A stretch of DNA of 64,000 nt from a virus: positions 64,001 to 128,000 of IMG/VR virus record IMGVR_UViG_3300009149_000012; one strand, written 5' to 3'. The translations under genes and the position numbers were made by a program. Under the pieces are notes generated by a model. The model saw only the letters and a list, made by a program, of their open reading frames with translations, was not told where the DNA came from and did no database searches. This document shows positions 1 through 64,000 of the stretch, in pieces (position 1 is the stretch's first letter; each line of letters starts with the position of its first letter).

Positions 1-39
1 ACGGGTTTCTACACCGGGGCGGTTGAATGTGCCAATACC

Positions 40-1017
40 TCACTTCACAGGGCGACCCACCGTACGGGGGTGGTCAATACCCAGCTTGATAAGCCTCCGG
101 TTCACCGTAGTAGCCGACTCCCCAAGCTGTTCAGCGATCTTTCGAATGGGCACTCCTTCGGCAGCCAACGTCCGCAACGTCTTCACATTGAGCTTTCGAC
201 GAAGCTGATAATTGTGCCCTTGGAACCCAAACTGAAGCTTGTAGCGCATGCATTCAGGAATGTGGGGTTTGATGAAGGCGATGAACCTTTCGGCTTGCTC
301 CTCCCCCTCGAAGATGAACTCCCCAGTCTTGCCATGACGAAGGTCCCAACGAGGGGTGAACCCAAACGTCTCGAAGATACCCCACGCGATACCCCGGCTT
401 GCCAGATCCATCCCAAACGTAATGATCGGCCACCACTGGGCACACCCGTCATCGAGATACCAAACGGCAAAGGCGAAAGGGTCCACCAGGTCCACCACAT
501 TCTCTTGAAGCCGCTTCGGCCCCGGCACTGGGTAGAACAGGTCATGCCAAGGAAGCAGCATGGCATGACTGACCGTCTCGAACCGCCAACCTGGATAGGT
601 CTTGTCCTCATGCTTCCAAGAGACGGGGCTCAACTTGTTCTTTGACCACGAACCCCACTGCTGTCGCTTCCACTCCAAGTAGTCCCTCTGGTTCTCGGCA
701 TGGTTCTCAAGGTATCGAGCCGTGTGGGGGTTTCGGGCAATGCGACCGTCTCCCAACATTGAACCCACTAAAAGGCTCTGGAGAAGGCCCTCCACGGGCG
801 GCACGTCGTGTCTGGTAGATCTGTTGATGGTCGGGATGCCAAACCGCCTACGCCAGGACCTGACCCGCTTCACGGTCGCCTCCCCTCCGATGCGACCCAC
901 AATCTGTTGGTCGGTAAGCTTTTCATCCAGGTACAGGTGTCGAAGCTCAACGGGTGGGATGGGGCAGGATATGGCTTTCATGCTATCAGAGGTAGCATGT
1001 TGGAGCATTACGGTCAA
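40..1017 (-). CDS. Free-standing LAGLIDADG homing endonuclease with N- and C-terminal HTH-like segments
   Basis: Two motifs, LLVGSMLGDG and FAVWYLDDG; C-terminal GVPIRKIAEQLGESATTVNRRL HTH; real start probably ATG at 981. Confidence 0.85.
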   Translation of the reverse strand: MTVMLQHATSDSMKAISCPIPPVELRHLYLDEKLTDQQIVGRIGGEATVKRVRSWRRRFGIPTINRSTRHDVPPVEGLLQSLLVGSMLGDGRIARNPHTARYLENHAENQRDYLEWKRQQWGSWSKNKLSPVSWKHEDKTYPGWRFETVSHAMLLPWHDLFYPVPGPKRLQENVVDLVDPFAFAVWYLDDGCAQWWPIITFGMDLASRGIAWGIFETFGFTPRWDLRHGKTGEFIFEGEEQAERFIAFIKPHIPECMRYKLQFGFQGHNYQLRRKLNVKTLRTLAAEGVPIRKIAEQLGESATTVNRRLIKLGIDHPRTVGRPVK

Positions 1018-1050
1018 AGGAAAGGCCGCTCAGGTTTCCCTGGCGGCCCT
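1016..1050 (-). terminator. Rho-independent terminator after the major capsid gene
   Basis: Minus strand GGCCGC-CAGG-GAAA-CCTG-A-GCGGCC hairpin followed by TTTTCCTTT. Confidence 0.75.
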
Positions 1051-1073
1051 AAAAGGCTAGTTTTTGAGGGGAA

Positions 1074-1955
1074 TCAGACGCGCTGGACGACCATGCGGGT
1101 GAGGCCACGGGGGTTGAAGGCCCCGATGCCTACATTTTCGAAGCACGAGAAGCCGATCGTACGGGCCTTGGGATCGTCGGCCGAGAGAACGGTCAACTCG
1201 ATACGGACCGGGAAGCGACCGAAGTTCTCGGGCTCTGCGCAGATGTACACGAAGCCGGTCGGAACCAGGCGCGACGTGATGATCTGGGCTCCCCACAGAG
1301 TGGCCTGGAGGCCGGTGCGGAGAAGCTGAGCCTGGCTTTCGATGTCCAGGATGTCCCGACCGAACTTGCGGATGTCCGCATAGTCCGTGGCGTTCATGTA
1401 GATACGGGCAACACGAAGGTCGTGACGCTCGATCTCGGCGAACGCATCGGCGAGGACTGCGGGGCTGATCGGAGCCACGACGGCGACGTCGGGGTTCGTC
1501 TGGCCGGGCAGGCTGTCGAAGCCGGAAACGGCGATCGAGTCGAGGACTGCGAACACGCGCTCGTCTTCTGCGGCCTGAATTTGCGCCTTGGCGAGATCCT
1601 GGGAGCGCTCGATCAGGTCGAAGCGACGCTCTTTGATCTGCGTCAGAGGAATCTCGGGGTTCGAGGCGATCTCGAACAGCGGGAAGATGACCCGACGAGG
1701 CTTCTGGATGGCGAGGATATTTTCCCCTTCTTCGCCAACCACAAAGGCCGTAACCTCTGGATCTTTGTCGTAAATCGGGAGAGCGCCGTCAGGCAACTGC
1801 TCCACCAGGAAGGTCTTGCGACCCACGGCGGTGTAGTCTCGACGAAGCCGCAGAGGCTGGATCATCGAAGCTGCGAGCTTGGCACGGCCAGCGGCAGTCT
1901 TGATGTATTCCGAGATGACCTGTTGCTTGATCTCGTTGGTGATTTGGGTAGGCAT
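1074..1955 (-). CDS. Major capsid protein (HK97-fold, ~290-aa phage G/encapsulin-like type)
   Basis: GRAKLAASMIQPLR...DYTAVGRKTFLVEQLPDGALPIYDKD signature; last gene of the protease-scaffold-decoration run; strong RBS and terminator. Confidence 0.88.
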   Translation of the reverse strand: MPTQITNEIKQQVISEYIKTAAGRAKLAASMIQPLRLRRDYTAVGRKTFLVEQLPDGALPIYDKDPEVTAFVVGEEGENILAIQKPRRVIFPLFEIASNPEIPLTQIKERRFDLIERSQDLAKAQIQAAEDERVFAVLDSIAVSGFDSLPGQTNPDVAVVAPISPAVLADAFAEIERHDLRVARIYMNATDYADIRKFGRDILDIESQAQLLRTGLQATLWGAQIITSRLVPTGFVYICAEPENFGRFPVRIELTVLSADDPKARTIGFSCFENVGIGAFNPRGLTRMVVQRV

Positions 1956-1981
1956 AGTATTGATTCCTTTCCTTCCCTTCC

Positions 1982-2611
1982 TCAGACCCTGAGATCGAGG
2001 ACCAACAGGTGATTGTTTGCGTCAGGCGCTACCTTGAGGACGCCGATGCGTGTCACGAACTCGATCGAGTTCTGACCAACAACGTTGTACTCGTAAGCGT
2101 CTGCCAGGCGATTGGTCAACAGTCCGTTGACGGATGCGTAGATGTTGTCACCGGCCGCATAGGTCAGATTGGCGACGCCGCCGATCTGCTGTTGCGTCTC
2201 GTAGACATCCACGCCGACGGTCGAGCCGGAACCGCATGCGTACGGGCCCTTGCCCGATGCGACGCCGGGGGTGTTCTCGAACGGGTTCCCAAGGGAATCG
2301 TTCAGGAGCACACCGAGGGGCTTGATCCCTGCGTTGTACACGCCAGCCGGGGCAACGGGGCCACCAACATAGCCATTCCCAACGTCGGGACGGGTAAAGG
2401 CGACGGTTCCGCCGAGAACACCAACTTTGGTGATCCCAGAGAGCGTCGTCGAGATGTTGGCTGCCGCAGTGACGACCGGGGGATTTGCTTGCGTGAACGA
2501 GTCTGCCGACAACGTACCCAGGCTGTTCCTGGTAACGATGTAGAACAGATGCACGTGACCGCTCATCTCCAGGAAATCACCCGAGCCGATTCCACCGAGT
2601 GGCATAGGCAT
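1982..2611 (-). CDS. Probable capsid decoration/cement protein
   Basis: Gly-rich beta protein immediately upstream of MCP; NPFENTPGVASGK motif; AAGGAG RBS. Confidence 0.6.
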   Translation of the reverse strand: MPMPLGGIGSGDFLEMSGHVHLFYIVTRNSLGTLSADSFTQANPPVVTAAANISTTLSGITKVGVLGGTVAFTRPDVGNGYVGGPVAPAGVYNAGIKPLGVLLNDSLGNPFENTPGVASGKGPYACGSGSTVGVDVYETQQQIGGVANLTYAAGDNIYASVNGLLTNRLADAYEYNVVGQNSIEFVTRIGVLKVAPDANNHLLVLDLRV

Positions 2612-2696
2612 GTTGTAACTCTCCTTGTTACGTATGCTGGGGTGACAAATCGATGTACATCTGATCTATGCATCCCTTACGGGATGAATTCGGGGT

Positions 2697-4010
2697 TCAG
2701 GAACCGTGATGGGTTCCGGGGACGCCGAACACTGTGCTCACATCCGGTGCGCTTTCCCACATTCCGGAAAGGTTGTCGCCGGCCGGTTCAGGGCTCGCGC
2801 CCCCACCGATGCGGCTGACTCCACCGTTGGGACGGGTCCCAACGGTCTTGGTCGAAGCGGTACGAGTCTGGGGCACGGAGGCGGTGACAGGAGCGGGATC
2901 ACCCATTCCTGCGATCTGCGCTTGTGCTTCCGAATCGTTGGTCGCGAAAAGCTGCCGCAAAACGGCGTCTTCCGGGCCAAGCTGGACTTCGTCATCGAGG
3001 TCCATCGCAGGGGAGTCCATCTCGATACCCATCTCGCCGGGGGGCGGGGCGTCGAATTGAACGTCTTCCATCTGAGCTTCCGGTCCCATGTTGTCGCAGG
3101 CCGGGGCGGCGAATGCTTGCTGGATCATCTGCTGAACTTGCTCTGCGGTGAGGCCAGATTGGACCTGGTCTTGCTGAGCTTGCTGAACCTGGTCTTGCTG
3201 AGCTTGCTGGACCTGCTGTTGCTGCTGGACCTGCTGGGCAACCGCTTGCTGGATCATTTCCTGAACCTGCTCTGCGGTGACGGTGGCAGTCTTGGTCGCT
3301 TGCTTGCCATCGGCGTCGTCGTCCTGAGCGTCCTGGTCCTGGTTGCCCTGGTCCTGGTCGCCTTGGTCCTGGTCGCCTTGGTCGTCTTCGGACTTCTTGG
3401 CTTCAACGGCAGAAGCTTCCTTCTTGTCGTCGTCCTTCTTGTCGTCGTCCTTCTTGTCGTCCTTGTCGTCTTCCTTGCCCTTTTGGTGCTCAAGGAATTC
3501 CGGGGGCACTTGGCCCTTGGCGAGACGGGTGTAGGTCTCGAACAGGTCGAGGTCCGGGATGTGCATCAGGGACAGAGCTTGCTCTTCCAAGTTGGCATCC
3601 GTCACGGTGGAACCCAGCATGAGGCGAGCGACCTGAATCGTCAGATTCGCCTTTTTGACTGCGAGCGCATGCTCTTGGGCAGTCTTTTCCGGGTGGTTGA
3701 AAGTCTCTGGGCGCATCTCAGGCATCCCGATCTCGTTTCGTTTCGTTTCACCACCGGCATACTCCGTTTCCCAACGGTTGTCCGGGGTGACATCCTCAGC
3801 CCACGATGATGGGTCACCATTCACGTACTTGTCGGCGGCAGGCTGCTGATTCACGTGATCCTGATTCATCAGGTACGGATCAGCGGTCTTGTCGGCCGAT
3901 GCTGTCGTGTCGTCTGCCGCCGTGGTGGGGGCCGCATCCTGAGACGCCCCACCTTGGGCCGCAATCCTGGCCTGAATTTCGTCACGGTTCCAAGTGGTTC
4001 GCTCGCGCAT
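2697..4010 (-). CDS. Probable head scaffolding protein (acidic, low complexity)
   Basis: Lies between protease and decoration/MCP genes; D/K, DQG and Q-rich repeats; several KTA/RTA motifs. Confidence 0.6.
   Translation of the reverse strand: MRERTTWNRDEIQARIAAQGGASQDAAPTTAADDTTASADKTADPYLMNQDHVNQQPAADKYVNGDPSSWAEDVTPDNRWETEYAGGETKRNEIGMPEMRPETFNHPEKTAQEHALAVKKANLTIQVARLMLGSTVTDANLEEQALSLMHIPDLDLFETYTRLAKGQVPPEFLEHQKGKEDDKDDKKDDDKKDDDKKEASAVEAKKSEDDQGDQDQGDQDQGNQDQDAQDDDADGKQATKTATVTAEQVQEMIQQAVAQQVQQQQQVQQAQQDQVQQAQQDQVQSGLTAEQVQQMIQQAFAAPACDNMGPEAQMEDVQFDAPPPGEMGIEMDSPAMDLDDEVQLGPEDAVLRQLFATNDSEAQAQIAGMGDPAPVTASVPQTRTASTKTVGTRPNGGVSRIGGGASPEPAGDNLSGMWESAPDVSTVFGVPGTHHGS
3160..3475. repeat. 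Coding tandem repeats (QQAQQDQV, DQGDQ, DDKKD) within the scaffold gene
   Basis: Direct repeats ctggtcttgctgagcttgctg, ggtcctggtcgccttg and ttcttgtcgtcgtcc. Confidence 0.8.
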
Positions 4011-4052
4011 GACCGAATACCTTTCTACCCCTCTGTGGGCATATAAGAGGAA

Positions 4053-6833
4053 TCACGATCCAAGGGCATACAAGCGACCCTTGAAAACGAGAATTTGGAC
4101 TTCCTCCGCTTTGAGTTCACGTCCGATTACCTGACTACAACGAGCCAAGTATTCCTTTTGATTCCCATGGGTTAGACCGCCCACAGCAACGATGGCTTTA
4201 TACAAGCGACCTTCACCGGCCAGCGACGCACGTTTGGTCATGGCGTCGACAGTCCGAGAAATCGCCAAAATGTCCCGACCCGTGAAATTGCCGGTCTTTG
4301 CGACCGCATTCCACCCACCGGACTTGTACAAGATCAGTCCAGCAAGGATCTTCCGGGACGCCTGGGCAGTGGGGGAAGCGCTCAACACGTAGTCAGCGAT
4401 CCCTTTCCACTGTTTTGACTTTTTGATTGCCGACTTGATCAGCGTGTCATTCTGGTTCTCACGAACGTCATGTACACGGTCGGCATCCTCTGAATTCATC
4501 TCTTCTCGGACTTCACGGACCGCCCGCTCACGAAGCGTATCCTTCAATTCCTTGACCACGGAATCCATCGGAGATTCAGGTTTGGCTTCCTGAGTTTCCG
4601 GATCGGCAGCGTCGTCAAAGTCAAAAGAATTGACCGGTGAGAATGTCCTCGGAATGACCACCGACGCTTGCTCGCCTGCAAGCTGATTCAACAGGTAGTC
4701 AATGTGATGTTGTCCCACCATCGAAGCGGCCTTACGCAGTGCGTTCGGGTCGATGCTTCGGTTGGTGTTGAACGCGATCTGAACCTTGTCTCCCACATTG
4801 GGGACCTGGGCTGGGGACAGAACGTTCCTGAGAACGGCACCGAGGAACGCCGGGTTCGCAACCCAGGACGCCTCAATGAACTTCACGCTCTTGGGGTCGC
4901 TCTTGTGCCCACAAAGCTCGGCGATCTTGCGCTGGATACCATTGGCATCCACGAAGGGCATCCCCTTGAAGTATCGGATATGCGGGCAGAGGGCCGATTC
5001 GTCGGCCGCAACGTTGCCGCACTTCGTACACTGCGTGTACTCCACAGTGCAGTTGGATACAGCCAATCCGTGAACCGTGTACGAATGGTCTTCCTCAACC
5101 TCTAGGTCATGAACCCACCCTTCATACTCGAACGGCTCGATCCCCTTAATCGGGAAGATCACCATGTCGTCGAGATTTCGAAGATTCTGGTTCTTGCGAC
5201 GTGTTCCTAGTACGGGGGCCTTGTCACAAACTGTTGTGAGACAGTCTGACGAGGACTGCGGAAAACACAAATTGAAGTGAGCCAGCTTGCCAGTCACTTC
5301 ATGACGACGAACTTCACCTCCAACCACAGCCTCCGAAATGGTTGCGGTCTTACCTCCAAACCGACATTCCATTCTAACGGGAATACCACACCGGATGGCA
5401 AGCATCTGAAGCTGACACACCAGGTCATAGGATGTCGTCGTACCCGTTGCATGCCCGGCTTGATGCTGGTTGCCATCCCCATTGATCCAGGCACCAAGAA
5501 TGTGACGCTGCACCTCAACGGGCCACCACATAGCCTCTGGGCTCAAGCGCTTGCGATGGGAATACTCCCCTCCATGCTGCAAAAACCATTGAACCATGTC
5601 ATGGCCCGTGGCATGAACTGTGGCCGTCGAACGTTCTGGTCGGTCCTGAATCCACGCTGGATTGGCTTCTGGAAATTCAGCAGCAAGAAGGTCTACCACT
5701 TCTTGAACGAACGTGTCGCGTTCGTCAGAGGAGAAGTTGAACTGTACCTCTGTGGGCTTGCCCTTATGCTTGAGGAAAGAGCCTTCTGCTAAGAAGTACC
5801 CCAAGAGACGGGCTCGCCCTTCAGACTCCCGTTCAATAGGGGCTTCGACGAGCTTGGGGAGACAGACATAGTCCCCAACCTGAAGCTCATCCGCACGCAC
5901 CTTCTCAACTTGAAGAGCCTTCAAGTCTTCCATCTTCTGTCGGCGGCGACGTGCTTCCCCCAATGAGTAGGTTCCATTCGGATTGAAGATTCGCTTGTCA
6001 TGACCAACTTTGAACCGTTTGGTCATGCGTCGAACAGAATCACGATCTGTCGAAGATAGTTTTTCCCCGCAACCACAGCCACAAGTCTTGGCCGCACGCA
6101 AAACATAGAATTCGTGAGTGTCCGTCACGCCGATAGAATCGGGCAACCCCACAACACTGATCCGGCGCATCCCCCAATGACCCTGTCGAATCTGCTTGTT
6201 GACAACCTCACGTGCTCGGCCCTTGTGCGTGAGAACCATCTCACCCGGCTGCACATCCTCAATGGGAATCCGCCGCCCATCTGACAAGGTAACAGGTGTT
6301 CCAGGCAGGAAACAACCCATCGAGAGGGTCTGAAGCTGGCCCGACGTGATCGCCTGAATGAGCGGGTGGAATCGCTTCTCAGTTGCAACCAGGATGTCGA
6401 CGTAGACAGACTCACCAATGTCCCTGGCGGCGGCATCGATGATCTTGCCCTTGGACAATTCAGGAATCTGAATGTGCTCGACATAGTTCTCGCCACCAAT
6501 GAAGGTGGGGAACGTCTGGAGCAACAGATCCCGCTCCCAGCAATCCTGGTTGTTGTTGATGTACTTCTCGGTCTCTGCCGAGATCAAGTAGTTCGAAAAC
6601 TTGCGGTTCACCTGGAACCCATCGACCATATGAATGCCGAGAGGCTCCGGGGACTCCTGCGTGTCCACCGACGCGATGATCGTGCAATGCGTCAACAAGT
6701 ATTGGTCAGGGTCATACCGAGGAAGCACGACATTGGATGCCGTTCGTGTCCCCCCCTTTGCCCTCTCCGTCCACTCACTGACTGAGGTGGAGGGGTTGAT
6801 CGTTTTTGCGTGAGCAAACCGTAGATGGGCCAT
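4053..6833 (-). CDS. Prohead (maturation) serine protease with intein and C-terminal extension
   Basis: YVEH...KGKIIDA...LSMG|C...CTKCG...CPH...FIEASWVANPAF motifs; position upstream of scaffold/MCP. Confidence 0.8.
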   Translation of the reverse strand: MAHLRFAHAKTINPSTSVSEWTERAKGGTRTASNVVLPRYDPDQYLLTHCTIIASVDTQESPEPLGIHMVDGFQVNRKFSNYLISAETEKYINNNQDCWERDLLLQTFPTFIGGENYVEHIQIPELSKGKIIDAAARDIGESVYVDILVATEKRFHPLIQAITSGQLQTLSMGCFLPGTPVTLSDGRRIPIEDVQPGEMVLTHKGRAREVVNKQIRQGHWGMRRISVVGLPDSIGVTDTHEFYVLRAAKTCGCGCGEKLSSTDRDSVRRMTKRFKVGHDKRIFNPNGTYSLGEARRRRQKMEDLKALQVEKVRADELQVGDYVCLPKLVEAPIERESEGRARLLGYFLAEGSFLKHKGKPTEVQFNFSSDERDTFVQEVVDLLAAEFPEANPAWIQDRPERSTATVHATGHDMVQWFLQHGGEYSHRKRLSPEAMWWPVEVQRHILGAWINGDGNQHQAGHATGTTTSYDLVCQLQMLAIRCGIPVRMECRFGGKTATISEAVVGGEVRRHEVTGKLAHFNLCFPQSSSDCLTTVCDKAPVLGTRRKNQNLRNLDDMVIFPIKGIEPFEYEGWVHDLEVEEDHSYTVHGLAVSNCTVEYTQCTKCGNVAADESALCPHIRYFKGMPFVDANGIQRKIAELCGHKSDPKSVKFIEASWVANPAFLGAVLRNVLSPAQVPNVGDKVQIAFNTNRSIDPNALRKAASMVGQHHIDYLLNQLAGEQASVVIPRTFSPVNSFDFDDAADPETQEAKPESPMDSVVKELKDTLRERAVREVREEMNSEDADRVHDVRENQNDTLIKSAIKKSKQWKGIADYVLSASPTAQASRKILAGLILYKSGGWNAVAKTGNFTGRDILAISRTVDAMTKRASLAGEGRLYKAIVAVGGLTHGNQKEYLARCSQVIGRELKAEEVQILVFKGRLYALGS
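5052..6314 (-). mobile_element. Intein (~421 aa) with LAGLIDADG endonuclease in the prohead protease
   Basis: Starts CFLPGTPV; block B VTDTHEF; ARLLGYFLAEG and ILGAWINGDG; ends VHDLEVEEDHSYTVHGLAVSN|C. Confidence 0.92.
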
Positions 6834-6837
6834 CCGA

Positions 6838-7632
6838 CTAGCTCCTGTATCGACGTGCGATCCGGAAGCTGAGTCGATCGAGGCGGGGCTTGTTCAGAGC
6901 CGCCTCGAACATCCGGTAGCCCAGCCAAGGATTCGTTTTGATTTGCTCGGAGGCTTGCTTGAGCTTCGCCAAAACGATCTGATCGAAGGGAACCTCTTCC
7001 ACGGCGCCACCGGCCGGAACGGATTCCAAGATCGTTTGCTCGATGTCCTGAATGAATCGGCGCATCTCTCGACGGGCCTTGTCGAACACCGGGGGGCTCA
7101 TCTTGAGACCACGAGACACCTGGTACAGGTTGTCCATGATCAATTCGAGGCTGATCCCAAGGATAGCAACGTCTTGGGGCTCCATCGCTTCCACCATCTT
7201 GAGGTGCTGCATGCTGTCGATGACCGCTGCGGCGCCCTCACGCATCCCTTTGAGCCCCAAGGTCACATGACTGTTTGGACTTGGGATCTTCGCCCGGGGG
7301 CCCTGAGCGAATTCCTTGTAGGCCGAGACAGCCGAAGTGACGGCGTTGAGGGAGACGATGTCCATCCCCAACCCCAACCTCGCCATGTCGTAGATGTAAC
7401 CTACGGATTCCTCGAATTGATTCAGAAACGCCATGAACGACGGCGCATCCTTTTGGCGCTTGAACACGCCATACGCCGCCGAAGTGTCGTAGGCGCTCTT
7501 TTTCAGAAGGATGGCAGCCCTCACGAGCCGCTCCGTCGATTTCAAGTCGAATTCAGGCAGCGCACTCGCCATCCGATACGCAGCGTTATGGTCGACAGAG
7601 GCGACTCGAAGGGCTTCCTGCAACATTACCAC
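6838..7632 (-). CDS. Hypothetical head-module protein
   Basis: Tightly packed ORF with RVA/KSA/RIA motifs. Confidence 0.6.
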   Translation of the reverse strand: MVMLQEALRVASVDHNAAYRMASALPEFDLKSTERLVRAAILLKKSAYDTSAAYGVFKRQKDAPSFMAFLNQFEESVGYIYDMARLGLGMDIVSLNAVTSAVSAYKEFAQGPRAKIPSPNSHVTLGLKGMREGAAAVIDSMQHLKMVEAMEPQDVAILGISLELIMDNLYQVSRGLKMSPPVFDKARREMRRFIQDIEQTILESVPAGGAVEEVPFDQIVLAKLKQASEQIKTNPWLGYRMFEAALNKPRLDRLSFRIARRYRS

Positions 7633-8357
7633 TCCACGGCTTGCCCGTCAGGGCCCACAAAATTGGTCTGCTTGACCAGGTGCATGTCCTTGGGACACGC
7701 AAACAAACGAGCGCGTCGACCCTCATCCATCTTGTAGATGGTCTTGCGCATGGGGGTTCCACACTTGGGACAGTTGGGACGGCGAGACTTCAGTTCCGTT
7801 TTTGTGCAGCGGTACTGTCGTCCTTCCGAAACCCAATAAGCTGCGGTCTTAGCAGTTCGGGTGCTTTCCCGAACCGCTTGCTGGATCATGACGTCCACCG
7901 TGTTCGTAGCGAACAGATAAAACTTGGCAACCTCATCACGAAGCGCCTCATCTCCCCAGTTTTGACCCGCATAGCGGTGCCACATCTCATCGTACGCTGC
8001 GATCTCGGTCTGTTGCTTCGCCCACATCCCAGACAGTTCCTTGTAGAACTCAGGGGGAACCGCCTGCGTGTTCCACACAGAAGTGGACGCTTTGTGCGTT
8101 GCATCCCACCCGGGGTAGTACGAGAAGTCGGTTGCCGGGGGCAGATACAACGAGAACTGAGGATTGACCTTGACGAGATCTTCCGGCGACTCACGCGAAT
8201 TGCCGTAGGGCCACTGCACATCGACGAAGCCGATGCCCGGAAGAACTGCTGTTACACGGCCCACAAAAGGCGAAAGCGCGCAGTACGTTGGAGCGTACTT
8301 TTGCACGATGTCGCCGAGACCGAAGCTTTTCGCCAAGTCCCAGTAATCGATTGCCAC
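7626..8357 (-). CDS. Hypothetical virion-module protein with C-terminal Zn ribbon
   Basis: AAGGAGG RBS; KTAAYW motif then CPKC...CPKDMH. Confidence 0.65.
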   Translation of the reverse strand: MAIDYWDLAKSFGLGDIVQKYAPTYCALSPFVGRVTAVLPGIGFVDVQWPYGNSRESPEDLVKVNPQFSLYLPPATDFSYYPGWDATHKASTSVWNTQAVPPEFYKELSGMWAKQQTEIAAYDEMWHRYAGQNWGDEALRDEVAKFYLFATNTVDVMIQQAVRESTRTAKTAAYWVSEGRQYRCTKTELKSRRPNCPKCGTPMRKTIYKMDEGRRARLFACPKDMHLVKQTNFVGPDGQAVEW

Positions 8358-8376
8358 CGGGAACCTCCTTAGCCGA

Positions 8377-11300
8377 CTATTTGTGGCCGGGAGCGAGCGG
8401 ACGACCAGTCGTCGATTCGCCGTGGATCACACCAGAGGTGTCGTCGTCGGCGTATGCACGCATGTACGGCTCGTCGGCATCGGTCTGCTTGGGGTCGGAC
8501 GGGCCGTTGAACGTGTCCATGTACGGCTCGTCGCCTTCACGCTTGATCACTTCGGCTTGACGAAGCTCGAAGGATTCCTTGCCGTAGGTCGTGATCTCGA
8601 TATCGTCGAGGGAACGATCGAGGGCGTTGACGATGGCCTTGGCATCCTCGAAGGGGATACCCCACTCTTCCTGCTTTGCTTGGATCGTCTTCGCAACCCG
8701 ATCAATTCGGTTCAGGATGAGATCCGTGGCTTGCTTTGTCTCTGCGGAAACCTTGGGGGTCGACATGTCTTCACTCCGTATTGTGGCGGGCTGCCGTCCT
8801 ACATGCCCATCATCATCAAAAGATTGTTGCTGACTTGACTCTCGAATGGTCACCAAGGTCTCCCCTTCTGGGAAACCGGCAAGCTGAGCCAACAATGAAT
8901 TGTAAAGCGACGGGTGTACAGCACGGGCATACGCACCGCCATTTGTCGTGGCGATAGCGAAATCTAGAACGGCTCGAAGCTGAGCATCACGCACGGTGCC
9001 CTCTGTCGCCTTCATGGTGGGCTCTTTGAGCCACTCCTGAGACGCAGACAAGATTGTCTCTTGGTCAGCGAGCGTGAGATCATGCTGACTGACTTGACGC
9101 CAGTCAGGATATGGCTCGACGGCCTCGGGCTCGACGCCATGATACAGTGCGCGTTTCATCTCCAAACCCATGGAATAAGTAAAAGATGATTTTGAACGAG
9201 GCGGTTTTGGAGCCTCTGGCTTGGGTGGCGGTTCTTTGAGCTTGGGCTTCGGAGGCTTCTTTCCCCCTGTTTCCCGATAACCACCCTCTTGGGCCTTGAG
9301 CTTGTCCTGGTACTCTTTCTTGGTGACTTCATTTTCCTTGCGGACCTTCGCCACCTCGACTTCGTACTTTTTCAGCGCCTTCTCATACTGCTTTTTGGCC
9401 TTCTCGTACTGCTTCGTCTTTTTGGGTAAAACAGTGGACTCATGCTTGTCGAGCCGAGCCTTCACCTTTTCGTACTTTTCCGGAGTCAGGGTCTTGAGGC
9501 GGTCGAGCACCCGTTGTTGAAAAAGTCGCGCGACGTTACGTCCACGGGAATCCTCTGGATACTGATCGGCCCGCTCTTCCAACCACTCGCCCGCTCGAAC
9601 GAGCCCTGTGGAGATTGTCTCTGGGCTGTCGTGTTCCGAGACGCCCTGAGGCCCAAGGAACTTCTGCTTGGCCGATTGGTAGTCCCGGGCCTGAAGCGCC
9701 GCTGCCGCCAGCGACTGGGCAGCAGGGTCCCCTTCTAGGTGGTCGAGGATCCCATTGACGGCTTTGTTCGTCAGGGGGGTTTTGGTGGGGCCCTGTGAGA
9801 TCACCTCGGTGAACAGGCGGTCCCCTTCCTTCGCCGCCTCTTGCGCACGCTGTTCATCGCTCTGTCCCTGGTTCTTTTTCAGATGGAACGTAGCGATGGT
9901 GCGGGCGACATCGTCATTGCCAACATCCGAGAACCTCTGTGACACGAGCATCTGAGCAACCAAGCTCTTCATGGCGGTCTGCTGTTGATGCACGCGCCAA
10001 GCCTCAGCTTGCTCTTGCGGGGGGAGCTTCTCGTAAGGGACTTCTTTCCCACCCTTGAGGACTGTCTTCGGGGGGCTGATCTTGCCGGGATTCGTCTGGT
10101 ATTCCTCCCCAGCCTTTTCAAGGAATGTGTCCTGCTCCAAGTCCGACCACTCAGACGACTCTTTTTTCAACTGTTCGTACTGTTCAATGACCGCCTTGGC
10201 CTCTTCCGGATGCATGTCCTGGTCGAAGAACCCCCGCAGCATGTGCGCCGGGAGGTTGTCGGTGAGCATCTGGGTCGTCTTAGCCTGTTCTTGCTCTGAA
10301 GGGGGCTTGCGCTTGACTGGGGCCTTGAACATCCCGGTGGCGACAGACAGTAGATCCCCCATGCTGTGCAAGTCTTTGGGAAGCTTGCCCTTCAACTCCG
10401 GGATGAGCTTGGCTGGGTCCGCAAGCTCGATGTCCTTCTCCTCTAGAAGTCGCTTCGAAAGCTCGCTTTCAGGATCGGCAAGATCCTCCAAAACTTTCCG
10501 AACTTCAGGATCCTTTTTCCCTAGGTCCCGAAGCACCTTGGAGTGACCCGTCGAGCGGGACTGTTGTTCGAACTTCTTACGCCACTCGGTTTGCATCTCA
10601 GGCGAAAGCTCAGCGAACGGCACCTTTTCTTTCGACTCATTCACAAACAGAAGGCTGCCATCGGGATCCGTTGAAACGGTACGATCCGAATCGGCGAATT
10701 CAGCAAACTCTTTGCTCTCGACCGCTCCACCATCCACCCACGCCTTCGTCTGAACATGCTCTTTCTTGGCTTGTTCAGGCTTAGCCTTGGGCTTCGGTTC
10801 GGGCTGCGGTTCAGGCTGCGGTTCGGGCTTTGCCTCTTCCGGTGCCTTCTCGGGCTCGGGCTCTTTGGCAGGCGCTTCCTTCTCGGGTTCCGGTGCCTTT
10901 TCCTCAGGCTTCGGTTTGGGCTCGGTGGATTGCTCGGGTTCGGGCTCCTTAGAAGGAACATCAAACCGATCCACCTCTTCCTTTGGCGCTTCTGCCTCAG
11001 GCGTCTCTTGTTCGGGCTTCTCGGGCTTGGCCGGTTGTTCTTCCGGTTGCTCGGGCTCGGGCTTCTCGGCCTTCTCAGGCTTAGCCGGTTGCTCGGGCTT
11101 CGCCTCAGGGGTTGGCTCGGGTTTGGGCTCGGGCTTTGGTTCTAGGGTTGGCTTGGGCTCCGGGGTTGGCTCCGGAGCGGGCTTGGGCTTGGGCCGATTG
11201 AGAACCGCTTCCTGAAGATCACCTAGCGTCTCGACTCCGGGAGGAAACGCCGTGCCAGGATACACGTTCTCCAACTTGAGTTCCGGACGCGCCTTGGCTT

Positions 11301-11769
11301 TCGAACCGTCGCTGAAAGGATTGGTCGTGTCCGAGATACCCTCAAGAATCCCCTTCAGAGAGGGGTCCTTTGCCTCCAACTCGTCAAGTGCCTTGGAATG
11401 GTCAGGCTTCTCTGTGTCGCCGCCCTCATCCCCACCTTGATCCTTGTAGGGTTCATAGATGTCGGACTTGCTCCTGAGCGTCTCAGGGCTGACAAGAACG
11501 CGTTCCTTGTCTTTCTTGTTCCACGCTGGAACACGCTTGTCCAGACTCTTACCCTCCAACCAACGGCGGGCTACATTACCCCCGATGGTCTTGTAATTGA
11601 GGGAGAGATCAGGATCCCCATTCAGGTCAGGATCCTTCTCATCGTCAGGATTATCCATACGCTCACGCCGCCGATCGCGACGTGGGGGCTTTTTCTTAGG
11701 AGCCGGCCGTACAAGTCGGTCGGATTCCTCCTGTTCCCGCTCGTACGGATCTTTGGTAGCAACACGCAT
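8377..11769 (-). CDS. Large P/E/K-rich head-module protein (1130 aa)
   Basis: Long ORF directly downstream of portal; PEPK repeats; duplicated C-terminal DEPYM motif. Confidence 0.7.
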   Translation of the reverse strand: MRVATKDPYEREQEESDRLVRPAPKKKPPRRDRRRERMDNPDDEKDPDLNGDPDLSLNYKTIGGNVARRWLEGKSLDKRVPAWNKKDKERVLVSPETLRSKSDIYEPYKDQGGDEGGDTEKPDHSKALDELEAKDPSLKGILEGISDTTNPFSDGSKAKARPELKLENVYPGTAFPPGVETLGDLQEAVLNRPKPKPAPEPTPEPKPTLEPKPEPKPEPTPEAKPEQPAKPEKAEKPEPEQPEEQPAKPEKPEQETPEAEAPKEEVDRFDVPSKEPEPEQSTEPKPKPEEKAPEPEKEAPAKEPEPEKAPEEAKPEPQPEPQPEPKPKAKPEQAKKEHVQTKAWVDGGAVESKEFAEFADSDRTVSTDPDGSLLFVNESKEKVPFAELSPEMQTEWRKKFEQQSRSTGHSKVLRDLGKKDPEVRKVLEDLADPESELSKRLLEEKDIELADPAKLIPELKGKLPKDLHSMGDLLSVATGMFKAPVKRKPPSEQEQAKTTQMLTDNLPAHMLRGFFDQDMHPEEAKAVIEQYEQLKKESSEWSDLEQDTFLEKAGEEYQTNPGKISPPKTVLKGGKEVPYEKLPPQEQAEAWRVHQQQTAMKSLVAQMLVSQRFSDVGNDDVARTIATFHLKKNQGQSDEQRAQEAAKEGDRLFTEVISQGPTKTPLTNKAVNGILDHLEGDPAAQSLAAAALQARDYQSAKQKFLGPQGVSEHDSPETISTGLVRAGEWLEERADQYPEDSRGRNVARLFQQRVLDRLKTLTPEKYEKVKARLDKHESTVLPKKTKQYEKAKKQYEKALKKYEVEVAKVRKENEVTKKEYQDKLKAQEGGYRETGGKKPPKPKLKEPPPKPEAPKPPRSKSSFTYSMGLEMKRALYHGVEPEAVEPYPDWRQVSQHDLTLADQETILSASQEWLKEPTMKATEGTVRDAQLRAVLDFAIATTNGGAYARAVHPSLYNSLLAQLAGFPEGETLVTIRESSQQQSFDDDGHVGRQPATIRSEDMSTPKVSAETKQATDLILNRIDRVAKTIQAKQEEWGIPFEDAKAIVNALDRSLDDIEITTYGKESFELRQAEVIKREGDEPYMDTFNGPSDPKQTDADEPYMRAYADDDTSGVIHGESTTGRPLAPGHK

Positions 11770-11789
11770 CGTCTCTAGTCAGGATATAA

Positions 11790-13613
11790 CTAGAATCGGC
11801 CACCGCCGCCTTCGTCGCCACCAGGCTTCGTTCGAAGCTTGAGGTACTGGCCGATGCGTTCTGTGACATCCGTGCTCGTGACGATCTCGCGCCCAACCTC
11901 GCTGTAAATGCTGCGCATGCACTCGTTGAAGGTCGCGTCGTTGATCGTGAACATGTCGTTCTGAAGCTTTTCTGTCGTGTCGGCCGGGTCGATGTTGAAC
12001 ATCTCCAAGATGACGTCGATCGAAACGCTGCCCTTCTGGTACAGGTTGAACAACGCATCGTAGGTGTCCTGGCTGTCACGAAGGGGCAGGCGGGTGAAGC
12101 TGAGGCGGGGGTACAACACAACCTCTTGGCCCCACTCATCCTCTTCCACGAAGCCCTTGCGGCGAGCAACAGGAATGAAGAGAGCTTCCTCGACCATCTC
12201 TTGCAAGACTTCTCGCAGGAACAGGTACCGGGTGTTGATGACTTCCAGCTTGAGCCGGTCACCACTGAACAGAGCTTCGCCGCTCATGAGGCTTTCGGTC
12301 GTGCCAAGCCCAGCGAGCATCTGACGCTCGGTCATCTCGTATTCGCTCGACAGGTCAAGCAAACGATCCCGGGCGCCCATCTCTTCCCACCGCACCTCAT
12401 AGTTGGTGACGATGGAATAGTCAGGATCCACCAAGGCAAGGTCGACTTGCTCTCGAAGGGCTTCAACGTCATCTTCGGCCAGCCCCTCACCCGAAACGAG
12501 CCGCTTGGGGGTCATGGCCCGGCTGGCGATCTGTGTCTGTGCCTGGCGCAGCTTGTCTCGGTAGTACAGGGTCCTCAAAAGGCGATCTAGGATGCTGATT
12601 CCGTAGTCCTCGTTGACGTCCCGATGCGCTGCCAGATGGTAGACGAACGAGCCTTCGTCAGGATCCGTCCCAAGCGGGACCATCTGACCGGCTTCGATGT
12701 ACTCACGCACCTCATCTGGAATCATCGCTGCCATCTCGGCGGCGGCTGGGTCTCCCTGCTTGGCCCGCTCGATGATCTCACGATCGCGTGACGACGGAAT
12801 CAACTCGACCCGGACCTTGTCCGAGAAGCTCATCCCAGTCACACGGACCTGGTCAATCGGCAGAATGACGAGACGGTCGAGACCTTGGTAGTGCTTCTGG
12901 TAATAGGAAAGCTCTTGGCTCTCTCTGTCGGACCGTTCTTCCCACTGCACAGCGGCTTGCTCGACTGGGACCCCCTCATCCGTCAGGTAGGAGTGCACGA
13001 CACGCTTGGCGTCGTAGCCAATCTCCGGGGGCACTTCGACGTCAGAGTCCTCTGCGAACACGAACACGCTGCCATCGAGCCAGTAGTGGTGGGTCGATTG
13101 GATGAGGCGCCGGAACAGCTTGACCCTTTTGCACATCCGCTCGAACCACGACAGGATGTACTTGCCGTAATCGTCAGGGCTCTTGAAGCCCTCTGGGCAT
13201 GTGCGGGGCCGGGGGGCTGCCAAACGCACCTTCGAAAGCGGCAACTCCGTGTGAAGGTCGATGGCCTGCCCAACGAGCGGGTCGTAGCGGTAGAAGTGGC
13301 GGTAGATCTCACGCTTCTCGCGCAAGGTCTGCGGCAATTCGAGGAAGTCCGTCGAAAGCTGGACGCTGAAGAAGTTTTGGTGTTGCGACTGCATCGTGTT
13401 GCCGCCGAACCCACCACCAAATCCGCCACCACCGGACGCATAGCCGCTGCTACCGGAGAAGCTTCCCGGCAAACAACCTGAAGCCGTCCGAGCCTCTCGG
13501 CGAGCACGGCGTTCTTTTTCAGTGAGATTCCCGCTTTTTGAGTTCGAAATGTACGGGGTAGAACGTGTCGTTCCCCACGCATAGGGGTTTCGAACATTGG
13601 TGAAGTCAGGCAT
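11790..13613 (-). CDS. Portal protein
   Basis: RHFYRYDPLVGQAIDLHTELPLS and YGISILDRLLRTL motifs; size and position downstream of TerL. Confidence 0.8.
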   Translation of the reverse strand: MPDFTNVRNPYAWGTTRSTPYISNSKSGNLTEKERRARREARTASGCLPGSFSGSSGYASGGGGFGGGFGGNTMQSQHQNFFSVQLSTDFLELPQTLREKREIYRHFYRYDPLVGQAIDLHTELPLSKVRLAAPRPRTCPEGFKSPDDYGKYILSWFERMCKRVKLFRRLIQSTHHYWLDGSVFVFAEDSDVEVPPEIGYDAKRVVHSYLTDEGVPVEQAAVQWEERSDRESQELSYYQKHYQGLDRLVILPIDQVRVTGMSFSDKVRVELIPSSRDREIIERAKQGDPAAAEMAAMIPDEVREYIEAGQMVPLGTDPDEGSFVYHLAAHRDVNEDYGISILDRLLRTLYYRDKLRQAQTQIASRAMTPKRLVSGEGLAEDDVEALREQVDLALVDPDYSIVTNYEVRWEEMGARDRLLDLSSEYEMTERQMLAGLGTTESLMSGEALFSGDRLKLEVINTRYLFLREVLQEMVEEALFIPVARRKGFVEEDEWGQEVVLYPRLSFTRLPLRDSQDTYDALFNLYQKGSVSIDVILEMFNIDPADTTEKLQNDMFTINDATFNECMRSIYSEVGREIVTSTDVTERIGQYLKLRTKPGGDEGGGGRF

Positions 13614-14010
13614 CGATCACCTCTCCATAGACCGCCTGGAAGTCCTCTGTAGCATTCGCAACAGTAGTTCCTCCATACTGAAGGCTCGGGCGGCGGGATC
13701 GGATCTCTTGAGCCTCTTGGTCTCGTTGCTCTTGTGCCGCTCGCTCCCGCTCCACACGCTCCTGAGCCTCACGCTCTTGCCGCTGGCGAACCAAGATCCG
13801 ATCGCTCGATGCCGCCCTCACCATCCCACGCTGAATGGCCCCACTGAAGCGGAGCCACGCATTTGCATAGGCGATGTCGAGGCGACCACCCTCCCGGTTC
13901 CGCCGAGCTTGACGTGCCAAAATTGTCGTCAACTCGAAGAGCCGTTGGACGTGTGCGGTGATCTGTTGGCGGGTCGAGAGAATCTCCGCATGGAGTTCCT
14001 CTGACGACAT
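13606..14010 (-). CDS. Hypothetical coiled-coil protein
   Basis: 3' part of ORF 13606..14238; start chosen at MSSEELH after the upstream stop. Confidence 0.55.
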   Translation of the reverse strand: MSSEELHAEILSTRQQITAHVQRLFELTTILARQARRNREGGRLDIAYANAWLRFSGAIQRGMVRAASSDRILVRQRQEREAQERVERERAAQEQRDQEAQEIRSRRPSLQYGGTTVANATEDFQAVYGEVIDA

Positions 14011-14030
14011 GCTCATAGGATTGCGTGTAC

Positions 14031-14545
14031 TCACAGAATTGCCTGTACTCCCAAGTATTGACTGTTGTTCGGCTTGGGAAGCTGGGCAACCCACCCGCAG
14101 TGCTCGGCGGGATCTGGCAAGCCAGCAAGAGTCCGCTCGTTTTCGATCGTCCACAGCCCTCGAAGAGACTGGTACATTGGGGCGTTCGGGAAGTAGTTGA
14201 TGGGGATGAGAGGCCCACCGCCCGTCCGAGACGCCCACGTAAATTGCTCGTAGGAAGATGTCGAGATGATGTTGCCGCCGATGAACATGACAGCGAACTG
14301 GTAAACCAGTTGGTTGCGAGTCATCGCCGTGAACTGGTCTGCCGACTCATCGGACCCCCACAGAAGGAAGCCGCCGAAGTGACCGTTTCCGTAATCCACC
14401 ACGAGATCATCGGTACCAGTGTCGACCCAACGCACGCCTTGACCACCCGCCCAGCCGCCATTGAGCATTGCCTGGAAACCGTCACGGTGATCGAATCCCC
14501 TTTTTGGAAGAGGATGCAGTCTCGGCTTCGAAGAATTTCAGGCAT
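14031..14545 (-). pseudogene. Paralogue of 14554..15084 (decoration-like), interrupted by a 1-nt frameshift near 14474
   Basis: MPEILRSRDCILFQKGDSITVTVS in one frame and AMLNGGWAGGQGV in another align collinearly with the upstream paralogue. Confidence 0.7.
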
Positions 14546-14553
14546 TGGCTACC

Positions 14554-15084
14554 TCAGACGGACATCTGAACGGTCATGAATTCGTCGGTCATCGGCGAGG
14601 GTGGTTGGATGATGTGGCCGCACCACAGGATGTTAGGGGCCCGTGGGTCACCTGACAAGGTCCACTCGTCCTCGATCGTGAGATAACCCCGGTTGCTCAT
14701 GAACAGGATGTCGTTGGCCTGGTAGACGATCGGCACCAAGGGACCAGCAATCCGAGAGGCGTAGGTGTATTTCTCGTAGGTGGTGGTGAGCATCACCCAT
14801 GAACCGAAGCAAAACACGCTGATTCGGTACGTAGGCTGAAGCCGGGTCATCGCCGTGAAGCGGTCTGGCACCTCATCTGAGCCCCACAACAGGAAGCCAG
14901 CCGGGCGACCATCTGACCGCTGGACCAAGAATTCGTCCTTCGTCGAGCCGGCCCACGTCACTCCCTGGGCTCCGGGCCAACCTTGGGTCGCCAAGTCCTC
15001 CGTCACGTTGACCCCCATCGTGTCGCCCTTGACGAGCACGATGCAATCCCGTGTCCTGATCTGAGCAAGCATAGGGTCAAACAT
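14554..15084 (-). CDS. Probable virion structural protein (decoration-like)
   Basis: RDCIVLVKGD...GWPGAQGV...GFLLWGSDE; tandem paralogue downstream. Confidence 0.6.
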   Translation of the reverse strand: MFDPMLAQIRTRDCIVLVKGDTMGVNVTEDLATQGWPGAQGVTWAGSTKDEFLVQRSDGRPAGFLLWGSDEVPDRFTAMTRLQPTYRISVFCFGSWVMLTTTYEKYTYASRIAGPLVPIVYQANDILFMSNRGYLTIEDEWTLSGDPRAPNILWCGHIIQPPSPMTDEFMTVQMSV

Positions 15085-15322
15085 CGCCGTCCTCCCTATC
15101 GTAGATCCGGCCCGGCATATCACCCCAAGCTTGAACGACTTGCTTCAGCACATTGACAGCGTTGCCGTCTCCTCGAAGAATCGTTTCCCAGGTGCCGCCC
15201 AACTGACGGTACACCAAGCGGATTGACATGTAGTCAGCCTTACCTATGACCACATCCTCCGACAAGAGATTGTCGGCGATGGTTCGGATCACTTTGTTCG
15301 CAAGCTGAATCGGGGAAGCCAC
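15077..15322 (-). CDS. Hypothetical protein
   Basis: GGAGG RBS plus GTG right after the TerL stop; coupled to the next gene. Confidence 0.5.
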   Translation of the reverse strand: MASPIQLANKVIRTIADNLLSEDVVIGKADYMSIRLVYRQLGGTWETILRGDGNAVNVLKQVVQAWGDMPGRIYDREDGDV

Positions 15323-15323
15323 C

Positions 15324-18300
15324 TTACCTCCGTCCCACGCTGCGCTCCGAGAACTGACCATGTCGGCGACTACGAGAGCGCTGGTAACGCGTAACACTCA
15401 TAGCTGACGCCGCATAAGGGGCTCCTGCAAACCTTCCGCCCTGAGCGATGAACTTCTTGTCTCCACGCCGGGCTTCACTCAAATGGACCGCTCGAACGAA
15501 GGCGTCGCTGAGATCGTCATGGGCGTCGACCACTTTCGGGGCCTCGACCACCACGAGGTTCTTGCTCACCTGGCGGGCCTGCAAGCTCAAAAGCTCTTGG
15601 ATGAGTTGGGAGTGCTTCTTTCCGACCAAGGGGTAGTCATACAGGCGCAAACGCTTGTCGTACATCAAGAGCTTGGCTTGCTGGAAGATCTTCGAAGACT
15701 GGTCACGGGTGAAGTATTGGCTGTTAAACTGCTTGAGCCCCATCTTGTGGAGCCGTTGCTCCAATGGGATGCCGTTCCACCGGTCGAACAGTCCGTCCGT
15801 GATGTAGAAGTGCTTGCAAAGAAGAGCGATCCAATCGGCGATTTCGTCGAAATCTAGCCGCTCGACATTCGAAAGCGTCTTGGCGTAGTTGGAGAGAGGT
15901 TCAACCAGGTGCGGGTTTGACTCACGCCAGTCGACCCCAGCCTGCCAGGTCTCATGGTAGTCGAGAACGACGTCCTCACCCTCAGGGTGGGTGATCACGA
16001 TGCCGGTGCCGTCGCCGACCAAACCAATGTCGATCCCCATCTGGTGAGGCGAGCGGGGCAGACCCCGGGTATGAGGCCGAAGATCTGGATCGATGCAGTC
16101 AAGCAAATCGGATTCACGCTCGATCCAACCCCGCATCTGATCGGAGAACATGGCGCCGTGCTCGACCATGAACACGGTCGGGTCGGCGTGGTACTTCTGC
16201 TTGTAGTAGGAAGACTCGACCGTGGGATTGATCTCCCACGTGGGGGCCTGGACAGCCAACAGGTTCTCGGAACCCTCTCCACCCCGCATCGCCTGGTCAA
16301 ATTTCTCCCAAAACAGACCGCTCTTGCCCAAGGGGCTGGAGATGAGGATGGTGCGAGCCTCGACAGGGCCGATTGCCACCTGGTTGTCTTCGGGGTCCTT
16401 CGGTGAGAAAGAAGCCGTCGACGGGGTGATGGCCTCGTAGATCTCTTTTGCAGAGGACGTTCCGTTATCCTGGAAGTGGGCGACTTCGTCCAAGATGATG
16501 ATGACGTTGCCGGCGCCACGAAGACCACGAGCGATGCAAGACTTGAACGTGACCCGGAGACTCGACTTGCCTTGGAAGCTCTGGAATGAGCCATCCTTGA
16601 CCCTGTTGATGGATCCGAACCGGTCGATCTCGTAGGGGGTACGGAAGTGGACGTGCGTCTGCGTGTTGTTGGCGATGTAGGGCGTGAAGTATTGGCACTT
16701 GGCAAGATGGCTCGCCACGTCGTTGTACAGAAGCCCCGCCTGATCCTTGTCGGTCGCCACCGAGATGATCTGCACCCGGTTGCCGTTGGGCAGACCGTAG
16801 TATTCCTGCGGATTGTACAGGTTCAGAAGCCGGTACACCTCGTAGCTCGCAAAGATGGCACTGAGGGTCGTGTTGTGGTTGGTCAAGCCGTTGGCTACGA
16901 AAGACGCCCCATCAGGCACGTTCAGATCGTAGACATGATCTTCACCCTCCTCGACAGACACGACAGGGTCGAAGAAATAGTCTTGGTGCAGCAAGTCCTC
17001 GAAGTGCTGCATTTCATCTTTCCCAGCGCCTAGTTCCCGAGCCACTTTCAGGGCCTCGACCATCCTGGTGTAAGTCAGATCCTCTTTTGAGCCAGGTTTG
17101 CACACGTTGCCCAAGGCTTTTCGGAGATGGGAACGGCCCCACCCCAGTTCCCCTCTCGCAGAATTACGCTTCGGAACGGACTTCAACAAGTTCCGCACCC
17201 TAGTGTACTGGTGGGGTACGCTCTCCGTGTTCGATTTACCTTCCTGGGCACGTTCAAGAGCTTCAAGCAAAGGTCCTTGCTTCTTCTCCGAGTCGAACCC
17301 CACAAGCTGGGCAAACCGACGTCGGGATCTCACACCCTTGATGCTCAGGTTAGCGTAGTGCCTTTTGGTTTTTCGGTTCCACTTGCGACCGATGTTCGAG
17401 ACGATCCCCAGGTTCAGGAGAAGTACCTGAACCTCATGGGCCAACCGAAAACTGGCCGAAGAGAACGTGATGTGGCGGCCCCCGCATTCGGCAGATCCGT
17501 CCGTCTCGAAAAGCCCCCGTAGAAACGCACACACCACATGGCGGGGCGACCGAAGGACCACCCACGGCACCATCTTGTCATAACGCCCACAGTCCGTCAC
17601 CCATCCGAGGTTAGCCAAGAACCGGCGCATCCCCACACTAGGAAATTCCAGTCGACCTGTCCCTTCTGTTCGCTGGTCCATCTGGACTCGATGTGACCCC
17701 AACAAGCTGTTGAACAGTTCTTTGAGCCGATCCCACGTCTCAGGGTGTTCCACTGTCATGGCGACACCCTGCGTGTGCGCCCAGCTACCGTCTCCGACAA
17801 GGTAGCCAAGAAGCAAGCCCCACTTTTCACTGAAAGTGTCAGGAAAAGACAGGTCCTTGTACCCGTCCGTGTTGTGGAACGGCTTAAGATCCACAAGGTC
17901 CTGAGACCATAGGTCAGTGGTCCGATTGACTGCCAGGTAGTCGCCGGGCCGGATGTTGTCCAGATACTTCCATTCCACGCAGCCTGACTCAGCCATCACC
18001 CTGACCCGGTGATTGCCCGTCCCCCGAACAGAGTAACCAGACCAACTCTTCACCGAGAAGGTTGGCTTCACACCACCGTCATAGAAAAAGGCGGATCTCG
18101 CTTGTCGCCCACCCTCTTGAGCCACCCCCACATTGAAGGATGTGGTGTCTTCCTCCGAAGCGCACGCCAAGTCCTTGATAGGGAACAAACCCAAGTCTGT
18201 CAAAACCAGGGTGTCGCCTGAAACACACTTGCCGGCCCGACGGCCGATCGGCAGGATAAGCTCACGCCGCTCGTGATCTTGTTCCCCGATGTTGCAGCGC

Positions 18301-18629
18301 CCCTCTTCGAACAGGTACTTCAGGAACTCTTTTTCGGTGAACCGATAGAGCACCTTGGTGTTGAACATATCCGTGACAGGAACGTTCTGTTCGGTGTCGT
18401 CTAGCTCCAAATGGTAGTAGAGCTTGACAAGAAAACGCTGGCCTGGGTACAGCCGCATCGACAGCCCCCACGGCTGTTCGATGTAGTCGATGATACTGAA
18501 GATGCGAGGGCCCTTTTGGCCTCCATCTTGAATTGTGCTTGAGGTGGTGATCGCATCACGCCGTGCGACCTGACCGGCTTTACGGATGAGGGAGCTTACG
18601 CCCGCCCCTTTGGTTTTGCGAGGCGGCAT
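15324..18629 (-). CDS. terL: Terminase large subunit with intein
   Basis: Walker A IGRRAGK|TT, Walker B IIILDEVAHF, ISSPLGKSG, nuclease MGIDIG and HDDLSDA. Confidence 0.92.
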   Translation of the reverse strand: MPPRKTKGAGVSSLIRKAGQVARRDAITTSSTIQDGGQKGPRIFSIIDYIEQPWGLSMRLYPGQRFLVKLYYHLELDDTEQNVPVTDMFNTKVLYRFTEKEFLKYLFEEGRCNIGEQDHERRELILPIGRRAGKCVSGDTLVLTDLGLFPIKDLACASEEDTTSFNVGVAQEGGRQARSAFFYDGGVKPTFSVKSWSGYSVRGTGNHRVRVMAESGCVEWKYLDNIRPGDYLAVNRTTDLWSQDLVDLKPFHNTDGYKDLSFPDTFSEKWGLLLGYLVGDGSWAHTQGVAMTVEHPETWDRLKELFNSLLGSHRVQMDQRTEGTGRLEFPSVGMRRFLANLGWVTDCGRYDKMVPWVVLRSPRHVVCAFLRGLFETDGSAECGGRHITFSSASFRLAHEVQVLLLNLGIVSNIGRKWNRKTKRHYANLSIKGVRSRRRFAQLVGFDSEKKQGPLLEALERAQEGKSNTESVPHQYTRVRNLLKSVPKRNSARGELGWGRSHLRKALGNVCKPGSKEDLTYTRMVEALKVARELGAGKDEMQHFEDLLHQDYFFDPVVSVEEGEDHVYDLNVPDGASFVANGLTNHNTTLSAIFASYEVYRLLNLYNPQEYYGLPNGNRVQIISVATDKDQAGLLYNDVASHLAKCQYFTPYIANNTQTHVHFRTPYEIDRFGSINRVKDGSFQSFQGKSSLRVTFKSCIARGLRGAGNVIIILDEVAHFQDNGTSSAKEIYEAITPSTASFSPKDPEDNQVAIGPVEARTILISSPLGKSGLFWEKFDQAMRGGEGSENLLAVQAPTWEINPTVESSYYKQKYHADPTVFMVEHGAMFSDQMRGWIERESDLLDCIDPDLRPHTRGLPRSPHQMGIDIGLVGDGTGIVITHPEGEDVVLDYHETWQAGVDWRESNPHLVEPLSNYAKTLSNVERLDFDEIADWIALLCKHFYITDGLFDRWNGIPLEQRLHKMGLKQFNSQYFTRDQSSKIFQQAKLLMYDKRLRLYDYPLVGKKHSQLIQELLSLQARQVSKNLVVVEAPKVVDAHDDLSDAFVRAVHLSEARRGDKKFIAQGGRFAGAPYAASAMSVTRYQRSRSRRHGQFSERSVGRR
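16872..18227 (-). mobile_element. Intein (~452 aa) with LAGLIDADG endonuclease in the TerL Walker A
   Basis: Starts CVSGDTLV; GTGNHRV; LLGYLVGDG and FLRGLFETDG; ends VYDLNVPDGASFVANGLTNHN|T. Confidence 0.95.
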
Positions 18630-18632
18630 TCA

Positions 18633-19301
18633 TTAGCCTTTCTCTGCCATGGCTTCTGAAGCTCGATCCTCCCACCCCTCCATCGCCGTCTCCAAGCGGT
18701 TGAAGAAAAGCTCGACCTGTTCTGGGTCCAAGACTTCTTGTGCAACGAGACGGATCATGTCGATCCAGAGAGCGAACACCCGCTGGAAACGCTCGCCCTG
18801 AAGGTCGACCATCTCCACGCCGAGCTTTTTGATCTCCAACTCGATGTGGGCGATCTTGTTGAGCGCGTCGATCCGGCGTGTCGAGAGTTGGCCTGTGTCC
18901 TTGCCGAACTTCTCCAACTCGAAACGCGTGGCTTGGATTGCGGCGCCTTCCTTGGCAATCTCCAACTTGAGCAAGTGGAGCACCGAAATAGCGTCGAGAT
19001 GATTCTCGGCCGCTCGAACGACAGGGTCCTGTTCAACGATGAGAGCCTTCTGCTCTGAAACCTGTTGGTTGTACAGAAGGGCTTCAGCGGCTGGAGTTGT
19101 CTCGATCTTGCGAGGACGTCCCCGGCTCCCGGTCGAATTCGTCCGGTGGAAAGGTACCAGGTTCCGCAAAACTTCGGCGGGCTTGATTTCCTGAACCGGC
19201 TCCGTTGGGGGTGCTCCCTTCGGAAGTTGACCAACCAACGCATCCGAGGGGTCGTCGATGAACAGGTCGTCGGTTGTATCTGTCTTTGCTGCTTCCGCCA
19301 T
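18633..19301 (-). CDS. Probable terminase small subunit
   Basis: Helical ORF immediately upstream of terL; RGRPRK basic motif. Confidence 0.5.
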   Translation of the reverse strand: MAEAAKTDTTDDLFIDDPSDALVGQLPKGAPPTEPVQEIKPAEVLRNLVPFHRTNSTGSRGRPRKIETTPAAEALLYNQQVSEQKALIVEQDPVVRAAENHLDAISVLHLLKLEIAKEGAAIQATRFELEKFGKDTGQLSTRRIDALNKIAHIELEIKKLGVEMVDLQGERFQRVFALWIDMIRLVAQEVLDPEQVELFFNRLETAMEGWEDRASEAMAEKG

Positions 19302-19334
19302 GGGAGTACCTCTACTTACAAAGTAGCAAGGATT

Positions 19335-19724
19335 TCAGTCGCCGCCAACAGGTTCCGCTCCTCCACCCCCCTCAGTCTTGATGAGATACTGGGAAAGGTT
19401 GCGGACCGCATCGTAGCCCTTGTTCTCCGGAACTTCGTCATCGATCGCTTTTTGAAGGTCTTTTCCGGTTTCAACAAGGTTCAGAACCCCTGTGTCATTA
19501 GGACCCGGGGAAAAGACATCCTTGGGCTGAATATCTCTGTGATTTATGGGCGCTTGGTCAGGATTCCCATCCTTTTGGACCTTGCCGCTGTCCTGAATGA
19601 TCTCCTTGGAGATGCCGTCTGGCTTGTTGATGGGTTGCGTGTTCTCCCGAGCCTTCTCCCGGCCATCGGGGGCCTGAGCGGCATACCGATTCGCAACTCG
19701 TTCGGCCATGTCCTGATCACGCAT
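19335..19724 (-). CDS. Hypothetical head-module protein
   Basis: TGATG coupling to the upstream ORF; ERVANRY motif. Confidence 0.55.
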   Translation of the reverse strand: MRDQDMAERVANRYAAQAPDGREKARENTQPINKPDGISKEIIQDSGKVQKDGNPDQAPINHRDIQPKDVFSPGPNDTGVLNLVETGKDLQKAIDDEVPENKGYDAVRNLSQYLIKTEGGGGAEPVGGD

Positions 19725-20026
19725 CACCAACTCCCGTGGGCCTCGCCCATCCAATCAAACGAGTACACCAAGCTCTTGCTGAGCTTTTCAATGCCTCGAA
19801 GCACTTGCCCCTCGTTTGCCATGTCGTCTTTGGCAAGAGCCTCAAGACGCCGAATCTCTTCCCGAGCATCTTCCAGGTGGGAGAGCGCCTGACCTTGCAA
19901 CTCGGACTTGGAAAGTTGACTTTCCCCATCTGCCCGAGCGCGCCGGTAGCGGTCCTGAAGCATCGCTGCCGGGGTTGAACCCCGACTTGACGCCTTCCAC
20001 CTGGGAGAGTCGAGGGGGATGCTCAC
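19724..20026 (-). CDS. Hypothetical protein
   Basis: GTGA overlap with upstream gene and TGATG with downstream gene. Confidence 0.5.
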   Translation of the reverse strand: MSIPLDSPRWKASSRGSTPAAMLQDRYRRARADGESQLSKSELQGQALSHLEDAREEIRRLEALAKDDMANEGQVLRGIEKLSKSLVYSFDWMGEAHGSW

Positions 20027-22245
20027 AGCTTGATTTCCCCCGTCCCGAATTGAATCGAGGTGGTCTCACCTGTGGGGGCGTCATTCACCTCGACCTTCAG
20101 GGGCTGTCCCTGCATCTCGAACTCGGCAACCATGGTCGTGCCGTTGTTGACCAACTGTTCGAACGGAACTTCCGTCGACTTCTCGGCCAAAACCACACGC
20201 TGCATCGCTACCTTGTCTTCGTAGGGGGGCTCTTTGACGAGGGCTTTGTTGAGCTTGGAACAATGCCCTGGGCTACGTTGTAGTACGCAGGTCGCGCAAG
20301 CCGGGCCAACCTTCGCAAACTTGACCACACGAGATCGGTGAAGGCGTGCCGCTTCATCACAGCCCTTTCCGTAGTCCGAGTGGACGGTGGGATCGACATA
20401 GTAGATTCCCTGGAGCCCTTGCTCCGCAAGGATGGGGCGAAGCTCTTCCTGGGCGTTGGCGATGTCCCGGGCTTCGAACCGGCGTGTGAGGGCCTCACGA
20501 AGCTGCGTGCCGTACAGACCCTCGTTCATGTACTTCCGGGTCGCCTCAACAAGGTTGCGCTTCGTCAGGTCCGTCGTCACCATCTGGGGCGCATTCCCAT
20601 GGAACGCTTGCTGAACGGTCTGGCGCTCGACGTGAGCTTGAGGACGCTTCGTTGCTGTGGCATGAAGGGCTCGAAGGGCTTGCGCCGGGTCCGAACCCCA
20701 ATCCTGCCGTGCGTCAACCGCAGAGATCCGACTTGCCATCCGATGCTCGTCGAGAACTTGGGTGACGGTCTCGAAGTTGACGACGTCTCCCAAGGTCGGC
20801 GCGAGCTTGCGACCGTACAGAAGGCATCGACTGAGCTTGTTGAAGAAACACCCTTCGCACTTTTTGCCGGCGATGATGGCACGGACAGACGAAGAATGAC
20901 GTGCCAGGAAGTCAGCACCCTCGTGGCAGTTTGAGAAGGACTCCTGAGTCGAGAAGATGACGCCGTACAGACCCGCCTGCTTGAACAGGGGGCCCCACTG
21001 GGCTTGGGTGGCCTGAAGGTCACGCTCGTCGAATGCGAGCCGAAGGGCTTGGGTCAACTCTTGCTCGCTGCGTCCCTTGAGCATCTCCCGCCGCAAGAGC
21101 GCGATGATGGGGGCCGCATTGTGGGCTGCCACCGCTTCCATGTCGCTTGCCTGGCGCTCGACCATGAGCCCCGAAGCATGCTGGATGAATTCGTCCTGGG
21201 CAGCCTTGGAGATCTCAGGCATCGGGGGCTGCTGTCCAACCCCAGTGTAAACCGGGAGCTTGCGGGGAGCGACAGCGCCGATCGATTCCTTGACCGTGGT
21301 GAGATCCGCAGCGCTGCGTGCCGAAGCAACCGCCTTGTAGGCTGTCTGGGCTTCGACCACCGTGATGCGTCCACCACCGAAAGCTTCGTCGACCGCCTCG
21401 TTGGCTTTCTTCCGCTGGACTGTCAGATCCGCTTGAATCTGAATTGGCACCGGAGCCTTGGCCGGTCGAAGATCCCGTGCCGGGTCGGGCACCGGGTGGG
21501 GGGCCTGAGCGGCGACCGCCACCGGGATGTCGGAAGCCTGGTAGGCCGCACGGATCCGCTCACGGGCGTCGAGGTTCTCGGATGCCGGGACCGACTTGCC
21601 CTTGGCCCGCTGGATCTTCTCGACGGTGTCGGCGAGAGCCGGGGTGTAGGGTACCTGAAGCACGATCTGCTTGTGGAACACAGAGCAGTTGTCGTTCTTC
21701 GCATGCACACACGAACTGCATTCCGGCTTGGCCTTGATGAAAGGCGTGTCCGAGGCGTACTGCTTGACGAACGTCTGAAGTTGCTTCGGGGAGTTGTGGC
21801 AACCCGGCAAGTCCGACGCGTTGATGTAGTAGTTGCCCAAAAGCCCGATCTCATTCGTCAATGCGATCAGTTCTGACCGGACCGCTTCCAACGACTGGCG
21901 ATCGAACTTGTGAGCCAAGAACGACCCAATCTTGCGGCCGTCAGATGTACGCGTGAACAGCAACCGTGCGTACTTCATGATGTCCGCTGGCGCCGTCCGA
22001 AGCGGACCATGCACCTCCGACATGTCCCCCATCGTACGGGGGGCGCCCGCCTGATTGGGCACGAAGTAAGCCGATGGGGGCTGCCCCTCATGCGACCAAG
22101 CCGCTTCCAGGTCCGGCAGGACGTCGAGGTTCTGCCTTGGAAGCGTTTCAAGCTTCTCGTAATCCTCTTCGCTGACTTCCAGCCAATCGAGGTTCGGAAC
22201 GCTGCCGTCCTTCATGAAGTTTCCGAGATCTCCTAGATCACCCAT
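20023..22245 (-). CDS. Hypothetical protein with three internal 4-Cys repeats
   Basis: Three copies of GLxGx(Y/I)(Y/F)...C...CxxC-x6-7-C; GAGG RBS. Confidence 0.7.
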   Translation of the reverse strand: MGDLGDLGNFMKDGSVPNLDWLEVSEEDYEKLETLPRQNLDVLPDLEAAWSHEGQPPSAYFVPNQAGAPRTMGDMSEVHGPLRTAPADIMKYARLLFTRTSDGRKIGSFLAHKFDRQSLEAVRSELIALTNEIGLLGNYYINASDLPGCHNSPKQLQTFVKQYASDTPFIKAKPECSSCVHAKNDNCSVFHKQIVLQVPYTPALADTVEKIQRAKGKSVPASENLDARERIRAAYQASDIPVAVAAQAPHPVPDPARDLRPAKAPVPIQIQADLTVQRKKANEAVDEAFGGGRITVVEAQTAYKAVASARSAADLTTVKESIGAVAPRKLPVYTGVGQQPPMPEISKAAQDEFIQHASGLMVERQASDMEAVAAHNAAPIIALLRREMLKGRSEQELTQALRLAFDERDLQATQAQWGPLFKQAGLYGVIFSTQESFSNCHEGADFLARHSSSVRAIIAGKKCEGCFFNKLSRCLLYGRKLAPTLGDVVNFETVTQVLDEHRMASRISAVDARQDWGSDPAQALRALHATATKRPQAHVERQTVQQAFHGNAPQMVTTDLTKRNLVEATRKYMNEGLYGTQLREALTRRFEARDIANAQEELRPILAEQGLQGIYYVDPTVHSDYGKGCDEAARLHRSRVVKFAKVGPACATCVLQRSPGHCSKLNKALVKEPPYEDKVAMQRVVLAEKSTEVPFEQLVNNGTTMVAEFEMQGQPLKVEVNDAPTGETTSIQFGTGEIKL

Positions 22246-22254
22246 TTGTCAACC

Positions 22255-23337
22255 TCACTTCGGACGTTCCATGCCTGGTGTTGTGATGCGCTCATAGCTG
22301 TACTCGACGCCAGGCGTCGTGATGTCTCGTTGCGGACCCGACGTGTAGTCAGTGGGTAGCCCACTTTCAGGGCCGGGTCCATCATAGTCGAGAGCTTCGC
22401 CTTCGCCCTGGCCAAGACCGAAAGAATCACCCTCTGTGGGGGTTCCTGGGTCATTGGGAAGCGCTGACTCCCCATGGTGGCCTGGCGACGGTTGCTCTTT
22501 GAGATTGTTGTCCCAATCCGAGGGATAGTCGTACTCGTTCCAACCACCACCGTCGCTCTCGGACCAATCGTCCCGAACCGGGGGCTCGTCACGGTTGTAG
22601 GATCCGAAAGGACCGTCGCCTTCGGCGGGGCCACGATGGTCGACCCGGGGGCCACCAAGCGCATCGGGATTGTTGGTCGCGTCCGCAACCTTCCACGATT
22701 TCACGTCGAGGATCATTGCGACACGAGTTTTGCCACGGGGGGAACGGAGCCGGCGAGCCTGCTTTTCCGTCGACACAGGCTCGGCTTCCGACTGGTACTT
22801 GTCCGAGGTGGGGAGCTTCGAACCGGGTTCTTCCGTGCTGGTACCACCAGGTCCGTCGTTCTCTTTCTCGATCTCGGTCATCTCTTTCTCAGCGTCCTCG
22901 GTAGGATCGTCGAGATTCTCACGAGATTCCTCGATGAAACGCTCGACATCTTCGGCCTCGTTGTCGTCGAGAAGGGCGAGCTTGGGCTGCCAGTGGGGGC
23001 CCCGGACTTCGTCGAAGATGGTATCGCTGATCTGCGAAAGGATCTCGCAGGCGTCGTGGAGCTTTCCACGCATGGCGGTCACTTCCATGACGTAGCCCCG
23101 CCCGCCAAGCATCCCATCTGGGCTCACCGTGGCGCTCTTGACCCGGGAAAGCTGTCGGTAGGCTGTCAAGGCATGACCCAAGCTCACGCTCGTGGCCCAC
23201 AGCGCCTTAGCCATTGGCTTGAGCGCACGGGGATCAAAGGCATGGTCTTTGGGGATGTTACGTTGGCCCGGGCCCGGAGGTTCTTGAGGATCCTCCATCG
23301 GGGGGAACGCCGCCGTTTTGACCTTCCACTTGTCCAT
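22255..23337 (-). CDS. Hypothetical acidic head-module protein
   Basis: Start MDKWKVKTAAF; multiple KTA/KQA/RVA/KVA motifs. Confidence 0.6.
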   Translation of the reverse strand: MDKWKVKTAAFPPMEDPQEPPGPGQRNIPKDHAFDPRALKPMAKALWATSVSLGHALTAYRQLSRVKSATVSPDGMLGGRGYVMEVTAMRGKLHDACEILSQISDTIFDEVRGPHWQPKLALLDDNEAEDVERFIEESRENLDDPTEDAEKEMTEIEKENDGPGGTSTEEPGSKLPTSDKYQSEAEPVSTEKQARRLRSPRGKTRVAMILDVKSWKVADATNNPDALGGPRVDHRGPAEGDGPFGSYNRDEPPVRDDWSESDGGGWNEYDYPSDWDNNLKEQPSPGHHGESALPNDPGTPTEGDSFGLGQGEGEALDYDGPGPESGLPTDYTSGPQRDITTPGVEYSYERITTPGMERPK

Positions 23338-23339
23338 GA

Positions 23340-23600
23340 TCAACCTTTGACCGGGCCGGAACCTGAATCGAAGAGACGCTCGATTACGAATGCTTCGCCG
23401 TCTCGCCGCATAGACCACAGATCCTGTTCGCTCTTGTGGACCAACGTATCTTCGCTCACACGGACGAAACCCGCAAGCTCTTGCAAAGACGCGATCCGTC
23501 GTCGGGCAATCGGGCGAATCAGTTCAGGTGAGGTTTCGAAAAGCGCGTCCATCCCGCATGCGCCTTGCGTTTGAATACTTCCAAGATCGAACTTGCTCAT
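23340..23600 (-). CDS. Hypothetical protein
   Basis: GAGG RBS; RIAS and KSEQDLW motifs; fits the operon. Confidence 0.6.
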   Translation of the reverse strand: MSKFDLGSIQTQGACGMDALFETSPELIRPIARRRIASLQELAGFVRVSEDTLVHKSEQDLWSMRRDGEAFVIERLFDSGSGPVKG

Positions 23601-23607
23601 TGATTCC

Positions 23608-24510
23608 TCACGAGACGATGAGAATGATCGTGACGTCTACATGTCCGTTGCTGCTGTAACCACTGACACGAAGGATTGTCTCATAGGTGCCGGGGGTCAA
23701 GTCGTCGGGAGGCTGAACCGAAACCGTAACAAGGTCGTCAAAGCCACCGAGAACCGTGCCGGAAACCGGGGACCATCCTGAGAGCCACGATTCGATACAC
23801 GTTAATGCTTGCACCTGGTAGTCGAGGACCGACGCTGCCGGTCCTGTGTTCCGTACCAAGAAAGTCTGTGTTGGGAGAGTCGGGAAGGGACCACCAGCGG
23901 GCTTGGTCACCGTAAACAGCAAAGTCGCTGGGACCACCTCGAACACGGCCTTGGGCCGAACGTTGATGGTCACCGGGAAAACCTGTGGACTGTTGGTCGC
24001 GTCCGTGTCCTGAACGGTGATGGTCTCGGAGTACGGAGTAAGAACCGAATTCAGGTTTGTCGAGTCAACGAGAGCGCTGAAAGTTCCGCCCTCATTGGAA
24101 GCAAGATTACCCACGAGGGTCGGGGTAACCCGAAGATACGAAGCGGACGAGATCAGCGACGCGCTAAGCATCGAGCCGAAAACGCCTGAGTTTGTAATCA
24201 GAACTTCCTGTGGAAGCGTCAAGCCTCGACCCTCATCCACATCGAAAACCAATGAGGGAGGGGGGCCCATCAAGATGGTGGGCTTGAAGTTGGCCTTGAG
24301 TTGCACGATCGAGTCATGCATCGCCGTGACGATGTCACCCGGAATCGGGATGCTGTCTCGATACAGACCCCACGGAGTCTGGAGATCCAAGACCTGAAAA
24401 ATCACGCAGGCGCTTGAAACGTCCATGCGCGTAGTCCACCGCCAAACCCCAGCAGGCACGCGCTGCTCGAATTGATAGTCCTGGTGACGTAGATTGATCG
24501 CTTGGGTCAT
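23608..24510 (-). CDS. Virion surface protein with two Ig/BACON-like domains
   Basis: Repeated xxxNxG...L...WL.V.P..G....G.Y...I pattern; T/V-rich. Confidence 0.6.
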   Translation of the reverse strand: MTQAINLRHQDYQFEQRVPAGVWRWTTRMDVSSACVIFQVLDLQTPWGLYRDSIPIPGDIVTAMHDSIVQLKANFKPTILMGPPPSLVFDVDEGRGLTLPQEVLITNSGVFGSMLSASLISSASYLRVTPTLVGNLASNEGGTFSALVDSTNLNSVLTPYSETITVQDTDATNSPQVFPVTINVRPKAVFEVVPATLLFTVTKPAGGPFPTLPTQTFLVRNTGPAASVLDYQVQALTCIESWLSGWSPVSGTVLGGFDDLVTVSVQPPDDLTPGTYETILRVSGYSSNGHVDVTIILIVS

Positions 24511-24561
24511 GGACGCTCCGGTTCTGTCAGAGCGCTTGTATCAAAAGAACATGACCAAACG

Positions 24562-24888
24562 CTAGCGAGGGGCCAACAGACGATGGACCCAGTCGTGCCA
24601 TTCATCCAACAAAAGGCGCTCAACGTAGGCACCAAGCGGCTTGGTACGCTTATCCTGAACAGCTACCGAAAGCAGCCCGCCCGTGGCTGAAGCCTCAACG
24701 ATTGCCTCGAAGATCATGGCCGGCATGACCACCGGAACCTTTAGTTCCAAGGACACGCTGATCTCGAAAACCTCGACTTTCGAAAAGTCGTCCTCACGAG
24801 TTTTGAGGTGTTTCATCCGAAGGAACGTCACCACCGTCTCGATGCGGTCCTTGATCTTCGTGCTGGCCGTTCGATCGTAGCTGTACAT
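24562..24888 (-). CDS. Hypothetical protein (MYSYDRTAS N-terminus)
   Basis: ORF with GGTGTA motif 12 nt upstream. Confidence 0.55.
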   Translation of the reverse strand: MYSYDRTASTKIKDRIETVVTFLRMKHLKTREDDFSKVEVFEISVSLELKVPVVMPAMIFEAIVEASATGGLLSVAVQDKRTKPLGAYVERLLLDEWHDWVHRLLAPR

Positions 24889-24912
24889 GGTGACTTTGAT
24901 TACACCAGTGCT

Positions 24913-25548
24913 TTAACAACACTCATCGCCGCCCCGCCCCGCCCACTGCGGGAGCTTCACCTCTCGCAAGATGTTGAACTTCTTTCCAGCAATTGCCGAA
25001 AAGATTTCGAGGTAGGGTTGTAGGGATTCGTTGGTGGGGGCCTTCTCACGAAGGGCAGCGACGGCACGGAAGAAACGATGGCGCACGCGACCTTGGGTCA
25101 GGCCAAGGGCTTCGGCGACTTCGCTCTGACACGTCGTTTCCCACATGCCGACCAGGATGTTGACGTCGATGCTGTCTTTGAAGAGTGTTGGAAGATCTCG
25201 GCGAAGTTCTTCCTCGGAGACGGAGGGGATGCTCAAGAGGAACTTGATCCGTTTGATCCCCCGGTCGAGACGGTAACTGACGGCTGCCTGCGTGATGCCA
25301 AAGATGATGGCGATGTCGGCCTGCCGCTTGTGGGAAATGAAGTACAGTTCGATGAGATCCGCTTCACGGGCTGGGATCCGGGGTAGGAGCGGGGCGACCT
25401 GTTCCTCGAAGGTTGGAACGTCGTCCGTTAGCTGTTCTGGCAGCGACTCCCCGTCCCACTCCTCGAAGAATTGGAGCAGTGTGTCGGGAGCAGCGAAGCG
25501 TGTTGCGATTTGTGCGGGGTCGAGAGGGATCACATAGCCACTGCTCAC
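24913..25548 (-). CDS. Tandem sigma70 region-4-like HTH protein
   Basis: IPAREADLIELYF..KRQADIAIIFGITQAAVSYRL and QSEVAEALGLTQGRVRHRF; GGAGG RBS. Confidence 0.7.
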   Translation of the reverse strand: MSSGYVIPLDPAQIATRFAAPDTLLQFFEEWDGESLPEQLTDDVPTFEEQVAPLLPRIPAREADLIELYFISHKRQADIAIIFGITQAAVSYRLDRGIKRIKFLLSIPSVSEEELRRDLPTLFKDSIDVNILVGMWETTCQSEVAEALGLTQGRVRHRFFRAVAALREKAPTNESLQPYLEIFSAIAGKKFNILREVKLPQWAGRGGDECC

Positions 25549-25557
25549 GAGGGCCTC

Positions 25558-27342
25558 CTACTTGGCCCGGTTTCCACTCTTGAGGAACCCGGCAGACGGT
25601 CGAAAGAACGTTTCGAGAAAATCTTCGGGGTTCACATCTACATCTTGGAGGTGCTGCGTAGCAGCGGCCTCATCTTCACTCGGATCGACGGTCTCGAACG
25701 GAATGTCTGTCCGAATGGACATGAGATCTGCATTCAGCTTGACCCTGATCTCGGCATCACGCAATCGTTGGTACTGAGATTTGGTCACCCCGGCGAGTCC
25801 AGAAGCGAAGATTCCGTCGACAGTATCATGAGAACGTACCAGTGATGCAAGAATTTTCTTAGGAACACGGCCCACTCCGGGGAGATTGTCCGACGTATCC
25901 CCCGCAAGTGCCCGAAGAGAAACCATTTTCTCTGGGGGAACGTTGTACTCGAATTCGACCAAGTCAGGATCGAATAGGATCTCTTTTCGACCACCGACGG
26001 ACGGGACGAGAAGCACATCCGTGCGCGTCACAAGTTGAAGGAAGTCTCGGTCCGTCGAGATGATCACGTTCCGGTCGCCCTTGAGAGGGCCTCGAACCAA
26101 CGTTCCGATGACGTCGTCGGCCTCTTCCTCAGGGTGAAACGCCTGTGCAATGCCCAGGTTGGGGAGCAAGTTGTCTCGCAGGTAGGTAATCTGATCGAAA
26201 AGCGGCACCCCATGGGGCTTTCGATTGGCCTTGTACTCGGGATTCAAAGCCTTTCGCCGTTGACTCGACCCATCCCAGCACACGAAGAACATCGCGTCGT
26301 GATAGCGCTTGCGCAGTGCGCCAAGGCTTCGCAAAAACGCGTAGATCACACCGGTCGGCCGACCTTTTGAATCCGCTAGATCTTGCATGCCCGGTGCGTA
26401 CAACGCACGGAACGCCATGTTATGCCCGTCTACGATGATGTTGCTGATCATGTCGTCACCCTCGAATTCCTGACACCGTTGGTTTACACCGTCGATCCAG
26501 GACCACTTTCGGAAAGCGTCTCGAAGCGGAACCAAATCGAGACTGGGGATGGGCTTGTTCAAGATTTGAGTTTGTTCAAGCCACTGAGTCAGCATATGCC
26601 AGCGCTGTAGAAGGGCTGCCGCCTGAGACATGTCGAGCATGTCGACATCCTCTGCGATCTTCGAAGGCTGAAGCTGTTGGTAGAAGGACAATACCCGGGA
26701 GTATTCTTGAAAACCGTCCCGGATGGGCACGATCTGACCCGCCCACCCGGCTACGACCTGAGCCTCTTGTGCCCAAGCCTTCAACTCCTGCACTCGTTTC
26801 AAAAACGTCATAGGGCGAGCTTTACGAACCAGTTGCAAGAACGAACGGGGAAGGGTGAGCAGTGACTGCTTGGACCGAAGCTGCACGAAGACCTGGACGG
26901 ACTGTTTCTCTGGGATTTCCTCGACCACCGTCGCCTGAATGTTTCGGTAGGGGCCCGAAAGAATCAGAACTGTGTCGTCGACGCCGATCCCTTGATCTAC
27001 CTCAGCATTGGCCTGTTTTTTGAACTTGTTGATCTCCCGATCCGATATGGTCGCCAGGCAACGACACCGCCCCGTGCCTTGGGTTAAGATCGCCGCAACG
27101 TAACGATTCGAATTGGGGAGACGAAGGTAGTCGGAGTCGGGGCGCGTTCGCTGAGCAAACGCGTAGCCATCCACCAAGTAGTGCACCATGCGGTCGTCGC
27201 CGATCTGCGTGACGACGGCTGGGATGTACACCTCGGTGCCTCTCAACGCCTTGGAGATTGACCGTTGGAGAATCTCTGGATCCTCCCCATCACTTTTTGA
27301 GTTGAGGGCCAGCACGACCCAATCAGTCGTCATCAAGGCCAC
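25558..27342 (-). CDS. NusG (NGN+KOW)-5'-3' exonuclease (FEN/PolI N-terminal type) fusion
   Basis: N-terminal WVVL..EVYIP..LVDGYAF..DTVLILSGPYRNIQATV; C-terminal IVDGHN, WDG, EYKANR, EADDVI, STDRDFLQL, LAGDTSDNLPGV. Confidence 0.85.
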   Translation of the reverse strand: MALMTTDWVVLALNSKSDGEDPEILQRSISKALRGTEVYIPAVVTQIGDDRMVHYLVDGYAFAQRTRPDSDYLRLPNSNRYVAAILTQGTGRCRCLATISDREINKFKKQANAEVDQGIGVDDTVLILSGPYRNIQATVVEEIPEKQSVQVFVQLRSKQSLLTLPRSFLQLVRKARPMTFLKRVQELKAWAQEAQVVAGWAGQIVPIRDGFQEYSRVLSFYQQLQPSKIAEDVDMLDMSQAAALLQRWHMLTQWLEQTQILNKPIPSLDLVPLRDAFRKWSWIDGVNQRCQEFEGDDMISNIIVDGHNMAFRALYAPGMQDLADSKGRPTGVIYAFLRSLGALRKRYHDAMFFVCWDGSSQRRKALNPEYKANRKPHGVPLFDQITYLRDNLLPNLGIAQAFHPEEEADDVIGTLVRGPLKGDRNVIISTDRDFLQLVTRTDVLLVPSVGGRKEILFDPDLVEFEYNVPPEKMVSLRALAGDTSDNLPGVGRVPKKILASLVRSHDTVDGIFASGLAGVTKSQYQRLRDAEIRVKLNADLMSIRTDIPFETVDPSEDEAAATQHLQDVDVNPEDFLETFFRPSAGFLKSGNRAK

Positions 27343-28682
27343 GTCCGATCAAAGAGGGCCGTCCACTCGGCTGGCGACATGGTGGTGTTGAAGCCAACCG
27401 AGTCAAAGCGGGGTGGTGCGATAGCCTTCGCAGGCCGTGAGCCCCGGGGATGGTCCGCTGGAATCCCGTACGTGTCGACTTCCGTATGTGCGTACGGGTC
27501 GTCGCCCAGATTCCCAATGGTCTGGGGAAGCTTGGGTGCCGGTGTCGGGGTTGGTGCAGGGGTGGGCTGTGGTGCCACCTCGGAAGCCGCTTGTGGGGCA
27601 ACCGGTTGGGGAGCGGCAGGGACCATGAGCGGCGCGCTGAGAACCGGCTGCGCTACCGGAGCGGTCACAACCAAGATCGCCTCACACACGAGCGACGTTC
27701 GGGTAACAGATCGCAAGTTGGCGAACCTCGAAGCCAACCTGATCACTGAATCGCCGTACTTCTTGTGAACCTCTTCCGCCAAGGTTTTGTCCAGGGCAGA
27801 ATGGTCGACGAACATGTTGTTCGCCCACCGATACGAGTTCATGGCGGCTTCAGCGATTCCAGCGGCGACGTCACCGGGTTGCACCTGTTCACAAGCTGAC
27901 TCGATGAATGCCGCTGCTTGAGCCGGCGTGTCGAGCTTGAGCAAGATCTCGAAGTAAGTCTTGGTGAGGGACAGGCGCAGATAGCCCCGAACCGATTCGA
28001 GGGTGACGGGGCCCATCTGGGAGATCATCTCCAAACGGTTCATGACGTCCCGGACGTGACCCTGACAGTAGTCGATGACCGTGAGCACACCCTCATCCTC
28101 AAACTCGACGCCTTCAGCCTTGAGGATGAAAGCCATCCGCTCGAAGATGTCTTCCGGTGTGATGCGCCGAATCGAATGTTCTTCACAGCGAGAACGGATC
28201 GTCCCCCGGATCTTCTCGGGCTCGGTCGTGCAAAAGATGCCCACCATTCGCTTGTCTTCGATGGGCTTGAGCAAGACATCCTGCGAATCCCGACTCATTC
28301 GGTGCATTTCGTCGAACAGGAAGATCCGTTTGATGGCGTCAAGTACCGCAAAGGGCAGGTTGTCCACGATCGCCCGGATGTGCTCGATCGTTCCTTTGCT
28401 CGCTGCATCCAACTCGCTGAACGCCTGGCTGTTTTCCTCCAGGATGCTTATGCAGTTGTCGCATTCGTTGCAGGGCTCCTGATCCTCCGTCAAAGCCTGG
28501 CAGAGCAGTGCTCTCGCCAGAATTCGGCTAAGAGTTGTCTTGCCCTGTCCATGCCCCCCGCTGAAGATGTAGCTCGTGTTCAGGGCAGAACCGGACTTAA
28601 GGCGCGCTTTGAGGATTTGGATCGCACCTTCCTGCCCCAACACATCCGAGAACCTCAGCGGTCGGTACTTGACGTCCCACAT
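27333..28682 (-). CDS. dnaX: DNA polymerase III gamma/tau clamp-loader subunit
   Basis: KYRPLRFSDVLGQ, GGHGQGKTT, PCNECDNC, ELDAAS, DEMH, IRSRC. Confidence 0.93.
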   Translation of the reverse strand: MWDVKYRPLRFSDVLGQEGAIQILKARLKSGSALNTSYIFSGGHGQGKTTLSRILARALLCQALTEDQEPCNECDNCISILEENSQAFSELDAASKGTIEHIRAIVDNLPFAVLDAIKRIFLFDEMHRMSRDSQDVLLKPIEDKRMVGIFCTTEPEKIRGTIRSRCEEHSIRRITPEDIFERMAFILKAEGVEFEDEGVLTVIDYCQGHVRDVMNRLEMISQMGPVTLESVRGYLRLSLTKTYFEILLKLDTPAQAAAFIESACEQVQPGDVAAGIAEAAMNSYRWANNMFVDHSALDKTLAEEVHKKYGDSVIRLASRFANLRSVTRTSLVCEAILVVTAPVAQPVLSAPLMVPAAPQPVAPQAASEVAPQPTPAPTPTPAPKLPQTIGNLGDDPYAHTEVDTYGIPADHPRGSRPAKAIAPPRFDSVGFNTTMSPAEWTALFDRTWP

Positions 28683-28694
28683 GGGATAGACCCC

Positions 28695-29192
28695 CTAGCC
28701 GTGAGATTCCTGGCGTTCTTGCGTTGCCTCCGTTTGCTCGGGCTCGTCGAAATCGGCGATGTCGATCTGGGAGGCGATTTCGGTGAAGCCCTGCAAGTCC
28801 TCGTTCCATGCGCCGTGCCGACGAAGAATGGACGAGAATTCCTGCACGTCGTGGCTGCGCATGGACCACTTCATGGTGGCGCCCGGATCTTCCGGATCTT
28901 CCTCGCCGAAGCAATGCTCCAACTCGTGGTCGACAAGCGCCGTCCGTTGCTCGGCCGTCATGGGGTTCCACTGGTCCAGCGCGACCATGACCACGAAGTC
29001 CAGGTCCAACAGGAACTGGTTGACGCCCGTGATCTTTGTTGCGCTGGCTGCCGTGATCTTGCCGCCCTTCGTCGACGCCTTGTCAACGAACACGTACCGG
29101 ATCCTTGCCGTTGCCAGGTGGGGGTGATGGGTTGGGATGAGCACGTTCGCCAATGCCTCAACCGCTTCTGCATTCTCGTAAGTCTTAGCCAT
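28695..29192 (-). CDS. Putative phage metallopeptidase
   Basis: ALVDHELEH HExxH motif plus HDVQEF..I.RRHG. Confidence 0.75.
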   Translation of the reverse strand: MAKTYENAEAVEALANVLIPTHHPHLATARIRYVFVDKASTKGGKITAASATKITGVNQFLLDLDFVVMVALDQWNPMTAEQRTALVDHELEHCFGEEDPEDPGATMKWSMRSHDVQEFSSILRRHGAWNEDLQGFTEIASQIDIADFDEPEQTEATQERQESHG

Positions 29193-29874
29193 CTGTCATT
29201 TTCTCCTGAAGAAACGCCTGAAGCTTGTCATCTCCCCAGGCGAGCCACAAATCAGCGGGATCCTTCGCCAGCTTCCCATCTACAAGGAACGCCTCAGGAT
29301 ACCGCAAGCTCTCGATATGGAAAAGGTCTCCATGTGCACTTTTCGCCTCATCGAAACCTTTCCTCCCAGCACTGTCCCTGTCGTACAAGAACCACGCCTT
29401 GCCCACGAGTCGGTGAAGCAAGCGAGCGAATGAATTGGTCAAAGTCGCCGTCTGCGTCGCAACCGTGGCGGGTTCAGCACGTTGGCATGGAAACAAGTCA
29501 AAGGCACCCTCAACGAGCAAGACCTTCTCGCTCTCCCAGATATGAGGGGCGGCTTGTCCAAGCCCAAAGAAGGTGGGTTCCGGGAAGTCGGGGGCATGCC
29601 ACGTCATGTAGCCCTTGATCTTCTCGTGAATACTCCGGAATTGGATCCCCGTGAGGTTTCCGAGAATGTTGGTCAGGGGTAGGACGTGGGACTGCTTGAT
29701 GTCGTACCGGCGAATGAAACGACCAAGGGACGGCGGGGTATTGTCGGGAGCCCCTTCCATGTACCCAAGTCGAAATAGCTCGATTTGGTCATCCGACACC
29801 CCTCGACTCCAAAGGGCATCGAGTGCTTCCGACGTCAGGGCGTCATGCGCGCAATCGACAAACGAGTCCAACAT
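29185..29874 (-). CDS. dnaG: DnaG-type primase catalytic/Toprim core (no Zn-binding domain)
   Basis: SRG.....FRLGY, LVEGAFD, YDRDSAG, KDPAD. Confidence 0.78.
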   Translation of the reverse strand: MLDSFVDCAHDALTSEALDALWSRGVSDDQIELFRLGYMEGAPDNTPPSLGRFIRRYDIKQSHVLPLTNILGNLTGIQFRSIHEKIKGYMTWHAPDFPEPTFFGLGQAAPHIWESEKVLLVEGAFDLFPCQRAEPATVATQTATLTNSFARLLHRLVGKAWFLYDRDSAGRKGFDEAKSAHGDLFHIESLRYPEAFLVDGKLAKDPADLWLAWGDDKLQAFLQEKMTDG

Positions 29875-29885
29875 GTCCCCATGTC

Positions 29886-30404
29886 CTACACCTTGTCGCC
29901 GGACGAAAGCAATTTTCCGATGTCCACAGGGTCTTTTTTCGCTCGGCCCGTGACCCAGTGCCAGATTCGGCGCCACCACGGTACCTGAAGCTCGATTTGC
30001 CCGATGACCCACAGAAGGTTGTAGGCATGAGGCATGTGCTCCTGCACCCACTCGATCGACGTGATGTCCTGCTTGAACTGCGAGACAATCTGTTCCTGTG
30101 AGACAATCGGCGTGAAATATGGGCAACGCTCTGCGTCAATCTGATCCTCGCAGATGGTGCCACCCCACACTTCTGGATCTTCGGAGCCGTAGAGGCATAG
30201 CCCAATCGTCTTGGTGGTGCCCTCAATCCGGTTATACATGGGGTTCGAACCACCATCGACCCCCTGCTTTTGGACGTCGAGGGGTTGGCGATGGTTGTAT
30301 TTGCAGCGCTCCGGGAAACGGGCAGCCGCATCCTGGAAGCGACGGTTCAACTCCTCTTGGAACACTTCCCTGATTCGGTCCCGAACTTCATTCTCGCTTC
30401 GCAT
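29886..30404 (-). CDS. Hypothetical Cys-containing protein
   Basis: Start MRSENEVRD after a GGGG RBS; CKYNH..CLY..CED..CPYF. Confidence 0.55.
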   Translation of the reverse strand: MRSENEVRDRIREVFQEELNRRFQDAAARFPERCKYNHRQPLDVQKQGVDGGSNPMYNRIEGTTKTIGLCLYGSEDPEVWGGTICEDQIDAERCPYFTPIVSQEQIVSQFKQDITSIEWVQEHMPHAYNLLWVIGQIELQVPWWRRIWHWVTGRAKKDPVDIGKLLSSGDKV

Positions 30405-31089
30405 CTGACCCCCTTGCCAGCCGAATGGAGAGGTGTCTGGCGCCGTCCTCGACCACCTGAGAGCAATGGTAGGCTCTCTTGGCATAGGTGGCGTAGGAGC
30501 GTTGCTGCGTCACGAGAAGCACATCCAAAGCGCTGCGGTCGGCTAGCTTTCGCAAAAACTCAGCGGCGCCCTCGATATATTCCGGGGAGATGGCACCAAG
30601 CGTCTCGTCAAGAAACAGCATTGGAGCCCGACGAAGCCGTAGCAAAGTGAGGATTCGAAGAATCAGGGAGGCCACGCTTGAGGGACCACCCCCGAACGCT
30701 TCCAAGGGGTTGTCTCGGATCTCGACCCGATCCCCCTGTTGAACGACGAAAAACTCGATCGAAACCTTGTTGTACTTCGTCGAGACTTCTGCCTCGAAGC
30801 GTAGGTTCTGATCTGGGAAGATTGCCTGAAGCCCCTCAGTGACGATCGACTCGATGCTGCGCATGTGATCGACCACCAACTGATCCATGAGCGCACGGAA
30901 AAGCTCACCGACCTTGAGGAGGCGTGTCTGACGCTCTTCAAGGTCCGTGATCTCCTGCCTTTTGGCACCTAATTCCGTCGCTACGTGATCCCGAAGCGTG
31001 ATGAGACGAGTCCGGTTGGCTGACAAACGCTCGACACGCCCGGATAGATCACTCAGAGGTAGGACGGCATGTACCGAGTCAGCACACAC
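30388..31089 (-). CDS. SbcC/Rad50 C-terminal half (coiled coil, signature, Walker B)
   Basis: FGGG signature variant, LFLDETLGAIS, LLVTQ. Confidence 0.75.
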   Translation of the reverse strand: MCADSVHAVLPLSDLSGRVERLSANRTRLITLRDHVATELGAKRQEITDLEERQTRLLKVGELFRALMDQLVVDHMRSIESIVTEGLQAIFPDQNLRFEAEVSTKYNKVSIEFFVVQQGDRVEIRDNPLEAFGGGPSSVASLILRILTLLRLRRAPMLFLDETLGAISPEYIEGAAEFLRKLADRSALDVLLVTQQRSYATYAKRAYHCSQVVEDGARHLSIRLARGSDAKRE

Positions 31090-32300
31090 TTGTGTACACC
31101 GTCCTTCGTGCTGTCGGCTTCGACCTTGCCTGCGTCGTCCAAGAGGTACTCATCGATGGTCCGGAACAGGGCGGTCTCGCGCCCATCCTTCGTCACCAAA
31201 TACACCCGAAGCTCAACTTGGTGGCTGCGCATGCTGTCGACGAGCTTCATGAAGTGCTCGAAATGCACATTTGCAGCGAAACCACCCACATGACCCCCGC
31301 CTTCGCCGACGTCGGTGTTGTGGTGAGTCAGTTCAACCGGAAGGTGGCTGGTACCCTTGCTGGAGCTTGCCGCCGCATGGAACACGAGCGTCGATTTATC
31401 GAGATCGAACGTCACACGCATCTTGGTGGACTTGCCCAGGTACGGACGAACCAGGTTTAGACAGCCGAGAAGCGCTGCCCGGTCGACCATCAAAACGTAC
31501 TGGTCGTACTTGCGGTGATAGTAGGTGAACTTCGGGAAAACCTCTGCCAGATGCGTCCAGCCAAGGAAGGCGCCCGTCTCGTCCTCCAAGAACGAATAGC
31601 CCTTCCCGATCCGGAGCTTGACAGTCTTGCCGCACTTACCGAGGAACGAGATGATGCTGGGCAAGTGCTCCGAAAACAGAGCCATGTGCTTGCCCTTGAA
31701 GATATCCGTCTTGAAGTAGAAGCTGCGGGTGCCGTCCGACGTCTGAAGGAAGCCGTCGCCCTTGGCGAAATCCTTCACGTTCTTGTCGAACATCTGAGCC
31801 GTGTTCCAGGTCGACACCTCACCCGTGTACTTGGCAAGGTACGGACGCGACCCCGACAGCGCCTCGACCAGGATGGCCGTGGGGAACTCCTGCACATCGG
31901 TCGCCGCAGCGTAGTCCTTGTCCCGGGTTGAGACCATCCGAGGATCGATCGTGGATGTCTCGGCGCTGCCATGGTCGCTGCTATGGGAGACCGTGTGGCC
32001 TTCCGCCTTCGCAACCACCTCGAAGCTCAAGATATCACCCGCATGCTGCAAGGACGCTGCGAGAGCCGCTGGGAAAGTGAACGAACCTTCCCCGTCCTCT
32101 TTCTCCACATCCGACACCTTGAACGAGGCTCGTGCGACTCGCTGAACATCCGTGGAGTAGACTTCGCAAGTGTCGTCCTTGACGTTGAACAGGTACGCAA
32201 CCCCCTCCATGGAATCGCTACTCGTGATGGGGCTGGGTGTCACCACCCCCACCACAGCGGTCGCTGCCAACAGGTCGTTTTTGTGAACCTTGAACTTCAT
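31053..32300 (-). CDS. dnaN: Sliding clamp (DNA polymerase III beta-like)
   Basis: MKFKVHKNDLL start; repeated STD/TSDG motifs; FPKF; size; clamp loader genes nearby. Confidence 0.7.
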   Translation of the reverse strand: MKFKVHKNDLLAATAVVGVVTPSPITSSDSMEGVAYLFNVKDDTCEVYSTDVQRVARASFKVSDVEKEDGEGSFTFPAALAASLQHAGDILSFEVVAKAEGHTVSHSSDHGSAETSTIDPRMVSTRDKDYAAATDVQEFPTAILVEALSGSRPYLAKYTGEVSTWNTAQMFDKNVKDFAKGDGFLQTSDGTRSFYFKTDIFKGKHMALFSEHLPSIISFLGKCGKTVKLRIGKGYSFLEDETGAFLGWTHLAEVFPKFTYYHRKYDQYVLMVDRAALLGCLNLVRPYLGKSTKMRVTFDLDKSTLVFHAAASSSKGTSHLPVELTHHNTDVGEGGGHVGGFAANVHFEHFMKLVDSMRSHQVELRVYLVTKDGRETALFRTIDEYLLDDAGKVEADSTKDGVHKCVLTRYMPSYL

Positions 32301-32308
32301 CTAAATCC

Positions 32309-32608
32309 TCATTTGTCCGCTGATTCGTACGCTGCCAACGATTTCTCAACCGCCTCAAGCTCCGTTTCAAATTTGGTTAGCTCTGCAATGAGAGCCCCCT
32401 TCGCCTTCTCGACTTCCGCTGGGAGATTGGTAGGATCGTACCCAGCTTCCTTGACTTCCTTGACTAGCTGCGCCAGCGCCCCCTTCTTTTCGTCGAGTTT
32501 GCGCTGAAACTTGCCCTTGCGGTCTCGGACGTTTCGATGCCGCACGATCAAGCCTTGGATCTTCTCGCGCAACTGTTCCGGAGTCATGCTGTCACATGGA
32601 GATGTCAT
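32309..32608 (-). CDS. Small coiled-coil protein
   Basis: Heptad-rich helix-GYDP-helix. Confidence 0.55.
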   Translation of the reverse strand: MTSPCDSMTPEQLREKIQGLIVRHRNVRDRKGKFQRKLDEKKGALAQLVKEVKEAGYDPTNLPAEVEKAKGALIAELTKFETELEAVEKSLAAYESADK

Positions 32609-33416
32609 CTACACCACCTCTAGTCTTGGAACAGTTCCCCTCGTACTCGCAGAACCTACACGAGTCGCCGACCTTTGGCCTGAAGAAATGCTCGGCTGAT
32701 TCCTCATCGATCGCCGCCTGTATTCCGTCTAAAGCGGACACAATATCGGACTGAAGCTTGTCGAGATCTTCTGGATTGAAGTCGACCCAATCGATGCTTT
32801 CGTTCGGCTCGAACCGCCAATAGAGAAACCCTGCCTTGTCGGCGGTCTCGTCATGCAGGCGGAAAAGCATGGCATACCAGAAGATCTGCATGGGGTCGAT
32901 GTATTTGTGCCGCCACTTCGATCCCTTGCCATCGATGATCACAAGATCTGAGAACGGCGCGACCCGGTGGAAAATGAAGTCGGCGCGACCCCCGATCTGG
33001 TGCGGACCAACCCGCTTGTCCAGCTTCACCTCAGCGTCGGCTCGTGGACCGAGCAACTTGTGCTGTTTGACAGAACGAAGGCCACGAGGAATCGCTTCCC
33101 GCACGTCAACGAGCAACTCCTCTCGGCTGTCATAGTTCGCCCGCTTCTCATCCCAGTCGATCTTGTCACCCTTTTTCAAGCGGTTCTTGATCTCCCGGTC
33201 CGTGTAGGGCTCGACCATCGTCAGAAGCCGCTGCCGGGCATCTGGACGCCGCCAGATCTTTTTCGTGTAGAAATCTTCGAAGATCTCCCCCACGATGGAC
33301 CCGTACAGGGCGTTGACGGCGTTGTCGGCTGGTATCTTGGTCTTGTTCACATACCGATGCCAGTACGCCTCACGGCACATGAGAAAAAGCTTGAAGCCCG
33401 AGTAGGAGATGTACAA
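32592..33416 (-). CDS. PD-(D/E)XK exonuclease (RecB/AddB/Cas4-like)
   Basis: SYS..C, GRAD, IIDGK, Q..Y, C-terminal CRFCEY..C. Confidence 0.8.
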   Translation of the reverse strand: MYISYSGFKLFLMCREAYWHRYVNKTKIPADNAVNALYGSIVGEIFEDFYTKKIWRRPDARQRLLTMVEPYTDREIKNRLKKGDKIDWDEKRANYDSREELLVDVREAIPRGLRSVKQHKLLGPRADAEVKLDKRVGPHQIGGRADFIFHRVAPFSDLVIIDGKGSKWRHKYIDPMQIFWYAMLFRLHDETADKAGFLYWRFEPNESIDWVDFNPEDLDKLQSDIVSALDGIQAAIDEESAEHFFRPKVGDSCRFCEYEGNCSKTRGGVDDISM

Positions 33417-33417
33417 C

Positions 33418-34380
33418 TTAGCCCTCGCGCGCCTTTTCCAGATAGTCCAACGCCAAGCTGCGCACGTCGTCTGCGAAGTCCAGCGCCCGCACATTATCTG
33501 CAATCGCTCGTGAAGGGTCAAGCACCGTGTCGTTCTGTAAGCGCAACACGAATTGGTCGATGTTGTCTTGCTCTTGCTCTCGGCGTTGTTTGGCTTCGAT
33601 ATCGAACACTTCCGTGGCAGGCGCCACTGCAAGTGAGAAAGGCTCCATCCCCAAACCATGTTCGTCGATTCGGATGATCGCAACCTTGGGGATTCGATCG
33701 AGGTTGTCTTTGATGAGAGCCCCCCGGCTGATCGCACCCAAGTTCACGAAGTGCTTACCGTCGATGATCGTGATGCCCTGATCCTTGTGCCAGTGACCAA
33801 AGAGCCAGCAATCAGGACCGTTCTCGCTCACCATGTCGCCGTAGCGGAAAACAGTCTCGTTGAACAAGTCATCGACGTGGGAGGGTGGGTTCTCTGCCGC
33901 CAGGGCATGCACAACAGCAATCAGGATCTCGTCACCAGTCTTTTGGATGGCGAGAAGGTCTTCCAGCTTGAGCGACGTGCTGTACGGCACCCCCACCACC
34001 CGCACGACGCGCTCGCCGGGAAAGGTCACCTCCCCCAACCGTTTGAACACCCCTGAGGCGTACAGGACCCCCAAGGGCTGCCGTTCCAAGGTCTCCAGGT
34101 TGCTGTAGGCGATGTCGTGGTTGCCCGGCACCGCCCACACTGGGCATGGATACGCTGCGTGGATCTCGGCGGTCTTTGCTACGAGCGCATGACTGTTGCG
34201 GCTCGCTGCCTTGGTGTGGAAGAAATCGCCACCGTCGAGCACCGCAATCGCCTTTTCATCCCGGGCGAGCTTGCCGATCTGCTCAAGATTGCTCCAAATC
34301 TCCCCGGGATAGTCCCCCTTCCATGAGGCGGGGTTCCGGTCGCACGCATGCACGTCGGTTCGAAAGATGATGTTGGCCAT
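33418..34380 (-). CDS. sbcD: SbcD/Mre11 metallophosphoesterase nuclease
   Basis: TDVH, GGDFFH, PGNHD, FGHWH. Confidence 0.85.
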   Translation of the reverse strand: MANIIFRTDVHACDRNPASWKGDYPGEIWSNLEQIGKLARDEKAIAVLDGGDFFHTKAASRNSHALVAKTAEIHAAYPCPVWAVPGNHDIAYSNLETLERQPLGVLYASGVFKRLGEVTFPGERVVRVVGVPYSTSLKLEDLLAIQKTGDEILIAVVHALAAENPPSHVDDLFNETVFRYGDMVSENGPDCWLFGHWHKDQGITIIDGKHFVNLGAISRGALIKDNLDRIPKVAIIRIDEHGLGMEPFSLAVAPATEVFDIEAKQRREQEQDNIDQFVLRLQNDTVLDPSRAIADNVRALDFADDVRSLALDYLEKAREG

Positions 34381-34381
34381 G

Positions 34382-35446
34382 CTACTCCAGCGGTTTCATA
34401 CACGTCGGGCAGTAGCCAAGTGCGTCAAGCTCGGCCTGAGCTTCCAATTCCTGACGCTCCCCTTCTTCAAAGTCCGTCTGTGCCGTCGACACCTCTGAGT
34501 CTAACGCACTGTGCCGTCGATGTAACGCACGAACCTTTTCGAAGTCTTTGAGCGCATTGAGTAGCGCTTGGGGTTCCGGGGGCTCACCGATGGGAGGCCG
34601 AGATTTGAAGAACCGTTTGAACCGTCGAAGGGTACCAAGCCGAACGGCGATCCAATCGAACGTCTCCCAGAGCCCTTCCAACCGGGCGATGTCCGGGATC
34701 ACGATGTCACCGAGCCCCTCAAGATAGCGCAAATCCAGCGCCTTGTCCTTGATCTGGCTCGTGTACTGCTGAAGAACAGACAAGCTCCCCTGCAAACCCT
34801 GAAGCCCTTCTAGGCGCTTCTGGACGTCATCCACGGGCCTGGCGGCATCGTCCAAGCCTTCGTATGTGTCGAGCCCCTCTTGGAGCCCCTGGACGTCCTT
34901 GCGGCGCACCTTGAGCGTCGCCCTTGCGTCTCGAAGATCCTTGTCGGCCAACCGGCTCGCCACGTTGATCTGATCGAGCCGGGCCACGTCGGACAGGGTG
35001 TCCGCTACCGCTGGACCTGAGGCGTCGAGAAGGAAGATTGGCCGGAACTGATCGGCGACTTGTAGGAGAACTTGCTTGTCTGAGACACGTAAAGGAAGGA
35101 AGTCAGGCGAAAGGAAGGAAGGGGTGCCTCGTTCGACCTTGTCGTAAGTCGTTCCGTTGACGATGTAGCGATTGACCGCATCGCCCTTTTCCCACAGAAG
35201 ATCCAGCCCAGGCGCTTTGATGTGAACGGAAGCAAAGCACTTGCACTTCTTTTGGCCTACGAGCCGGGCACACGTCGCGCCATGACGCACGAAGTTGTTG
35301 CCCGCCCGACCTGTCAGGGCTGACTTGACCGCACGAATGACGGCTGTTTTGCCAATGTTACTTCGTCCAACGAGCGTGGTGAACCCGTTGATTGGGAGCA
35401 CCACATGCTCGATGGATTGGAAGTTACTGATTTCGACTTCAATCAT
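34382..35446 (-). CDS. SbcC/Rad50 N-terminal half ending at the Zn-hook
   Basis: ISNFQS, Walker A GRSNIGKT, Q-loop, coiled coil, terminal CPTC. Confidence 0.82.
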   Translation of the reverse strand: MIEVEISNFQSIEHVVLPINGFTTLVGRSNIGKTAVIRAVKSALTGRAGNNFVRHGATCARLVGQKKCKCFASVHIKAPGLDLLWEKGDAVNRYIVNGTTYDKVERGTPSFLSPDFLPLRVSDKQVLLQVADQFRPIFLLDASGPAVADTLSDVARLDQINVASRLADKDLRDARATLKVRRKDVQGLQEGLDTYEGLDDAARPVDDVQKRLEGLQGLQGSLSVLQQYTSQIKDKALDLRYLEGLGDIVIPDIARLEGLWETFDWIAVRLGTLRRFKRFFKSRPPIGEPPEPQALLNALKDFEKVRALHRRHSALDSEVSTAQTDFEEGERQELEAQAELDALGYCPTCMKPLE

Positions 35447-36686
35447 CGCCTTCGGGGTTGTCGACTTCCTCCTCCATGTCCTCTACACCGCACTGCTCCA
35501 TCATTTGGTCATCGTCGAACACGCCGACTTCCGAAAGGATTTGGTCGGTCTCCGAAAGATCCGTGATGGGCTGCGGGGCCGTAGCGAGGATGGCAGCTTC
35601 CAAATCACTCTGAACCTGCTTGAACAGGGCGGGGTCCTCCATGAGAAGCTTGCGGAGTTGCTCACGGCCACGGACCTTCACTTCGCCGATGGTGTAGTTG
35701 CCGCCGCCACCCGCCTGGATCACCTTGTGGGCCGAAGCCGCTTCGATCACCGACAGGTAGTTGTCCACCCCGTAGCCGTACCGAATGAAGATGTGACCGC
35801 CCTGTCCCTGGTTGGCGTCGACCTTGGTCTTGACGATCTTCGCCTCGACCACGTTGCCGAACGGAAGGGAAACCTTCTTTTTCGTGACTGGGTCAATCCG
35901 TTCGACCTTCTCGGAGCGGACTCGCACGAGGCGCGTCCGACCATAGGCATAGAACTTGAGCGCCTTACCACCGGCCGAATCGCTCTGAGGCCCCTTGGCG
36001 CCGCCGCCCGTGTTGATCTTGGCTCGTTCCTGGTTGATGAACACGATCGCCGTTCCCGGGTGATCCGGGTAGTTCTTCGGCGGTTCGCTGAGCCAGTGAA
36101 CCATCTTGGGAAGAACCTCGGACAGCTTGGATGCCCGAGCACCGACCTTGGCCGGGTCGTCGAGCTTCTTTTGCATTTCGGCCAGAGGCACCATGGCGGC
36201 AACCGAGTCAGCCACGACCAGGTCAATACCGGCTCGCATGCCGATAACCGCCATCTTGAAGCCCTCTTCCATGCTTTGGGGGGCGTAGTACAGAAGCTTG
36301 CTGGGATCGAAGCTCACGCCCACTTGCTTGGCGTACGCATGATGCAGGGCGTGCTCCCAGTCGAGGAACATGGCGACCCCTCCCGCTTGCTGACATGCGG
36401 CGATGGCAGCAAGCGTGAGGGTCGTCTTGCCGCTGGATTCAGGGCCGTACACCTCCCAAATCCGTTTGCGTGGGAAGCCGGGGCACAGCGGCGTGCCGGT
36501 TTCCGTCTTGGAACCTCCGATGAGGAAGTCAACGATCAAACTCCCCGTCGACACGTGTGGCAACGTATCGTACGAAGGGGTGAGGGGATCTTCTCCCGTC
36601 GCCTTCCGGATCAAGCTCATCGTCATATCGGCGATGATGGCTGACTCGGAGGTTGGTTTCGGTTCAGCCTTTTTACGTGGGGCCAT
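35439..36686 (-). CDS. recA: RecA recombinase
   Basis: STGSL, EVYGPESSGKTT, DWEHAL, DSVAAM, FINQER, GGKALKFY. Confidence 0.95.
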   Translation of the reverse strand: MAPRKKAEPKPTSESAIIADMTMSLIRKATGEDPLTPSYDTLPHVSTGSLIVDFLIGGSKTETGTPLCPGFPRKRIWEVYGPESSGKTTLTLAAIAACQQAGGVAMFLDWEHALHHAYAKQVGVSFDPSKLLYYAPQSMEEGFKMAVIGMRAGIDLVVADSVAAMVPLAEMQKKLDDPAKVGARASKLSEVLPKMVHWLSEPPKNYPDHPGTAIVFINQERAKINTGGGAKGPQSDSAGGKALKFYAYGRTRLVRVRSEKVERIDPVTKKKVSLPFGNVVEAKIVKTKVDANQGQGGHIFIRYGYGVDNYLSVIEAASAHKVIQAGGGGNYTIGEVKVRGREQLRKLLMEDPALFKQVQSDLEAAILATAPQPITDLSETDQILSEVGVFDDDQMMEQCGVEDMEEEVDNPEGDD

Positions 36687-36688
36687 GA

Positions 36689-37333
36689 CTACTCCATTAG
36701 AGAGAATTGGAAAAAGCGGTCATTTTCCCGATACATCGTTCCTTTTCGGGTGGTCATCCCCGCACGCTTACCTCTCGTGTAGGTGTGCGTTCGGGTGAAG
36801 GTGTGCGTTTCAGCCGGGGACAAGTCCTCGACCGAAAGGCATCCCTTCTGAAGCAACCAGAACCGGGCGGCGAACCGAGCAATGTGGTACGCATCCGCCA
36901 TGTTGTGGTTGAAGGGCCCCGTGATTCCGGTGTCGGCCTTGGCTGCGTCCACCATGTCGGCCTTGGTCATTTTGCCCTTGATGACTGAAGGATCAACCTT
37001 CGTGAGGGCTTTGACTGTGACCGGATCGAAGTAAACTACATCCTTGCGCCGAGAGTAGATCGCCTCGTTGGTGTACAAGAACAACCCGTAGAGCCCCTCA
37101 GACCACAACTCCCCGAAAGGGGGCGACTCGACACCCACGGCCTCGATCGCCGGGTAGGTATCGAGAAGCTCACCCACCTTTTCCCGCATGAACATGTACC
37201 GGGAAACGAAGATCTGCTTGGCGTTCGTCTTGAACATCCCACGTTCGACGACGCGTAGCGGTCCGGAGGCATCCGAGTCGTGAATACACCACCCGAAGCC
37301 CCGCAGAGACGGATCGAGCCCCAAGCAGATCAT
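36689..37333 (-). CDS. ruvC: RuvC Holliday junction resolvase
   Basis: LGLDPSLRGFG, VES, K..M, NMADA. Confidence 0.85.
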   Translation of the reverse strand: MICLGLDPSLRGFGWCIHDSDASGPLRVVERGMFKTNAKQIFVSRYMFMREKVGELLDTYPAIEAVGVESPPFGELWSEGLYGLFLYTNEAIYSRRKDVVYFDPVTVKALTKVDPSVIKGKMTKADMVDAAKADTGITGPFNHNMADAYHIARFAARFWLLQKGCLSVEDLSPAETHTFTRTHTYTRGKRAGMTTRKGTMYRENDRFFQFSLME

Positions 37334-37336
37334 GGG

Positions 37337-38191
37337 CTAGACGTTTTCGAGGATACTGTCGAAGTCGTCGCTGCCCACGTTGCCAGGTCCGTCCATGCCG
37401 AGCTTCGCCCGAAGATCCGGCGTCGACATCTCACGGAAGGGAACGATCTTCTCGTACAGTGGGAAAGCCTTCTCCAAGACCTTCGCCTTGAACGAGTCGC
37501 TGCGTGTCCACAGAGCCGGGCCGGCGCCGCTCACGTCAACGTTCTTGAATTCCTCGTTCTTGCACTCCAACAGCAAGTCCTGCGAGGCGAGGCTCACCTT
37601 GTTCTCACGCAGGCTCTTGGCAGTCTTCCAGATGCCTTCGTAGATCTTGGAACCGAAACGCCAAGGGATGACGTCCCACTTCTTGGCGAGCAGATCAGGG
37701 TCGACGGTGCCGTCCTTGTCGGTCGGGTAGATGAGCAACACGGTCGTGAAGAACTTGCGCGACTCTGGGAGTTTCTTCCAGACTTCGTCCGCTTCCGGTC
37801 CGTCGAGGCCAAGCCGGCTGATCACGTATCCGAGCCCGTCCTGGTAGTGCGCGATCAGCTTCTTGAACTGAACGGTACCAGTGTTGAGCTTCTGGATCTC
37901 GGTCATAGCATCCACGCCGACACCCAACTTCTCGGAGTAGGCTGCCATCGCCTTCGACCCGATGTCGCGCATCTCGTCCTGCGTCAACTCCCGTCCTTCC
38001 TTTTTGGCTTTCTTGACGGCCAAGCGGACAGCCGTCACGTGCACTGGGTGGAAGTACACCAGCGCCACACGGTCGATCTGCCCCTTGCGTGGGCTGTACC
38101 AGTCGGGACGGGCGTTTGAGACGCCTTCCTTGCGGTCGTCATCATCCAAGCCGATGTCGTCGAGAAAGTCGTTGTAATCGAAGTCAGGCAT
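37337..38191 (-). CDS. Probable single-stranded DNA-binding protein (T4 gp32-like)
   Basis: Acidic N- and C-termini; aromatic OB-like core; context. Confidence 0.55.
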   Translation of the reverse strand: MPDFDYNDFLDDIGLDDDDRKEGVSNARPDWYSPRKGQIDRVALVYFHPVHVTAVRLAVKKAKKEGRELTQDEMRDIGSKAMAAYSEKLGVGVDAMTEIQKLNTGTVQFKKLIAHYQDGLGYVISRLGLDGPEADEVWKKLPESRKFFTTVLLIYPTDKDGTVDPDLLAKKWDVIPWRFGSKIYEGIWKTAKSLRENKVSLASQDLLLECKNEEFKNVDVSGAGPALWTRSDSFKAKVLEKAFPLYEKIVPFREMSTPDLRAKLGMDGPGNVGSDDFDSILENV

Positions 38192-38306
38192 TGTGCGATC
38201 CTTTCGCAGTAGGGTTGCCCAAGGTCCACAAATGCTAAGCGGGTAAACCTCGGACAAGCATCCGGTTTCTTCTACACCAATAGTTTGGGGATTCTGGTAG
38301 AAATCG

Positions 38307-39038
38307 TCACAGGTTGTCGAGAATCTGGTCGTACTCGTCGTCCGTCATGGCGTCCGCAATCAGATCCTCTTCCGGCTCGTCGGCGGGGAGGCTCGACACT
38401 AGGGTCAGAACAGGCTTTTCCGGCACCTCAACGGGCACTTCAGGCGCGTTTTGCTCGGCCTCGTGCTCTTGGAACAAGCGATCGATGTCATCGCCACTGA
38501 ACCCGTCGTCGACCGCTTGCTTCGAAATCGGGAAGTTGTTCGATGTCATCGTCTCGCGCTCGTCCCCGAAGTAGGACTTGGTGTCCAACTCGTCACGAAG
38601 GAGACTCCGCTGAAGCCGGATTTCGCTCATCGTCGACTTCAACTCCCGGTGCACCATCCGCACAGCCTTATCGACGAAGTCTACGTTCTGGATTTCGGCC
38701 TTCAAAACGGAAATTCGCGCCAGGTTGTCTCGGAGCCGGACGTTGATCGACGCTTCACGGTCCTTGATGTTCGGTAGGTTCCGGATGACGACGTCGCCCT
38801 GCAAGATCTGATCGGCTTCGACGGAGAAAACGGTCTCTTCCCCTTGTAGACCCGTCGACAGGTTGTGCTTTTCCTCGTTCAACTGTTGCAGAAGGCGAGC
38901 GACGTTGTTGAGGTAATTCCGGCACGTAGCGATCAACTCGTTGAGGTACCCAGCCCCGTGCCCCCCTGGGTTTTTTACCAAGGTGATCCGGTAGCCGTCG
39001 ATCTCATCGTAGATCTCTTTGGCTCGCTTGGCATCCAT
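38307..39038 (-). CDS. Coiled-coil protein with acidic tail (possible recombination mediator)
   Basis: Long helix plus acidic C-terminus next to the SSB gene. Confidence 0.45.
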   Translation of the reverse strand: MDAKRAKEIYDEIDGYRITLVKNPGGHGAGYLNELIATCRNYLNNVARLLQQLNEEKHNLSTGLQGEETVFSVEADQILQGDVVIRNLPNIKDREASINVRLRDNLARISVLKAEIQNVDFVDKAVRMVHRELKSTMSEIRLQRSLLRDELDTKSYFGDERETMTSNNFPISKQAVDDGFSGDDIDRLFQEHEAEQNAPEVPVEVPEKPVLTLVSSLPADEPEEDLIADAMTDDEYDQILDNL

Positions 39039-39041
39039 AGG

Positions 39042-39458
39042 TCAGTCCTCACCCAACAGCTTCAACAGACGGTTGTCGTAGACTCGAAGGATACCACCCA
39101 ACTCGTTGCGAGCCGAGTTGGTCGCCAGGAACCCCCGTGCCACGGCATCCATGTAGCACATCGAAACGACCTGCTTGGACATGAGCGCATGCACGATGTT
39201 GGACTCATCCCTCGTGAAGTTGGCCGGGGGAGCGTCCTCGTGGAGTTGCTGCACTTCGGCGCCATGACCCCGGCTACTGGTCAGGCTAATGAACGCCGAC
39301 TTCTTTCGACCGGAGCGGTCACGGTCCTCGATCGAGAAGCTAACCGTGATCTTGTCCGTAGCGATCTCGGATTGAAGCTTGTCGAGTCGCGCTCGTTGCG
39401 CCTTGGTCAGAGACTCCAAAGGCTTCTGGGGCGACTCAGTCTGGGGCTTGTTGGGCAT
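39042..39458 (-). CDS. Hypothetical protein
   Basis: AGGAG RBS and upstream GGTGTA motif. Confidence 0.6.
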   Translation of the reverse strand: MPNKPQTESPQKPLESLTKAQRARLDKLQSEIATDKITVSFSIEDRDRSGRKKSAFISLTSSRGHGAEVQQLHEDAPPANFTRDESNIVHALMSKQVVSMCYMDAVARGFLATNSARNELGGILRVYDNRLLKLLGED

Positions 39459-39478
39459 GTAAATCTCCTGCCCAGTAT

Positions 39479-41629
39479 CTACACCGAATCGCAGACAATC
39501 GACGGTACTTCAGACGGGGTTGATGCAGAAAACTGTGCGGAAACACGAGACCCAAATACGGTGTTCCGATGCTGCACCCGGTCATTGTCAATCGCCCGGC
39601 TGATCGCCCGTCCCTCACCCAAGAGCCAGACCTTCTCACGAGCCCGAGTCAGCGCCGTATAGAACAGGTTTCGTTGGAGCATCTGCCCTTGACCATTGAA
39701 GATCGGCAGGATGATCGTGTCGAACTCGGAGCCCTGGCACTTGTGGACCGTGATCGCGTAGGCAAGCCGCAAGATGTTCCAAACGCCGGCTTTGGAGAAC
39801 ACCACCTCTTGCTCTGGGGTGTTGCCCTCAGCATGAATCCGCATATGCAAGCCGTAGCGGGTGATGGCGACCAACTTGCCCACGTCCCCATTGTACACGC
39901 CAAGGTTGTAGTCGTTTCGGATCACCATGAGGCGGTCGCCGACCCGGACTTGAAGGGGGCCAAACTTACCCTCCGTCTGACCACGCGCCGGGTTGAGCCG
40001 CTCTCGAAGCGCCTCGTTGAGCCGATCCACCCCGGCGACACCCTTGTACATGGGGCTTAGCACCTGGAAATTCTCGTCTCGCTCTTTGAGCTTGGCGCAG
40101 ATCTCGACCACCAGCCGAACAGCGTCCTCTTGAGACGCCATCGAAACGAATTGAAACTCGGATTTCTTGGGGTACTTCAGGGGAATCATGTGCCCACCGT
40201 GAATTCGGTGAGCATTGACCACGATCTCTCCCTTGTCGTCTTGCCGGAAGATGCGGGTGAGCCGAACGTGCTCCACCTCTGGGCAGCTTAGAAGCTCTCG
40301 CAGGACATTTCCAGGACCCACGGACGGTAGCTGTGCATCGTCACCAACGAATACGACCCGGGTACCAGGCTTGAGCGCTGCCAGAAGCCGATACAGCAAT
40401 TCTTGGTCGACCATGCTGACTTCGTCCACGATGACGACGTCGGCATCAATCGGCAGCCCCCCTCCATGCCCCCAATTGGAACCATCGTACTTGAGCCCCC
40501 GATGAACCGTCATGGCAGGCTGGTCAACGATGCCGCCAAGACGCTTGGCAGCGATTCCGGTAGGGGCGAACAATCGAAGGGTCAGCCCGGCTCGTTGGAA
40601 TACGTCTGCGAAGCACTTGACCAGCGTGGTCTTGCCGGTACCGGGGAGCCCCGTCAGGACCAAGACGTTGTGCTTGAGCAGTTTATCCACAGCAGAACGT
40701 TGAATCTCGTCCAACTGTATCTGGTTTGCCTTCTCGTACTGGGCAAGGAACGTTGGGACGTCCACGCTGAGCGAGACCTGGGTTCTAACGAGACGGCTGA
40801 TCAGATCAGCAGATTCCTGTTCATACTCGTGAAGGGTCCGCAAGTAGACGCCAACGCCACGTTCCTGGACGATGAGGTGTCGCTGCGCCAGGGTCTCCAA
40901 CCCCACATCCAGGTCATGATCCAGCACCTCACGGTCCTCGAACTTGAGGTTCCGCAAGACATGAGGAAGCTCCCACCGACCAATGTACAGATGCCCCCGG
41001 TGGGACTGCTCCCTGAGCGCCCACAGGATCAACCCACCGAACCGTCTTGGGTCATCCGCTGGTACCCCGACCACCTTGGCGATCCGGTCGACCATGTCGA
41101 AGGACAACGATGGGACGGTCATCAACTGGTAGGGGTCCCGAGAAATGATCTCTGGTGCTTCCACTCCGAAGACAGCGAGGATATCCCGGATCTCTCGACC
41201 TGAAACTTCGCAGGCTTGAAAGGTGCTCGCGAGGCGGCGGGTGACGTTGAGCCGCTCCCAAGCCAACAGGAACGCCGTCAACTGGTCATAGGTGGCGTTG
41301 GGACCGGACATTGCCAGAATCTCGTCCGGCTTTTCGTCGATGGTCTGGTATGCGTCCGTACCGAAACGGCGGGAGATCCCGTAGGCCACGCCGGATGGCA
41401 GGATGCGATTCGAAAAGGCGTTCGTCAGGAAGACCTGAACGTCTTGATAGTCCTGTGCCCAGGGCTCCCAAGACTCGATCTTGACCTGACGCCCGTACTT
41501 GCGATGGTCGATCCACTCACCCGTGAGACGAAGCGGCATCTTTGGGACCGCCCGAGACAACCCCGGGAGGTACCCACACGCCTTGATCACACGATCGGGG
41601 GCACCGTCCGTGTCATAGACTTCGAACAC
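39479..41629 (-). CDS. recD2: RecD2-like SF1 helicase (homology extends to ~41695)
   Basis: GLPGTGKTT, APTGIAA, VDEVSMVD, VGDDAQLPSVGPG, LAYAITVHKCQGSEF, YTALTRA. Confidence 0.92.
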   Translation of the reverse strand: MFEVYDTDGAPDRVIKACGYLPGLSRAVPKMPLRLTGEWIDHRKYGRQVKIESWEPWAQDYQDVQVFLTNAFSNRILPSGVAYGISRRFGTDAYQTIDEKPDEILAMSGPNATYDQLTAFLLAWERLNVTRRLASTFQACEVSGREIRDILAVFGVEAPEIISRDPYQLMTVPSLSFDMVDRIAKVVGVPADDPRRFGGLILWALREQSHRGHLYIGRWELPHVLRNLKFEDREVLDHDLDVGLETLAQRHLIVQERGVGVYLRTLHEYEQESADLISRLVRTQVSLSVDVPTFLAQYEKANQIQLDEIQRSAVDKLLKHNVLVLTGLPGTGKTTLVKCFADVFQRAGLTLRLFAPTGIAAKRLGGIVDQPAMTVHRGLKYDGSNWGHGGGLPIDADVVIVDEVSMVDQELLYRLLAALKPGTRVVFVGDDAQLPSVGPGNVLRELLSCPEVEHVRLTRIFRQDDKGEIVVNAHRIHGGHMIPLKYPKKSEFQFVSMASQEDAVRLVVEICAKLKERDENFQVLSPMYKGVAGVDRLNEALRERLNPARGQTEGKFGPLQVRVGDRLMVIRNDYNLGVYNGDVGKLVAITRYGLHMRIHAEGNTPEQEVVFSKAGVWNILRLAYAITVHKCQGSEFDTIILPIFNGQGQMLQRNLFYTALTRAREKVWLLGEGRAISRAIDNDRVQHRNTVFGSRVSAQFSASTPSEVPSIVCDSV

Positions 41630-41691
41630 CAGGACGTAAAAACCGTCGGCGTCGTGGATGACTTTTTGAATCCGTCCGGCAACATATATGG

Positions 41692-43539
41692 TTACTTGCC
41701 GAGTATCTCCAACAAATGATCCTCAGAGATGCATTCAGTGCCGTTCTTCCGGGCAGCCTTGGCTTTCGCCGTCGTGGAGTTGGGGTCTGCCAGAACCAAG
41801 TAGGTGACCCCCTTCGAAACGCTTTTCTTCACCAGTGCTCCCGCTGCTTCCGCCATGGCTGCTAGCTCTGCTCTCTTATAGCGCGTTTTCCCCGTAATAC
41901 ACAAGGATTTCCCGCTCAAGACCCCTTTTGCCTGGGTCTTGATCTTGACCCCGGTGTCCAGGATGGCTTGAATGATCAAGGTATTGGTCCTGAACCACAA
42001 GGACAGGGTCATCGCCTTCGTGGGGCCAATTGTCGGGATGGCTTCGAATTCCGAAATCGTCCGGGTTTGGATCTTCTCGACCGTGTCGTAACCCGCTTGG
42101 ATGATCGGCTGGAAGGTCGACGCACCACAGAGCGGAATAGAGAGCCCACCAAGGAACTTGTCCAGGGGGATAGGGTTGACCTTCCAAAGCTCCATGTGCG
42201 CAATCTCGGCCGAGCGAGGCCCCATACCCGGGAGGTTGTTGATGTCGGACAGATCGAGCTTGTACAGATCCGGAACCGACTTGACGAGCCCCTTCGTGAC
42301 GAGAAGCTCGATCAAAGACTCGCCCCACTCCATGATTCCCTGGACCGAAATCCATCGCAGAAGCCGGCCTTGAACCTGAGCCGGGCACCCATACGTGTTG
42401 GGGCAGATGAGATATTCACCGTCGATGTCCAAGGGATGGTCACACTCAGGACAGCGGGTGGGGGGCTTGATCACCTCAGCAACGTGCTGGACGACTTCCT
42501 CAACCCGGGGAATCACGTCGTTGGCCCGAACCACGAGGATGGTAGCCCCCTCATGATAGCCGATCTCGTTGACGTAGGCGTAGTTGTAGAGGCTCGCGTA
42601 CGTCACCGTGGCACCTAGAAGGTCGACCGGCTCGAAGACCGCCACGGGGGTAATGCGGCCGGTACCGCCCACCTGGTTCTCGATTCCCTTGGCGATGGTC
42701 ACCTTGCCCGGCGAGGCGAACTTGAACGCCCGAGCCCCCTTAGGCCGTCCGTCATGCTCACCCATCTCAAGCCGGGTTTCCATATCGTTGACAACCACGA
42801 CCATTCCGTCGATATCGTAATCGAGAGCATCCCGGTCGTGATTCTGCACAAGGTGCTTGGGCTCGGTCGTGACGGTCCACCAGGGCGTCTCGAAGCCGTG
42901 TTCGTCAAGCCAACGAAACTGTTCGTGCTCCTCCTCGCAATCGACGGTGGGCACCTGGTAGCAGATGACGGTCAGGTGTTCACAACGGGTACCGTCGAAG
43001 CGCTTGGCCGTCCCAGCCGCCGCATTCCGGGTGTTTTTCTTGTCTTGGAAGTGCTTGGCGAAGTCACTCTTGCGAAGGATGATCTCGCCCCTGACTTCGG
43101 CGTCGACGTCGAGCGAAACCGGGAGACCCTTCATCTTCAGGACGTTGGGGGTGATGTCCTCACCCACCTCCCCGTCTCCACGGGTGACCGCTTGCACGAG
43201 GGTGCCGCCTTCATACTTCAGGCTGATACTGATTCCGTCAAGCTTTTCGCTCACGCAGTAGGAGTCGACCCCTGTGGTTTTGGCCCACGTGTCGAACTCC
43301 TCATCGGTCTTAACCTTTTCGAGCGACCCCATGGGGATCGTATGGTTAACCTTGGGCCATGCGCTCGAAGGGGTGTGACCAACGGTTTTGAGAACCGGGT
43401 TGTCAGGGTCCCGCTCTTTGATCTCGTCCTTGACCGCATCGTAGGCGTCGTCGGACAGGTCGGGCTCATCGCCGTCGTGGTATTGCTTGTCGGCCTTACC
43501 AACTTCGTCCATCAACTCGAAGATCGATCGTTGAGTCAT
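41692..43539 (-). CDS. ligA: NAD-dependent DNA ligase
   Basis: SEKLDG, TRGDG, RNAAAG, DIDGMV, Zn finger, HhH, BRCT. Confidence 0.95.
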   Translation of the reverse strand: MTQRSIFELMDEVGKADKQYHDGDEPDLSDDAYDAVKDEIKERDPDNPVLKTVGHTPSSAWPKVNHTIPMGSLEKVKTDEEFDTWAKTTGVDSYCVSEKLDGISISLKYEGGTLVQAVTRGDGEVGEDITPNVLKMKGLPVSLDVDAEVRGEIILRKSDFAKHFQDKKNTRNAAAGTAKRFDGTRCEHLTVICYQVPTVDCEEEHEQFRWLDEHGFETPWWTVTTEPKHLVQNHDRDALDYDIDGMVVVVNDMETRLEMGEHDGRPKGARAFKFASPGKVTIAKGIENQVGGTGRITPVAVFEPVDLLGATVTYASLYNYAYVNEIGYHEGATILVVRANDVIPRVEEVVQHVAEVIKPPTRCPECDHPLDIDGEYLICPNTYGCPAQVQGRLLRWISVQGIMEWGESLIELLVTKGLVKSVPDLYKLDLSDINNLPGMGPRSAEIAHMELWKVNPIPLDKFLGGLSIPLCGASTFQPIIQAGYDTVEKIQTRTISEFEAIPTIGPTKAMTLSLWFRTNTLIIQAILDTGVKIKTQAKGVLSGKSLCITGKTRYKRAELAAMAEAAGALVKKSVSKGVTYLVLADPNSTTAKAKAARKNGTECISEDHLLEILGK

Positions 43540-43549
43540 ACCCTTGGTT

Positions 43550-43555
43550 TACACC
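43550..43555 (-). promoter_or_regulatory. Representative copy of the recurrent GGTGTA promoter-like hexamer
   Basis: 10 nt upstream of ligA; same hexamer upstream of many other starts (see findings). Confidence 0.6.
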
Positions 43556-43565
43556 AGGGAAGCGA

Positions 43566-44171
43566 TCATTTCTTCGGAATCAGAGCGTCCTCAACCGAAA
43601 GTTCGCCCTCTGCCACGAGCTTGGCAACACGCTCGACGGTTTCAAGAGAGGCGATGATGAGGCGAACCTCTTGCCCTTTGTACTGCTTGAGCGTTTCCTG
43701 CACGTCGAACACCTTCACTTCGCCGCCCGGCACCTCGTACCGGATCACGAAGCGGTCCGACATCGGATCCTGTTCAACGATTCCTTCAACCAGGTTCCCA
43801 AAGTCTTTCGGATCGATCATGGCTCTCCGGGGGCGGGGTTGGGTCGTGAAATCTGTCCACGAGCCTTCATGCTTGCAAGCCAGACATAGCACGAAGCTCA
43901 AATGGGGGGAATCCTGCTTGGGCCTCGTTCCGGCAGGAATGTCGTACCGACCAGAGAATACCACCCGGATGCTCCCGCACTTGGGGCAGCCATAGGGACG
44001 TGCCGCATCACAGGCGGCTTCTTCCTCAGCATCCCTTTGCTCTTCATAGCATTCGTAGCAGGCACCATCTTGCATTTCCTTCCCGGTCACGACCGGGCAA
44101 TCGTCATAGCCGTACTTGCAGCCGTGGATGAGGCAACAGTGACTGGCACAGGAAGGATGCTTCTTGCTCAT
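43566..44171 (-). CDS. Hypothetical multi-module Cys-rich protein
   Basis: GGAGAGG RBS; HCC..HGCKYG..CP module, CPKC..CLAC ribbon, C-terminal domain with its own RBS. Confidence 0.55.
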   Translation of the reverse strand: MSKKHPSCASHCCLIHGCKYGYDDCPVVTGKEMQDGACYECYEEQRDAEEEAACDAARPYGCPKCGSIRVVFSGRYDIPAGTRPKQDSPHLSFVLCLACKHEGSWTDFTTQPRPRRAMIDPKDFGNLVEGIVEQDPMSDRFVIRYEVPGGEVKVFDVQETLKQYKGQEVRLIIASLETVERVAKLVAEGELSVEDALIPKK

Positions 44172-44221
44172 CCTCTCCTCTACACCGGGGAGAGATCCAG
44201 ATTGGTAATGTTGGGGAGACT

Positions 44222-47044
44222 CTAGCGAACGGGGCAGACGCCGCTCTTGCATTCTTCAGTTTCGAAGTCACCACCGTGAGCAAGTTGGTGCGTTCCATCA
44301 ATTCCGGCTGTGATGGAATTGTAGGTGGCTTCGTCGATTTCTTCGTAGGGGGGCTGTTCGTAGCCATGAGCCTTCGAAAGGACGCTCGTTGACTTGAGAC
44401 GGGGCACGAACTCTTTGAACAAACCCGCCAACTGGTCACGCTCGCTGGCCTCAAATGAGATGGTCGACGACACGGCGTTGTCAGCCCAGAACTCTTGAAC
44501 CTGTTGTTGGCGCTCGAACTGGTCACGCACAGTCTCGGTCACGACCATGTGCCGAGTGTGTCGAGCCTTCGAGGGGAAGCTGAACACGAGGGTGTTGCCG
44601 GTCTTGTCGTAGACGTCACGCTCGTAGGGGACGCCGGCTTCCATCAATGCGGGAACGAGCGGGTCGTTCTTGGCGTGACGGGTCCGACGAATGTAGAAGG
44701 GGGCGTAGGGAGCGTGAATGCCAGGACTTGAGCCGTTCAGGAGGCTGATTGTGCCTGAAGGTTTGACCGTCGTGGTTGTGATCGGGGGACGAACGCCCAT
44801 GGTCTCGGCGTATTGGTCGGCTTCGTTGCGGCATGTGTTGAACCAACTCGAAAGCTGGTCTGGGGTCCACTTGAAGTCGCAGATGCCGCCCAGGCCCACA
44901 CCGATCCGGTTGTTGCGCTCGCCAACGGCTTGGCTCTTGGCGTCGGTCAGGGGGGTGAGGCGTTGACGCATCGTGTAGCGGGTGAGGAGACGGAACGCTG
45001 TCGCCGGATCCGTGCTGGCCTCGAACATGGCGGGGAACGCTTCGGCGAGGTTGCAGGACTCACGATCGTGCAAGCTCTGCTCACCACACGGGTTGACTCC
45101 GGTCGCCCCTGGGTCTGTGCGCCACACGAGCGGCAGATTGAGAACGCCGGGCTCACCGTAGTCGACGACGTCGTTGGCAAGCCCTTCCCAATCGAAATTC
45201 GCAATCTGATCCCAAGACCGGAAGACGATCGAGTTGTTGCTTGTGTGCCGGTGGGTCTTGACCGCCTCATAATCTTTCTTGGCGTTGCGGAAGTCGTGAT
45301 CCTCAGCATCCCCAAGAACGATAAGAGCCGAGCGACGGACATTGCCCGCCTTGATGCACAGGCCAATGTGGTTGGTGATGTCGAGGGCCTCAACGCTGCG
45401 TAGCTTGCGTCCGGCTGCTCCACGGATGATTTCCCATGCGGCACGCATAAGCTGCACCAGGGGGCCGGGACCGGCTGCGATGCCCCCAAATGTACGGATG
45501 GGAGCCCCTCGCTCACGCACCTCTGAGACGTCGATGATCTGATCACGGTTTTCGAACGCCGCTTGCATGGTCAGGCGAATGGCCTCGACCCAACCGCTGC
45601 GTGAATCATCAACCCGGTAAATAGGCGTCTGGCCGTTGAGGAAGCTGCGGTCTTGGGGCTTAACTTCGTCGATGTTCGGATGTGAGTTGCCACACCAAAC
45701 AGCAAAACGAGCTTCGCCATTCTTCACGACTGGGAAGTCGTTAATCCCAGCGAGACCGACACCAACGCCGCCGCCGAGCATCAACTGATTGGCAACCCAG
45801 CACCAGTCATCGATCTCGTGAAGTGTGGTGTACCAACAATTTCCTGTGACGACGCCGCCCTCCAGCGTGAACGAACCCGTTTCAGGTTCCGTAACGCAGA
45901 AGGTTTCTTCTTCCCGTCCCTCATCCACCATTTCACGAACCGTGTATTCCACTGGCTCATTTCGAAGGGTCAAGATCTCCAAGCGAGAAGAGCGGGGGCC
46001 AAAGTTGGTTTCCATGCTGGGATCCAAGGATCGACCCGTCACGCAGTAGCCCAAGAACGGAGCACGCTCGACTGCCCAATCAAGAGCAGAGGCATTCTGC
46101 GAAGCCAATCGGTTGCCGCCACGCCCGTCAGAACGAATTGAACCATCCGCCGCCAACCAGCCTGCCAAGAAGCCAGCTTGATATGATGATGGAGTGCCGT
46201 CGCCTGGAAGTTCTTTCCAATTCCGATCCGAACGGAAGAACAAAACAGGGTCGCCGTTGCAGGAAGGGGGTGTGCAAGTGTTCGTGTGCTGAATGACGCT
46301 TTCAAGGCGAGCTTGATGTTGGCGATCTTTCTCAGCACACAAGCGAATCTTGAACACCCCGGGCTTAAGGGTCTCACGCGAGCCGTCACCGAAAACGATG
46401 CCATGAGCAAAACCCTCTTCAAAGAGTTCCTTGTCATGCTCGGACGTCAGAAATGACTCGACTGGCGTAGGCGACACCAGGATTCGGTCGCCAACCTTGA
46501 GATCTGTCACCTCACCCCGATTGGAAGTGAACCAACGGTGATTGGCCGTGGCTGAAAACTCAAAGGCAAAGTTCGTGCGACCTGGAGGCTTCATCCGATA
46601 GCGAAGCAACTTCTGCACGCCGAACGATTTGACTTCCGCTGGACGCCATTGGCCGTCCTTTGCCAAAACCTCAACCGTTTGACCAACCGCTTCCTCGAAC
46701 GTCGTCAGAACGCCATTTGCCCAGAACCGGGTTTCCTTGGCGAAGCAATTGTACCTTGCGTCCGCTGGGATGCCTTCGATGCCGCCGACCCAGAGGCTTC
46801 GACCAGGGGGCAAAAGCTGGCCGGTCCAAAACAGGTGGAAGAGCATTTGCGCTTCCCGGCGCTCGACGTGTCGCTGAGCCAAATTGATGTTGGACTCGAC
46901 CACCCGTTGGATGGTCGATGACCACACCTCCCCCTCACGGCAATACTTCGTGAGGTAGGTCGATCGAGAGAGAAGAGACTCGAATGGGTCACCCTTTTCA
47001 AAGTAGGGAGCCAAAAAAAGTCGCTGGAAGCGAAAACGCTCCAT
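44222..47044 (-). CDS. nrdJ: Class II (B12-dependent) ribonucleotide reductase with intein
   Basis: PPGRSLW..N|C, LMLGGGVG, GNVRRSA, GVNPCGE, TVKPSGT, C-terminal CKSGVCP. Confidence 0.92.
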   Translation of the reverse strand: MERFRFQRLFLAPYFEKGDPFESLLSRSTYLTKYCREGEVWSSTIQRVVESNINLAQRHVERREAQMLFHLFWTGQLLPPGRSLWVGGIEGIPADARYNCFAKETRFWANGVLTTFEEAVGQTVEVLAKDGQWRPAEVKSFGVQKLLRYRMKPPGRTNFAFEFSATANHRWFTSNRGEVTDLKVGDRILVSPTPVESFLTSEHDKELFEEGFAHGIVFGDGSRETLKPGVFKIRLCAEKDRQHQARLESVIQHTNTCTPPSCNGDPVLFFRSDRNWKELPGDGTPSSYQAGFLAGWLAADGSIRSDGRGGNRLASQNASALDWAVERAPFLGYCVTGRSLDPSMETNFGPRSSRLEILTLRNEPVEYTVREMVDEGREEETFCVTEPETGSFTLEGGVVTGNCWYTTLHEIDDWCWVANQLMLGGGVGVGLAGINDFPVVKNGEARFAVWCGNSHPNIDEVKPQDRSFLNGQTPIYRVDDSRSGWVEAIRLTMQAAFENRDQIIDVSEVRERGAPIRTFGGIAAGPGPLVQLMRAAWEIIRGAAGRKLRSVEALDITNHIGLCIKAGNVRRSALIVLGDAEDHDFRNAKKDYEAVKTHRHTSNNSIVFRSWDQIANFDWEGLANDVVDYGEPGVLNLPLVWRTDPGATGVNPCGEQSLHDRESCNLAEAFPAMFEASTDPATAFRLLTRYTMRQRLTPLTDAKSQAVGERNNRIGVGLGGICDFKWTPDQLSSWFNTCRNEADQYAETMGVRPPITTTTVKPSGTISLLNGSSPGIHAPYAPFYIRRTRHAKNDPLVPALMEAGVPYERDVYDKTGNTLVFSFPSKARHTRHMVVTETVRDQFERQQQVQEFWADNAVSSTISFEASERDQLAGLFKEFVPRLKSTSVLSKAHGYEQPPYEEIDEATYNSITAGIDGTHQLAHGGDFETEECKSGVCPVR
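45839..46747 (-). mobile_element. Intein (~303 aa) with LAGLIDADG domain in NrdJ
   Basis: Starts CFAKETRF; TANHRW; GIVFGDG and GWLAADG; ends FCVTEPETGSFTLEGGVVTGN|C. Confidence 0.9.
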
Positions 47045-47064
47045 TTCCGTAGCCTGGTGAGTAA

Positions 47065-48045
47065 TCAGCATGCCCCTAAACCCGCTATTGACAGAACAGC
47101 CAGTTCGACAAGCGTCCGTTTTGAAACGCTCGCGCCCTTCACATCTGAATCCAATTCGCACAACCGCTGCATGTGCCCGATGAGCGCATTCACGGTGTGT
47201 AGTTTCGCTTGGGGAAGAATGGCGTTTTTGCAACGCCATGGGTTCATGTCCAAGCGAGCGGCAATGTCCTCGTGCTTGCTTCCCTTGTCGAGCATATGAC
47301 GTGCCACGAGAAGCGTCTCAGCACGTTTCATGAGAGATCCAAGCACCTGGACATGCGCGCCGGGGCCCTCTTGCTGGTAGAGATGACCAAGAACGCGTGT
47401 TGCTTTCCTGGAGTCCTTTTGAAAAGCCGCTTCAGAGACCTGGTACGGGGCTGCCGGAAAGACCCGGGTCAAAACCAGAGCGAGATGCTCTTGCATGACC
47501 TTGCCGTCAACTCCGACCAGGAACTGAAACTTACGAAGCTCGTTTGACAAGCGGTACAAGTCGTTGCCGACGACTCGATACATTGAATCGGCGATGCCCT
47601 TGTCGAGCTTGATCCGCAGCCGGGTAGCTTCGGCGTCGATCCACCGAACCACCTGGTTGTTGTTCTCCCAGTCCTTAAGCTGCATGCACTTGGAGGACAT
47701 GCCCTTGGCAGCGGCGAGCTTCCACACAGCAGGAAGATCCTTGTGCCGAACGATGGCTACGAGGATCGTTTGGTTTCCACCATCATGGTCCTCGATGTAC
47801 GCCTTCAGACTTCCATCATCCTTGAGCTTCTGAGCATCGTCGACAATGACCGTCTTGGACGACTGCTCCTGCCAAAGAGAGATCTGAGAACACGCTGAGA
47901 TCACTTCCGAGACAACCGGTGGGACGTGGACAACGAGCCGACCCTGTTTTTTCGAGGTGTTTTTGACCTTGAGAAGCTCCCGGTCTAGGAGCAATGACTC
48001 CGTTCCGTAGGACACAAAAAAGGCGGGAAGCTTGCTTTTGCCCAT
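47065..48045 (-). CDS. holA: DNA polymerase III delta subunit
   Basis: YGTESLL, SLW, GNDLYRLSNELRK, LDSDVKG. Confidence 0.82.
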   Translation of the reverse strand: MGKSKLPAFFVSYGTESLLLDRELLKVKNTSKKQGRLVVHVPPVVSEVISACSQISLWQEQSSKTVIVDDAQKLKDDGSLKAYIEDHDGGNQTILVAIVRHKDLPAVWKLAAAKGMSSKCMQLKDWENNNQVVRWIDAEATRLRIKLDKGIADSMYRVVGNDLYRLSNELRKFQFLVGVDGKVMQEHLALVLTRVFPAAPYQVSEAAFQKDSRKATRVLGHLYQQEGPGAHVQVLGSLMKRAETLLVARHMLDKGSKHEDIAARLDMNPWRCKNAILPQAKLHTVNALIGHMQRLCELDSDVKGASVSKRTLVELAVLSIAGLGAC

Positions 48046-48052
48046 CGTGGCC

Positions 48053-49000
48053 TCAACCAGCGAAGGCGCGAAGCAGCGCCGTTTTGATGTGGAACGGGTA
48101 TTTGATGGAGGGGGACCGTCCCTTCAGGGATAGAAGGTCCCGATGCAGTGAGAGCAGAATGGCATCGCTCGTGGTTTCCCGCATCCTCGCGACATCCTCA
48201 ATGATGTCGACGTTGATTAGGCGAGAAACGTCGTGAGTTACCATTAGTAAATCGTGAATCAAGTGCTCCAGAAACCGGACGCCGAGAGGAAGGTCTTTGA
48301 TGCCGTTGAGTTCTTCGAGAAGAGACGACAAGTCACCATGCAAGCCCATCCTAAACAACGAGACGACCTGGTTTCGAAGCTGTATTCGTTTGGAGCCCCA
48401 GAGCCTCAATGCATGGCCGACGGAGCCCTCAGCTATACGAGCATACACAAGTGCTTTCGCAGGATCCTTCTCACGCTTCGAAACCTCGGAAAGGACATAG
48501 CTTTCCGGGAGCTTACGGCACCAAACCAATCCGCACCGTGATCGGATGGTGGGAATTATTCTTTCCAGGGATGTCGCAAGTAGGAAAAACCTGATCGTAC
48601 TTGGGGGTTCTTCCAGGGTTTTGAGAAGAGCATTTGCAGCGGCGCTTGTGATTCTGTCAATTCCATCAATGACGAAAAAACGGACAGGGGCGCTGGTCGG
48701 GAAGAACTTGGAGTTTCCGACAACCTGTCGAATGCTGTCGACCTTGATGTCCTTGCCTTCGGGGTCGCTGACGTACACGAAGTCAGGATGCAACTCCTTG
48801 CGCATCTGAAAACAGGACGCGCATTGACAATCAGGCGCCCTATCCTCGGTACAAAACATCTGCATCGCCGCCTGTGAAACAGCGAACTTGCGGCCCACCC
48901 CTTCAGGTCCGACAAGTAGCAGAGGGGTTGTCAGATGCCCTTGCACCACCCGGGTCAGAACAGCGACAGCCTCATCCTGACCCTTTACTTCGTCCAACAT
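48053..49000 (-). CDS. holB: DNA polymerase III delta' subunit
   Basis: GPEGVG, C..C.SC..HPD, AANALLKTLEEP, IPTIRSRC. Confidence 0.9.
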   Translation of the reverse strand: MLDEVKGQDEAVAVLTRVVQGHLTTPLLLVGPEGVGRKFAVSQAAMQMFCTEDRAPDCQCASCFQMRKELHPDFVYVSDPEGKDIKVDSIRQVVGNSKFFPTSAPVRFFVIDGIDRITSAAANALLKTLEEPPSTIRFFLLATSLERIIPTIRSRCGLVWCRKLPESYVLSEVSKREKDPAKALVYARIAEGSVGHALRLWGSKRIQLRNQVVSLFRMGLHGDLSSLLEELNGIKDLPLGVRFLEHLIHDLLMVTHDVSRLINVDIIEDVARMRETTSDAILLSLHRDLLSLKGRSPSIKYPFHIKTALLRAFAG

Positions 49001-49151
49001 CCGAAGCCTCCGGTAACGATGGAATACGGAGAGGGTCCACCGGAACGAGTCGCATCTCAGCCACGTAATTCTGGCCGCACTTCTCGCAAACGAACCGCTG
49101 GGGTTCCTGCCCACTCGGCGCAAGGAAACCCTTACACCGGAGACATCGCAT
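48972..49151 (-). CDS. Small Zn-ribbon protein
   Basis: CLRC...CEKC. Confidence 0.5.
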   Translation of the reverse strand: MRCLRCKGFLAPSGQEPQRFVCEKCGQNYVAEMRLVPVDPLRIPSLPEASDVGRSKGSG

Positions 49152-49159
49152 CAAACTCG

Positions 49160-49363
49160 TCAACCGAGGTTTACTCCCCCACCGACATCGATCCCCCACG
49201 CCTGCTTGCACTTCACACACTGGTACATTCGCCCACGAGCACCTTTGGGTGTGATCTCGATCGCCACCATGTGACCGCAACTCTTGCAGCGGATGTGAAC
49301 TTCGTCGGGCTTCTTTTCGTTCGAAACGAGACCAGGCTTGGTACCGGTGGGGTCGACGGGCAT
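49160..49363 (-). CDS. Small Zn-ribbon protein
   Basis: AGGAG RBS; CKSC...CVKC. Confidence 0.6.
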   Translation of the reverse strand: MPVDPTGTKPGLVSNEKKPDEVHIRCKSCGHMVAIEITPKGARGRMYQCVKCKQAWGIDVGGGVNLG

Positions 49364-49372
49364 CGTGGGCTC

Positions 49373-49882
49373 CTAGTAAACGGAAATCGGGAAGTCTTCG
49401 GGAAACAACTCCGTGAGCTTGTCCAAGATGCGCTGATACATCGACTTGTCCCCTACGAGGCTTCCATCCCTCACCGACTTGTTGCCCAGGGCAATAAGCT
49501 CATCGGAGGGAGGACCAGTGTACACAGAAAAGATACCCGCATCAAACCCTTCCCGTGCCTTCTCAACGAGCCTCAGATAGTCGGTTCCTGAAACGGGTTT
49601 TTGCACTGAAGCCGAATCCGGACCGATCGCCGTAGCCACCATGGGAGTCGAAAAGTATCCGTCCATGATGTACGGAAGAATCTTGCTCCAATCCTCCCAC
49701 ATGATGACGACGTCGCCGTCATCGTGCTTGATCCTGACGAAGAAATCATCGTGGAAGGCTCCCTTGTCGATCCATGCGCGCTTGCGCAAAGCAGCCATGA
49801 GCGCAGAAGCAACAGCGGGGAGATCTGGCTTACGGAGTCGGTGCAGCCGACCGGGGCCGACCTGACGGAGACGAACGTCCAT
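49373..49882 (-). CDS. Hypothetical protein
   Basis: GAGG RBS; fills the gap after groEL. Confidence 0.55.
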   Translation of the reverse strand: MDVRLRQVGPGRLHRLRKPDLPAVASALMAALRKRAWIDKGAFHDDFFVRIKHDDGDVVIMWEDWSKILPYIMDGYFSTPMVATAIGPDSASVQKPVSGTDYLRLVEKAREGFDAGIFSVYTGPPSDELIALGNKSVRDGSLVGDKSMYQRILDKLTELFPEDFPISVY

Positions 49883-49905
49883 ACCTCAGTCAGGTGATAG
49901 GAAAA

Positions 49906-51489
<1,584 letters not shown>

Positions 51490-51846
51490 CTAAATCTCCC
51501 CTTTCTCCTGATAGCACTTCCGAATCTCTTCGGGGTCAATATCAGGGGGATCCTCGACTTCGTTTGCTTTGCGAACGACATCGCTCGTTGACAACTCGCT
51601 CGTTCGAGGCGCCCAGGCATTTGTTGGTGCTGGCTTCCCACGCACCTTGAGCCAACCCCAAGCATGGAAGGAAAGCAGACGCAAGTCTGGGTCGGCTCTC
51701 TCCCACACGACAGTTTCACCATCCAAAATAGCAGCCGACGCCGTCTCGGGATAGATCTCGTAGGACCAATCTTCCGGGAGGGCGTCTCGCACAGCCTGGA
51801 CCGTTTGATCGACGGTCCATAGGGTCATTTCTTGGAGTGTGGGCAC
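51490..51846 (-). CDS. Hypothetical protein
   Basis: ORF abutting the groEL start. Confidence 0.55.
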   Translation of the reverse strand: MPTLQEMTLWTVDQTVQAVRDALPEDWSYEIYPETASAAILDGETVVWERADPDLRLLSFHAWGWLKVRGKPAPTNAWAPRTSELSTSDVVRKANEVEDPPDIDPEEIRKCYQEKGEI

Positions 51847-52089
51847 CGGACGGATGATGATAGCCGGTGCCCCGGGGGGTGGTCAACCGCTTCCGTAATA
51901 GAAGCGATTCTCGGCTCGGAACACCTCGTTCCGAATCGCCGCCTGCACCATCTTGCGATGGGCCTTGCCCTGGATGCGGGGGGGATTGGCAGACGCCACC
52001 TTGTAGGTGATGACCACGGTGGGGACGGTCACGAGGCGGCGGGTGGTGTTGGTGTTCATGCCCCTTCTAAGGCACGAGCCTGGTACCGA

Positions 52090-52266
52090 TCAACTCTTTG
52101 ATCGATATTCGTCACGAAGTAGCGGGAGGGAGTAGCGAAACGATTGCTCGGCCATGGCGCTTCGGGACAGACCCTTGGCCTTGGCGGCGGCTTCCAACAG
52201 TTCCAAGGCTTCCTCACTCAGCGCGATGGAAAGCTTGACCTTCTTCTTTCGCTTCGGAGCTTTCAT
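52090..52266 (-). CDS. Ribbon-helix-helix (CopG-like) DNA-binding protein
   Basis: KLSIALSEEALELLEAAAKAKGLSRSAM. Confidence 0.7.
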   Translation of the reverse strand: MKAPKRKKKVKLSIALSEEALELLEAAAKAKGLSRSAMAEQSFRYSLPLLRDEYRSKS

Positions 52267-52351
52267 GGCGGAAAACAGAGGAGTCGAACCCCCAACCTTT
52301 CGGTCGCCCCGGTGTTCAAGACCGGTTGCCCACCACTGAGCAGTGTCTTCC
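52266..52351 (-). tRNA. tRNA-Ser(TGA)
   Basis: Cloverleaf with long V-arm; CCGGT-CT TGA AC-ACCGG; encoded CCA. Confidence 0.9.
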
Positions 52352-52355
52352 GTAG

Positions 52356-52438
52356 AGGAGAATAGAGGAGTCGAACCTCCGACCTTGCGGTCGCCCCAGT
52401 GTTCGAAACTGGTTGCCAGCCACCTAGCGGTATTCTCC
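52356..52438 (-). tRNA. tRNA-Ser(CGA)
   Basis: Paralogue of the adjacent Ser tRNA; CCAGT-TT CGA AC-ACTGG. Confidence 0.85.
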
Positions 52439-52460
52439 ATGGGCCTTGCGGCCCAACCCA

Positions 52461-53966
52461 TCACCAGTTCTTGCTAATGCGGTTCTTGGTGATGCGTTTC
52501 TTGACGGGATCCGAGTTTGTGCTTTCCGATTCAGGCGGGGAAACCTCGTAGACGGGCGTGTTGGCATCCGGCGTGTGGACTGCCGGGACCACGAACATCG
52601 AAGCCGCAGCATCCGAGTCGACCGCAAAGTCCTCCGAAAGCTGCTGTTGAGAAGCGTTGCAGGACACAACCCCAAGCTCCTGAAGGTCGGCAGAGGCATC
52701 CGAATCGGCCGAGAAGGTTCCGTAGCCTGCCGACATGCCCCGGCCCACGCTGCGCAGGTAGCCTTGGCCTTCGTTGAAGTTCTCGCTGGTTGCCATCCGT
52801 TGACCAAGACGCTGGCTCACGTTGGCGACCCCGACATGACCCCGGCGCTGGGCGCTTTCAGTGTGGACACGCATGATTGACTGCGCCTGGGCGAAGTTGC
52901 CGTTGTTGGCCTGTTCTTCGGCTTCAAGCTGCGCCTTGGCCGTTTGAGCCAAGACCACGATGGCGTCGACGTCCTTGGTCGGCAAGTCCTGCTGTTCGCC
53001 GTTCTTGACGAACCGGACCTTGGCTTTGATGTCTTCGTTGTGATCCAACTTTTTGCCGTCCTTGTCGAGGCAACTGTACTTGACGTTCACCTCGAAGGCG
53101 TTGACGGCACGAGGGAAAGCTTGCTTTTGCTCTTTGAACTTGATCAAGAACACGAGGTGACGCGTTTCCTCAGCGAGAAGGTCAGGCGTCTGGACACTCA
53201 CTTCGCCGGTCACTTCCTCTTCAACGTCGGCATCCGAGATGCACTCAACGATCTGGTGACCGTTGAGGGGTTTGACTTCCAACGTGACGTCGGTTGCGTA
53301 GGTCGACACCAGCCCGCCAAGCTCTTTGCCGAAGGCGGCGAGAGCCGAGTCAGGGTTCTCGATGTAGGCGTAGTTGCCCTTGCCCTCTTTGGACCACTCG
53401 GTCAGAAGCTTTTGGTCGCAGTCACGGGCGTTGCCGTAGCCGAAAGCGCTGACAGACACCCGACCTCGGTTGGCTTCCAAGAGCTTGAGCAGTTCAGGAG
53501 CGCGCTGAGCGACGCCGCAGTTGGCGTAGCCGTCCGTGAACATGATGGCCCGGTGGATGATGTCCGAGCCCAGGTCCATGGAGTTCATCAACTCGACGGC
53601 CTTCAGGAAGCCGCCAGAAAAGTTGGTGCTCCCGCCAGGGGTGAGCTTGTTGACTTCGGCCTTGAGCAGTTCCTTGGTCTGAGGCGTGATCTCGGTCGGG
53701 GGGTAGGACCGCACACGGTCATCAAACGCCACGAGCCCACAGTAGTCGCCTTCCTGAAGGTGGTCGATGAGCTTGAGGACGGAACGCTTGGCGTACTCCA
53801 TCTTGTTGCCCATGCCCATGCTGCCGGACACGTCCATGACCGGCATCACGAAGATGCGGGGCCGTTTGGCGGTCGCCGACGGGGCGGTGAGGCTGATCAC
53901 AAGGTGGGCGTCGGTGTCGACGTCATGACGGACTTGGTCAAATGTATGGCGAGCTTCAATCTTCAT
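52461..53966 (-). CDS. von Willebrand factor A domain protein
   Basis: MIDAS DVSGSM, GGSTN, FTDG, FGYG. Confidence 0.9.
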   Translation of the reverse strand: MKIEARHTFDQVRHDVDTDAHLVISLTAPSATAKRPRIFVMPVMDVSGSMGMGNKMEYAKRSVLKLIDHLQEGDYCGLVAFDDRVRSYPPTEITPQTKELLKAEVNKLTPGGSTNFSGGFLKAVELMNSMDLGSDIIHRAIMFTDGYANCGVAQRAPELLKLLEANRGRVSVSAFGYGNARDCDQKLLTEWSKEGKGNYAYIENPDSALAAFGKELGGLVSTYATDVTLEVKPLNGHQIVECISDADVEEEVTGEVSVQTPDLLAEETRHLVFLIKFKEQKQAFPRAVNAFEVNVKYSCLDKDGKKLDHNEDIKAKVRFVKNGEQQDLPTKDVDAIVVLAQTAKAQLEAEEQANNGNFAQAQSIMRVHTESAQRRGHVGVANVSQRLGQRMATSENFNEGQGYLRSVGRGMSAGYGTFSADSDASADLQELGVVSCNASQQQLSEDFAVDSDAAASMFVVPAVHTPDANTPVYEVSPPESESTNSDPVKKRITKNRISKNW

Positions 53967-54159
53967 GGGATTCCTCCGTACACGTTATCGGTCGGTGCCA
54001 TCAACGCAGAGCCGGACATGCTCCCATAATCAATGACGTGCCTTACGATCGTCCTCAGTGTCTCCAAAACCCTTTCGGGCGCGATTCACTGTACGGGGAC
54101 TCAACCTATGAAGGCGCATCCCCTTGCAGAAGCCATCCTCTCAAAGATGACTTTTGATG

Positions 54160-54417
54160 TCAAGCGTGTTTTTCACACCGCCACTGAAGTCGACCAAGAG
54201 AGTCTCGGCCGATGATCCGACGTGTCGCCGGTTCTCCACACAGAAACTTGAGTTTGCTAGACCGACACTTGTAAATCTTCACATGGCGCCTGCCCCGGGG
54301 CAGGCCCCCGGTTTGAGCGTAACCGCACACGAGGCACTTGGAGCACTGCCAGTAGCGATCTGGCTTTTCACCAAGCGGGATTCCTCGAAGGGGCTGCCAG
54401 TCATGTTCGCAATCCAT
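54160..54417 (-). CDS. Small Cys/His-rich protein
   Basis: CEHDW..CSKC..C..C..CEKH. Confidence 0.45.
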   Translation of the reverse strand: MDCEHDWQPLRGIPLGEKPDRYWQCSKCLVCGYAQTGGLPRGRRHVKIYKCRSSKLKFLCGEPATRRIIGRDSLGRLQWRCEKHA

Positions 54418-54436
54418 GCGGCCGACACTAGCACAG

Positions 54437-54523
54437 CGGAAGCAGGAGGTATCGATCCCCAAGCAGCGTGAGCCGCTCGTACACGTTTCCAACGTGTCCC
54501 GTACCCTGTACGGTTCAGCTTCC
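54437..54523 (-). tRNA. tRNA-Ser(GGA), atypical T-loop
   Basis: GGAAGC acceptor; ACACG-TT GGA AA-CGTGT; long V-arm; T-loop ATCGATA. Confidence 0.75.
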
Positions 54524-54784
54524 AGGCAGGGTCTCGTAGGTCGCCAATTGCTGGGACCACAAGACCCCTTCGATCCACCCAAGGGCTCCCGCTGCGGCGA
54601 GCGAGTTGCCTTCCCGGGCGATTCTCAAAACGTTCGGGATCATCCAGAGCACGTGGCACAGGACTTCCATCCGTTCCGGGATCTTGCCCGGGAGCGTGTA
54701 TTGCTTCGGAGTAGCACCCGCCTCTTGAAGCAAATCACGGTACTTCTCAAGAGCCCGCTCGAAATGAGGATCACTTGGTGCCAA
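54515..54784 (-). CDS. Hypothetical protein
   Basis: HVLWM...LGWIEGVLW motif. Confidence 0.55.
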   Translation of the reverse strand: MAPSDPHFERALEKYRDLLQEAGATPKQYTLPGKIPERMEVLCHVLWMIPNVLRIAREGNSLAAAGALGWIEGVLWSQQLATYETLPGS

Positions 54785-55286
54785 GGTACCACGTCCATTG
54801 CTCGGGAGCGTTGTTCATCGGGATGGGAGGCGGGGTGAGCGGCAGCGTCTTGGGCTGGACCGGCTTTTTCAGCAGCCGCATCCCTGCTTGCTGCGGCGTG
54901 CGACCCGCTTTGCGGTTGTTGCACGGGTAGCAACACGTCACGATGTTCGTCCACACAGTCTTCCCACCTTGGGAGCGAGGGATGACGTGGTCGTAGTTGA
55001 GCTTGCTCATCGTCGCCTTCGTTCCGCAATACTGGCAAACGAACTTGTCCCGGGTCATCACGTTGATCCGAGAGAACTTCACAGCCTTTTTGCGAGCCGA
55101 AACCGTCTTCGTGAGTCGAGCCACGGCGGGAATGCTCATCTCCACCGAAGGACTACGGACCGTTTCCTCATACTCTTCCAGCACCTCGATCTTGCCCATC
55201 CACAGCAAGCACACGGCTTGCTCCCAGGGTACGATCCGGTGAGGCTGGAAGCCTTGAGTCAGGATAAGTGTGTGGGATGAAGCCAT
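54771..55286 (-). CDS. HNH endonuclease (McrA-like)
   Basis: RDKFVCQYCG..DHVIPRSQGG..WTNIVTCCYPCNNRK. Confidence 0.9.
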   Translation of the reverse strand: MASSHTLILTQGFQPHRIVPWEQAVCLLWMGKIEVLEEYEETVRSPSVEMSIPAVARLTKTVSARKKAVKFSRINVMTRDKFVCQYCGTKATMSKLNYDHVIPRSQGGKTVWTNIVTCCYPCNNRKAGRTPQQAGMRLLKKPVQPKTLPLTPPPIPMNNAPEQWTWYLGTK

Positions 55287-55344
55287 GATAAGCCTACCGT
55301 TTCTTTTTCCGCATCATTCAGCCTTGTTTACACCGTGGAATTAG

Positions 55345-55701
55345 TGGAGTCGCCGGGAATCGAACCCGGGTCCGAAAAACATCGTTTCAATCCGTCTACG
55401 TGCGTAGCCCTTCTACCCTCGGGCGGGGTTTGCCGATCTTCCAACCGACATGGGGATTTTCATTGTCTTGATCGGGGGTTATCGACACGTCCCTCAATTT
55501 TGCCCCGAAGCATCCTGTGTGGGTTGACGTCGCCGGGGTACTCAGGACCCTTCCCGTTTGACGGACACTACGCTGCTGCGAGCATCAGGTTACCATTATC
55601 GTTGGCAATTGACGTTCCACCTGTTTGATCATGGCTGTTCAGGTGGCTCAGCCAGCACGCGAGATCGAACCTCCATCCTCCGTCGAAACCAAGTCGACCC
55701 C
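55345..55701 (-). ncRNA. ssrA: tmRNA, tag (A)ANDNGNLMLAAA
   Basis: 5' GGGGTCGA..TTCGAC; 3' GGTTCGATTCCCGGCGACTCCA; tag ORF 55606-55568 ending TAG. Confidence 0.93.
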
Positions 55702-55746
55702 AAATGAGTCAAGAGAAGTTACACCGAGTTGATGCACCCGGCAAGC

Positions 55747-55833
55747 TGGTAGGGGTGACAGGAGTCGAACCTGCACGCCACGAAGGGCACCTGAACTTAA
55801 ACCAGGCGTGTCTGCCAGTTTCACCACACCCCC
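55747..55833 (-). tRNA. tRNA-Leu(TAA)
   Basis: Canonical class II cloverleaf; CCA. Confidence 0.92.
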
Positions 55834-55834
55834 G

Positions 55835-56038
55835 TCAGACGCAGGCTTCCCCAGCCTGGGAGAGCCTCAAGACACTGTGAGGCACGTCGCACTGCAAGAC
55901 GTAGTCGAACCGAGTCGAGACCACGTAGTGCAGCAACCCCTTCTCGACCAAGGCATCCCGCACCCGCTTGGTGGGGAAGCGACCCTGCATGGTCTTGAAG
56001 TATTCGAGAGCGGCTCGTTGGGGGGTTGTGATCTTCAT
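55835..56038 (-). CDS. Small hypothetical protein
   Basis: GAGGG RBS; lies between tRNAs. Confidence 0.5.
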   Translation of the reverse strand: MKITTPQRAALEYFKTMQGRFPTKRVRDALVEKGLLHYVVSTRFDYVLQCDVPHSVLRLSQAGEACV

Positions 56039-56080
56039 GCACCCTCTAAGACAGCCGAGCCGCCTCAATCAACCGAAAGT

Positions 56081-56167
56081 TGGTGGCAACGGGGGGAGTC
56101 GAACCCCCACGCTCACATGGAGCACCTGGGTTTGAGCCAGGCGTGTCTGCCATTTCACCACGTTGCC
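56081..56167 (-). tRNA. tRNA-Leu(CAA)
   Basis: Canonical class II cloverleaf; CCA. Confidence 0.92.
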
Positions 56168-56171
56168 AAAA

Positions 56172-56340
56172 GCGAGAGCTAACAGGACGGAGCAGAGATG
56201 CTCGGGTAGGGGCGATGAAAATGGAGTAACCGACTTGATAGTGGAAGAACTGTCGGTGTTCCAGATTGAAGTTTTTCGCACACTTTCCCGATTTGCCGTG
56301 AGCGTCTTTCAACGCTTATTGTAGGTAGGTCTTCTCTCGC
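56172..56340 (-). ncRNA. Candidate structured RNA downstream of the DIP1984-like gene
   Basis: Closing stem GCGAGAG/CTCTCGC; internal AGCGTT-GAAA-GACGCT, CCGAC/GTCGG and GAGCA-TCTC-TGCTC. Confidence 0.55.
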
Positions 56341-56358
56341 CTCGTTTCCGCCCCCGGA

Positions 56359-56862
56359 TTACTCCGGGAGGGTTACGTTCATTTCGATTTCGGTCAGGTT
56401 GCCCTTGGCGATGGCGGCTCGAATGACCGCCGCTTCTTTCGCCGCCTGGTTGGCGAACTTCAAGGCTTGTGCCTGGGTGACCATGCGCTTGGCCCGGACC
56501 TCGTTGGGGTCACGGGTGAGCGTTTCGTCCCGGTAGCTGTAGCGGTCTTTCTTGACCCCGGCGACGCTTCGCCACATCTTCTCCAACCGACCCGCACCGC
56601 CGACGCTCTTGATCGCTTCGGTGAGGGTCATCGTGTCGGAGCCAACTTCAACACGAACCTGCATGTTGTAGTCGGTCTGCGCCGTCTGAAGCTTGGCGAC
56701 CATCACATCATACGCATGGAACTTGTCAGCGATCTGCTGAGGCGTTTCCTTGTCGTCATCCTCGAAGGCGTGAAGCGAGCCATCGAAAAGGGAAGCCGTC
56801 GTGTCTCGAACCATCACAGTTCGTTTGATTGCGTCTTTCAGAATGTGTCCGGTAACTTTCAT
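56359..56862 (-). CDS. DIP1984/DUF6847-like helical protein
   Basis: KLQ.AQ..YN..V.V....MTLTEAI and C-terminal I..AI..GN..EI pattern, recognised from memory. Confidence 0.6.
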   Translation of the reverse strand: MKVTGHILKDAIKRTVMVRDTTASLFDGSLHAFEDDDKETPQQIADKFHAYDVMVAKLQTAQTDYNMQVRVEVGSDTMTLTEAIKSVGGAGRLEKMWRSVAGVKKDRYSYRDETLTRDPNEVRAKRMVTQAQALKFANQAAKEAAVIRAAIAKGNLTEIEMNVTLPE

Positions 56863-56881
56863 GGTCGTCCTCTGATCTGAT

Positions 56882-57610
56882 CTACACCGACGGGTCAGTG
56901 TCGGCTGAATTTTCGGTCGTGAAAGAAGCGCCCGCCTGGTTCAAATGATGAGCTTGGGCCGACGTCAACGCAAATTCGGTGGGAATCCCATCCATAAGGG
57001 CGGCAGCGGCATGAAGCGGCACGTCAGGGAAAAGCTGGCGGTACGCTCGAAGGAAAGCGATCCGGTCTGACACCGAAGTGAGGGTGAGATTGAAACGTTC
57101 CTCTTGAATACCGACGGTCAGTTCCTGGTTATTCTCTTGGTAGGGCTCATCGGGTACCCCAGCCGTAGTCACAGACGGAAGAGCCTCCCGATACGGTGCA
57201 GGAGCAAGCCCAGAGAGCCTGCCAATACGGGGTGAGCGTCGAACAGGCGGGTGGTCGCCCTCTCGAAAGGGTGTCGGGGCCGAACCTCGAATCGGCTGCA
57301 CCATGGCTTCAGCAAGGTCTGCCATCGCTTGCGGGTCGTGTATGATCTGTTCGACAAGGCTCGGATCCATGATCGGAGCGCGAGGTTCCGTACGGGTCTC
57401 CGTGAAGGGAGGCGCAACGTCTCCGCTCATGACCAACCCCCGGGGCCTCACATCACTGATATCGCCCGAATACTGAATCGGCTCACCCGGTTGCCGGGGG
57501 TACCCAGGCGGCGCCAAGCTCGAATAGATCCGAGCACTTTGGTCACGGAGCTTGAGCGCTGCCTTGTCCTCGGCTTCCTGCACGAGTTGTATCAACCGCT
57601 GCTTGCTCAC
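56882..57610 (-). CDS. Hypothetical protein with an MCP-like motif and a C-terminal L7/L12-CTD-like domain
   Basis: LAEAMVQPIR; FNLTLTSV..RIAFLRAYR...L.QAGA. Confidence 0.55.
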   Translation of the reverse strand: MSKQRLIQLVQEAEDKAALKLRDQSARIYSSLAPPGYPRQPGEPIQYSGDISDVRPRGLVMSGDVAPPFTETRTEPRAPIMDPSLVEQIIHDPQAMADLAEAMVQPIRGSAPTPFREGDHPPVRRSPRIGRLSGLAPAPYREALPSVTTAGVPDEPYQENNQELTVGIQEERFNLTLTSVSDRIAFLRAYRQLFPDVPLHAAAALMDGIPTEFALTSAQAHHLNQAGASFTTENSADTDPSV

Positions 57611-58115
57611 GATGTAATTCCTTCCAGATCCACGTTGCCCAAATCTCTCGTCCCTTGAAGGTCGGGTGAAGTTGGTCCTCCCACATGGGAATGGTCACAG
57701 GCCTGGAATCAAGATACACCACGCCGGTTTCCAAGATGAGGTTGCGGACGTAGGTCGGACGGATCGACAAGGGAAGCTTGGGCATCCCCACCCACACGAG
57801 CCGTATGCCAGTTTGCCCCATCCGACGGTGGAACCGAGCCATGAAGGGCCCCGTCTGCACGTGAGGCTTCATGTAGGCGTCGTTGGCGCCGAGCACGATG
57901 ACGACCAACGTAGGCCGAAACCGGCGCAAAGGCGTCAGGTCTGCTGTCGACCACGAGATGATGCTGGTACCTGGCACCGTGTCAGATCCGAAGGCATGGC
58001 CCTCGGTGACCGCAAGCTTTCACAAGGGCTCCACGAGACCATGCGCCAGCGAATCACCCGTGAGCCAGATTCGGTCCCCCGGATGCACGAGCGCTGCGAG
58101 TAGCAACGGCCACAT
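57543..58115 (-). pseudogene. SGNH/GDSL hydrolase with an in-frame TGA at 58020-58022
   Basis: GDSL (block I) upstream of the stop; LGAND (block III) and DQLHP (block V) downstream in the same frame. Confidence 0.75.
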
Positions 58116-58285
58116 CAATAGCCGTCGCTCATGTAGCGTTTCCGCCATTGGGCGTAGTTGAGCCACTCGACGAGAATGCTTTCACATTCGGGGCAGTGCT
58201 CAACGTATCGCCGATGTTGGTGCCACACGTGCTTGCACTTGCAACACTTGAAGCGGGGTTTGATTTTCTTGCTAACTAATCCCAT
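58115..58285 (-). CDS. Small Zn-ribbon protein
   Basis: FKCCKCKHVW...CPECES; TGATG coupling to the next gene. Confidence 0.5.
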   Translation of the reverse strand: MGLVSKKIKPRFKCCKCKHVWHQHRRYVEHCPECESILVEWLNYAQWRKRYMSDGY

Positions 58286-58366
58286 GGTCCGCTGAGAAGG
58301 AATCGAACCTTAAGCTCTGGCACCTTATAAGGATGCTGCTGGCAAGCCCAGCCAGCGCCTCAGCGG
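58285..58366 (-). tRNA. Atypical tRNA with TAT anticodon (Ile?)
   Basis: CCGCTGAG/CTCAGCGG acceptor; 6-bp D-stem; GCATC-CT TAT AA-GGTGC; TTCGATT; ACCA. Confidence 0.7.
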
Positions 58367-58544
58367 GCAGCCTCAAGCTCTTCCACTATGATGAGCTTGT
58401 CCAGCCGCCGCCGACCCCGCCGAAGCCCCTTCTTCAGTCCCCATTGACACGGGTGACCGGGCTTGGAGTACCTTGCCAGGCTATGGGTTCCTGTGAGGCC
58501 ACGGTTGACGCGAGCTTGTTTGATGACGCGTCTTCCAGCACCCA

Positions 58545-58742
58545 TTACGAGGCCCCTTTCTGGCACTGTTTGCAGAGCGCCCTGTTGTCAGGGGCCGTGC
58601 CCCGGTAAACCTTTTTGTGGCCGCATTCCAACGTCAAGGTGAAGATGTCGATCCCCCGCCGCCAGTTGAGGGTCTTGGGGGTGACGGACATCGAGTCACG
58701 TTCCTTGGTGACCTTACAGTCGACGATCTTGCGATAAGGCAT
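58545..58742 (-). CDS. Small Zn-binding protein
   Basis: LECGH...CKQC; GGTGTA motif upstream. Confidence 0.5.
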   Translation of the reverse strand: MPYRKIVDCKVTKERDSMSVTPKTLNWRRGIDIFTLTLECGHKKVYRGTAPDNRALCKQCQKGAS

Positions 58743-58762
58743 GCGATGTCCTACACCGGGCC

Positions 58763-59077
58763 TCAATCCCCAATCAAATGGTCCCAAGTGGTCTTCAGAG
58801 ATTCGGGGGGCTCGGGAGGCTCGGGGGGTTCCAAGGGTTTGACTTCAACGTGAATGGTTCCGCCTGCATCGACGATGATCTTGATCCCACGTTGAGCCCA
58901 ACTCAAGGAAGGCTCAACGATAATGAGCTTCGGAAAGGGGCCTTCTGCGACCACCGCTGCCGCACGTGGTGACAGATTGAATGCATTGATCATGGCCGAC
59001 ACCATGCACTGGTTTGCCGGTGCCAAAGGGTACCGTGTCTGCGGCTCCCAACCATCGAGATAGACTTTGAGCGGCAT
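58763..59077 (-). CDS. Small protein, L7/L12-CTD-like
   Basis: AFNLSPRAA..V.EGP.P.I....S...A......DAGG pattern. Confidence 0.45.
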   Translation of the reverse strand: MPLKVYLDGWEPQTRYPLAPANQCMVSAMINAFNLSPRAAAVVAEGPFPKLIIVEPSLSWAQRGIKIIVDAGGTIHVEVKPLEPPEPPEPPESLKTTWDHLIGD

Positions 59078-59095
59078 GGGGTTGATTTACACCGG

Positions 59096-59169
59096 TACCC
59101 AGAGCGGGATTCGAACCCGCACCTGTACACGTTCTAAGCGTGTTGCCTCTGCCGTTGGGCTACCTGGGC
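59096..59169 (-). tRNA. tRNA-Leu(TAG) with short variable loop
   Basis: ACACG-CT TAG AA-CGTGT; ~5-nt V-loop; A73. Confidence 0.85.
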
Positions 59170-59183
59170 TCTTCTGAGAAATG

Positions 59184-59258
59184 TGGTGCACGGCGTGGGA
59201 ATCGAACCCACCTAAACTAGCATGTCGAGCTAGCGCTCTCCCAGAGAGCGAGCCGTGC
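59184..59258 (-). tRNA. tRNA-Val(GAC)
   Basis: CTAGC-TC GAC AT-GCTAG (C33); CCA. Confidence 0.8.
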
Positions 59259-59262
59259 GTAG

Positions 59263-59334
59263 TCGGGGTGACGAGAATCGAACTCGTCATCGCTTCTACC
59301 CGAAAGAAGTGGCCCACCCTGAGCCTTCACCCCG
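59263..59334 (-). tRNA. tRNA-Pro(CGG)
   Basis: CGGGGTG acceptor; CTTCT-TT CGG GT-AGAAG. Confidence 0.85.
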
Positions 59335-59365
59335 TATCTCAAAACATTGGAACCAGAGGAGAGAA

Positions 59366-60025
59366 TCACCTTAGCCATTTCCGAATGGCGTTATCGCTCA
59401 CACCATACTTCCGACCCACCCCAGTGAATCCCAGTTTTTTGATTTCCTCTTGAAGCACGGATAGGGTTGGCCGCTTGACTCTCCGGTATGGGAACTGGGC
59501 ACACCTCCCGCACTGACCCCCCTGTTGCCCTACAAGAGCACCACACTTGCAAGAATGTATTTTTCTCGCATTTCTTCCTGCATGTGTCGGTAGCTGGCTG
59601 GCACAATTGGGGCAAACAAGACGTAGATTCTCTATACGATGATCGTCGGCCACACCGTTTTTATGATCCAGCACCATAACCAAGGACTGCCCACGCCAAA
59701 CGGGGGGCAGCCCGCAGACAGAGCACTCATTTTCCAGCACTTTTTCTTGTAGCAATCGCCGCTTTAAGTGACCACGACCAAAGGACGAGTTTTCAACTAG
59801 AACAGAATCAAGGGGTTTCTTAGGCCGAATCCCATGAGGATGCACTCCGAAATGAGAAACATCGACACCCTCCTCAGCCAAACGACGGTGAAGGGTTCGA
59901 CAGTTTCCCCCTTTGTTAACCAAACCGAAATGTGCCAAAACCTCGGTATAAGTGTGGCTTGAAGCTACCAAAGACCTGAATTCATCCGAGGTCAGGCCCC
60001 AAATAGGGCTGGTCCGTTTACGCAT
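59366..60025 (-). CDS. HNH homing endonuclease in the tRNA cluster
   Basis: CSVC..LDHKNG..DHRIENLRLVCPNC; C-terminal HTH GVSDNAIRKW; more AT-rich than flanks. Confidence 0.88.
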   Translation of the reverse strand: MRKRTSPIWGLTSDEFRSLVASSHTYTEVLAHFGLVNKGGNCRTLHRRLAEEGVDVSHFGVHPHGIRPKKPLDSVLVENSSFGRGHLKRRLLQEKVLENECSVCGLPPVWRGQSLVMVLDHKNGVADDHRIENLRLVCPNCASQLPTHAGRNARKIHSCKCGALVGQQGGQCGRCAQFPYRRVKRPTLSVLQEEIKKLGFTGVGRKYGVSDNAIRKWLR

Positions 60026-60068
60026 GGGGTAGAGCTTACTCCACACCGCAAACAAAGTCTACCCCTAG

Positions 60069-60139
60069 CACCGAGAGCTAGATTCGAACTAGCACAAAGG
60101 GCTTCAAAGGCCCTCGTCCTACCATTAGACGATCCCGGC
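60069..60139 (-). tRNA. tRNA-Gln(TTG)
   Basis: AGGGC-CT TTG AA-GCCCT; GTTCGAAT. Confidence 0.85.
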
Positions 60140-60141
60140 AT

Positions 60142-60182
60142 TGGTCGCAAAGTCCGGTGTCTTGCCGTTAGACGACCCTGGC
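60142..60182 (-). pseudogene. Truncated tRNA-Gln(TTG): 5' half fused to CGACCA
   Basis: GCCAGGGTCGTCTAACGGCAAGACACCGGACTTTG then CGACCA. Confidence 0.6.
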
Positions 60183-60187
60183 AATAG

Positions 60188-60256
60188 TCGCGACGAAGGG
60201 ACACGATCCCTTGCGGTGCCGGGTATGGACCGGCCCTCCAACCTCTGGACGTCGCG
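60188..60256 (-). tRNA. Atypical tRNA with CAT anticodon (Met/Ile2?)
   Basis: CGCGACG/CGTCGCG acceptor; GCCGG-TC CAT AC-CCGGC; T-loop ATCGTGT. Confidence 0.6.
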
Positions 60257-60258
60257 TT

Positions 60259-60334
60259 TGGAGTCTCCGGTGGGAGTCGAACCCACAATCATCTGGTTCG
60301 AAGCCAGAAGCTCTGTCCATTGAGCCACGGAGAC
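60259..60334 (-). tRNA. tRNA-Arg(TCG)
   Basis: TCTGG-CT TCG AA-CCAGA; CCA. Confidence 0.9.
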
Positions 60335-60338
60335 GTAG

Positions 60339-60410
60339 CCCCCACGGAAGGATTCGAACCTTCATTGCAGGATTCGTAGTCCTGGATCCTATCCATTGGA
60401 TGACGTGGGG
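60339..60410 (-). tRNA. tRNA-Arg(ACG)
   Basis: CAGGA-CT ACG AA-TCCTG. Confidence 0.88.
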
Positions 60411-60414
60411 TTGT

Positions 60415-60490
60415 TGGAACCTACACCGGGACTCGAACCCGGATTTCAGCCGTCGGAAGGCTACGTGATGATCCATTTCACTATGTAGGC
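60415..60490 (-). tRNA. tRNA-Arg(CCG)
   Basis: TAGCC-TT CCG AC-GGCTG; CCA. Confidence 0.85.
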
Positions 60491-60496
60491 ATTCAG

Positions 60497-60567
60497 CGCC
60501 CCCGGCAGGACTCGAACCCGCACCGAACCAGATAGAAGCTGGCTTGCCGTCCATCGGCGTCAGGGGC
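60497..60567 (-). tRNA. tRNA-Arg(TCT)
   Basis: GCCAG-CT TCT AT-CTGGT. Confidence 0.82.
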
Positions 60568-60825
60568 TTATTTCAGCAGGTCGGTAGCCTTGATGGGCTT
60601 ACCCTTCTCGGTCTCGACCAACTCGAACTCGACCACTTCCCAAGATGCAGGGATCTTGGCGGGCCGGACAACCGAACCTCGGTACCCTCTAAGGTGAAGC
60701 TTGAAGTGGGTTTTCACACCGCACAACCGATCCCAGGACTTGCCAATTTCGGTGAAGTGGGGGTTGTAGCCACCGGATGAGAAGAGCCCGGTTTTCGTGT
60801 CCCGAACCTTGAAGATGGTCTTCAT
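60568..60825 (-). CDS. Small hypothetical protein
   Basis: FKVRD..TGLFSSGG...GKSW motif; lies between tRNAs. Confidence 0.55.
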   Translation of the reverse strand: MKTIFKVRDTKTGLFSSGGYNPHFTEIGKSWDRLCGVKTHFKLHLRGYRGSVVRPAKIPASWEVVEFELVETEKGKPIKATDLLK

Positions 60826-60844
60826 GTAGGGGACTACACTGAAT

Positions 60845-60920
60845 TGGAAGCACGGGTGGGAATCGAACCCACGAATACCTGTTTTGCAAACAGGGCCCTT
60901 TGCCATTTGGGTACCGTGCC
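60845..60920 (-). tRNA. tRNA-Cys(GCA)
   Basis: CCTGT-TT GCA AA-ACAGG; U73; CCA. Confidence 0.9.
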
Positions 60921-60942
60921 AAGTTTTCATCTATGAAACGGG

Positions 60943-61773
60943 ATGGGCATGTCGTTCCCATCCAATCTTCAAGAACGTGAGCAATACATCCTGGACCAAG
61001 TCCAGGCTGGAAAGTACGAGATCGACTGGGTCCCGATCAAGTCGATGAATGACGATGACGAAGTCACCTTGTGGGTGAGCGCCGACGCCTTGAAGGTCGA
61101 AGGCACCCGGGTCAACGTCATGGCCGAGACGCAGCAAAAGATCGCTGACGTGTTGGGGGCCAAGCTTCTCACTGCCAAGATCGCCGACCTGATCTGGTTG
61201 CAAGCAGACCTGATCTTGCCGCCCTTCCCTCGTGCCATCACGTCCTCAACGGAAGCGATGATCGAGCACAGCGGCAAGATCGACAACGCCATCGAGGCGC
61301 TTGGCGGGGCCGCTCCCGGCAACCTCATCTCGACCGTCGGCAAGCATTGGCTCATCGACAACAAGCTGGCCCAAAAGACCGTTGGTACCGCCATGAACTA
61401 TGGCTGGCATTTCTTCGGTCAGAGCTACCAGGGGATCAACGGGGAGGCGGTCGCCTCTCTGGAGAAGGATCCCAAGACCGGCATGTACTACCGGCTCATC
61501 CAAGGCCGGGGGACCGCTCACGACATGCACCATGTCGACTACAGCCAGACCGCCATGTTCGTCCTGCGTGCCTGTCACGTCAACGGAGAGGCTGCCTGGC
61601 TCGACGACGTCATGGTCGATGAGAAGTATGCCAAGCTCGTCAACGTCGAAGGCGTCATGACCGTTCTACGCCAGCCCGGGGTACCTGAACCCGAAAACCC
61701 GGTCTGCGTTCTGCCTGAACAGATCATCACCGTTCCGCCCCCGCCGACATCTCGACGTTTCCGCAACTCCTAG
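60943..61773 (+). CDS. Hypothetical protein, possible cell-wall hydrolase (only credible plus-strand gene)
   Basis: Strong codon bias; GKHW..NYGWH..IQ..HDMHHVDYSQ motif. Confidence 0.65.
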   Translation: MGMSFPSNLQEREQYILDQVQAGKYEIDWVPIKSMNDDDEVTLWVSADALKVEGTRVNVMAETQQKIADVLGAKLLTAKIADLIWLQADLILPPFPRAITSSTEAMIEHSGKIDNAIEALGGAAPGNLISTVGKHWLIDNKLAQKTVGTAMNYGWHFFGQSYQGINGEAVASLEKDPKTGMYYRLIQGRGTAHDMHHVDYSQTAMFVLRACHVNGEAAWLDDVMVDEKYAKLVNVEGVMTVLRQPGVPEPENPVCVLPEQIITVPPPPTSRRFRNS

Positions 61774-62233
61774 TCCAAAACCACGTCGAAACGGGTCCTC
61801 GCTTGAACACGAGGCGGAAGCCTTGTGTCTCGTTCAGGTGCACGATGGAAGGATCCGACTTGCTTCCCGAACCCGTCAGGATGCTGCGAAAGTCCTCTTG
61901 GAGTCTCGCTCGAAGGGCCCTGCCGTAGCCTTTGCCCCGGTGCTCGGGATGGACCGCCGTGGCGCTGATCGCAACCTCTGGATCGAGAGCCTTGATGACG
62001 GCAAAGTTCTCGTCCTTTCGCCACAAAAGCAATGGTCTATGGTTGACCCGGCTCGTGGCTACGATGCTGCCGTTATCAAAAACCCCGTAGGATGTGTATA
62101 TCTTGGCAGAGAAGGGTTGACGACTACAAACCCGGGTACCGAAAACGAAAGCCTCTAGAACTCGGGCTTCGTACTTGTCACTTGGCTCTTGAAGTTGGTG
62201 AACGCTATTCAGGGTATCTCTCAGCAAGTCCAC
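61727..62233 (-). CDS. GNAT-family acetyltransferase
   Basis: TAVHPEHRGKGYGRAL acetyl-CoA motif; LN..QGF. Confidence 0.75.
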   Translation of the reverse strand: MDLLRDTLNSVHQLQEPSDKYEARVLEAFVFGTRVCSRQPFSAKIYTSYGVFDNGSIVATSRVNHRPLLLWRKDENFAVIKALDPEVAISATAVHPEHRGKGYGRALRARLQEDFRSILTGSGSKSDPSIVHLNETQGFRLVFKRGPVSTWFWTRSCGNVEMSAGAER

Positions 62234-62537
62234 GCCTCACCATCTCCTCATTGACGTCGATGGTCTTTACACCGTCGTCAACGTAGAGGGTGCCAATCCA
62301 CCGACCATACTTACCAGTTTTCGTGGTTTTAACCGTGATCTGACCCTCTGCGAGAAGGTCTGTGATGACCGCCTTGGCAACGAGCCCGGCTTCACGTTCA
62401 GAGCCACGAATCTCCGGGGTGTCTATCCCTCGAAGCCGAAAGGATTGGACCGTCGTGATGTGGAAGCCCAGATCGACTTTGAGGTAGACGGTGTCGCCAT
62501 CGACGACGCGCACCAACTCGGCCTTGTATTCGTACAT
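62205..62537 (-). CDS. Thermonuclease (SNase) family nuclease
   Basis: RVVDGDT, RLRGIDTPE, KYGRWI. Confidence 0.9.
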   Translation of the reverse strand: MYEYKAELVRVVDGDTVYLKVDLGFHITTVQSFRLRGIDTPEIRGSEREAGLVAKAVITDLLAEGQITVKTTKTGKYGRWIGTLYVDDGVKTIDVNEEMVRRGLAERYPE

Positions 62538-62564
62538 GCCCTAAGCCTTGGCACAAGATGATTT

Positions 62565-62639
62565 TGGTGGACCAGATGGGTGTCGAACCCACAATAGACG
62601 GCTTGTAAAACCGCTGCCTTACCGTTTGGCTACCGGTCC
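62565..62639 (-). tRNA. tRNA-Val(TAC)
   Basis: GCGGT-TT TAC AA-GCCGT; CCA. Confidence 0.85.
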
Positions 62640-62706
62640 AAATTGATGGCCGGGCCCTATTACGGGCCTCTTCATAGCGGCTCCGCAAAGCAGAGCACGC
62701 AGCCTG

Positions 62707-62778
62707 AGCGGACGACGAGAATCGAACTCGCAACCGTCTGGATGGGAACCAGATGCGCTACCGTTGCGCCACATCCGC
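62707..62778 (-). tRNA. tRNA-Gly(CCC)
   Basis: GCGGATG acceptor; TCTGG-TT CCC AT-CCAGA; U73. Confidence 0.88.
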
Positions 62779-62844
62779 AATAGTTGGCGTACTCTTTCGA
62801 GCGTAGGGGCAGTGTGTAGCGACGCCAGTATCCCTACCTTTCGG

Positions 62845-62927
62845 AGCGGACGACCGGGATCGAACCGGCCTGTGCTTTCGCACGCCAGGGTGGAAACCTG
62901 GTGCCCCGCCATTGAGGCTTCGTCCGC
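62845..62927 (-). tRNA. tRNA-Gly(TCC) with long variable arm
   Basis: GCGGACG acceptor; CCAGG-TT TCC AC-CCTGG; V-arm GTGC-GAAA-GCAC; U73. Confidence 0.85.
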
Positions 62928-63090
62928 AACAGATGGGTTGTAGGGGATCTAATCCTACTTCCCACCAGGTCTTTGACTCATCTTCCCCTCGTGCTGGTGA
63001 TACATGAGCCTTCCCCTTCCATGGCACGAACCAGGTTGAGGCAAGTGCAGCCGTGCTTAATGGCACGCGACATGACGGCGACAGCCGCCC

Positions 63091-63164
63091 TGGTGGAGTT
63101 GGGGGGAATCGAACCCCCATCCGAGGCTTGCAAAGCCCCTGTACTCCCGTTGTACTACAACCCC
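63091..63164 (-). tRNA. tRNA-Ala(TGC)
   Basis: G3:U70 pair; GGGGC-TT TGC AA-GCCTC; CCA. Confidence 0.9.
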
Positions 63165-63166
63165 AA

Positions 63167-63430
63167 TCATGATTTTCTATACACCGCCCGAAGCACCCCC
63201 GCTTTCTCGCGAGGATGGTCGTCGATGATTTGGTCGGCTAGGCTCTCCATGAGCCGATTGACCGACGTCAGAGCCTTCTCAGCGGGCTCTTGCATCCCAA
63301 GCTTGGCATTGTAGTGGTCATCAACGATCACCAGAATGCTGAAAATCTCATCACGAACCGCCCGGAGTCGTACTCCAAGCGCCTCGTGCTGGATCATCTC
63401 AAGTTTTGGTTTCTTTACCGAGCCTGACAT
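63167..63430 (-). CDS. Hypothetical protein
   Basis: GGAG RBS before MSGSVKK. Confidence 0.45.
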   Translation of the reverse strand: MSGSVKKPKLEMIQHEALGVRLRAVRDEIFSILVIVDDHYNAKLGMQEPAEKALTSVNRLMESLADQIIDDHPREKAGVLRAVYRKS

Positions 63431-63992
63431 CGCTCCACTCCACCGGTTTGACATTGGCAAACCGCCTGTCCAAATCAACAGCGATTTCCGCAGCGTATCG
63501 CCGTGCTTGCTGGTACCTCTTGCGCTCCTCGTGCGTGTCGTCTGAAGGGGTCGCTCGGTTGCGGTACATGAGCGCCGCCATGTAGGCCGCTGCCACCCAG
63601 TCTGAACGAGCATCGTCGGGCACCAAGCACAGGTTCGAATGTTGGTCACTCAAGGGGTAGAAGAACCGGGGTTCCCCCTTGTCCTCGATAGGCCCAATCG
63701 GAAGAGCTTCGTTCTCGGCCTCGACCTTCTCGAAGACGTCCCGGATCTCTTTGGGGAACTTGCTCGTGTCCGTTCGGAAGTGCTTGCCAGGGTCAGGCTC
63801 CTGATTTGTTCGGATGATCGCCCCGTCAAGCCACTCGTACCCATTGCCAATGGTGAAGAAAAGCTGGCCGTCCGCATCCGCAATCGTCCGGAAGAGAGTC
63901 TTGTACTCACGGAACATGGTCTCAAGGGTCGCCTCATAGCTCGTGGGACCATCCTTGAGGTACATCTCGACCCAAGCCAAACCGGCCTGCAT
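63399..63992 (-). CDS. Hypothetical protein (may extend beyond the window)
   Basis: Long ORF with typical codon usage. Confidence 0.55.
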   Translation of the reverse strand: MQAGLAWVEMYLKDGPTSYEATLETMFREYKTLFRTIADADGQLFFTIGNGYEWLDGAIIRTNQEPDPGKHFRTDTSKFPKEIRDVFEKVEAENEALPIGPIEDKGEPRFFYPLSDQHSNLCLVPDDARSDWVAAAYMAALMYRNRATPSDDTHEERKRYQQARRYAAEIAVDLDRRFANVKPVEWSDVRLGKETKT

Positions 63993-64000
63993 GGATTCTT

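What the first reader, a model, noticed from the sequence alone, without database searches (positions are those of the whole stretch)
25558..27342. NusG (NGN-KOW) fused to a 5'-3' exonuclease: a possible RNAP-tethered nuclease
Seen: one uninterrupted 594-aa ORF. It has a NusG NGN domain and KOW motif (aa ~5-170), a helical linker with three ~33-aa quasi-repeats (IVPIRDGFQEY.., MSQAAALLQRW.., LVPLRDAFRKW..), and a FEN/PolI-type 5'-3' exonuclease with its acidic catalytic motifs. Known: NusG/Spt5 binds elongating RNAP, and in eukaryotes (Xrn2/Rat1) and archaea (aCPSF1/FttA) ribonucleases acting with Spt5 drive termination. FEN-type phage enzymes such as T4 RNase H and T5 exonuclease degrade RNA in hybrids and flaps. 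Inference: this could be a phage torpedo-like terminator, a co-transcriptional R-loop or host-mRNA degrader, or a replication-transcription coupler. I know of no characterised protein with this architecture.
Basis: partly seen in the sequence, partly recalled or inferred. Interest (0 to 1): 0.88.

Follow-up and report, generated by a model that had tools for sequence, protein, structure and literature searches.

The report
Huge-phage NusG fused to flap nuclease
An uncultured huge phage joins a copy of NusG, the factor that rides on RNA polymerase, to its only DNA flap nuclease in one protein; relatives repeatedly split and re-join the same two parts and keep a start codon at the joint, which points to an undescribed, testable link between phage transcription and DNA replication.

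Summary
The ORF is on the minus strand (25558-27342; likely start ATG 27333, 591 aa). It reads NGN + KOW (NusG fold), a poorly conserved spacer of four W-containing helical repeats, and a complete PolI-type 5' nuclease (FEN). It is no assembly error: more than 120 full-length protein clusters and 55 distinct fused IMG/VR loci, on contigs up to 529 kb, share the design and the gene order clamp loader, NusG-FEN, sigma-4-like protein.

What I add here:
- Five (near-)complete relatives have one FEN and one NusG-like module each, a family-A polymerase (checked in four) and no recognisable RNA polymerase.
- The same slot holds four designs: NusG alone; NusG|FEN; NusG+spacer|FEN; and all fused. Fission or fusion recurred at least four times at one joint.
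- Fused genes keep an in-frame ATG/GTG/TTG with a Shine-Dalgarno-like sequence at that joint, so a free FEN isoform is likely.

Best reading (about 0.45): a specialised NusG paralogue that places the phage's replication nuclease on host RNA polymerase, plus free FEN for Okazaki maturation. A torpedo terminator is unlikely. No paper in the searched library describes it. This scan has already found the same family in at least eight other genomes.

The parts
25558..27342 (-). Whole ORF: 594 codons from GTG 27342. The likely start is ATG 27333-27331, giving 591 aa. Stop codon at 25558-25560.
26998..27330 (-). NGN domain (aa 5-115). W8, G59, Y60 and F62 are invariant and align with the NusG motifs KKKW and PGYVFV.
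26824..26982 (-). KOW domain (aa 121-173). The most conserved part of the protein (65% mean identity). The loop LRSK...LPRSFL is nearly invariant.
26452..26817 (-). Helical spacer of four ~30-aa W-containing repeats (aa 176-297). Only 17% mean identity, and its length varies among homologues.
26449..26463 (-). In-frame internal start candidate: GAGGGTG (26463-26457), then ATG 26451-26449 (M298). Would give a 297-aa free FEN.
25957..26439 (-). 5'-3' exonuclease N-terminal (resolvase-like) domain, aa 302-462, with the invariant carboxylates and the EYKANR arch.
25690..25941 (-). 5'-3' exonuclease H3TH/SAM-fold domain, aa 468-551 (GDTSDNLPGV).
25576..25632 (-). Conserved C-terminal tail motifs: NPEDFLETFF (PIP-box-like, consensus xPxx[IL][IL]xxFF) and GFLKS (consensus GFxK[ST]). 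Their partner is unknown.
27333..28682 (-). Upstream neighbour: clamp loader (DNA_pol3_delta2/AAA). Its stop overlaps the ATG of the fusion gene.
24913..25548 (-). Downstream neighbour: 211-aa protein with sigma-70 region-4-type HTHs and no region 2. It follows the NusG-like gene in essentially every relative.
31053..32300 (-). Phage beta-type sliding clamp, 415 aa, recognisable only with a family profile.

Best explanation
The gene encodes a specialised, phage-borne NusG paralogue. Its NGN-KOW module is extended by a spacer of W-containing helical repeats and carries the phage's only PolI-type flap endonuclease.

Inferred mechanism:
1. The NGN domain docks on the beta' clamp helices of the HOST RNA polymerase, as all NusG-family proteins do. 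It acts as a processivity/antitermination factor for the phage's long, co-directional operons.
2. The flexible repeat spacer holds the FEN near the upstream fork of the elongation complex. There the FEN can cut 5' RNA or DNA ends in RNA:DNA hybrids and flaps that arise where transcription and replication share a template (R-loops, transcript-primed strands).
3. An internal start at M298 also yields free 297-aa FEN for ordinary Okazaki-primer removal at the phage replisome.

Shown: the domain identities, an intact active site, conservation of the fusion, its place in the replisome operon, a single FEN per genome, recurrent fission at the joint, and a conserved start codon there.
Inferred: RNAP binding, use of the internal start, and the nuclease's substrate when it sits on RNAP.
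For: - NGN+KOW identity: profile hit to NusG across both domains, E 1.2e-12. Fold matches to NusG, RfaH and Spt5 in RNAP complexes. The NGN motif residues W8, G59, Y60 and F62 are invariant.
- Stand-alone relatives score as weak UpxY, LoaP, RfaH or NusG.
- FEN is intact: Pfam hits above cut-off, nine invariant carboxylates, and a fold match to M. smegmatis FenA at E 2e-19.
- The fusion is conserved: more than 120 full-length clusters at 42-71% identity and 55 distinct fused loci in IMG/VR.
- Host RNAP is the likely target. Five (near-)complete relatives (436-529 kb) give no Pfam hit for RNAP beta, RNAP beta' or T7-type RNAP. Some encode sigma-70 region-2 proteins.
- Replication role: there is one PF02739 hit per genome, and relatives have a family-A polymerase. 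The operon holds primase, clamp loader and beta clamp. The gene is coupled to the clamp-loader stop by a TGATG overlap.
- Internal start: the codon at position -4 from the FEN motif (V/I/L)3-DG is ATG in 30, GTG in 6 and TTG in 2 of 55 loci. Positions -10 to -5 are highly variable.
- SD pairing upstream of that codon averages -5.0 kcal/mol, against -3.0 for 475 other in-frame ATGs (p 7e-8, not corrected for phylogeny).
- Split relatives start their separate FEN gene at the same spot, with GTGA or 4-nt overlaps.
Against: - No binding to RNAP was or could be tested.
- The covalent link is not essential: at least four lineages inside the fused clade have split the gene. Deeper relatives have NusG|FEN without a spacer, or NusG followed directly by the sigma-like gene with no FEN.
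- The module misses all curated NusG, RfaH, LoaP and UpxY cut-offs.
- The spacer is only 17% conserved and is modelled at pLDDT 46-79 per 10-residue block.
- phiKZ-type RNAPs are very divergent and might escape the Pfam models, so 'no phage RNAP' is not proven.
- No expression data exist.
Confidence: 0.45

Rival explanations
1. Two independent functions that happen to be joined. A NusG-like antiterminator, working with the neighbouring sigma-like factor, and an ordinary Okazaki-maturation FEN are adjacent, translationally coupled genes. Small indels fuse and separate them with no mechanistic consequence, and the working nuclease is the free form.
For: - Four architectures occupy the same slot, and starred branches force at least four fused/split changes.
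- A start codon and SD-like sequence are retained at the joint.
- The invariant neighbour of the NusG-like gene is the sigma-like gene, not the FEN.
Against: - The fused state dominates the clade (49 of 78 representatives) and persists down to about 35% identity.
- The repeat spacer arose in the same clade in which fusions occur, and it keeps nearly invariant W190, W282 and R289.
- Repeated fusion of the same pair is the classic signature of interacting partners (established 'Rosetta stone' reasoning).
Confidence: 0.27
2. A coupler between sliding clamp and RNA polymerase that makes late transcription depend on replication (T4 gp45/gp33/gp55 logic with different parts). The C-terminal xx[IL][IL]xxFF tail binds the phage beta clamp, or the FEN binds nicks and flaps. 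The NGN binds the beta' clamp helices, which is the sigma region-2 site. The adjacent region-4-only protein supplies the beta-flap and promoter contact.
For: - The gene order clamp loader, NusG-FEN, sigma-4-like protein is conserved at the border with the structural genes.
- The neighbour has region-4 HTHs but no region 2.
- A PIP-box-like C-terminal motif is conserved.
- The phage has its own beta clamp.
- NGN and sigma region 2 share the beta' clamp-helix site (established knowledge; NGN contacts are described in bioRxiv 10.1101/324400).
Against: - No other ORF in the 149-kb record carries the tail motif.
- The relatives' family-A polymerase shows no [ILMV][ILMV]xx[FYW][FYWL] motif in its last 120 residues.
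- NusG-family proteins are not known to act in initiation.
Confidence: 0.12
3. The NGN-KOW module has been re-purposed and does not bind RNA polymerase. It anchors the FEN to a replisome or ribosome component, for example through the very conserved KOW loop.
For: - KOW is the best conserved part (65%), with a loop (LRSK) unlike the NusG loop in the T. maritima alignment.
- The gene lies in the replisome operon.
- Scores lie below all curated NusG-family cut-offs.
Against: - The NGN signature residues are invariant.
- Every structurally similar protein found is an RNAP-bound factor.
- The constant pairing is with a sigma-like gene.
Confidence: 0.08
4. A torpedo-type terminator or co-transcriptional host-mRNA degrader. 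The tethered nuclease chews the nascent RNA 5'-3' and dislodges the polymerase.
For: - The architecture recalls Spt5 working with Rat1/Xrn2 or FttA. Those complexes appear among the fold hits for the KOW/NGN part only.
Against: - The nuclease is a PolI/FEN-type enzyme and no XRN or beta-CASP domain is present. By established knowledge such enzymes act on flaps and duplex 5' ends, not on long single-stranded RNA.
- It is the phage's only FEN.
- Relatives make it as a free protein.
Confidence: 0.04

Closest known systems
Specialised NusG paralogues (RfaH, LoaP, UpxY, ActX/TaA) and housekeeping NusG/Spt5
   Same: Two-domain NGN + KOW architecture and fold. Conserved NGN motifs (W8; GY-F). Encoded by a mobile element with very long operons, where NusG paralogues typically act as operon-specific antiterminators (review PMC7819879).
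   Different: Scores far below every curated cut-off. It carries a ~120-aa helical repeat extension and, in most members, a covalently attached nuclease. The KOW loop reads LRSK. RNAP binding is untested.
PolI-type 5' nucleases / bacterial and phage FENs (M. smegmatis FenA, E. coli ExoIX, Taq 5' nuclease, T5 D15, T4 RNase H)
   Same: Pfam 5_3_exonuc_N + 5_3_exonuc, all metal-binding carboxylates, the YKANR arch and H3TH. Fold match at E 2e-19. It is the sole FEN beside a polymerase that lacks its own 5' nuclease, as in T5, T7 and SPO1-like phages.
   Different: The partner domain is fused at the N-terminus, whereas in Pol I the partner follows the nuclease, and that partner is a transcription factor. 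The tail carries a PIP-like motif.
DNA-processing enzymes tethered to RNA polymerase (Mfd, UvrD/PcrA through Tudor/KOW-like domains)
   Same: The same concept: a nucleic-acid enzyme held on RNAP to deal with transcription-replication or repair conflicts. This comparison is from my own knowledge and was not tested here.
   Different: Those enzymes use a Tudor-like domain that binds the beta subunit and are helicases or translocases. Here a complete NusG module carries a nuclease.
T4 late-transcription coupling (gp45 clamp, gp55, gp33)
   Same: Clamp, clamp loader and sigma-fragment-like genes are functionally linked, and replication-dependent late transcription is an attractive analogy.
   Different: No sequence relationship was shown. 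Clamp binding is untested. The RNAP-binding piece here is NusG-like, not sigma-region-2-like.
Spt5 with Rat1/Xrn2 or archaeal FttA (torpedo termination)
   Same: A NusG/Spt5-family factor cooperates with a 5'-3' nuclease.
   Different: An unrelated nuclease fold with different substrate logic. The association there is non-covalent.

Membership tests
NusG/Spt5 superfamily | NGN alpha/beta domain | tested here: met
   Model pLDDT 93.6. RfaH NGN Z 9.5 over 97 aa. E. coli NusG NGN Z 7.9 over 90 aa. All top Foldseek hits are NusG, RfaH or Spt5.
NusG/Spt5 superfamily | C-terminal KOW beta-barrel with the KOW motif | tested here: met
   Pfam KOW at 22.3 bits, equal to its cut-off. T. maritima NusG KOW Z 11.2, rmsd 1.2 A.
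NusG/Spt5 superfamily | Sequence-profile homology across both domains | tested here: met
   Profile A2 against PDB: NusG 2lq8, E 1.2e-12, profile positions 1-153 on chain residues 3-159.
NusG/Spt5 superfamily | NGN binds the RNAP beta' clamp helices | not testable with these tools
Housekeeping NusG (TIGR00922 / PF02357) | Score above the curated cut-off | tested here: not met
   TIGR00922 18.8 bits against 135.7. PF02357 was not reported for this protein.
RfaH / LoaP / UpxY specialised paralogues | Score above the curated cut-off | tested here: not met
   UpxY 19 against 100 bits. LoaP 14.1 against 125. RfaH not listed.
PolI-type 5'-3' exonuclease / FEN | PF02739 + PF01367 above cut-off, metal-binding carboxylates, arch and H3TH motifs | tested here: met
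   111.4 and 52.7 bits. D305, D357, E407, D409, D410, D431, D433, D482 and D485 are invariant. FenA fold match at E 2e-19.
Torpedo exoribonucleases (XRN family; beta-CASP RNase J/FttA) | XRN or metallo-beta-lactamase/beta-CASP catalytic domain | tested here: not met
   Pfam and fold searches of the whole protein find only FEN-family and NusG-family matches.
Clamp-coupled transcription factors (T4 gp33/gp55 type) | Terminal clamp-binding peptide that binds the phage clamp | tested here: inconclusive
   A conserved PIP-like tail exists. No other ORF of the record shares it, and no [ILMV][ILMV]xx[FYW][FYWL] motif lies in the last 120 residues of the relatives' polymerase.

The most novel reading that the evidence does not exclude
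The NusG-spacer-FEN protein is a physical bridge between the phage replisome and host RNA polymerase. Together with the adjacent region-4-only protein it forms a split, sigma-like late-transcription apparatus. The NGN occupies the beta' clamp-helix site normally used by sigma region 2. The FEN and its PIP-like tail read out nicks, flaps or the loaded beta clamp. Late genes are therefore transcribed only from replicating DNA. This would be an independent invention of T4-style replication-coupled transcription, built from a NusG and a flap nuclease.
Probability: 0.12. Interest if true: 0.88.

Novelty: new variant of a known kind. Interest (0 to 1): 0.68.

Why it matters
NusG/Spt5 is the only transcription factor family conserved in all life. 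Its known partners are ribosomes, Rho, and RNA-processing or chromatin factors. A NusG that carries a DNA-replication nuclease would be a new type of cargo, and a direct physical link between transcription and replication.

It is found in a widespread clade of 400-530-kb phages that appear to rely on host RNA polymerase. The family offers natural 'experiments' (fused, split with spacer, split without spacer, NusG alone). It also has a probable nested start. Together these make the question testable with standard biochemistry.

If the tether is real, it suggests how giant phages police R-loops or transcript-primed DNA on genomes that are transcribed and replicated at once. If it is not, the family is still a clear case of recurrent gene fusion and fission at a conserved internal start.

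Tried and rejected
Nothing was folded.
- ESM Atlas look-up of the spacer (aa 176-298) gave no usable hit.
- A single-sequence PDB search with the clamp gave nothing. Only the family profile did.
- No RNA holder was listed among the public runs. The only good holder is a subsurface metagenome that may be the source sample.
- A consensus scan found no sigma-70-type promoter and no minus-strand terminator between clamp loader and sigma-like gene.
- The C-terminal motifs were searched in all ORFs of the 149-kb record. Only the fusion has them in a credible ORF.
- The INPHARED phage collection has no full-length relative. It has a single distant NusG-like hit in an uncultured 485-kb phage, LR745208.1, so no cultured model system was found.
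- Literature searches found no description of a NusG-FEN fusion. One query was rejected for syntax.
- Family searches for PolIII-alpha and PolB in the relatives were negative. Family A was positive.
- My first two regex screens of the loci missed more than half of them because the motif was too strict. This was corrected.
- Labels in the tree come from length and motif rules. A few 'NusG+ext' rows are probably truncated or divergent fused proteins. I therefore rely on the four split lineages checked on contigs.
Full report
**What is there.** The finding's coordinates hold one open frame on the minus strand (25558-27342). It begins with GTG. The ATG three codons further on (27333-27331) overlaps the TGA stop of the upstream clamp-loader gene by one base (TGATG). 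It is also the start of the 591-aa database entry, so 591 aa is the likelier product. The window lies in an IMG/VR virus record of 148,881 bp that CheckV rates 31% complete. The window also carries 18 tRNAs and a tmRNA and an intein-bearing large terminase. This is a fragment of a huge phage.

**Domains: the nuclease.** Pfam places a 5'-3' exonuclease N-domain at aa 302-462 (E 4.8e-32) and its H3TH/SAM domain at aa 468-551 (6e-14). In an alignment of 43 full-length homologues, nine carboxylates are invariant: D305, D357, E407, D409, D410, D431, D433, D482 and D485. So are the EYKANR arch motif and GDxSDN. The full-length AlphaFold model (pLDDT 85) matches M. smegmatis FenA (E 2e-19), E. coli ExoIX, the Taq 5' nuclease, T5 FEN and T4 RNase H.

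**Domains: the NusG-like module.** With single-sequence HMMs the N-terminal assignment is weak. KOW sits exactly at its cut-off, and NusG, UpxY and LoaP score far below theirs. It becomes firm at profile and fold level:
- An exhaustive search with aa 1-300 found about 60 fused proteins plus many 160-190-aa stand-alone relatives covering aa 6-172. Ten of these were scanned, and most score weakly as NusG, UpxY, LoaP or RfaH.
- A profile of these sequences hits T. maritima NusG over both domains at E 1.2e-12, followed by many NusG and Spt5 chains.
- The model of aa 1-175 (pLDDT 93.6) retrieves NusG, RfaH or Spt5 in all 20 top Foldseek rows. VIA-align gives Z 11.2 (rmsd 1.2 A) for the KOW and Z 9.5 (97 residues) for the NGN against RfaH.

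**Domains: the spacer.** Residues 176-297 form four ~30-aa helical repeats with a conserved tryptophan (hhalign 84-97%). They are poorly conserved (17% mean identity, against 47% for NGN, 65% for KOW and 59% for FEN). Their length varies among homologues.

**Not an artefact.**
- More than 120 protein clusters align over 96-99% of the length at 42-71% identity. They sit on contigs up to 421 kb, and JGI's pipeline already labels some '5'-3' exonuclease/transcription antitermination factor NusG'.
- A scan of IMG/VR returned 77 loci on contigs up to 529 kb, with 55 distinct fused junction sequences.
- Gene order is conserved: primase, metallopeptidase, clamp loader, NusG-FEN, sigma-region-4 protein, then structural genes.
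- The sigma-like neighbour is 52-65% identical across loci, more conserved than the fusion itself.
- A 415-aa gene a few kb upstream is a beta-type sliding clamp, shown only by a family profile (DnaN hits at 6e-6 and 2.6e-5).

**Genome context in complete relatives.** In five relatives that are 94-100% complete (436-529 kb), there is exactly one FEN match and one NusG-like match per genome. They lie in the same ORF in four and in adjacent ORFs in one. Four of these were searched for polymerases. They have a family-A DNA polymerase, and because each genome has only one 5'-nuclease match, that polymerase has no nuclease domain of its own. PolIII-alpha and PolB were not found. No RNAP beta, RNAP beta' or T7-type polymerase was detected. 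Two of the genomes encode sigma-70 region-2 proteins. The phage therefore appears to replicate with its own replisome, whose only primer-removal nuclease is this protein, and to transcribe with host RNA polymerase. One caveat applies: very divergent phage RNAPs could escape the Pfam models.

**Four designs in one slot.**
1. NusG-like gene followed directly by the sigma-like gene, with no FEN between (L083; LR745208.1).
2. NusG-like (170-206 aa) then a separate FEN (321-333 aa), with overlapping stop and start and no spacer (L079; L082).
3. NusG plus repeat spacer (308-386 aa) then a separate FEN of 289-297 aa. Examples are L084 (GTGA overlap, seen on three contigs), L086, L088 and L089. L071 has overlapping frames.
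4. The full fusion.

A FastTree of the NGN-KOW part puts all spacer-bearing forms, fused or not, in one clade (support 98) nested among the short forms. Well-supported branches force at least four fused/split changes. That tree is quick and midpoint-rooted, and its labels are rule-based. I therefore checked four split lineages on contigs.

**A start codon at the joint.** I anchored the fused loci on the FEN motif (V/I/L)3-DG. The codon four positions upstream is ATG in 30, GTG in 6 and TTG in 2 of 55 distinct loci. Nearly all the rest have an ATG two to ten codons upstream. Positions -10 to -5 are highly variable (entropy 3.2-3.7 bits, against 2.3 at position -4).

Predicted pairing with the anti-Shine-Dalgarno sequence upstream of this codon averages -5.0 kcal/mol. 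For 475 other in-frame ATGs in the same genes it averages -3.0 (Mann-Whitney p 7e-8, not corrected for relatedness).

In the window the site is GAGGGTG-N5-ATG at 26463-26449 (M298). It would give a 297-aa FEN, the size of the separate FEN in split relatives, whose genuine start lies at the same position. This supports an earlier first-reader note (e1-5861629). Whether the start is used remains an inference.

**How it most likely works.** Established knowledge of the family says an NGN domain binds the beta' clamp helices and bridges the cleft at the upstream fork of the elongation complex (bioRxiv 10.1101/324400). Specialised paralogues make long or foreign operons Rho-resistant (PMC7819879). 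PolI-type FENs cut 5' flaps and remove RNA from 5' ends in duplexes.

My best reading (about 0.45) has three parts. The NusG-like module is a phage antiterminator for host RNAP, working with the adjacent sigma-like factor. In the fused form it holds the phage's replication nuclease on a flexible repeat tether at transcribing polymerases. There the nuclease can clear RNA:DNA hybrids, or process transcripts used as primers, on DNA that is replicated and transcribed together. Free FEN from the internal start serves Okazaki maturation.

The main rival (about 0.27) is that the link has no mechanistic meaning, because the gene splits readily. Against this, the fused state predominates and persists to about 35% identity, and the spacer arose in the same clade. 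A T4-like clamp-to-RNAP coupler (about 0.12) is suggested by the gene order, the region-4-only neighbour and a conserved PIP-like tail. A torpedo terminator or mRNA degrader is unlikely (about 0.04).

**Novelty.** Full-text searches found no paper on a NusG-FEN fusion or on NusG in huge or jumbo phages. The NusG review does not mention fusions or phage-encoded members. No cultured phage in INPHARED has it. The same family has been reported by this scan in at least eight other genomes, with similar verdicts. I class it as a new variant of known kinds: a new architecture built from two well-known families.

Noticed in passing
window 24913-25548 (-): A 211-aa protein with two sigma-70 region-4-type HTHs and no region 2. 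It follows the NusG-like gene in essentially every relative and is more conserved (52-65% identity) than the fusion itself. It has a conserved C-terminal FNILxEVKLPQW..RG motif. It is a candidate partner of the NusG-like module.
   Followed up: partly
window 31053-32300 (-): A 415-aa protein with no Pfam hit and only a weak PHROG hit (phrog_947, DNA polymerase processivity factor, E 8.2e-05). A family profile shows it to be a beta-type (DnaN-like) sliding clamp, longer than cellular clamps.
   Followed up: partly
window 52266-63164 (-): A cluster of 18 tRNA genes and a tmRNA (55344-55701, tag ANDNGNLMLAAA), all on the minus strand.
   Followed up: no
window 15324-18629 (-): A large terminase subunit interrupted by an intein with a LAGLIDADG homing endonuclease (1101 aa).
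   Followed up: no
window 25576-25632 (-); tails of L002-L076: Two conserved C-terminal motifs in the FEN of the spacer-bearing clade: xPxx[IL][IL]xxFF (PIP-box-like) and GFxK[ST]. FENs of spacer-less relatives end differently (PDWL[KA]DI). The binding partner is unknown.
   Followed up: partly
L093/L094 (G001, 512-kb relative): The family-A DNA polymerase lies in a 1422-aa open frame, and the Pfam match is split into two pieces about 1.3 kb apart. This suggests an intein or other insertion. In three other relatives the open frame is 930-1030 aa.
   Followed up: no
L071:6001-8029: In a 448-kb relative the NusG+spacer ORF (380 aa, with a highly basic tail) and the FEN ORF (349 aa) overlap by 164 nt in different frames. 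This could be a real split, a sequencing frameshift or programmed frameshifting. The same basic tail recurs in P0143 and P0154, which argues for a real variant.
   Followed up: partly
window 28695-29192 (-): A PhageMetallopep-family gene is conserved between primase and clamp loader in all relatives examined. This is an unusual constant member of a replisome operon.
   Followed up: no

What the first reader, a model, noticed from the sequence alone, without database searches (positions are those of the whole stretch)
56172..56862. DIP1984-like gene followed by a discrete ~170-nt structured RNA: candidate RNP system
Seen: 18 nt after the stop, a region opens with GCGAGAG and closes with CTCTCGC. 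It contains a GAAA-tetraloop hairpin, a CCGAC/GTCGG stem, a GAGCA/TGCTC hairpin and long unpaired A/C- and pyrimidine-rich tracts. It ends 4 nt before tRNA-Leu(CAA), so tRNA 5' processing would free its 3' end. The unit has its own GGTGTA motif (56883). Inference: a helical protein of unknown function co-expressed with a cognate RNA, such as an RNA-protein toxin/antitoxin, scaffold or guide RNP.
Basis: partly seen in the sequence, partly recalled or inferred. Interest (0 to 1): 0.72.

Follow-up and report, generated by a model that had tools for sequence, protein, structure and literature searches.

The report
New jumbo-phage RNA beside helical-protein gene
Directly after a small helical-protein gene in this giant uncultured phage lies a real, evolutionarily conserved folded RNA of about 170 bases that matches no catalogued RNA family and always accompanies that gene, so the two probably work together, though what they do is unknown.

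Summary
On the minus strand, a 167-aa gene (56359-56862) is followed 18 nt later by a 171-nt element (56341-56171). GCGAGAG/CUCUCGC closes it, it holds a GAAA hairpin, and it ends 4 nt before tRNA-Leu(CAA).

Its fold alone is not better than chance (z -0.95). The evidence is comparative:
- The protein belongs to a discrete metagenomic family (643 clusters at 50% identity) of uncultured jumbo phages.
- A covariance model finds the RNA in 56 of 91 homologue loci, always one copy, on the gene strand, just after the stop codon.
- The closing stem and the GNRA hairpin show massive compensatory change (90-95% paired against 42-52% in slid controls).
- Five phage records of 183-529 kb each hold one copy, beside the gene.
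- Rfam 15 has no match.

The GAGCA/UGCUC hairpin is not conserved.

The protein misses the DIP1984 and DUF6847 HMM thresholds, but its model matches PDB 3kdq far above all else (Z 12.8; next 7.5).

Most likely the RNA is co-transcribed with the gene, freed by tRNA processing and bound by the protein. Binding is inferred, not shown.

Earlier scan notes report other DIP1984-like gene-plus-RNA modules on other DNA. Their RNAs differ: this one has no repeat array.

The parts
56883..56888 (-). GGTGTA word 21 nt upstream of the ATG. It overlaps the stop codon of the upstream ORF and may mark a phage-specific promoter or unit boundary.
   Evidence: 38 copies in the window against 11 expected. At least 10 minus-strand copies lie about 6-22 nt before an ATG. 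There is no copy between the gene, the RNA and the tRNA-Leu.
56359..56862 (-). Gene for a 167-aa helical protein with the fold of PDB 3kdq. GAGGA lies 7 nt before the ATG.
   Evidence: ORF list. 34 close homologues and 643 clusters at 50% identity. AF2 pLDDT 90.6. 3kdq is the top fold match.
56347..56358 (-). Small hairpin UCCG-GGGG-CGGA between the stop codon and the RNA.
   Evidence: About a third of the homologues have a strong G+C-rich hairpin abutting the closing stem.
56171..56341 (-). The whole structured RNA, 171 nt, from closing stem to closing stem.
   Evidence: It is the only hit of model R2 in the 64-kb window, at 56172-56340 on the minus strand: 16.1 bits, full model length. R1 gives 9.2 bits.
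56334..56341 (-). P1 5' arm, GGCGAGAG.
   Evidence: It pairs with 56171-56178. P1 is 94.7% paired over 52 distinct sequences, and all 10 pairs show changes on both sides.
56316..56333 (-). J1/2, an A/C-rich unpaired linker containing CCUACCUACAAUAA (family consensus CCUA..N..UUA).
   Evidence: Alignment A8.
56302..56315 (-). P2 hairpin with a GNRA tetraloop, GCGUU-GAAA-GACGC.
   Evidence: P2 is 91.8% paired and all 7 pairs covary. L028 and L030 are 87% identical overall, yet their P2 stems are swapped compensatorily.
56203..56301 (-). Middle domain. It comprises ACGG; P3 (CGGG/CCCG); a P4-like helix (GCGAAAAA / UUUU..UCGC); an internal loop CUUCAAUC (family RCUNAAU); and a P5 hairpin (UGGA/UCCA and CCGAC/GUCGG).
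   Evidence: MFE folds of the window RNA and of 31 homologues give the same layout in most. The short helix at its base has modest covariation. P3-P5 were not tested statistically.
56179..56202 (-). Conserved 3' tail, AGCAUCUCUGCUCCGUCCUGUUAG (family consensus GAARCCACAUCUnnGUnCUGUU), mostly unpaired.
   Evidence: CUG is nearly invariant and AUCU conserved. The local GAGCA/UGCUC hairpin is not conserved.
56171..56178 (-). P1 3' arm, CUCUCGCU.
56168..56171 (-). UUUU spacer between the core closing stem (which ends at C56172) and the tRNA. U56171 can also extend P1 by a G-U pair.
   Evidence: The spacing matches that between neighbouring tRNAs in the array, 3-5 nt.
56081..56167 (-). tRNA-Leu(CAA). 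Cleavage at its 5' end would release the RNA's 3' end.
   Evidence: ARAGORN. Rfam tRNA, 56.9 bits.

Best explanation
The gene and the ~170-nt element form one conserved two-part module of uncultured jumbo phages, embedded in their tRNA/tmRNA gene arrays.

Shown:
- The element is a genuine structured RNA family. Its layout is closing stem P1; a conserved unpaired linker; GNRA hairpin P2; a long middle arm with conserved internal loops; and a conserved, mostly unpaired 3' tail.
- It occurs once per genome.
- It always lies immediately 3' of this protein gene, on the same strand.

Inferred:
1. The RNA is transcribed together with the mRNA. The gap after the stop codon is often only 3-15 nt, which leaves no room for a promoter.
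2. It is cut out as a discrete stable RNA by the enzymes that process the array. RNase P cleavage of the tRNA that follows 0-6 nt later sets its 3' end. Where no tRNA follows, a U-tract or terminator does so.
3. The 3kdq-fold (DIP1984-like) protein binds the conserved unpaired nucleotides and forms a ribonucleoprotein that acts in trans. Its place in the tRNA/tmRNA arrays suggests a role in tRNA or translation biology, or in countering host defence. That last point is a guess from context.
For: RNA reality:
- RNAalifold on 8 sequences finds compensatory changes in 15 of 17 P1/P2 pairs, and no broken cell in the eight outer P1 pairs.
- On 31 sequences, 94.6% of cells are paired against 43-52% when partners are slid. 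There are 199 double-change cells against 22-34, and 0 of 500 shuffles reach the observed values.
- On 52 distinct sequences the figure is 90% against 42-52%.
- L028 and L030 are 87% identical, but their P2 stems are swapped compensatorily.

Coupling to the gene:
- Model R2 hits 56 of the 91 homologue loci, plus the window itself. Every hit is on the gene strand directly after the gene, one per locus, and nothing else in 437 kb matches.
- L011, L012 and L016 are recovered with filters off.
- Five phage records of 183-529 kb each hold a single strong hit, the one beside the gene.
- 632 kb of unrelated viral DNA gives no real hit.
- The neighbours vary while the gene-RNA pair stays: the upstream ORF is not conserved, and downstream may be any tRNA, a tmRNA or a terminator.

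Co-transcription and processing:
- The gap from stop codon to P1 is 3-109 nt, median about 21.
- 18 of 51 RNAs are followed by a tRNA within 0-6 nt.
- 23 of 50 have UUU within 8 nt after P1.
- About a third have a G+C-rich hairpin between the ORF and P1, which would protect the mRNA's 3' end once the RNA is removed.

Protein:
- The model is confident (pLDDT 90.6).
- The family median pI is 8.7.
- There is an invariant basic and aromatic cluster, G88 R92 E94 K95 W97 (with M96 and R98 nearly invariant), and a conserved KKDRYSY loop.
Against: - There is no expression, processing or binding data.
- The window's own RNA is a weak family member (16 bits, E 0.14), and its fold is not better than shuffles.
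- Adjacency could reflect only a shared transcription unit.
- The protein is only mildly basic and has no recognised RNA-binding domain.
- One homologue in a Planctomycetota genome bin has no recognisable RNA or tRNA beside it.
- About a quarter of homologue loci with enough flank gave no model hit. These are mostly the most divergent ones.
- The covariation alignments were fitted to the model's structure, which inflates pairing. The slid controls and the MAFFT-only alignments argue against an artefact.
Confidence: 0.5

Rival explanations
1. It is a stand-alone stable RNA of the phage tRNA array, like T4 RNA C and RNA D. It is processed out with the tRNAs and acts without the neighbouring protein. 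The adjacency reflects only a shared, inherited transcription unit.
For: It sits in tRNA/tmRNA arrays with the same 3-5 nt spacing as the tRNAs themselves. The protein has no known RNA-binding domain. T4 RNAC and RNAD are precedents of stable array RNAs whose function is unknown (PMC9697503).
Against: Every neighbour varies except this gene. The RNA was never found away from the gene in five large genomes or in 437 kb of loci. The pairing persists down to 28-35% protein identity: L016-L018 still show the closing stem, and L017/L018 the CCUGUU tail.
Confidence: 0.2
2. It is a cis-acting 3'-UTR element that is not released. It would be a structured cap protecting the mRNA from 3' exonucleases after RNase P cuts the downstream tRNA. 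Alternatively it would be an insulator or operator that controls expression of the gene.
For: It starts 3-20 nt after the stop codon in many loci. An mRNA inside a tRNA array needs protection at its 3' end.
Against: A simple hairpin would do that job. About a third of the loci already have such a hairpin between the ORF and the RNA. A 170-nt multi-helix RNA with about 40 conserved unpaired nucleotides is far more than a stabiliser needs. With 0-6 nt to the next tRNA there is no room for an expression platform.
Confidence: 0.15
3. It is a self-cleaving ribozyme or a ligand-sensing RNA. It would separate the mRNA from the tRNA precursor, or sense a metabolite.
For: It has a junction architecture with highly conserved unpaired nucleotides and a GNRA loop that could dock on a helix.
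Against: There is no similarity to any Rfam ribozyme or riboswitch at E <= 1-10. It lies downstream of its constant gene partner, not upstream. No cleavage-site signature was recognised.
Confidence: 0.07
4. It is a trans-acting antisense partner of another phage RNA. In this genome a 15-nt stretch (56197-56211) is perfectly complementary to a tRNA-shell RNA 13 kb away.
For: The 15-nt complement is real. It lies in another same-strand non-coding element between two tRNA genes.
Against: BLAST gives E 0.08 for this genome alone. No comparable partner exists in three other records, two of them complete. The complementary stretch resembles a tRNA-Leu anticodon-stem/variable-arm sequence, so it may be a by-product of tRNA-derived sequence.
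Confidence: 0.05

Closest known systems
Phage T4 RNA C and RNA D (species 1 and 2 stable RNAs of the T4 tRNA region)
   Same: Both are small stable non-tRNA RNAs of unknown function in phage T4 (PMC9697503). That they are encoded among the T4 tRNA genes and are thought to be processed with them is from my memory.
   Different: There is no detectable homology: model R2 finds nothing in T4 at E <= 1. To my knowledge the T4 RNAs are not tied to a dedicated protein gene. The present RNA always follows one protein gene.
PDB 3kdq (Corynebacterium diphtheriae protein of unknown function, from memory the DIP1984 protein), NCBIfam DIP1984_fam (NF038048), Pfam DUF6847 and Siphovirus Gp157-like proteins
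   Same: Same size (150-175 aa). Same fold: a helical bundle with a beta-hairpin, VIA Z 12.8 over 149 of 152 residues. The Atlas neighbours carry the Gp157 or DUF6847 labels.
   Different: 15-18% identity to 3kdq. There is no HMM hit to DIP1984_fam, and only 3 of 34 members give sub-threshold DUF6847 hits. No function is known for any of these families.
Ro60/Rsr with Y RNAs (bacterial YrlA)
   Same: A protein gene with an adjacent 100-200-nt RNA. The RNA's 5' and 3' ends form a long closing stem, and it is linked to tRNA-like processing.
   Different: YrlA gives no match on the RNA: its only weak hits, at E 0.02-0.4, fall on tRNA arrays elsewhere in the loci. P1 has no conserved Ro-binding sequence, since it covaries freely. 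The protein is not a TROVE/vWA protein.
GOLLD and ROOL RNAs of phages and prophages
   Same: Uncharacterised, ornate, covariation-supported RNAs of phages. From memory they often lie next to tRNA genes.
   Different: From memory they are 3-5 times larger, and they assemble as RNA-only complexes (title of PMC12286853, listed). No Rfam match to either. No dedicated protein partner is known for them.

Membership tests
NCBIfam NF038048 DIP1984_fam | HMM score at or above the curated cut-off (70 bits) | tested here: not met
   hmmscan of the window protein gives no hit at E <= 1. A six-frame search of G000-G003 gives no match at this gene.
NCBIfam NF038048 DIP1984_fam | Fold of the family's solved member (3kdq; that this is DIP1984 is from memory) | tested here: met
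   Foldseek probability 1.0, TM 0.65-0.70. VIA-align Z 12.8, rmsd 4.0, 149 residues aligned; the next chain scores Z 7.5.
Pfam PF20935 DUF6847 | HMM score at or above the gathering threshold (27 bits) | tested here: not met
   The window protein gives no hit at E <= 0.1. 3 of 34 family members give weak hits, best E 0.0024. Atlas neighbour clusters carry DUF6847 on 15-16% of their members.
Any Rfam 15 family (including tRNA-like, YrlA, 6S, RNase P, RAGATH-27, GOLLD, ROOL, riboswitches and ribozymes) | Covariance-model match over the element | tested here: not met
   Nothing reaches the gathering score in the window. Nothing over the element at E <= 10 except two chance-level hits that touch it: sX4 (17 bits against 70), which mostly covers the tRNA, and the opposite-strand snoRNA ZL63 (15 bits against 50). 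Nothing over the RNA at E <= 1 in six typical loci.
Stable RNAs of phage tRNA clusters (T4 RNA C/D type) | Encoded inside a tRNA gene array, on the tRNA strand, with tRNA-like spacing | tested here: met
   19 tRNAs and a tmRNA lie on the same strand in the window. 18 of 51 RNAs are followed by a tRNA within 0-6 nt.
Stable RNAs of phage tRNA clusters (T4 RNA C/D type) | Accumulates as a discrete processed RNA | not testable with these tools
   No transcript data are available for this uncultured phage.
Stable RNAs of phage tRNA clusters (T4 RNA C/D type) | Sequence or structure homology to the T4 RNAs | tested here: not met
   R2 finds nothing in the T4 or T5 genomes at E <= 1, while it matches all five jumbo-phage records.
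Type III toxin-antitoxin (ToxIN-like) | Tandem repeats of the antitoxin RNA upstream of the toxin gene | tested here: not met
   The RNA lies downstream of the gene, is single-copy, and shows no periodicity or repeats.

The most novel reading that the evidence does not exclude
DIP1984/3kdq-fold proteins are a widespread, unrecognised class of RNA-binding proteins. Each subfamily would be paired with its own cognate structured RNA encoded just downstream. This jumbo-phage module would be a compact junction-type version: a ribonucleoprotein made from the tRNA array that acts on tRNAs, on the translation apparatus or on host defences.
Probability: 0.35. Interest if true: 0.85.

Novelty: new variant of a known kind. 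Interest (0 to 1): 0.65.

Why it matters
Giant phages carry large tRNA and tmRNA arrays whose purpose is still debated. This module adds to those arrays a conserved structured RNA family of about 170 nt that is absent from Rfam. It is locked to a protein family of more than 600 sequence clusters whose only structural relative, 3kdq, has had no function since 2009.

If the two form a particle, it would give a first functional handle on the DIP1984-like fold. It would also reveal a new phage ribonucleoprotein. The module is small enough (a 0.7-kb gene plus RNA) to express and test directly.

Tried and rejected
- Single-sequence folding as evidence: z is only -0.95.
- Plain MAFFT alignments of the flanks misaligned the closing stem. 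I had to cut the sequences in one register before a model could be built.
- The GAGCA/UGCUC hairpin was tested and is not conserved.
- An extra UGG/CUG helix next to P2 is compatible, but the bases are invariant and also fit an extension of P2, so it is undecided.
The 80 loci it returned held no real RNA, so they served only as a negative control.
- A heptad or triplet repeat array, as noted for other DIP1984-like modules, is absent.
- Homologues in cultured phages: none by tblastn. T5 has neither the protein profile nor DUF6847. T4 and T5 give no R2 match.
- A conserved antisense partner RNA was not found in G001-G003.
- Literature on DIP1984 and septicolysin holds annotation mentions only.
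- The csRNA catalogue of viruses (PMC10690425) lists elements up to 151 nt, and its supplements are not held, so overlap could not be checked.
- P3-P5 of the middle arm rest on MFE folds and inspection only. I did not obtain an alignment good enough to count their pairs.

Full report
**What is there**

All features lie on the minus strand of a 148.9-kb fragment of an uncultured virus. CheckV rates the fragment 31% complete, so the full genome is a jumbo phage. The window holds 19 tRNA genes and a tmRNA gene on that strand.

The ORF 56359-56862 encodes 167 aa, with GAGGA 7 nt before the ATG. After the TAA stop comes a small hairpin (56358-56347). Then:
- GCGAGAG opens at 56340, 18 nt after the stop.
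- An A/C-rich linker follows.
- The hairpin GCGUU-GAAA-GACGC is at 56315-56302.
- A middle region contains the CCGAC/GUCGG stem.
- A pyrimidine-rich tail follows.
- CUCUCGC closes at 56178-56172, then UUUU, then tRNA-Leu(CAA) at 56167.

**Is it more than chance?**

Not by folding this one sequence: MFE -53.2 against -49.2 ± 4.2 for shuffles, z -0.95. Rfam finds nothing there at the gathering score or at E <= 10. The case rests on comparison.

**The protein family**

- The word-index search gave 34 relatives at 38-79% identity, none carrying a Pfam domain or a name.
- The exhaustive profile search gave 643 clusters (50% identity) at E <= 0.001, 582 of them at E <= 1e-10. The family is large and sharply bounded, with lengths of about 165-180 aa.
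- I fetched 18 loci from IMG/VR, on contigs of 50-530 kb, and 73 from metagenome contigs.
- Cultured phages hold no homologue.
- The one hit in 185,579 prokaryote genomes is a 3.45-Mb contig of a Planctomycetota genome bin. This hints at the host group. Two IMG/VR records are classed as proviruses.

**The RNA is conserved and covaries**

The 3' flanks of the homologues share three features:
- a closing stem of 8-16 bp spanning 165-185 nt, whose sequence differs from locus to locus;
- a GNRA (mostly GAGA) hairpin 11-14 nt after the 5' arm;
- a conserved tail (...CCACAUCUnnGUnCUGUU) directly before the 3' arm.

Evidence by method:
- A strict descriptor fits 20 of 44 downstream flanks. It fits 0 of 44 reverse complements, 2 of 44 upstream regions and 3 of 44 shuffles.
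- On a MAFFT alignment of 8 sequences, RNAalifold finds compensatory changes in 15 of 17 P1/P2 pairs, and no broken cell in the eight outer P1 pairs.
- A covariance model of P1 + P2 (R1), and a second built from 31 matches (R2), were run on all sources. R2 hits 56 of the 91 homologue loci plus the window at E <= 1. Every hit is on the gene strand immediately after the gene, one per locus, with nothing else in 437 kb.
- Three more divergent loci appear with filters off.
- Pair counts on 31 sequences: 94.6% of cells paired against 43-52% with partners slid, 199 double-change cells against 22-34, covariation score 1.0 against at most 0.19.
- Pair counts on 52 distinct sequences: 90% against 42-52%.
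- L028 and L030 are 87% identical, yet four of the five P2 pairs are exchanged compensatorily.

The window's own copy is a divergent member. It scores 16.1 bits at 56172-56340 on the minus strand, the only hit in the 64-kb window. It has a longer linker and a short insertion in the tail, but it fits every element of the layout.

**Layout**

1. P1, the closing stem.
2. J1/2, 11-18 nt (CCUA..UUA).
3. P2, the GNRA hairpin.
4. UGGAACGG.
5. A long middle arm. In most MFE folds it consists of a variable P3, an internal loop (YCUUCG), a 3-4-bp P4 (GGC/GCC, also CGCG/CGCG and GCU/AGC), a conserved 5' internal loop (RCUNAAU) and a terminal hairpin P5.
6. The conserved tail.
7. P1.

A 2-3-bp helix between ACGG and the start of the tail has modest covariation. 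P3-P5 were not tested statistically.

**Coupling and processing**

- In five phage records of 183-529 kb, two of them complete, R2 finds one strong copy each, the one beside the gene.
- 632 kb of unrelated viral DNA gives no real hit.
- The upstream ORF is not conserved. Downstream may be any tRNA, a tmRNA or a terminator.
- A subset of loci keeps the order gene, RNA, (tRNAs), tmRNA, HNH-domain protein, VWA protein.
- The gap from stop codon to P1 is 3-109 nt, median about 21. This often leaves no room for a promoter, so the RNA must be transcribed with the gene.
- About a third of the loci have a G+C-rich hairpin abutting P1 that would cap the mRNA.
- In 18 of 51 distinct RNAs a tRNA starts 0-6 nt after P1; 7 of these are tRNA-Leu. 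This is the same spacing as between tRNAs in the array.
- 23 of 50 have UUU within 8 nt after P1.
- In the window, the over-represented word GGTGTA (38 against 11 expected) precedes the gene and recurs only before the tmRNA. This is consistent with one unit of gene, RNA, tRNA-Leu, small ORF and tRNA-Leu. That reading is inference.

**The protein**

- Pfam, NCBIfam and PHROGs give no significant hit.
- 3 of 34 members touch DUF6847 weakly.
- DIP1984_fam (NF038048) does not match.
- The AlphaFold model is confident (pLDDT 90.6): four long helices, a beta-hairpin, and one flexible conserved loop.
- Its only clear structural relative is 3kdq, a C. diphtheriae protein of unknown function. Foldseek gives probability 1.0 and TM 0.65-0.70. 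VIA gives Z 12.8 over 149 of 152 residues, against 7.5 for the next chain.
- Atlas neighbours are viral clusters, some labelled Siphovirus Gp157 or DUF6847.

So 'DIP1984-like' is right for the fold. It is not right as family membership by sequence. Invariant residues cluster in G88 R92 E94 K95 W97. The family median pI is 8.7. No function is published for the family.

**Mechanism**

The best reading (0.5) is this. The RNA is co-transcribed with the gene. It is released by the array's processing enzymes, with RNase P acting at the following tRNA. The protein then binds it, giving a ribonucleoprotein of unknown function related to translation or host defence.

Only the RNA's reality, its single copy and its fixed position are shown. 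Release and binding are inferred.

Rivals, in order of weight:
- a protein-independent stable RNA like T4 RNAC/RNAD (PMC9697503);
- a cis-acting 3' cap on the mRNA;
- a ribozyme or sensor;
- an antisense partner of a tRNA-shell RNA.

On the last rival, an earlier scan note pointed to a 15-nt perfect complement 13 kb away. I confirmed it. However, BLAST gives E 0.08 for this genome, and three other records have no such partner. It is therefore not a family feature.

**Relation to earlier scan notes**

The notes describe DIP1984-like genes followed by other uncatalogued RNAs in other genomes: heptad or AAG arrays, and a RAGATH-27-containing RNA, including in T5.

I tested what I could:
- this RNA has no periodic array;
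- it gives no RAGATH-27 match;
- T4 and T5 hold neither this protein profile nor this RNA.

The general theme recurs, but this RNA family is distinct.

**Novelty**

The RNA is not in Rfam 15. I found no description in the searched literature. The IMG/VR csRNA catalogue stops at 151 nt and could not be queried. I rate it a new variant of a known kind, namely a phage tRNA-array stable RNA or protein-partnered structured RNA. There is a substantial chance that it represents a new RNP class.

Noticed in passing
window, e.g. 55720-55725, 56883-56888, 59088-59093, 63180-63185: GGTGTA occurs 38 times against 11 expected, 29 of them on the coding (minus) strand. At least 10 copies read GGTGTA(G/A) about 6-22 nt before an ATG, and others lie about 15-20 nt before the tmRNA and tRNA-Ala. 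It may be a phage-specific promoter or a processing signal.
   Followed up: partly
window 56197-56211 against G000:C1:133233-133247 (L099 1734-1748): There is a perfect 15-nt complement between this RNA and a long same-strand non-coding element with tRNA-like ends, lying between tRNA-Gly(GCC) and tRNA-Leu(CAG). BLAST gives E 0.08. No equivalent partner exists in three other phage records.
   Followed up: yes
window 56195-56204 against L099 1104-1113: CGAGCAUCUC in the RNA's tail is complementary to positions 34-43 of the phage tRNA-Leu(GAG): the anticodon, positions 37-38 and the 3' strand of the anticodon stem. This may be chance. The tail's conserved AUCU followed by a variable base was not linked to the anticodon of the downstream tRNA.
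   Followed up: partly
window 52461-55701; L001, L002, L003, L006, L007, L031, L035: The block of tmRNA, a 171-aa HNH-domain protein (55-60% identity) and a ~500-aa VWA-domain protein is conserved downstream of the gene-RNA module in a subset of phages.
   Followed up: partly
loci: 7 of the 18 tRNAs that start within 6 nt of the RNA are tRNA-Leu. This is more than their share of the arrays would suggest, but the loci are not independent.
   Followed up: no
L100 (Planctomycetota genome bin, 3.45-Mb contig): This is the only homologue found in 185,579 prokaryote genomes (43% identity). It lies in 65-70% G+C DNA with no tRNA nearby and no recognisable copy of the RNA. It hints at the host phylum, and it may be a case of the gene without the RNA.
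   Followed up: partly
G002:C1:248707-249057 (L220): A different open frame of 430 aa in the phage of L003 gives weak matches to both DIP1984_fam (E 0.0018) and DUF6847 (E 0.015). It may be a second, fused relative of the fold.
   Followed up: no
L008 3706-3776; L005 2369-2453: ARAGORN calls tRNA-like genes with two-base 'anticodons' (tt, ag). The one in L008 starts immediately after the RNA's closing stem.
   Followed up: no
L028 against L030 (RNA at 3048-3218 and 3046-3216): These two RNAs are 87% identical. They differ by a complete compensatory swap of the P2 stem. They also differ by an A..C to G..U double change in the middle arm, which suggests a further pair.
   Followed up: partly
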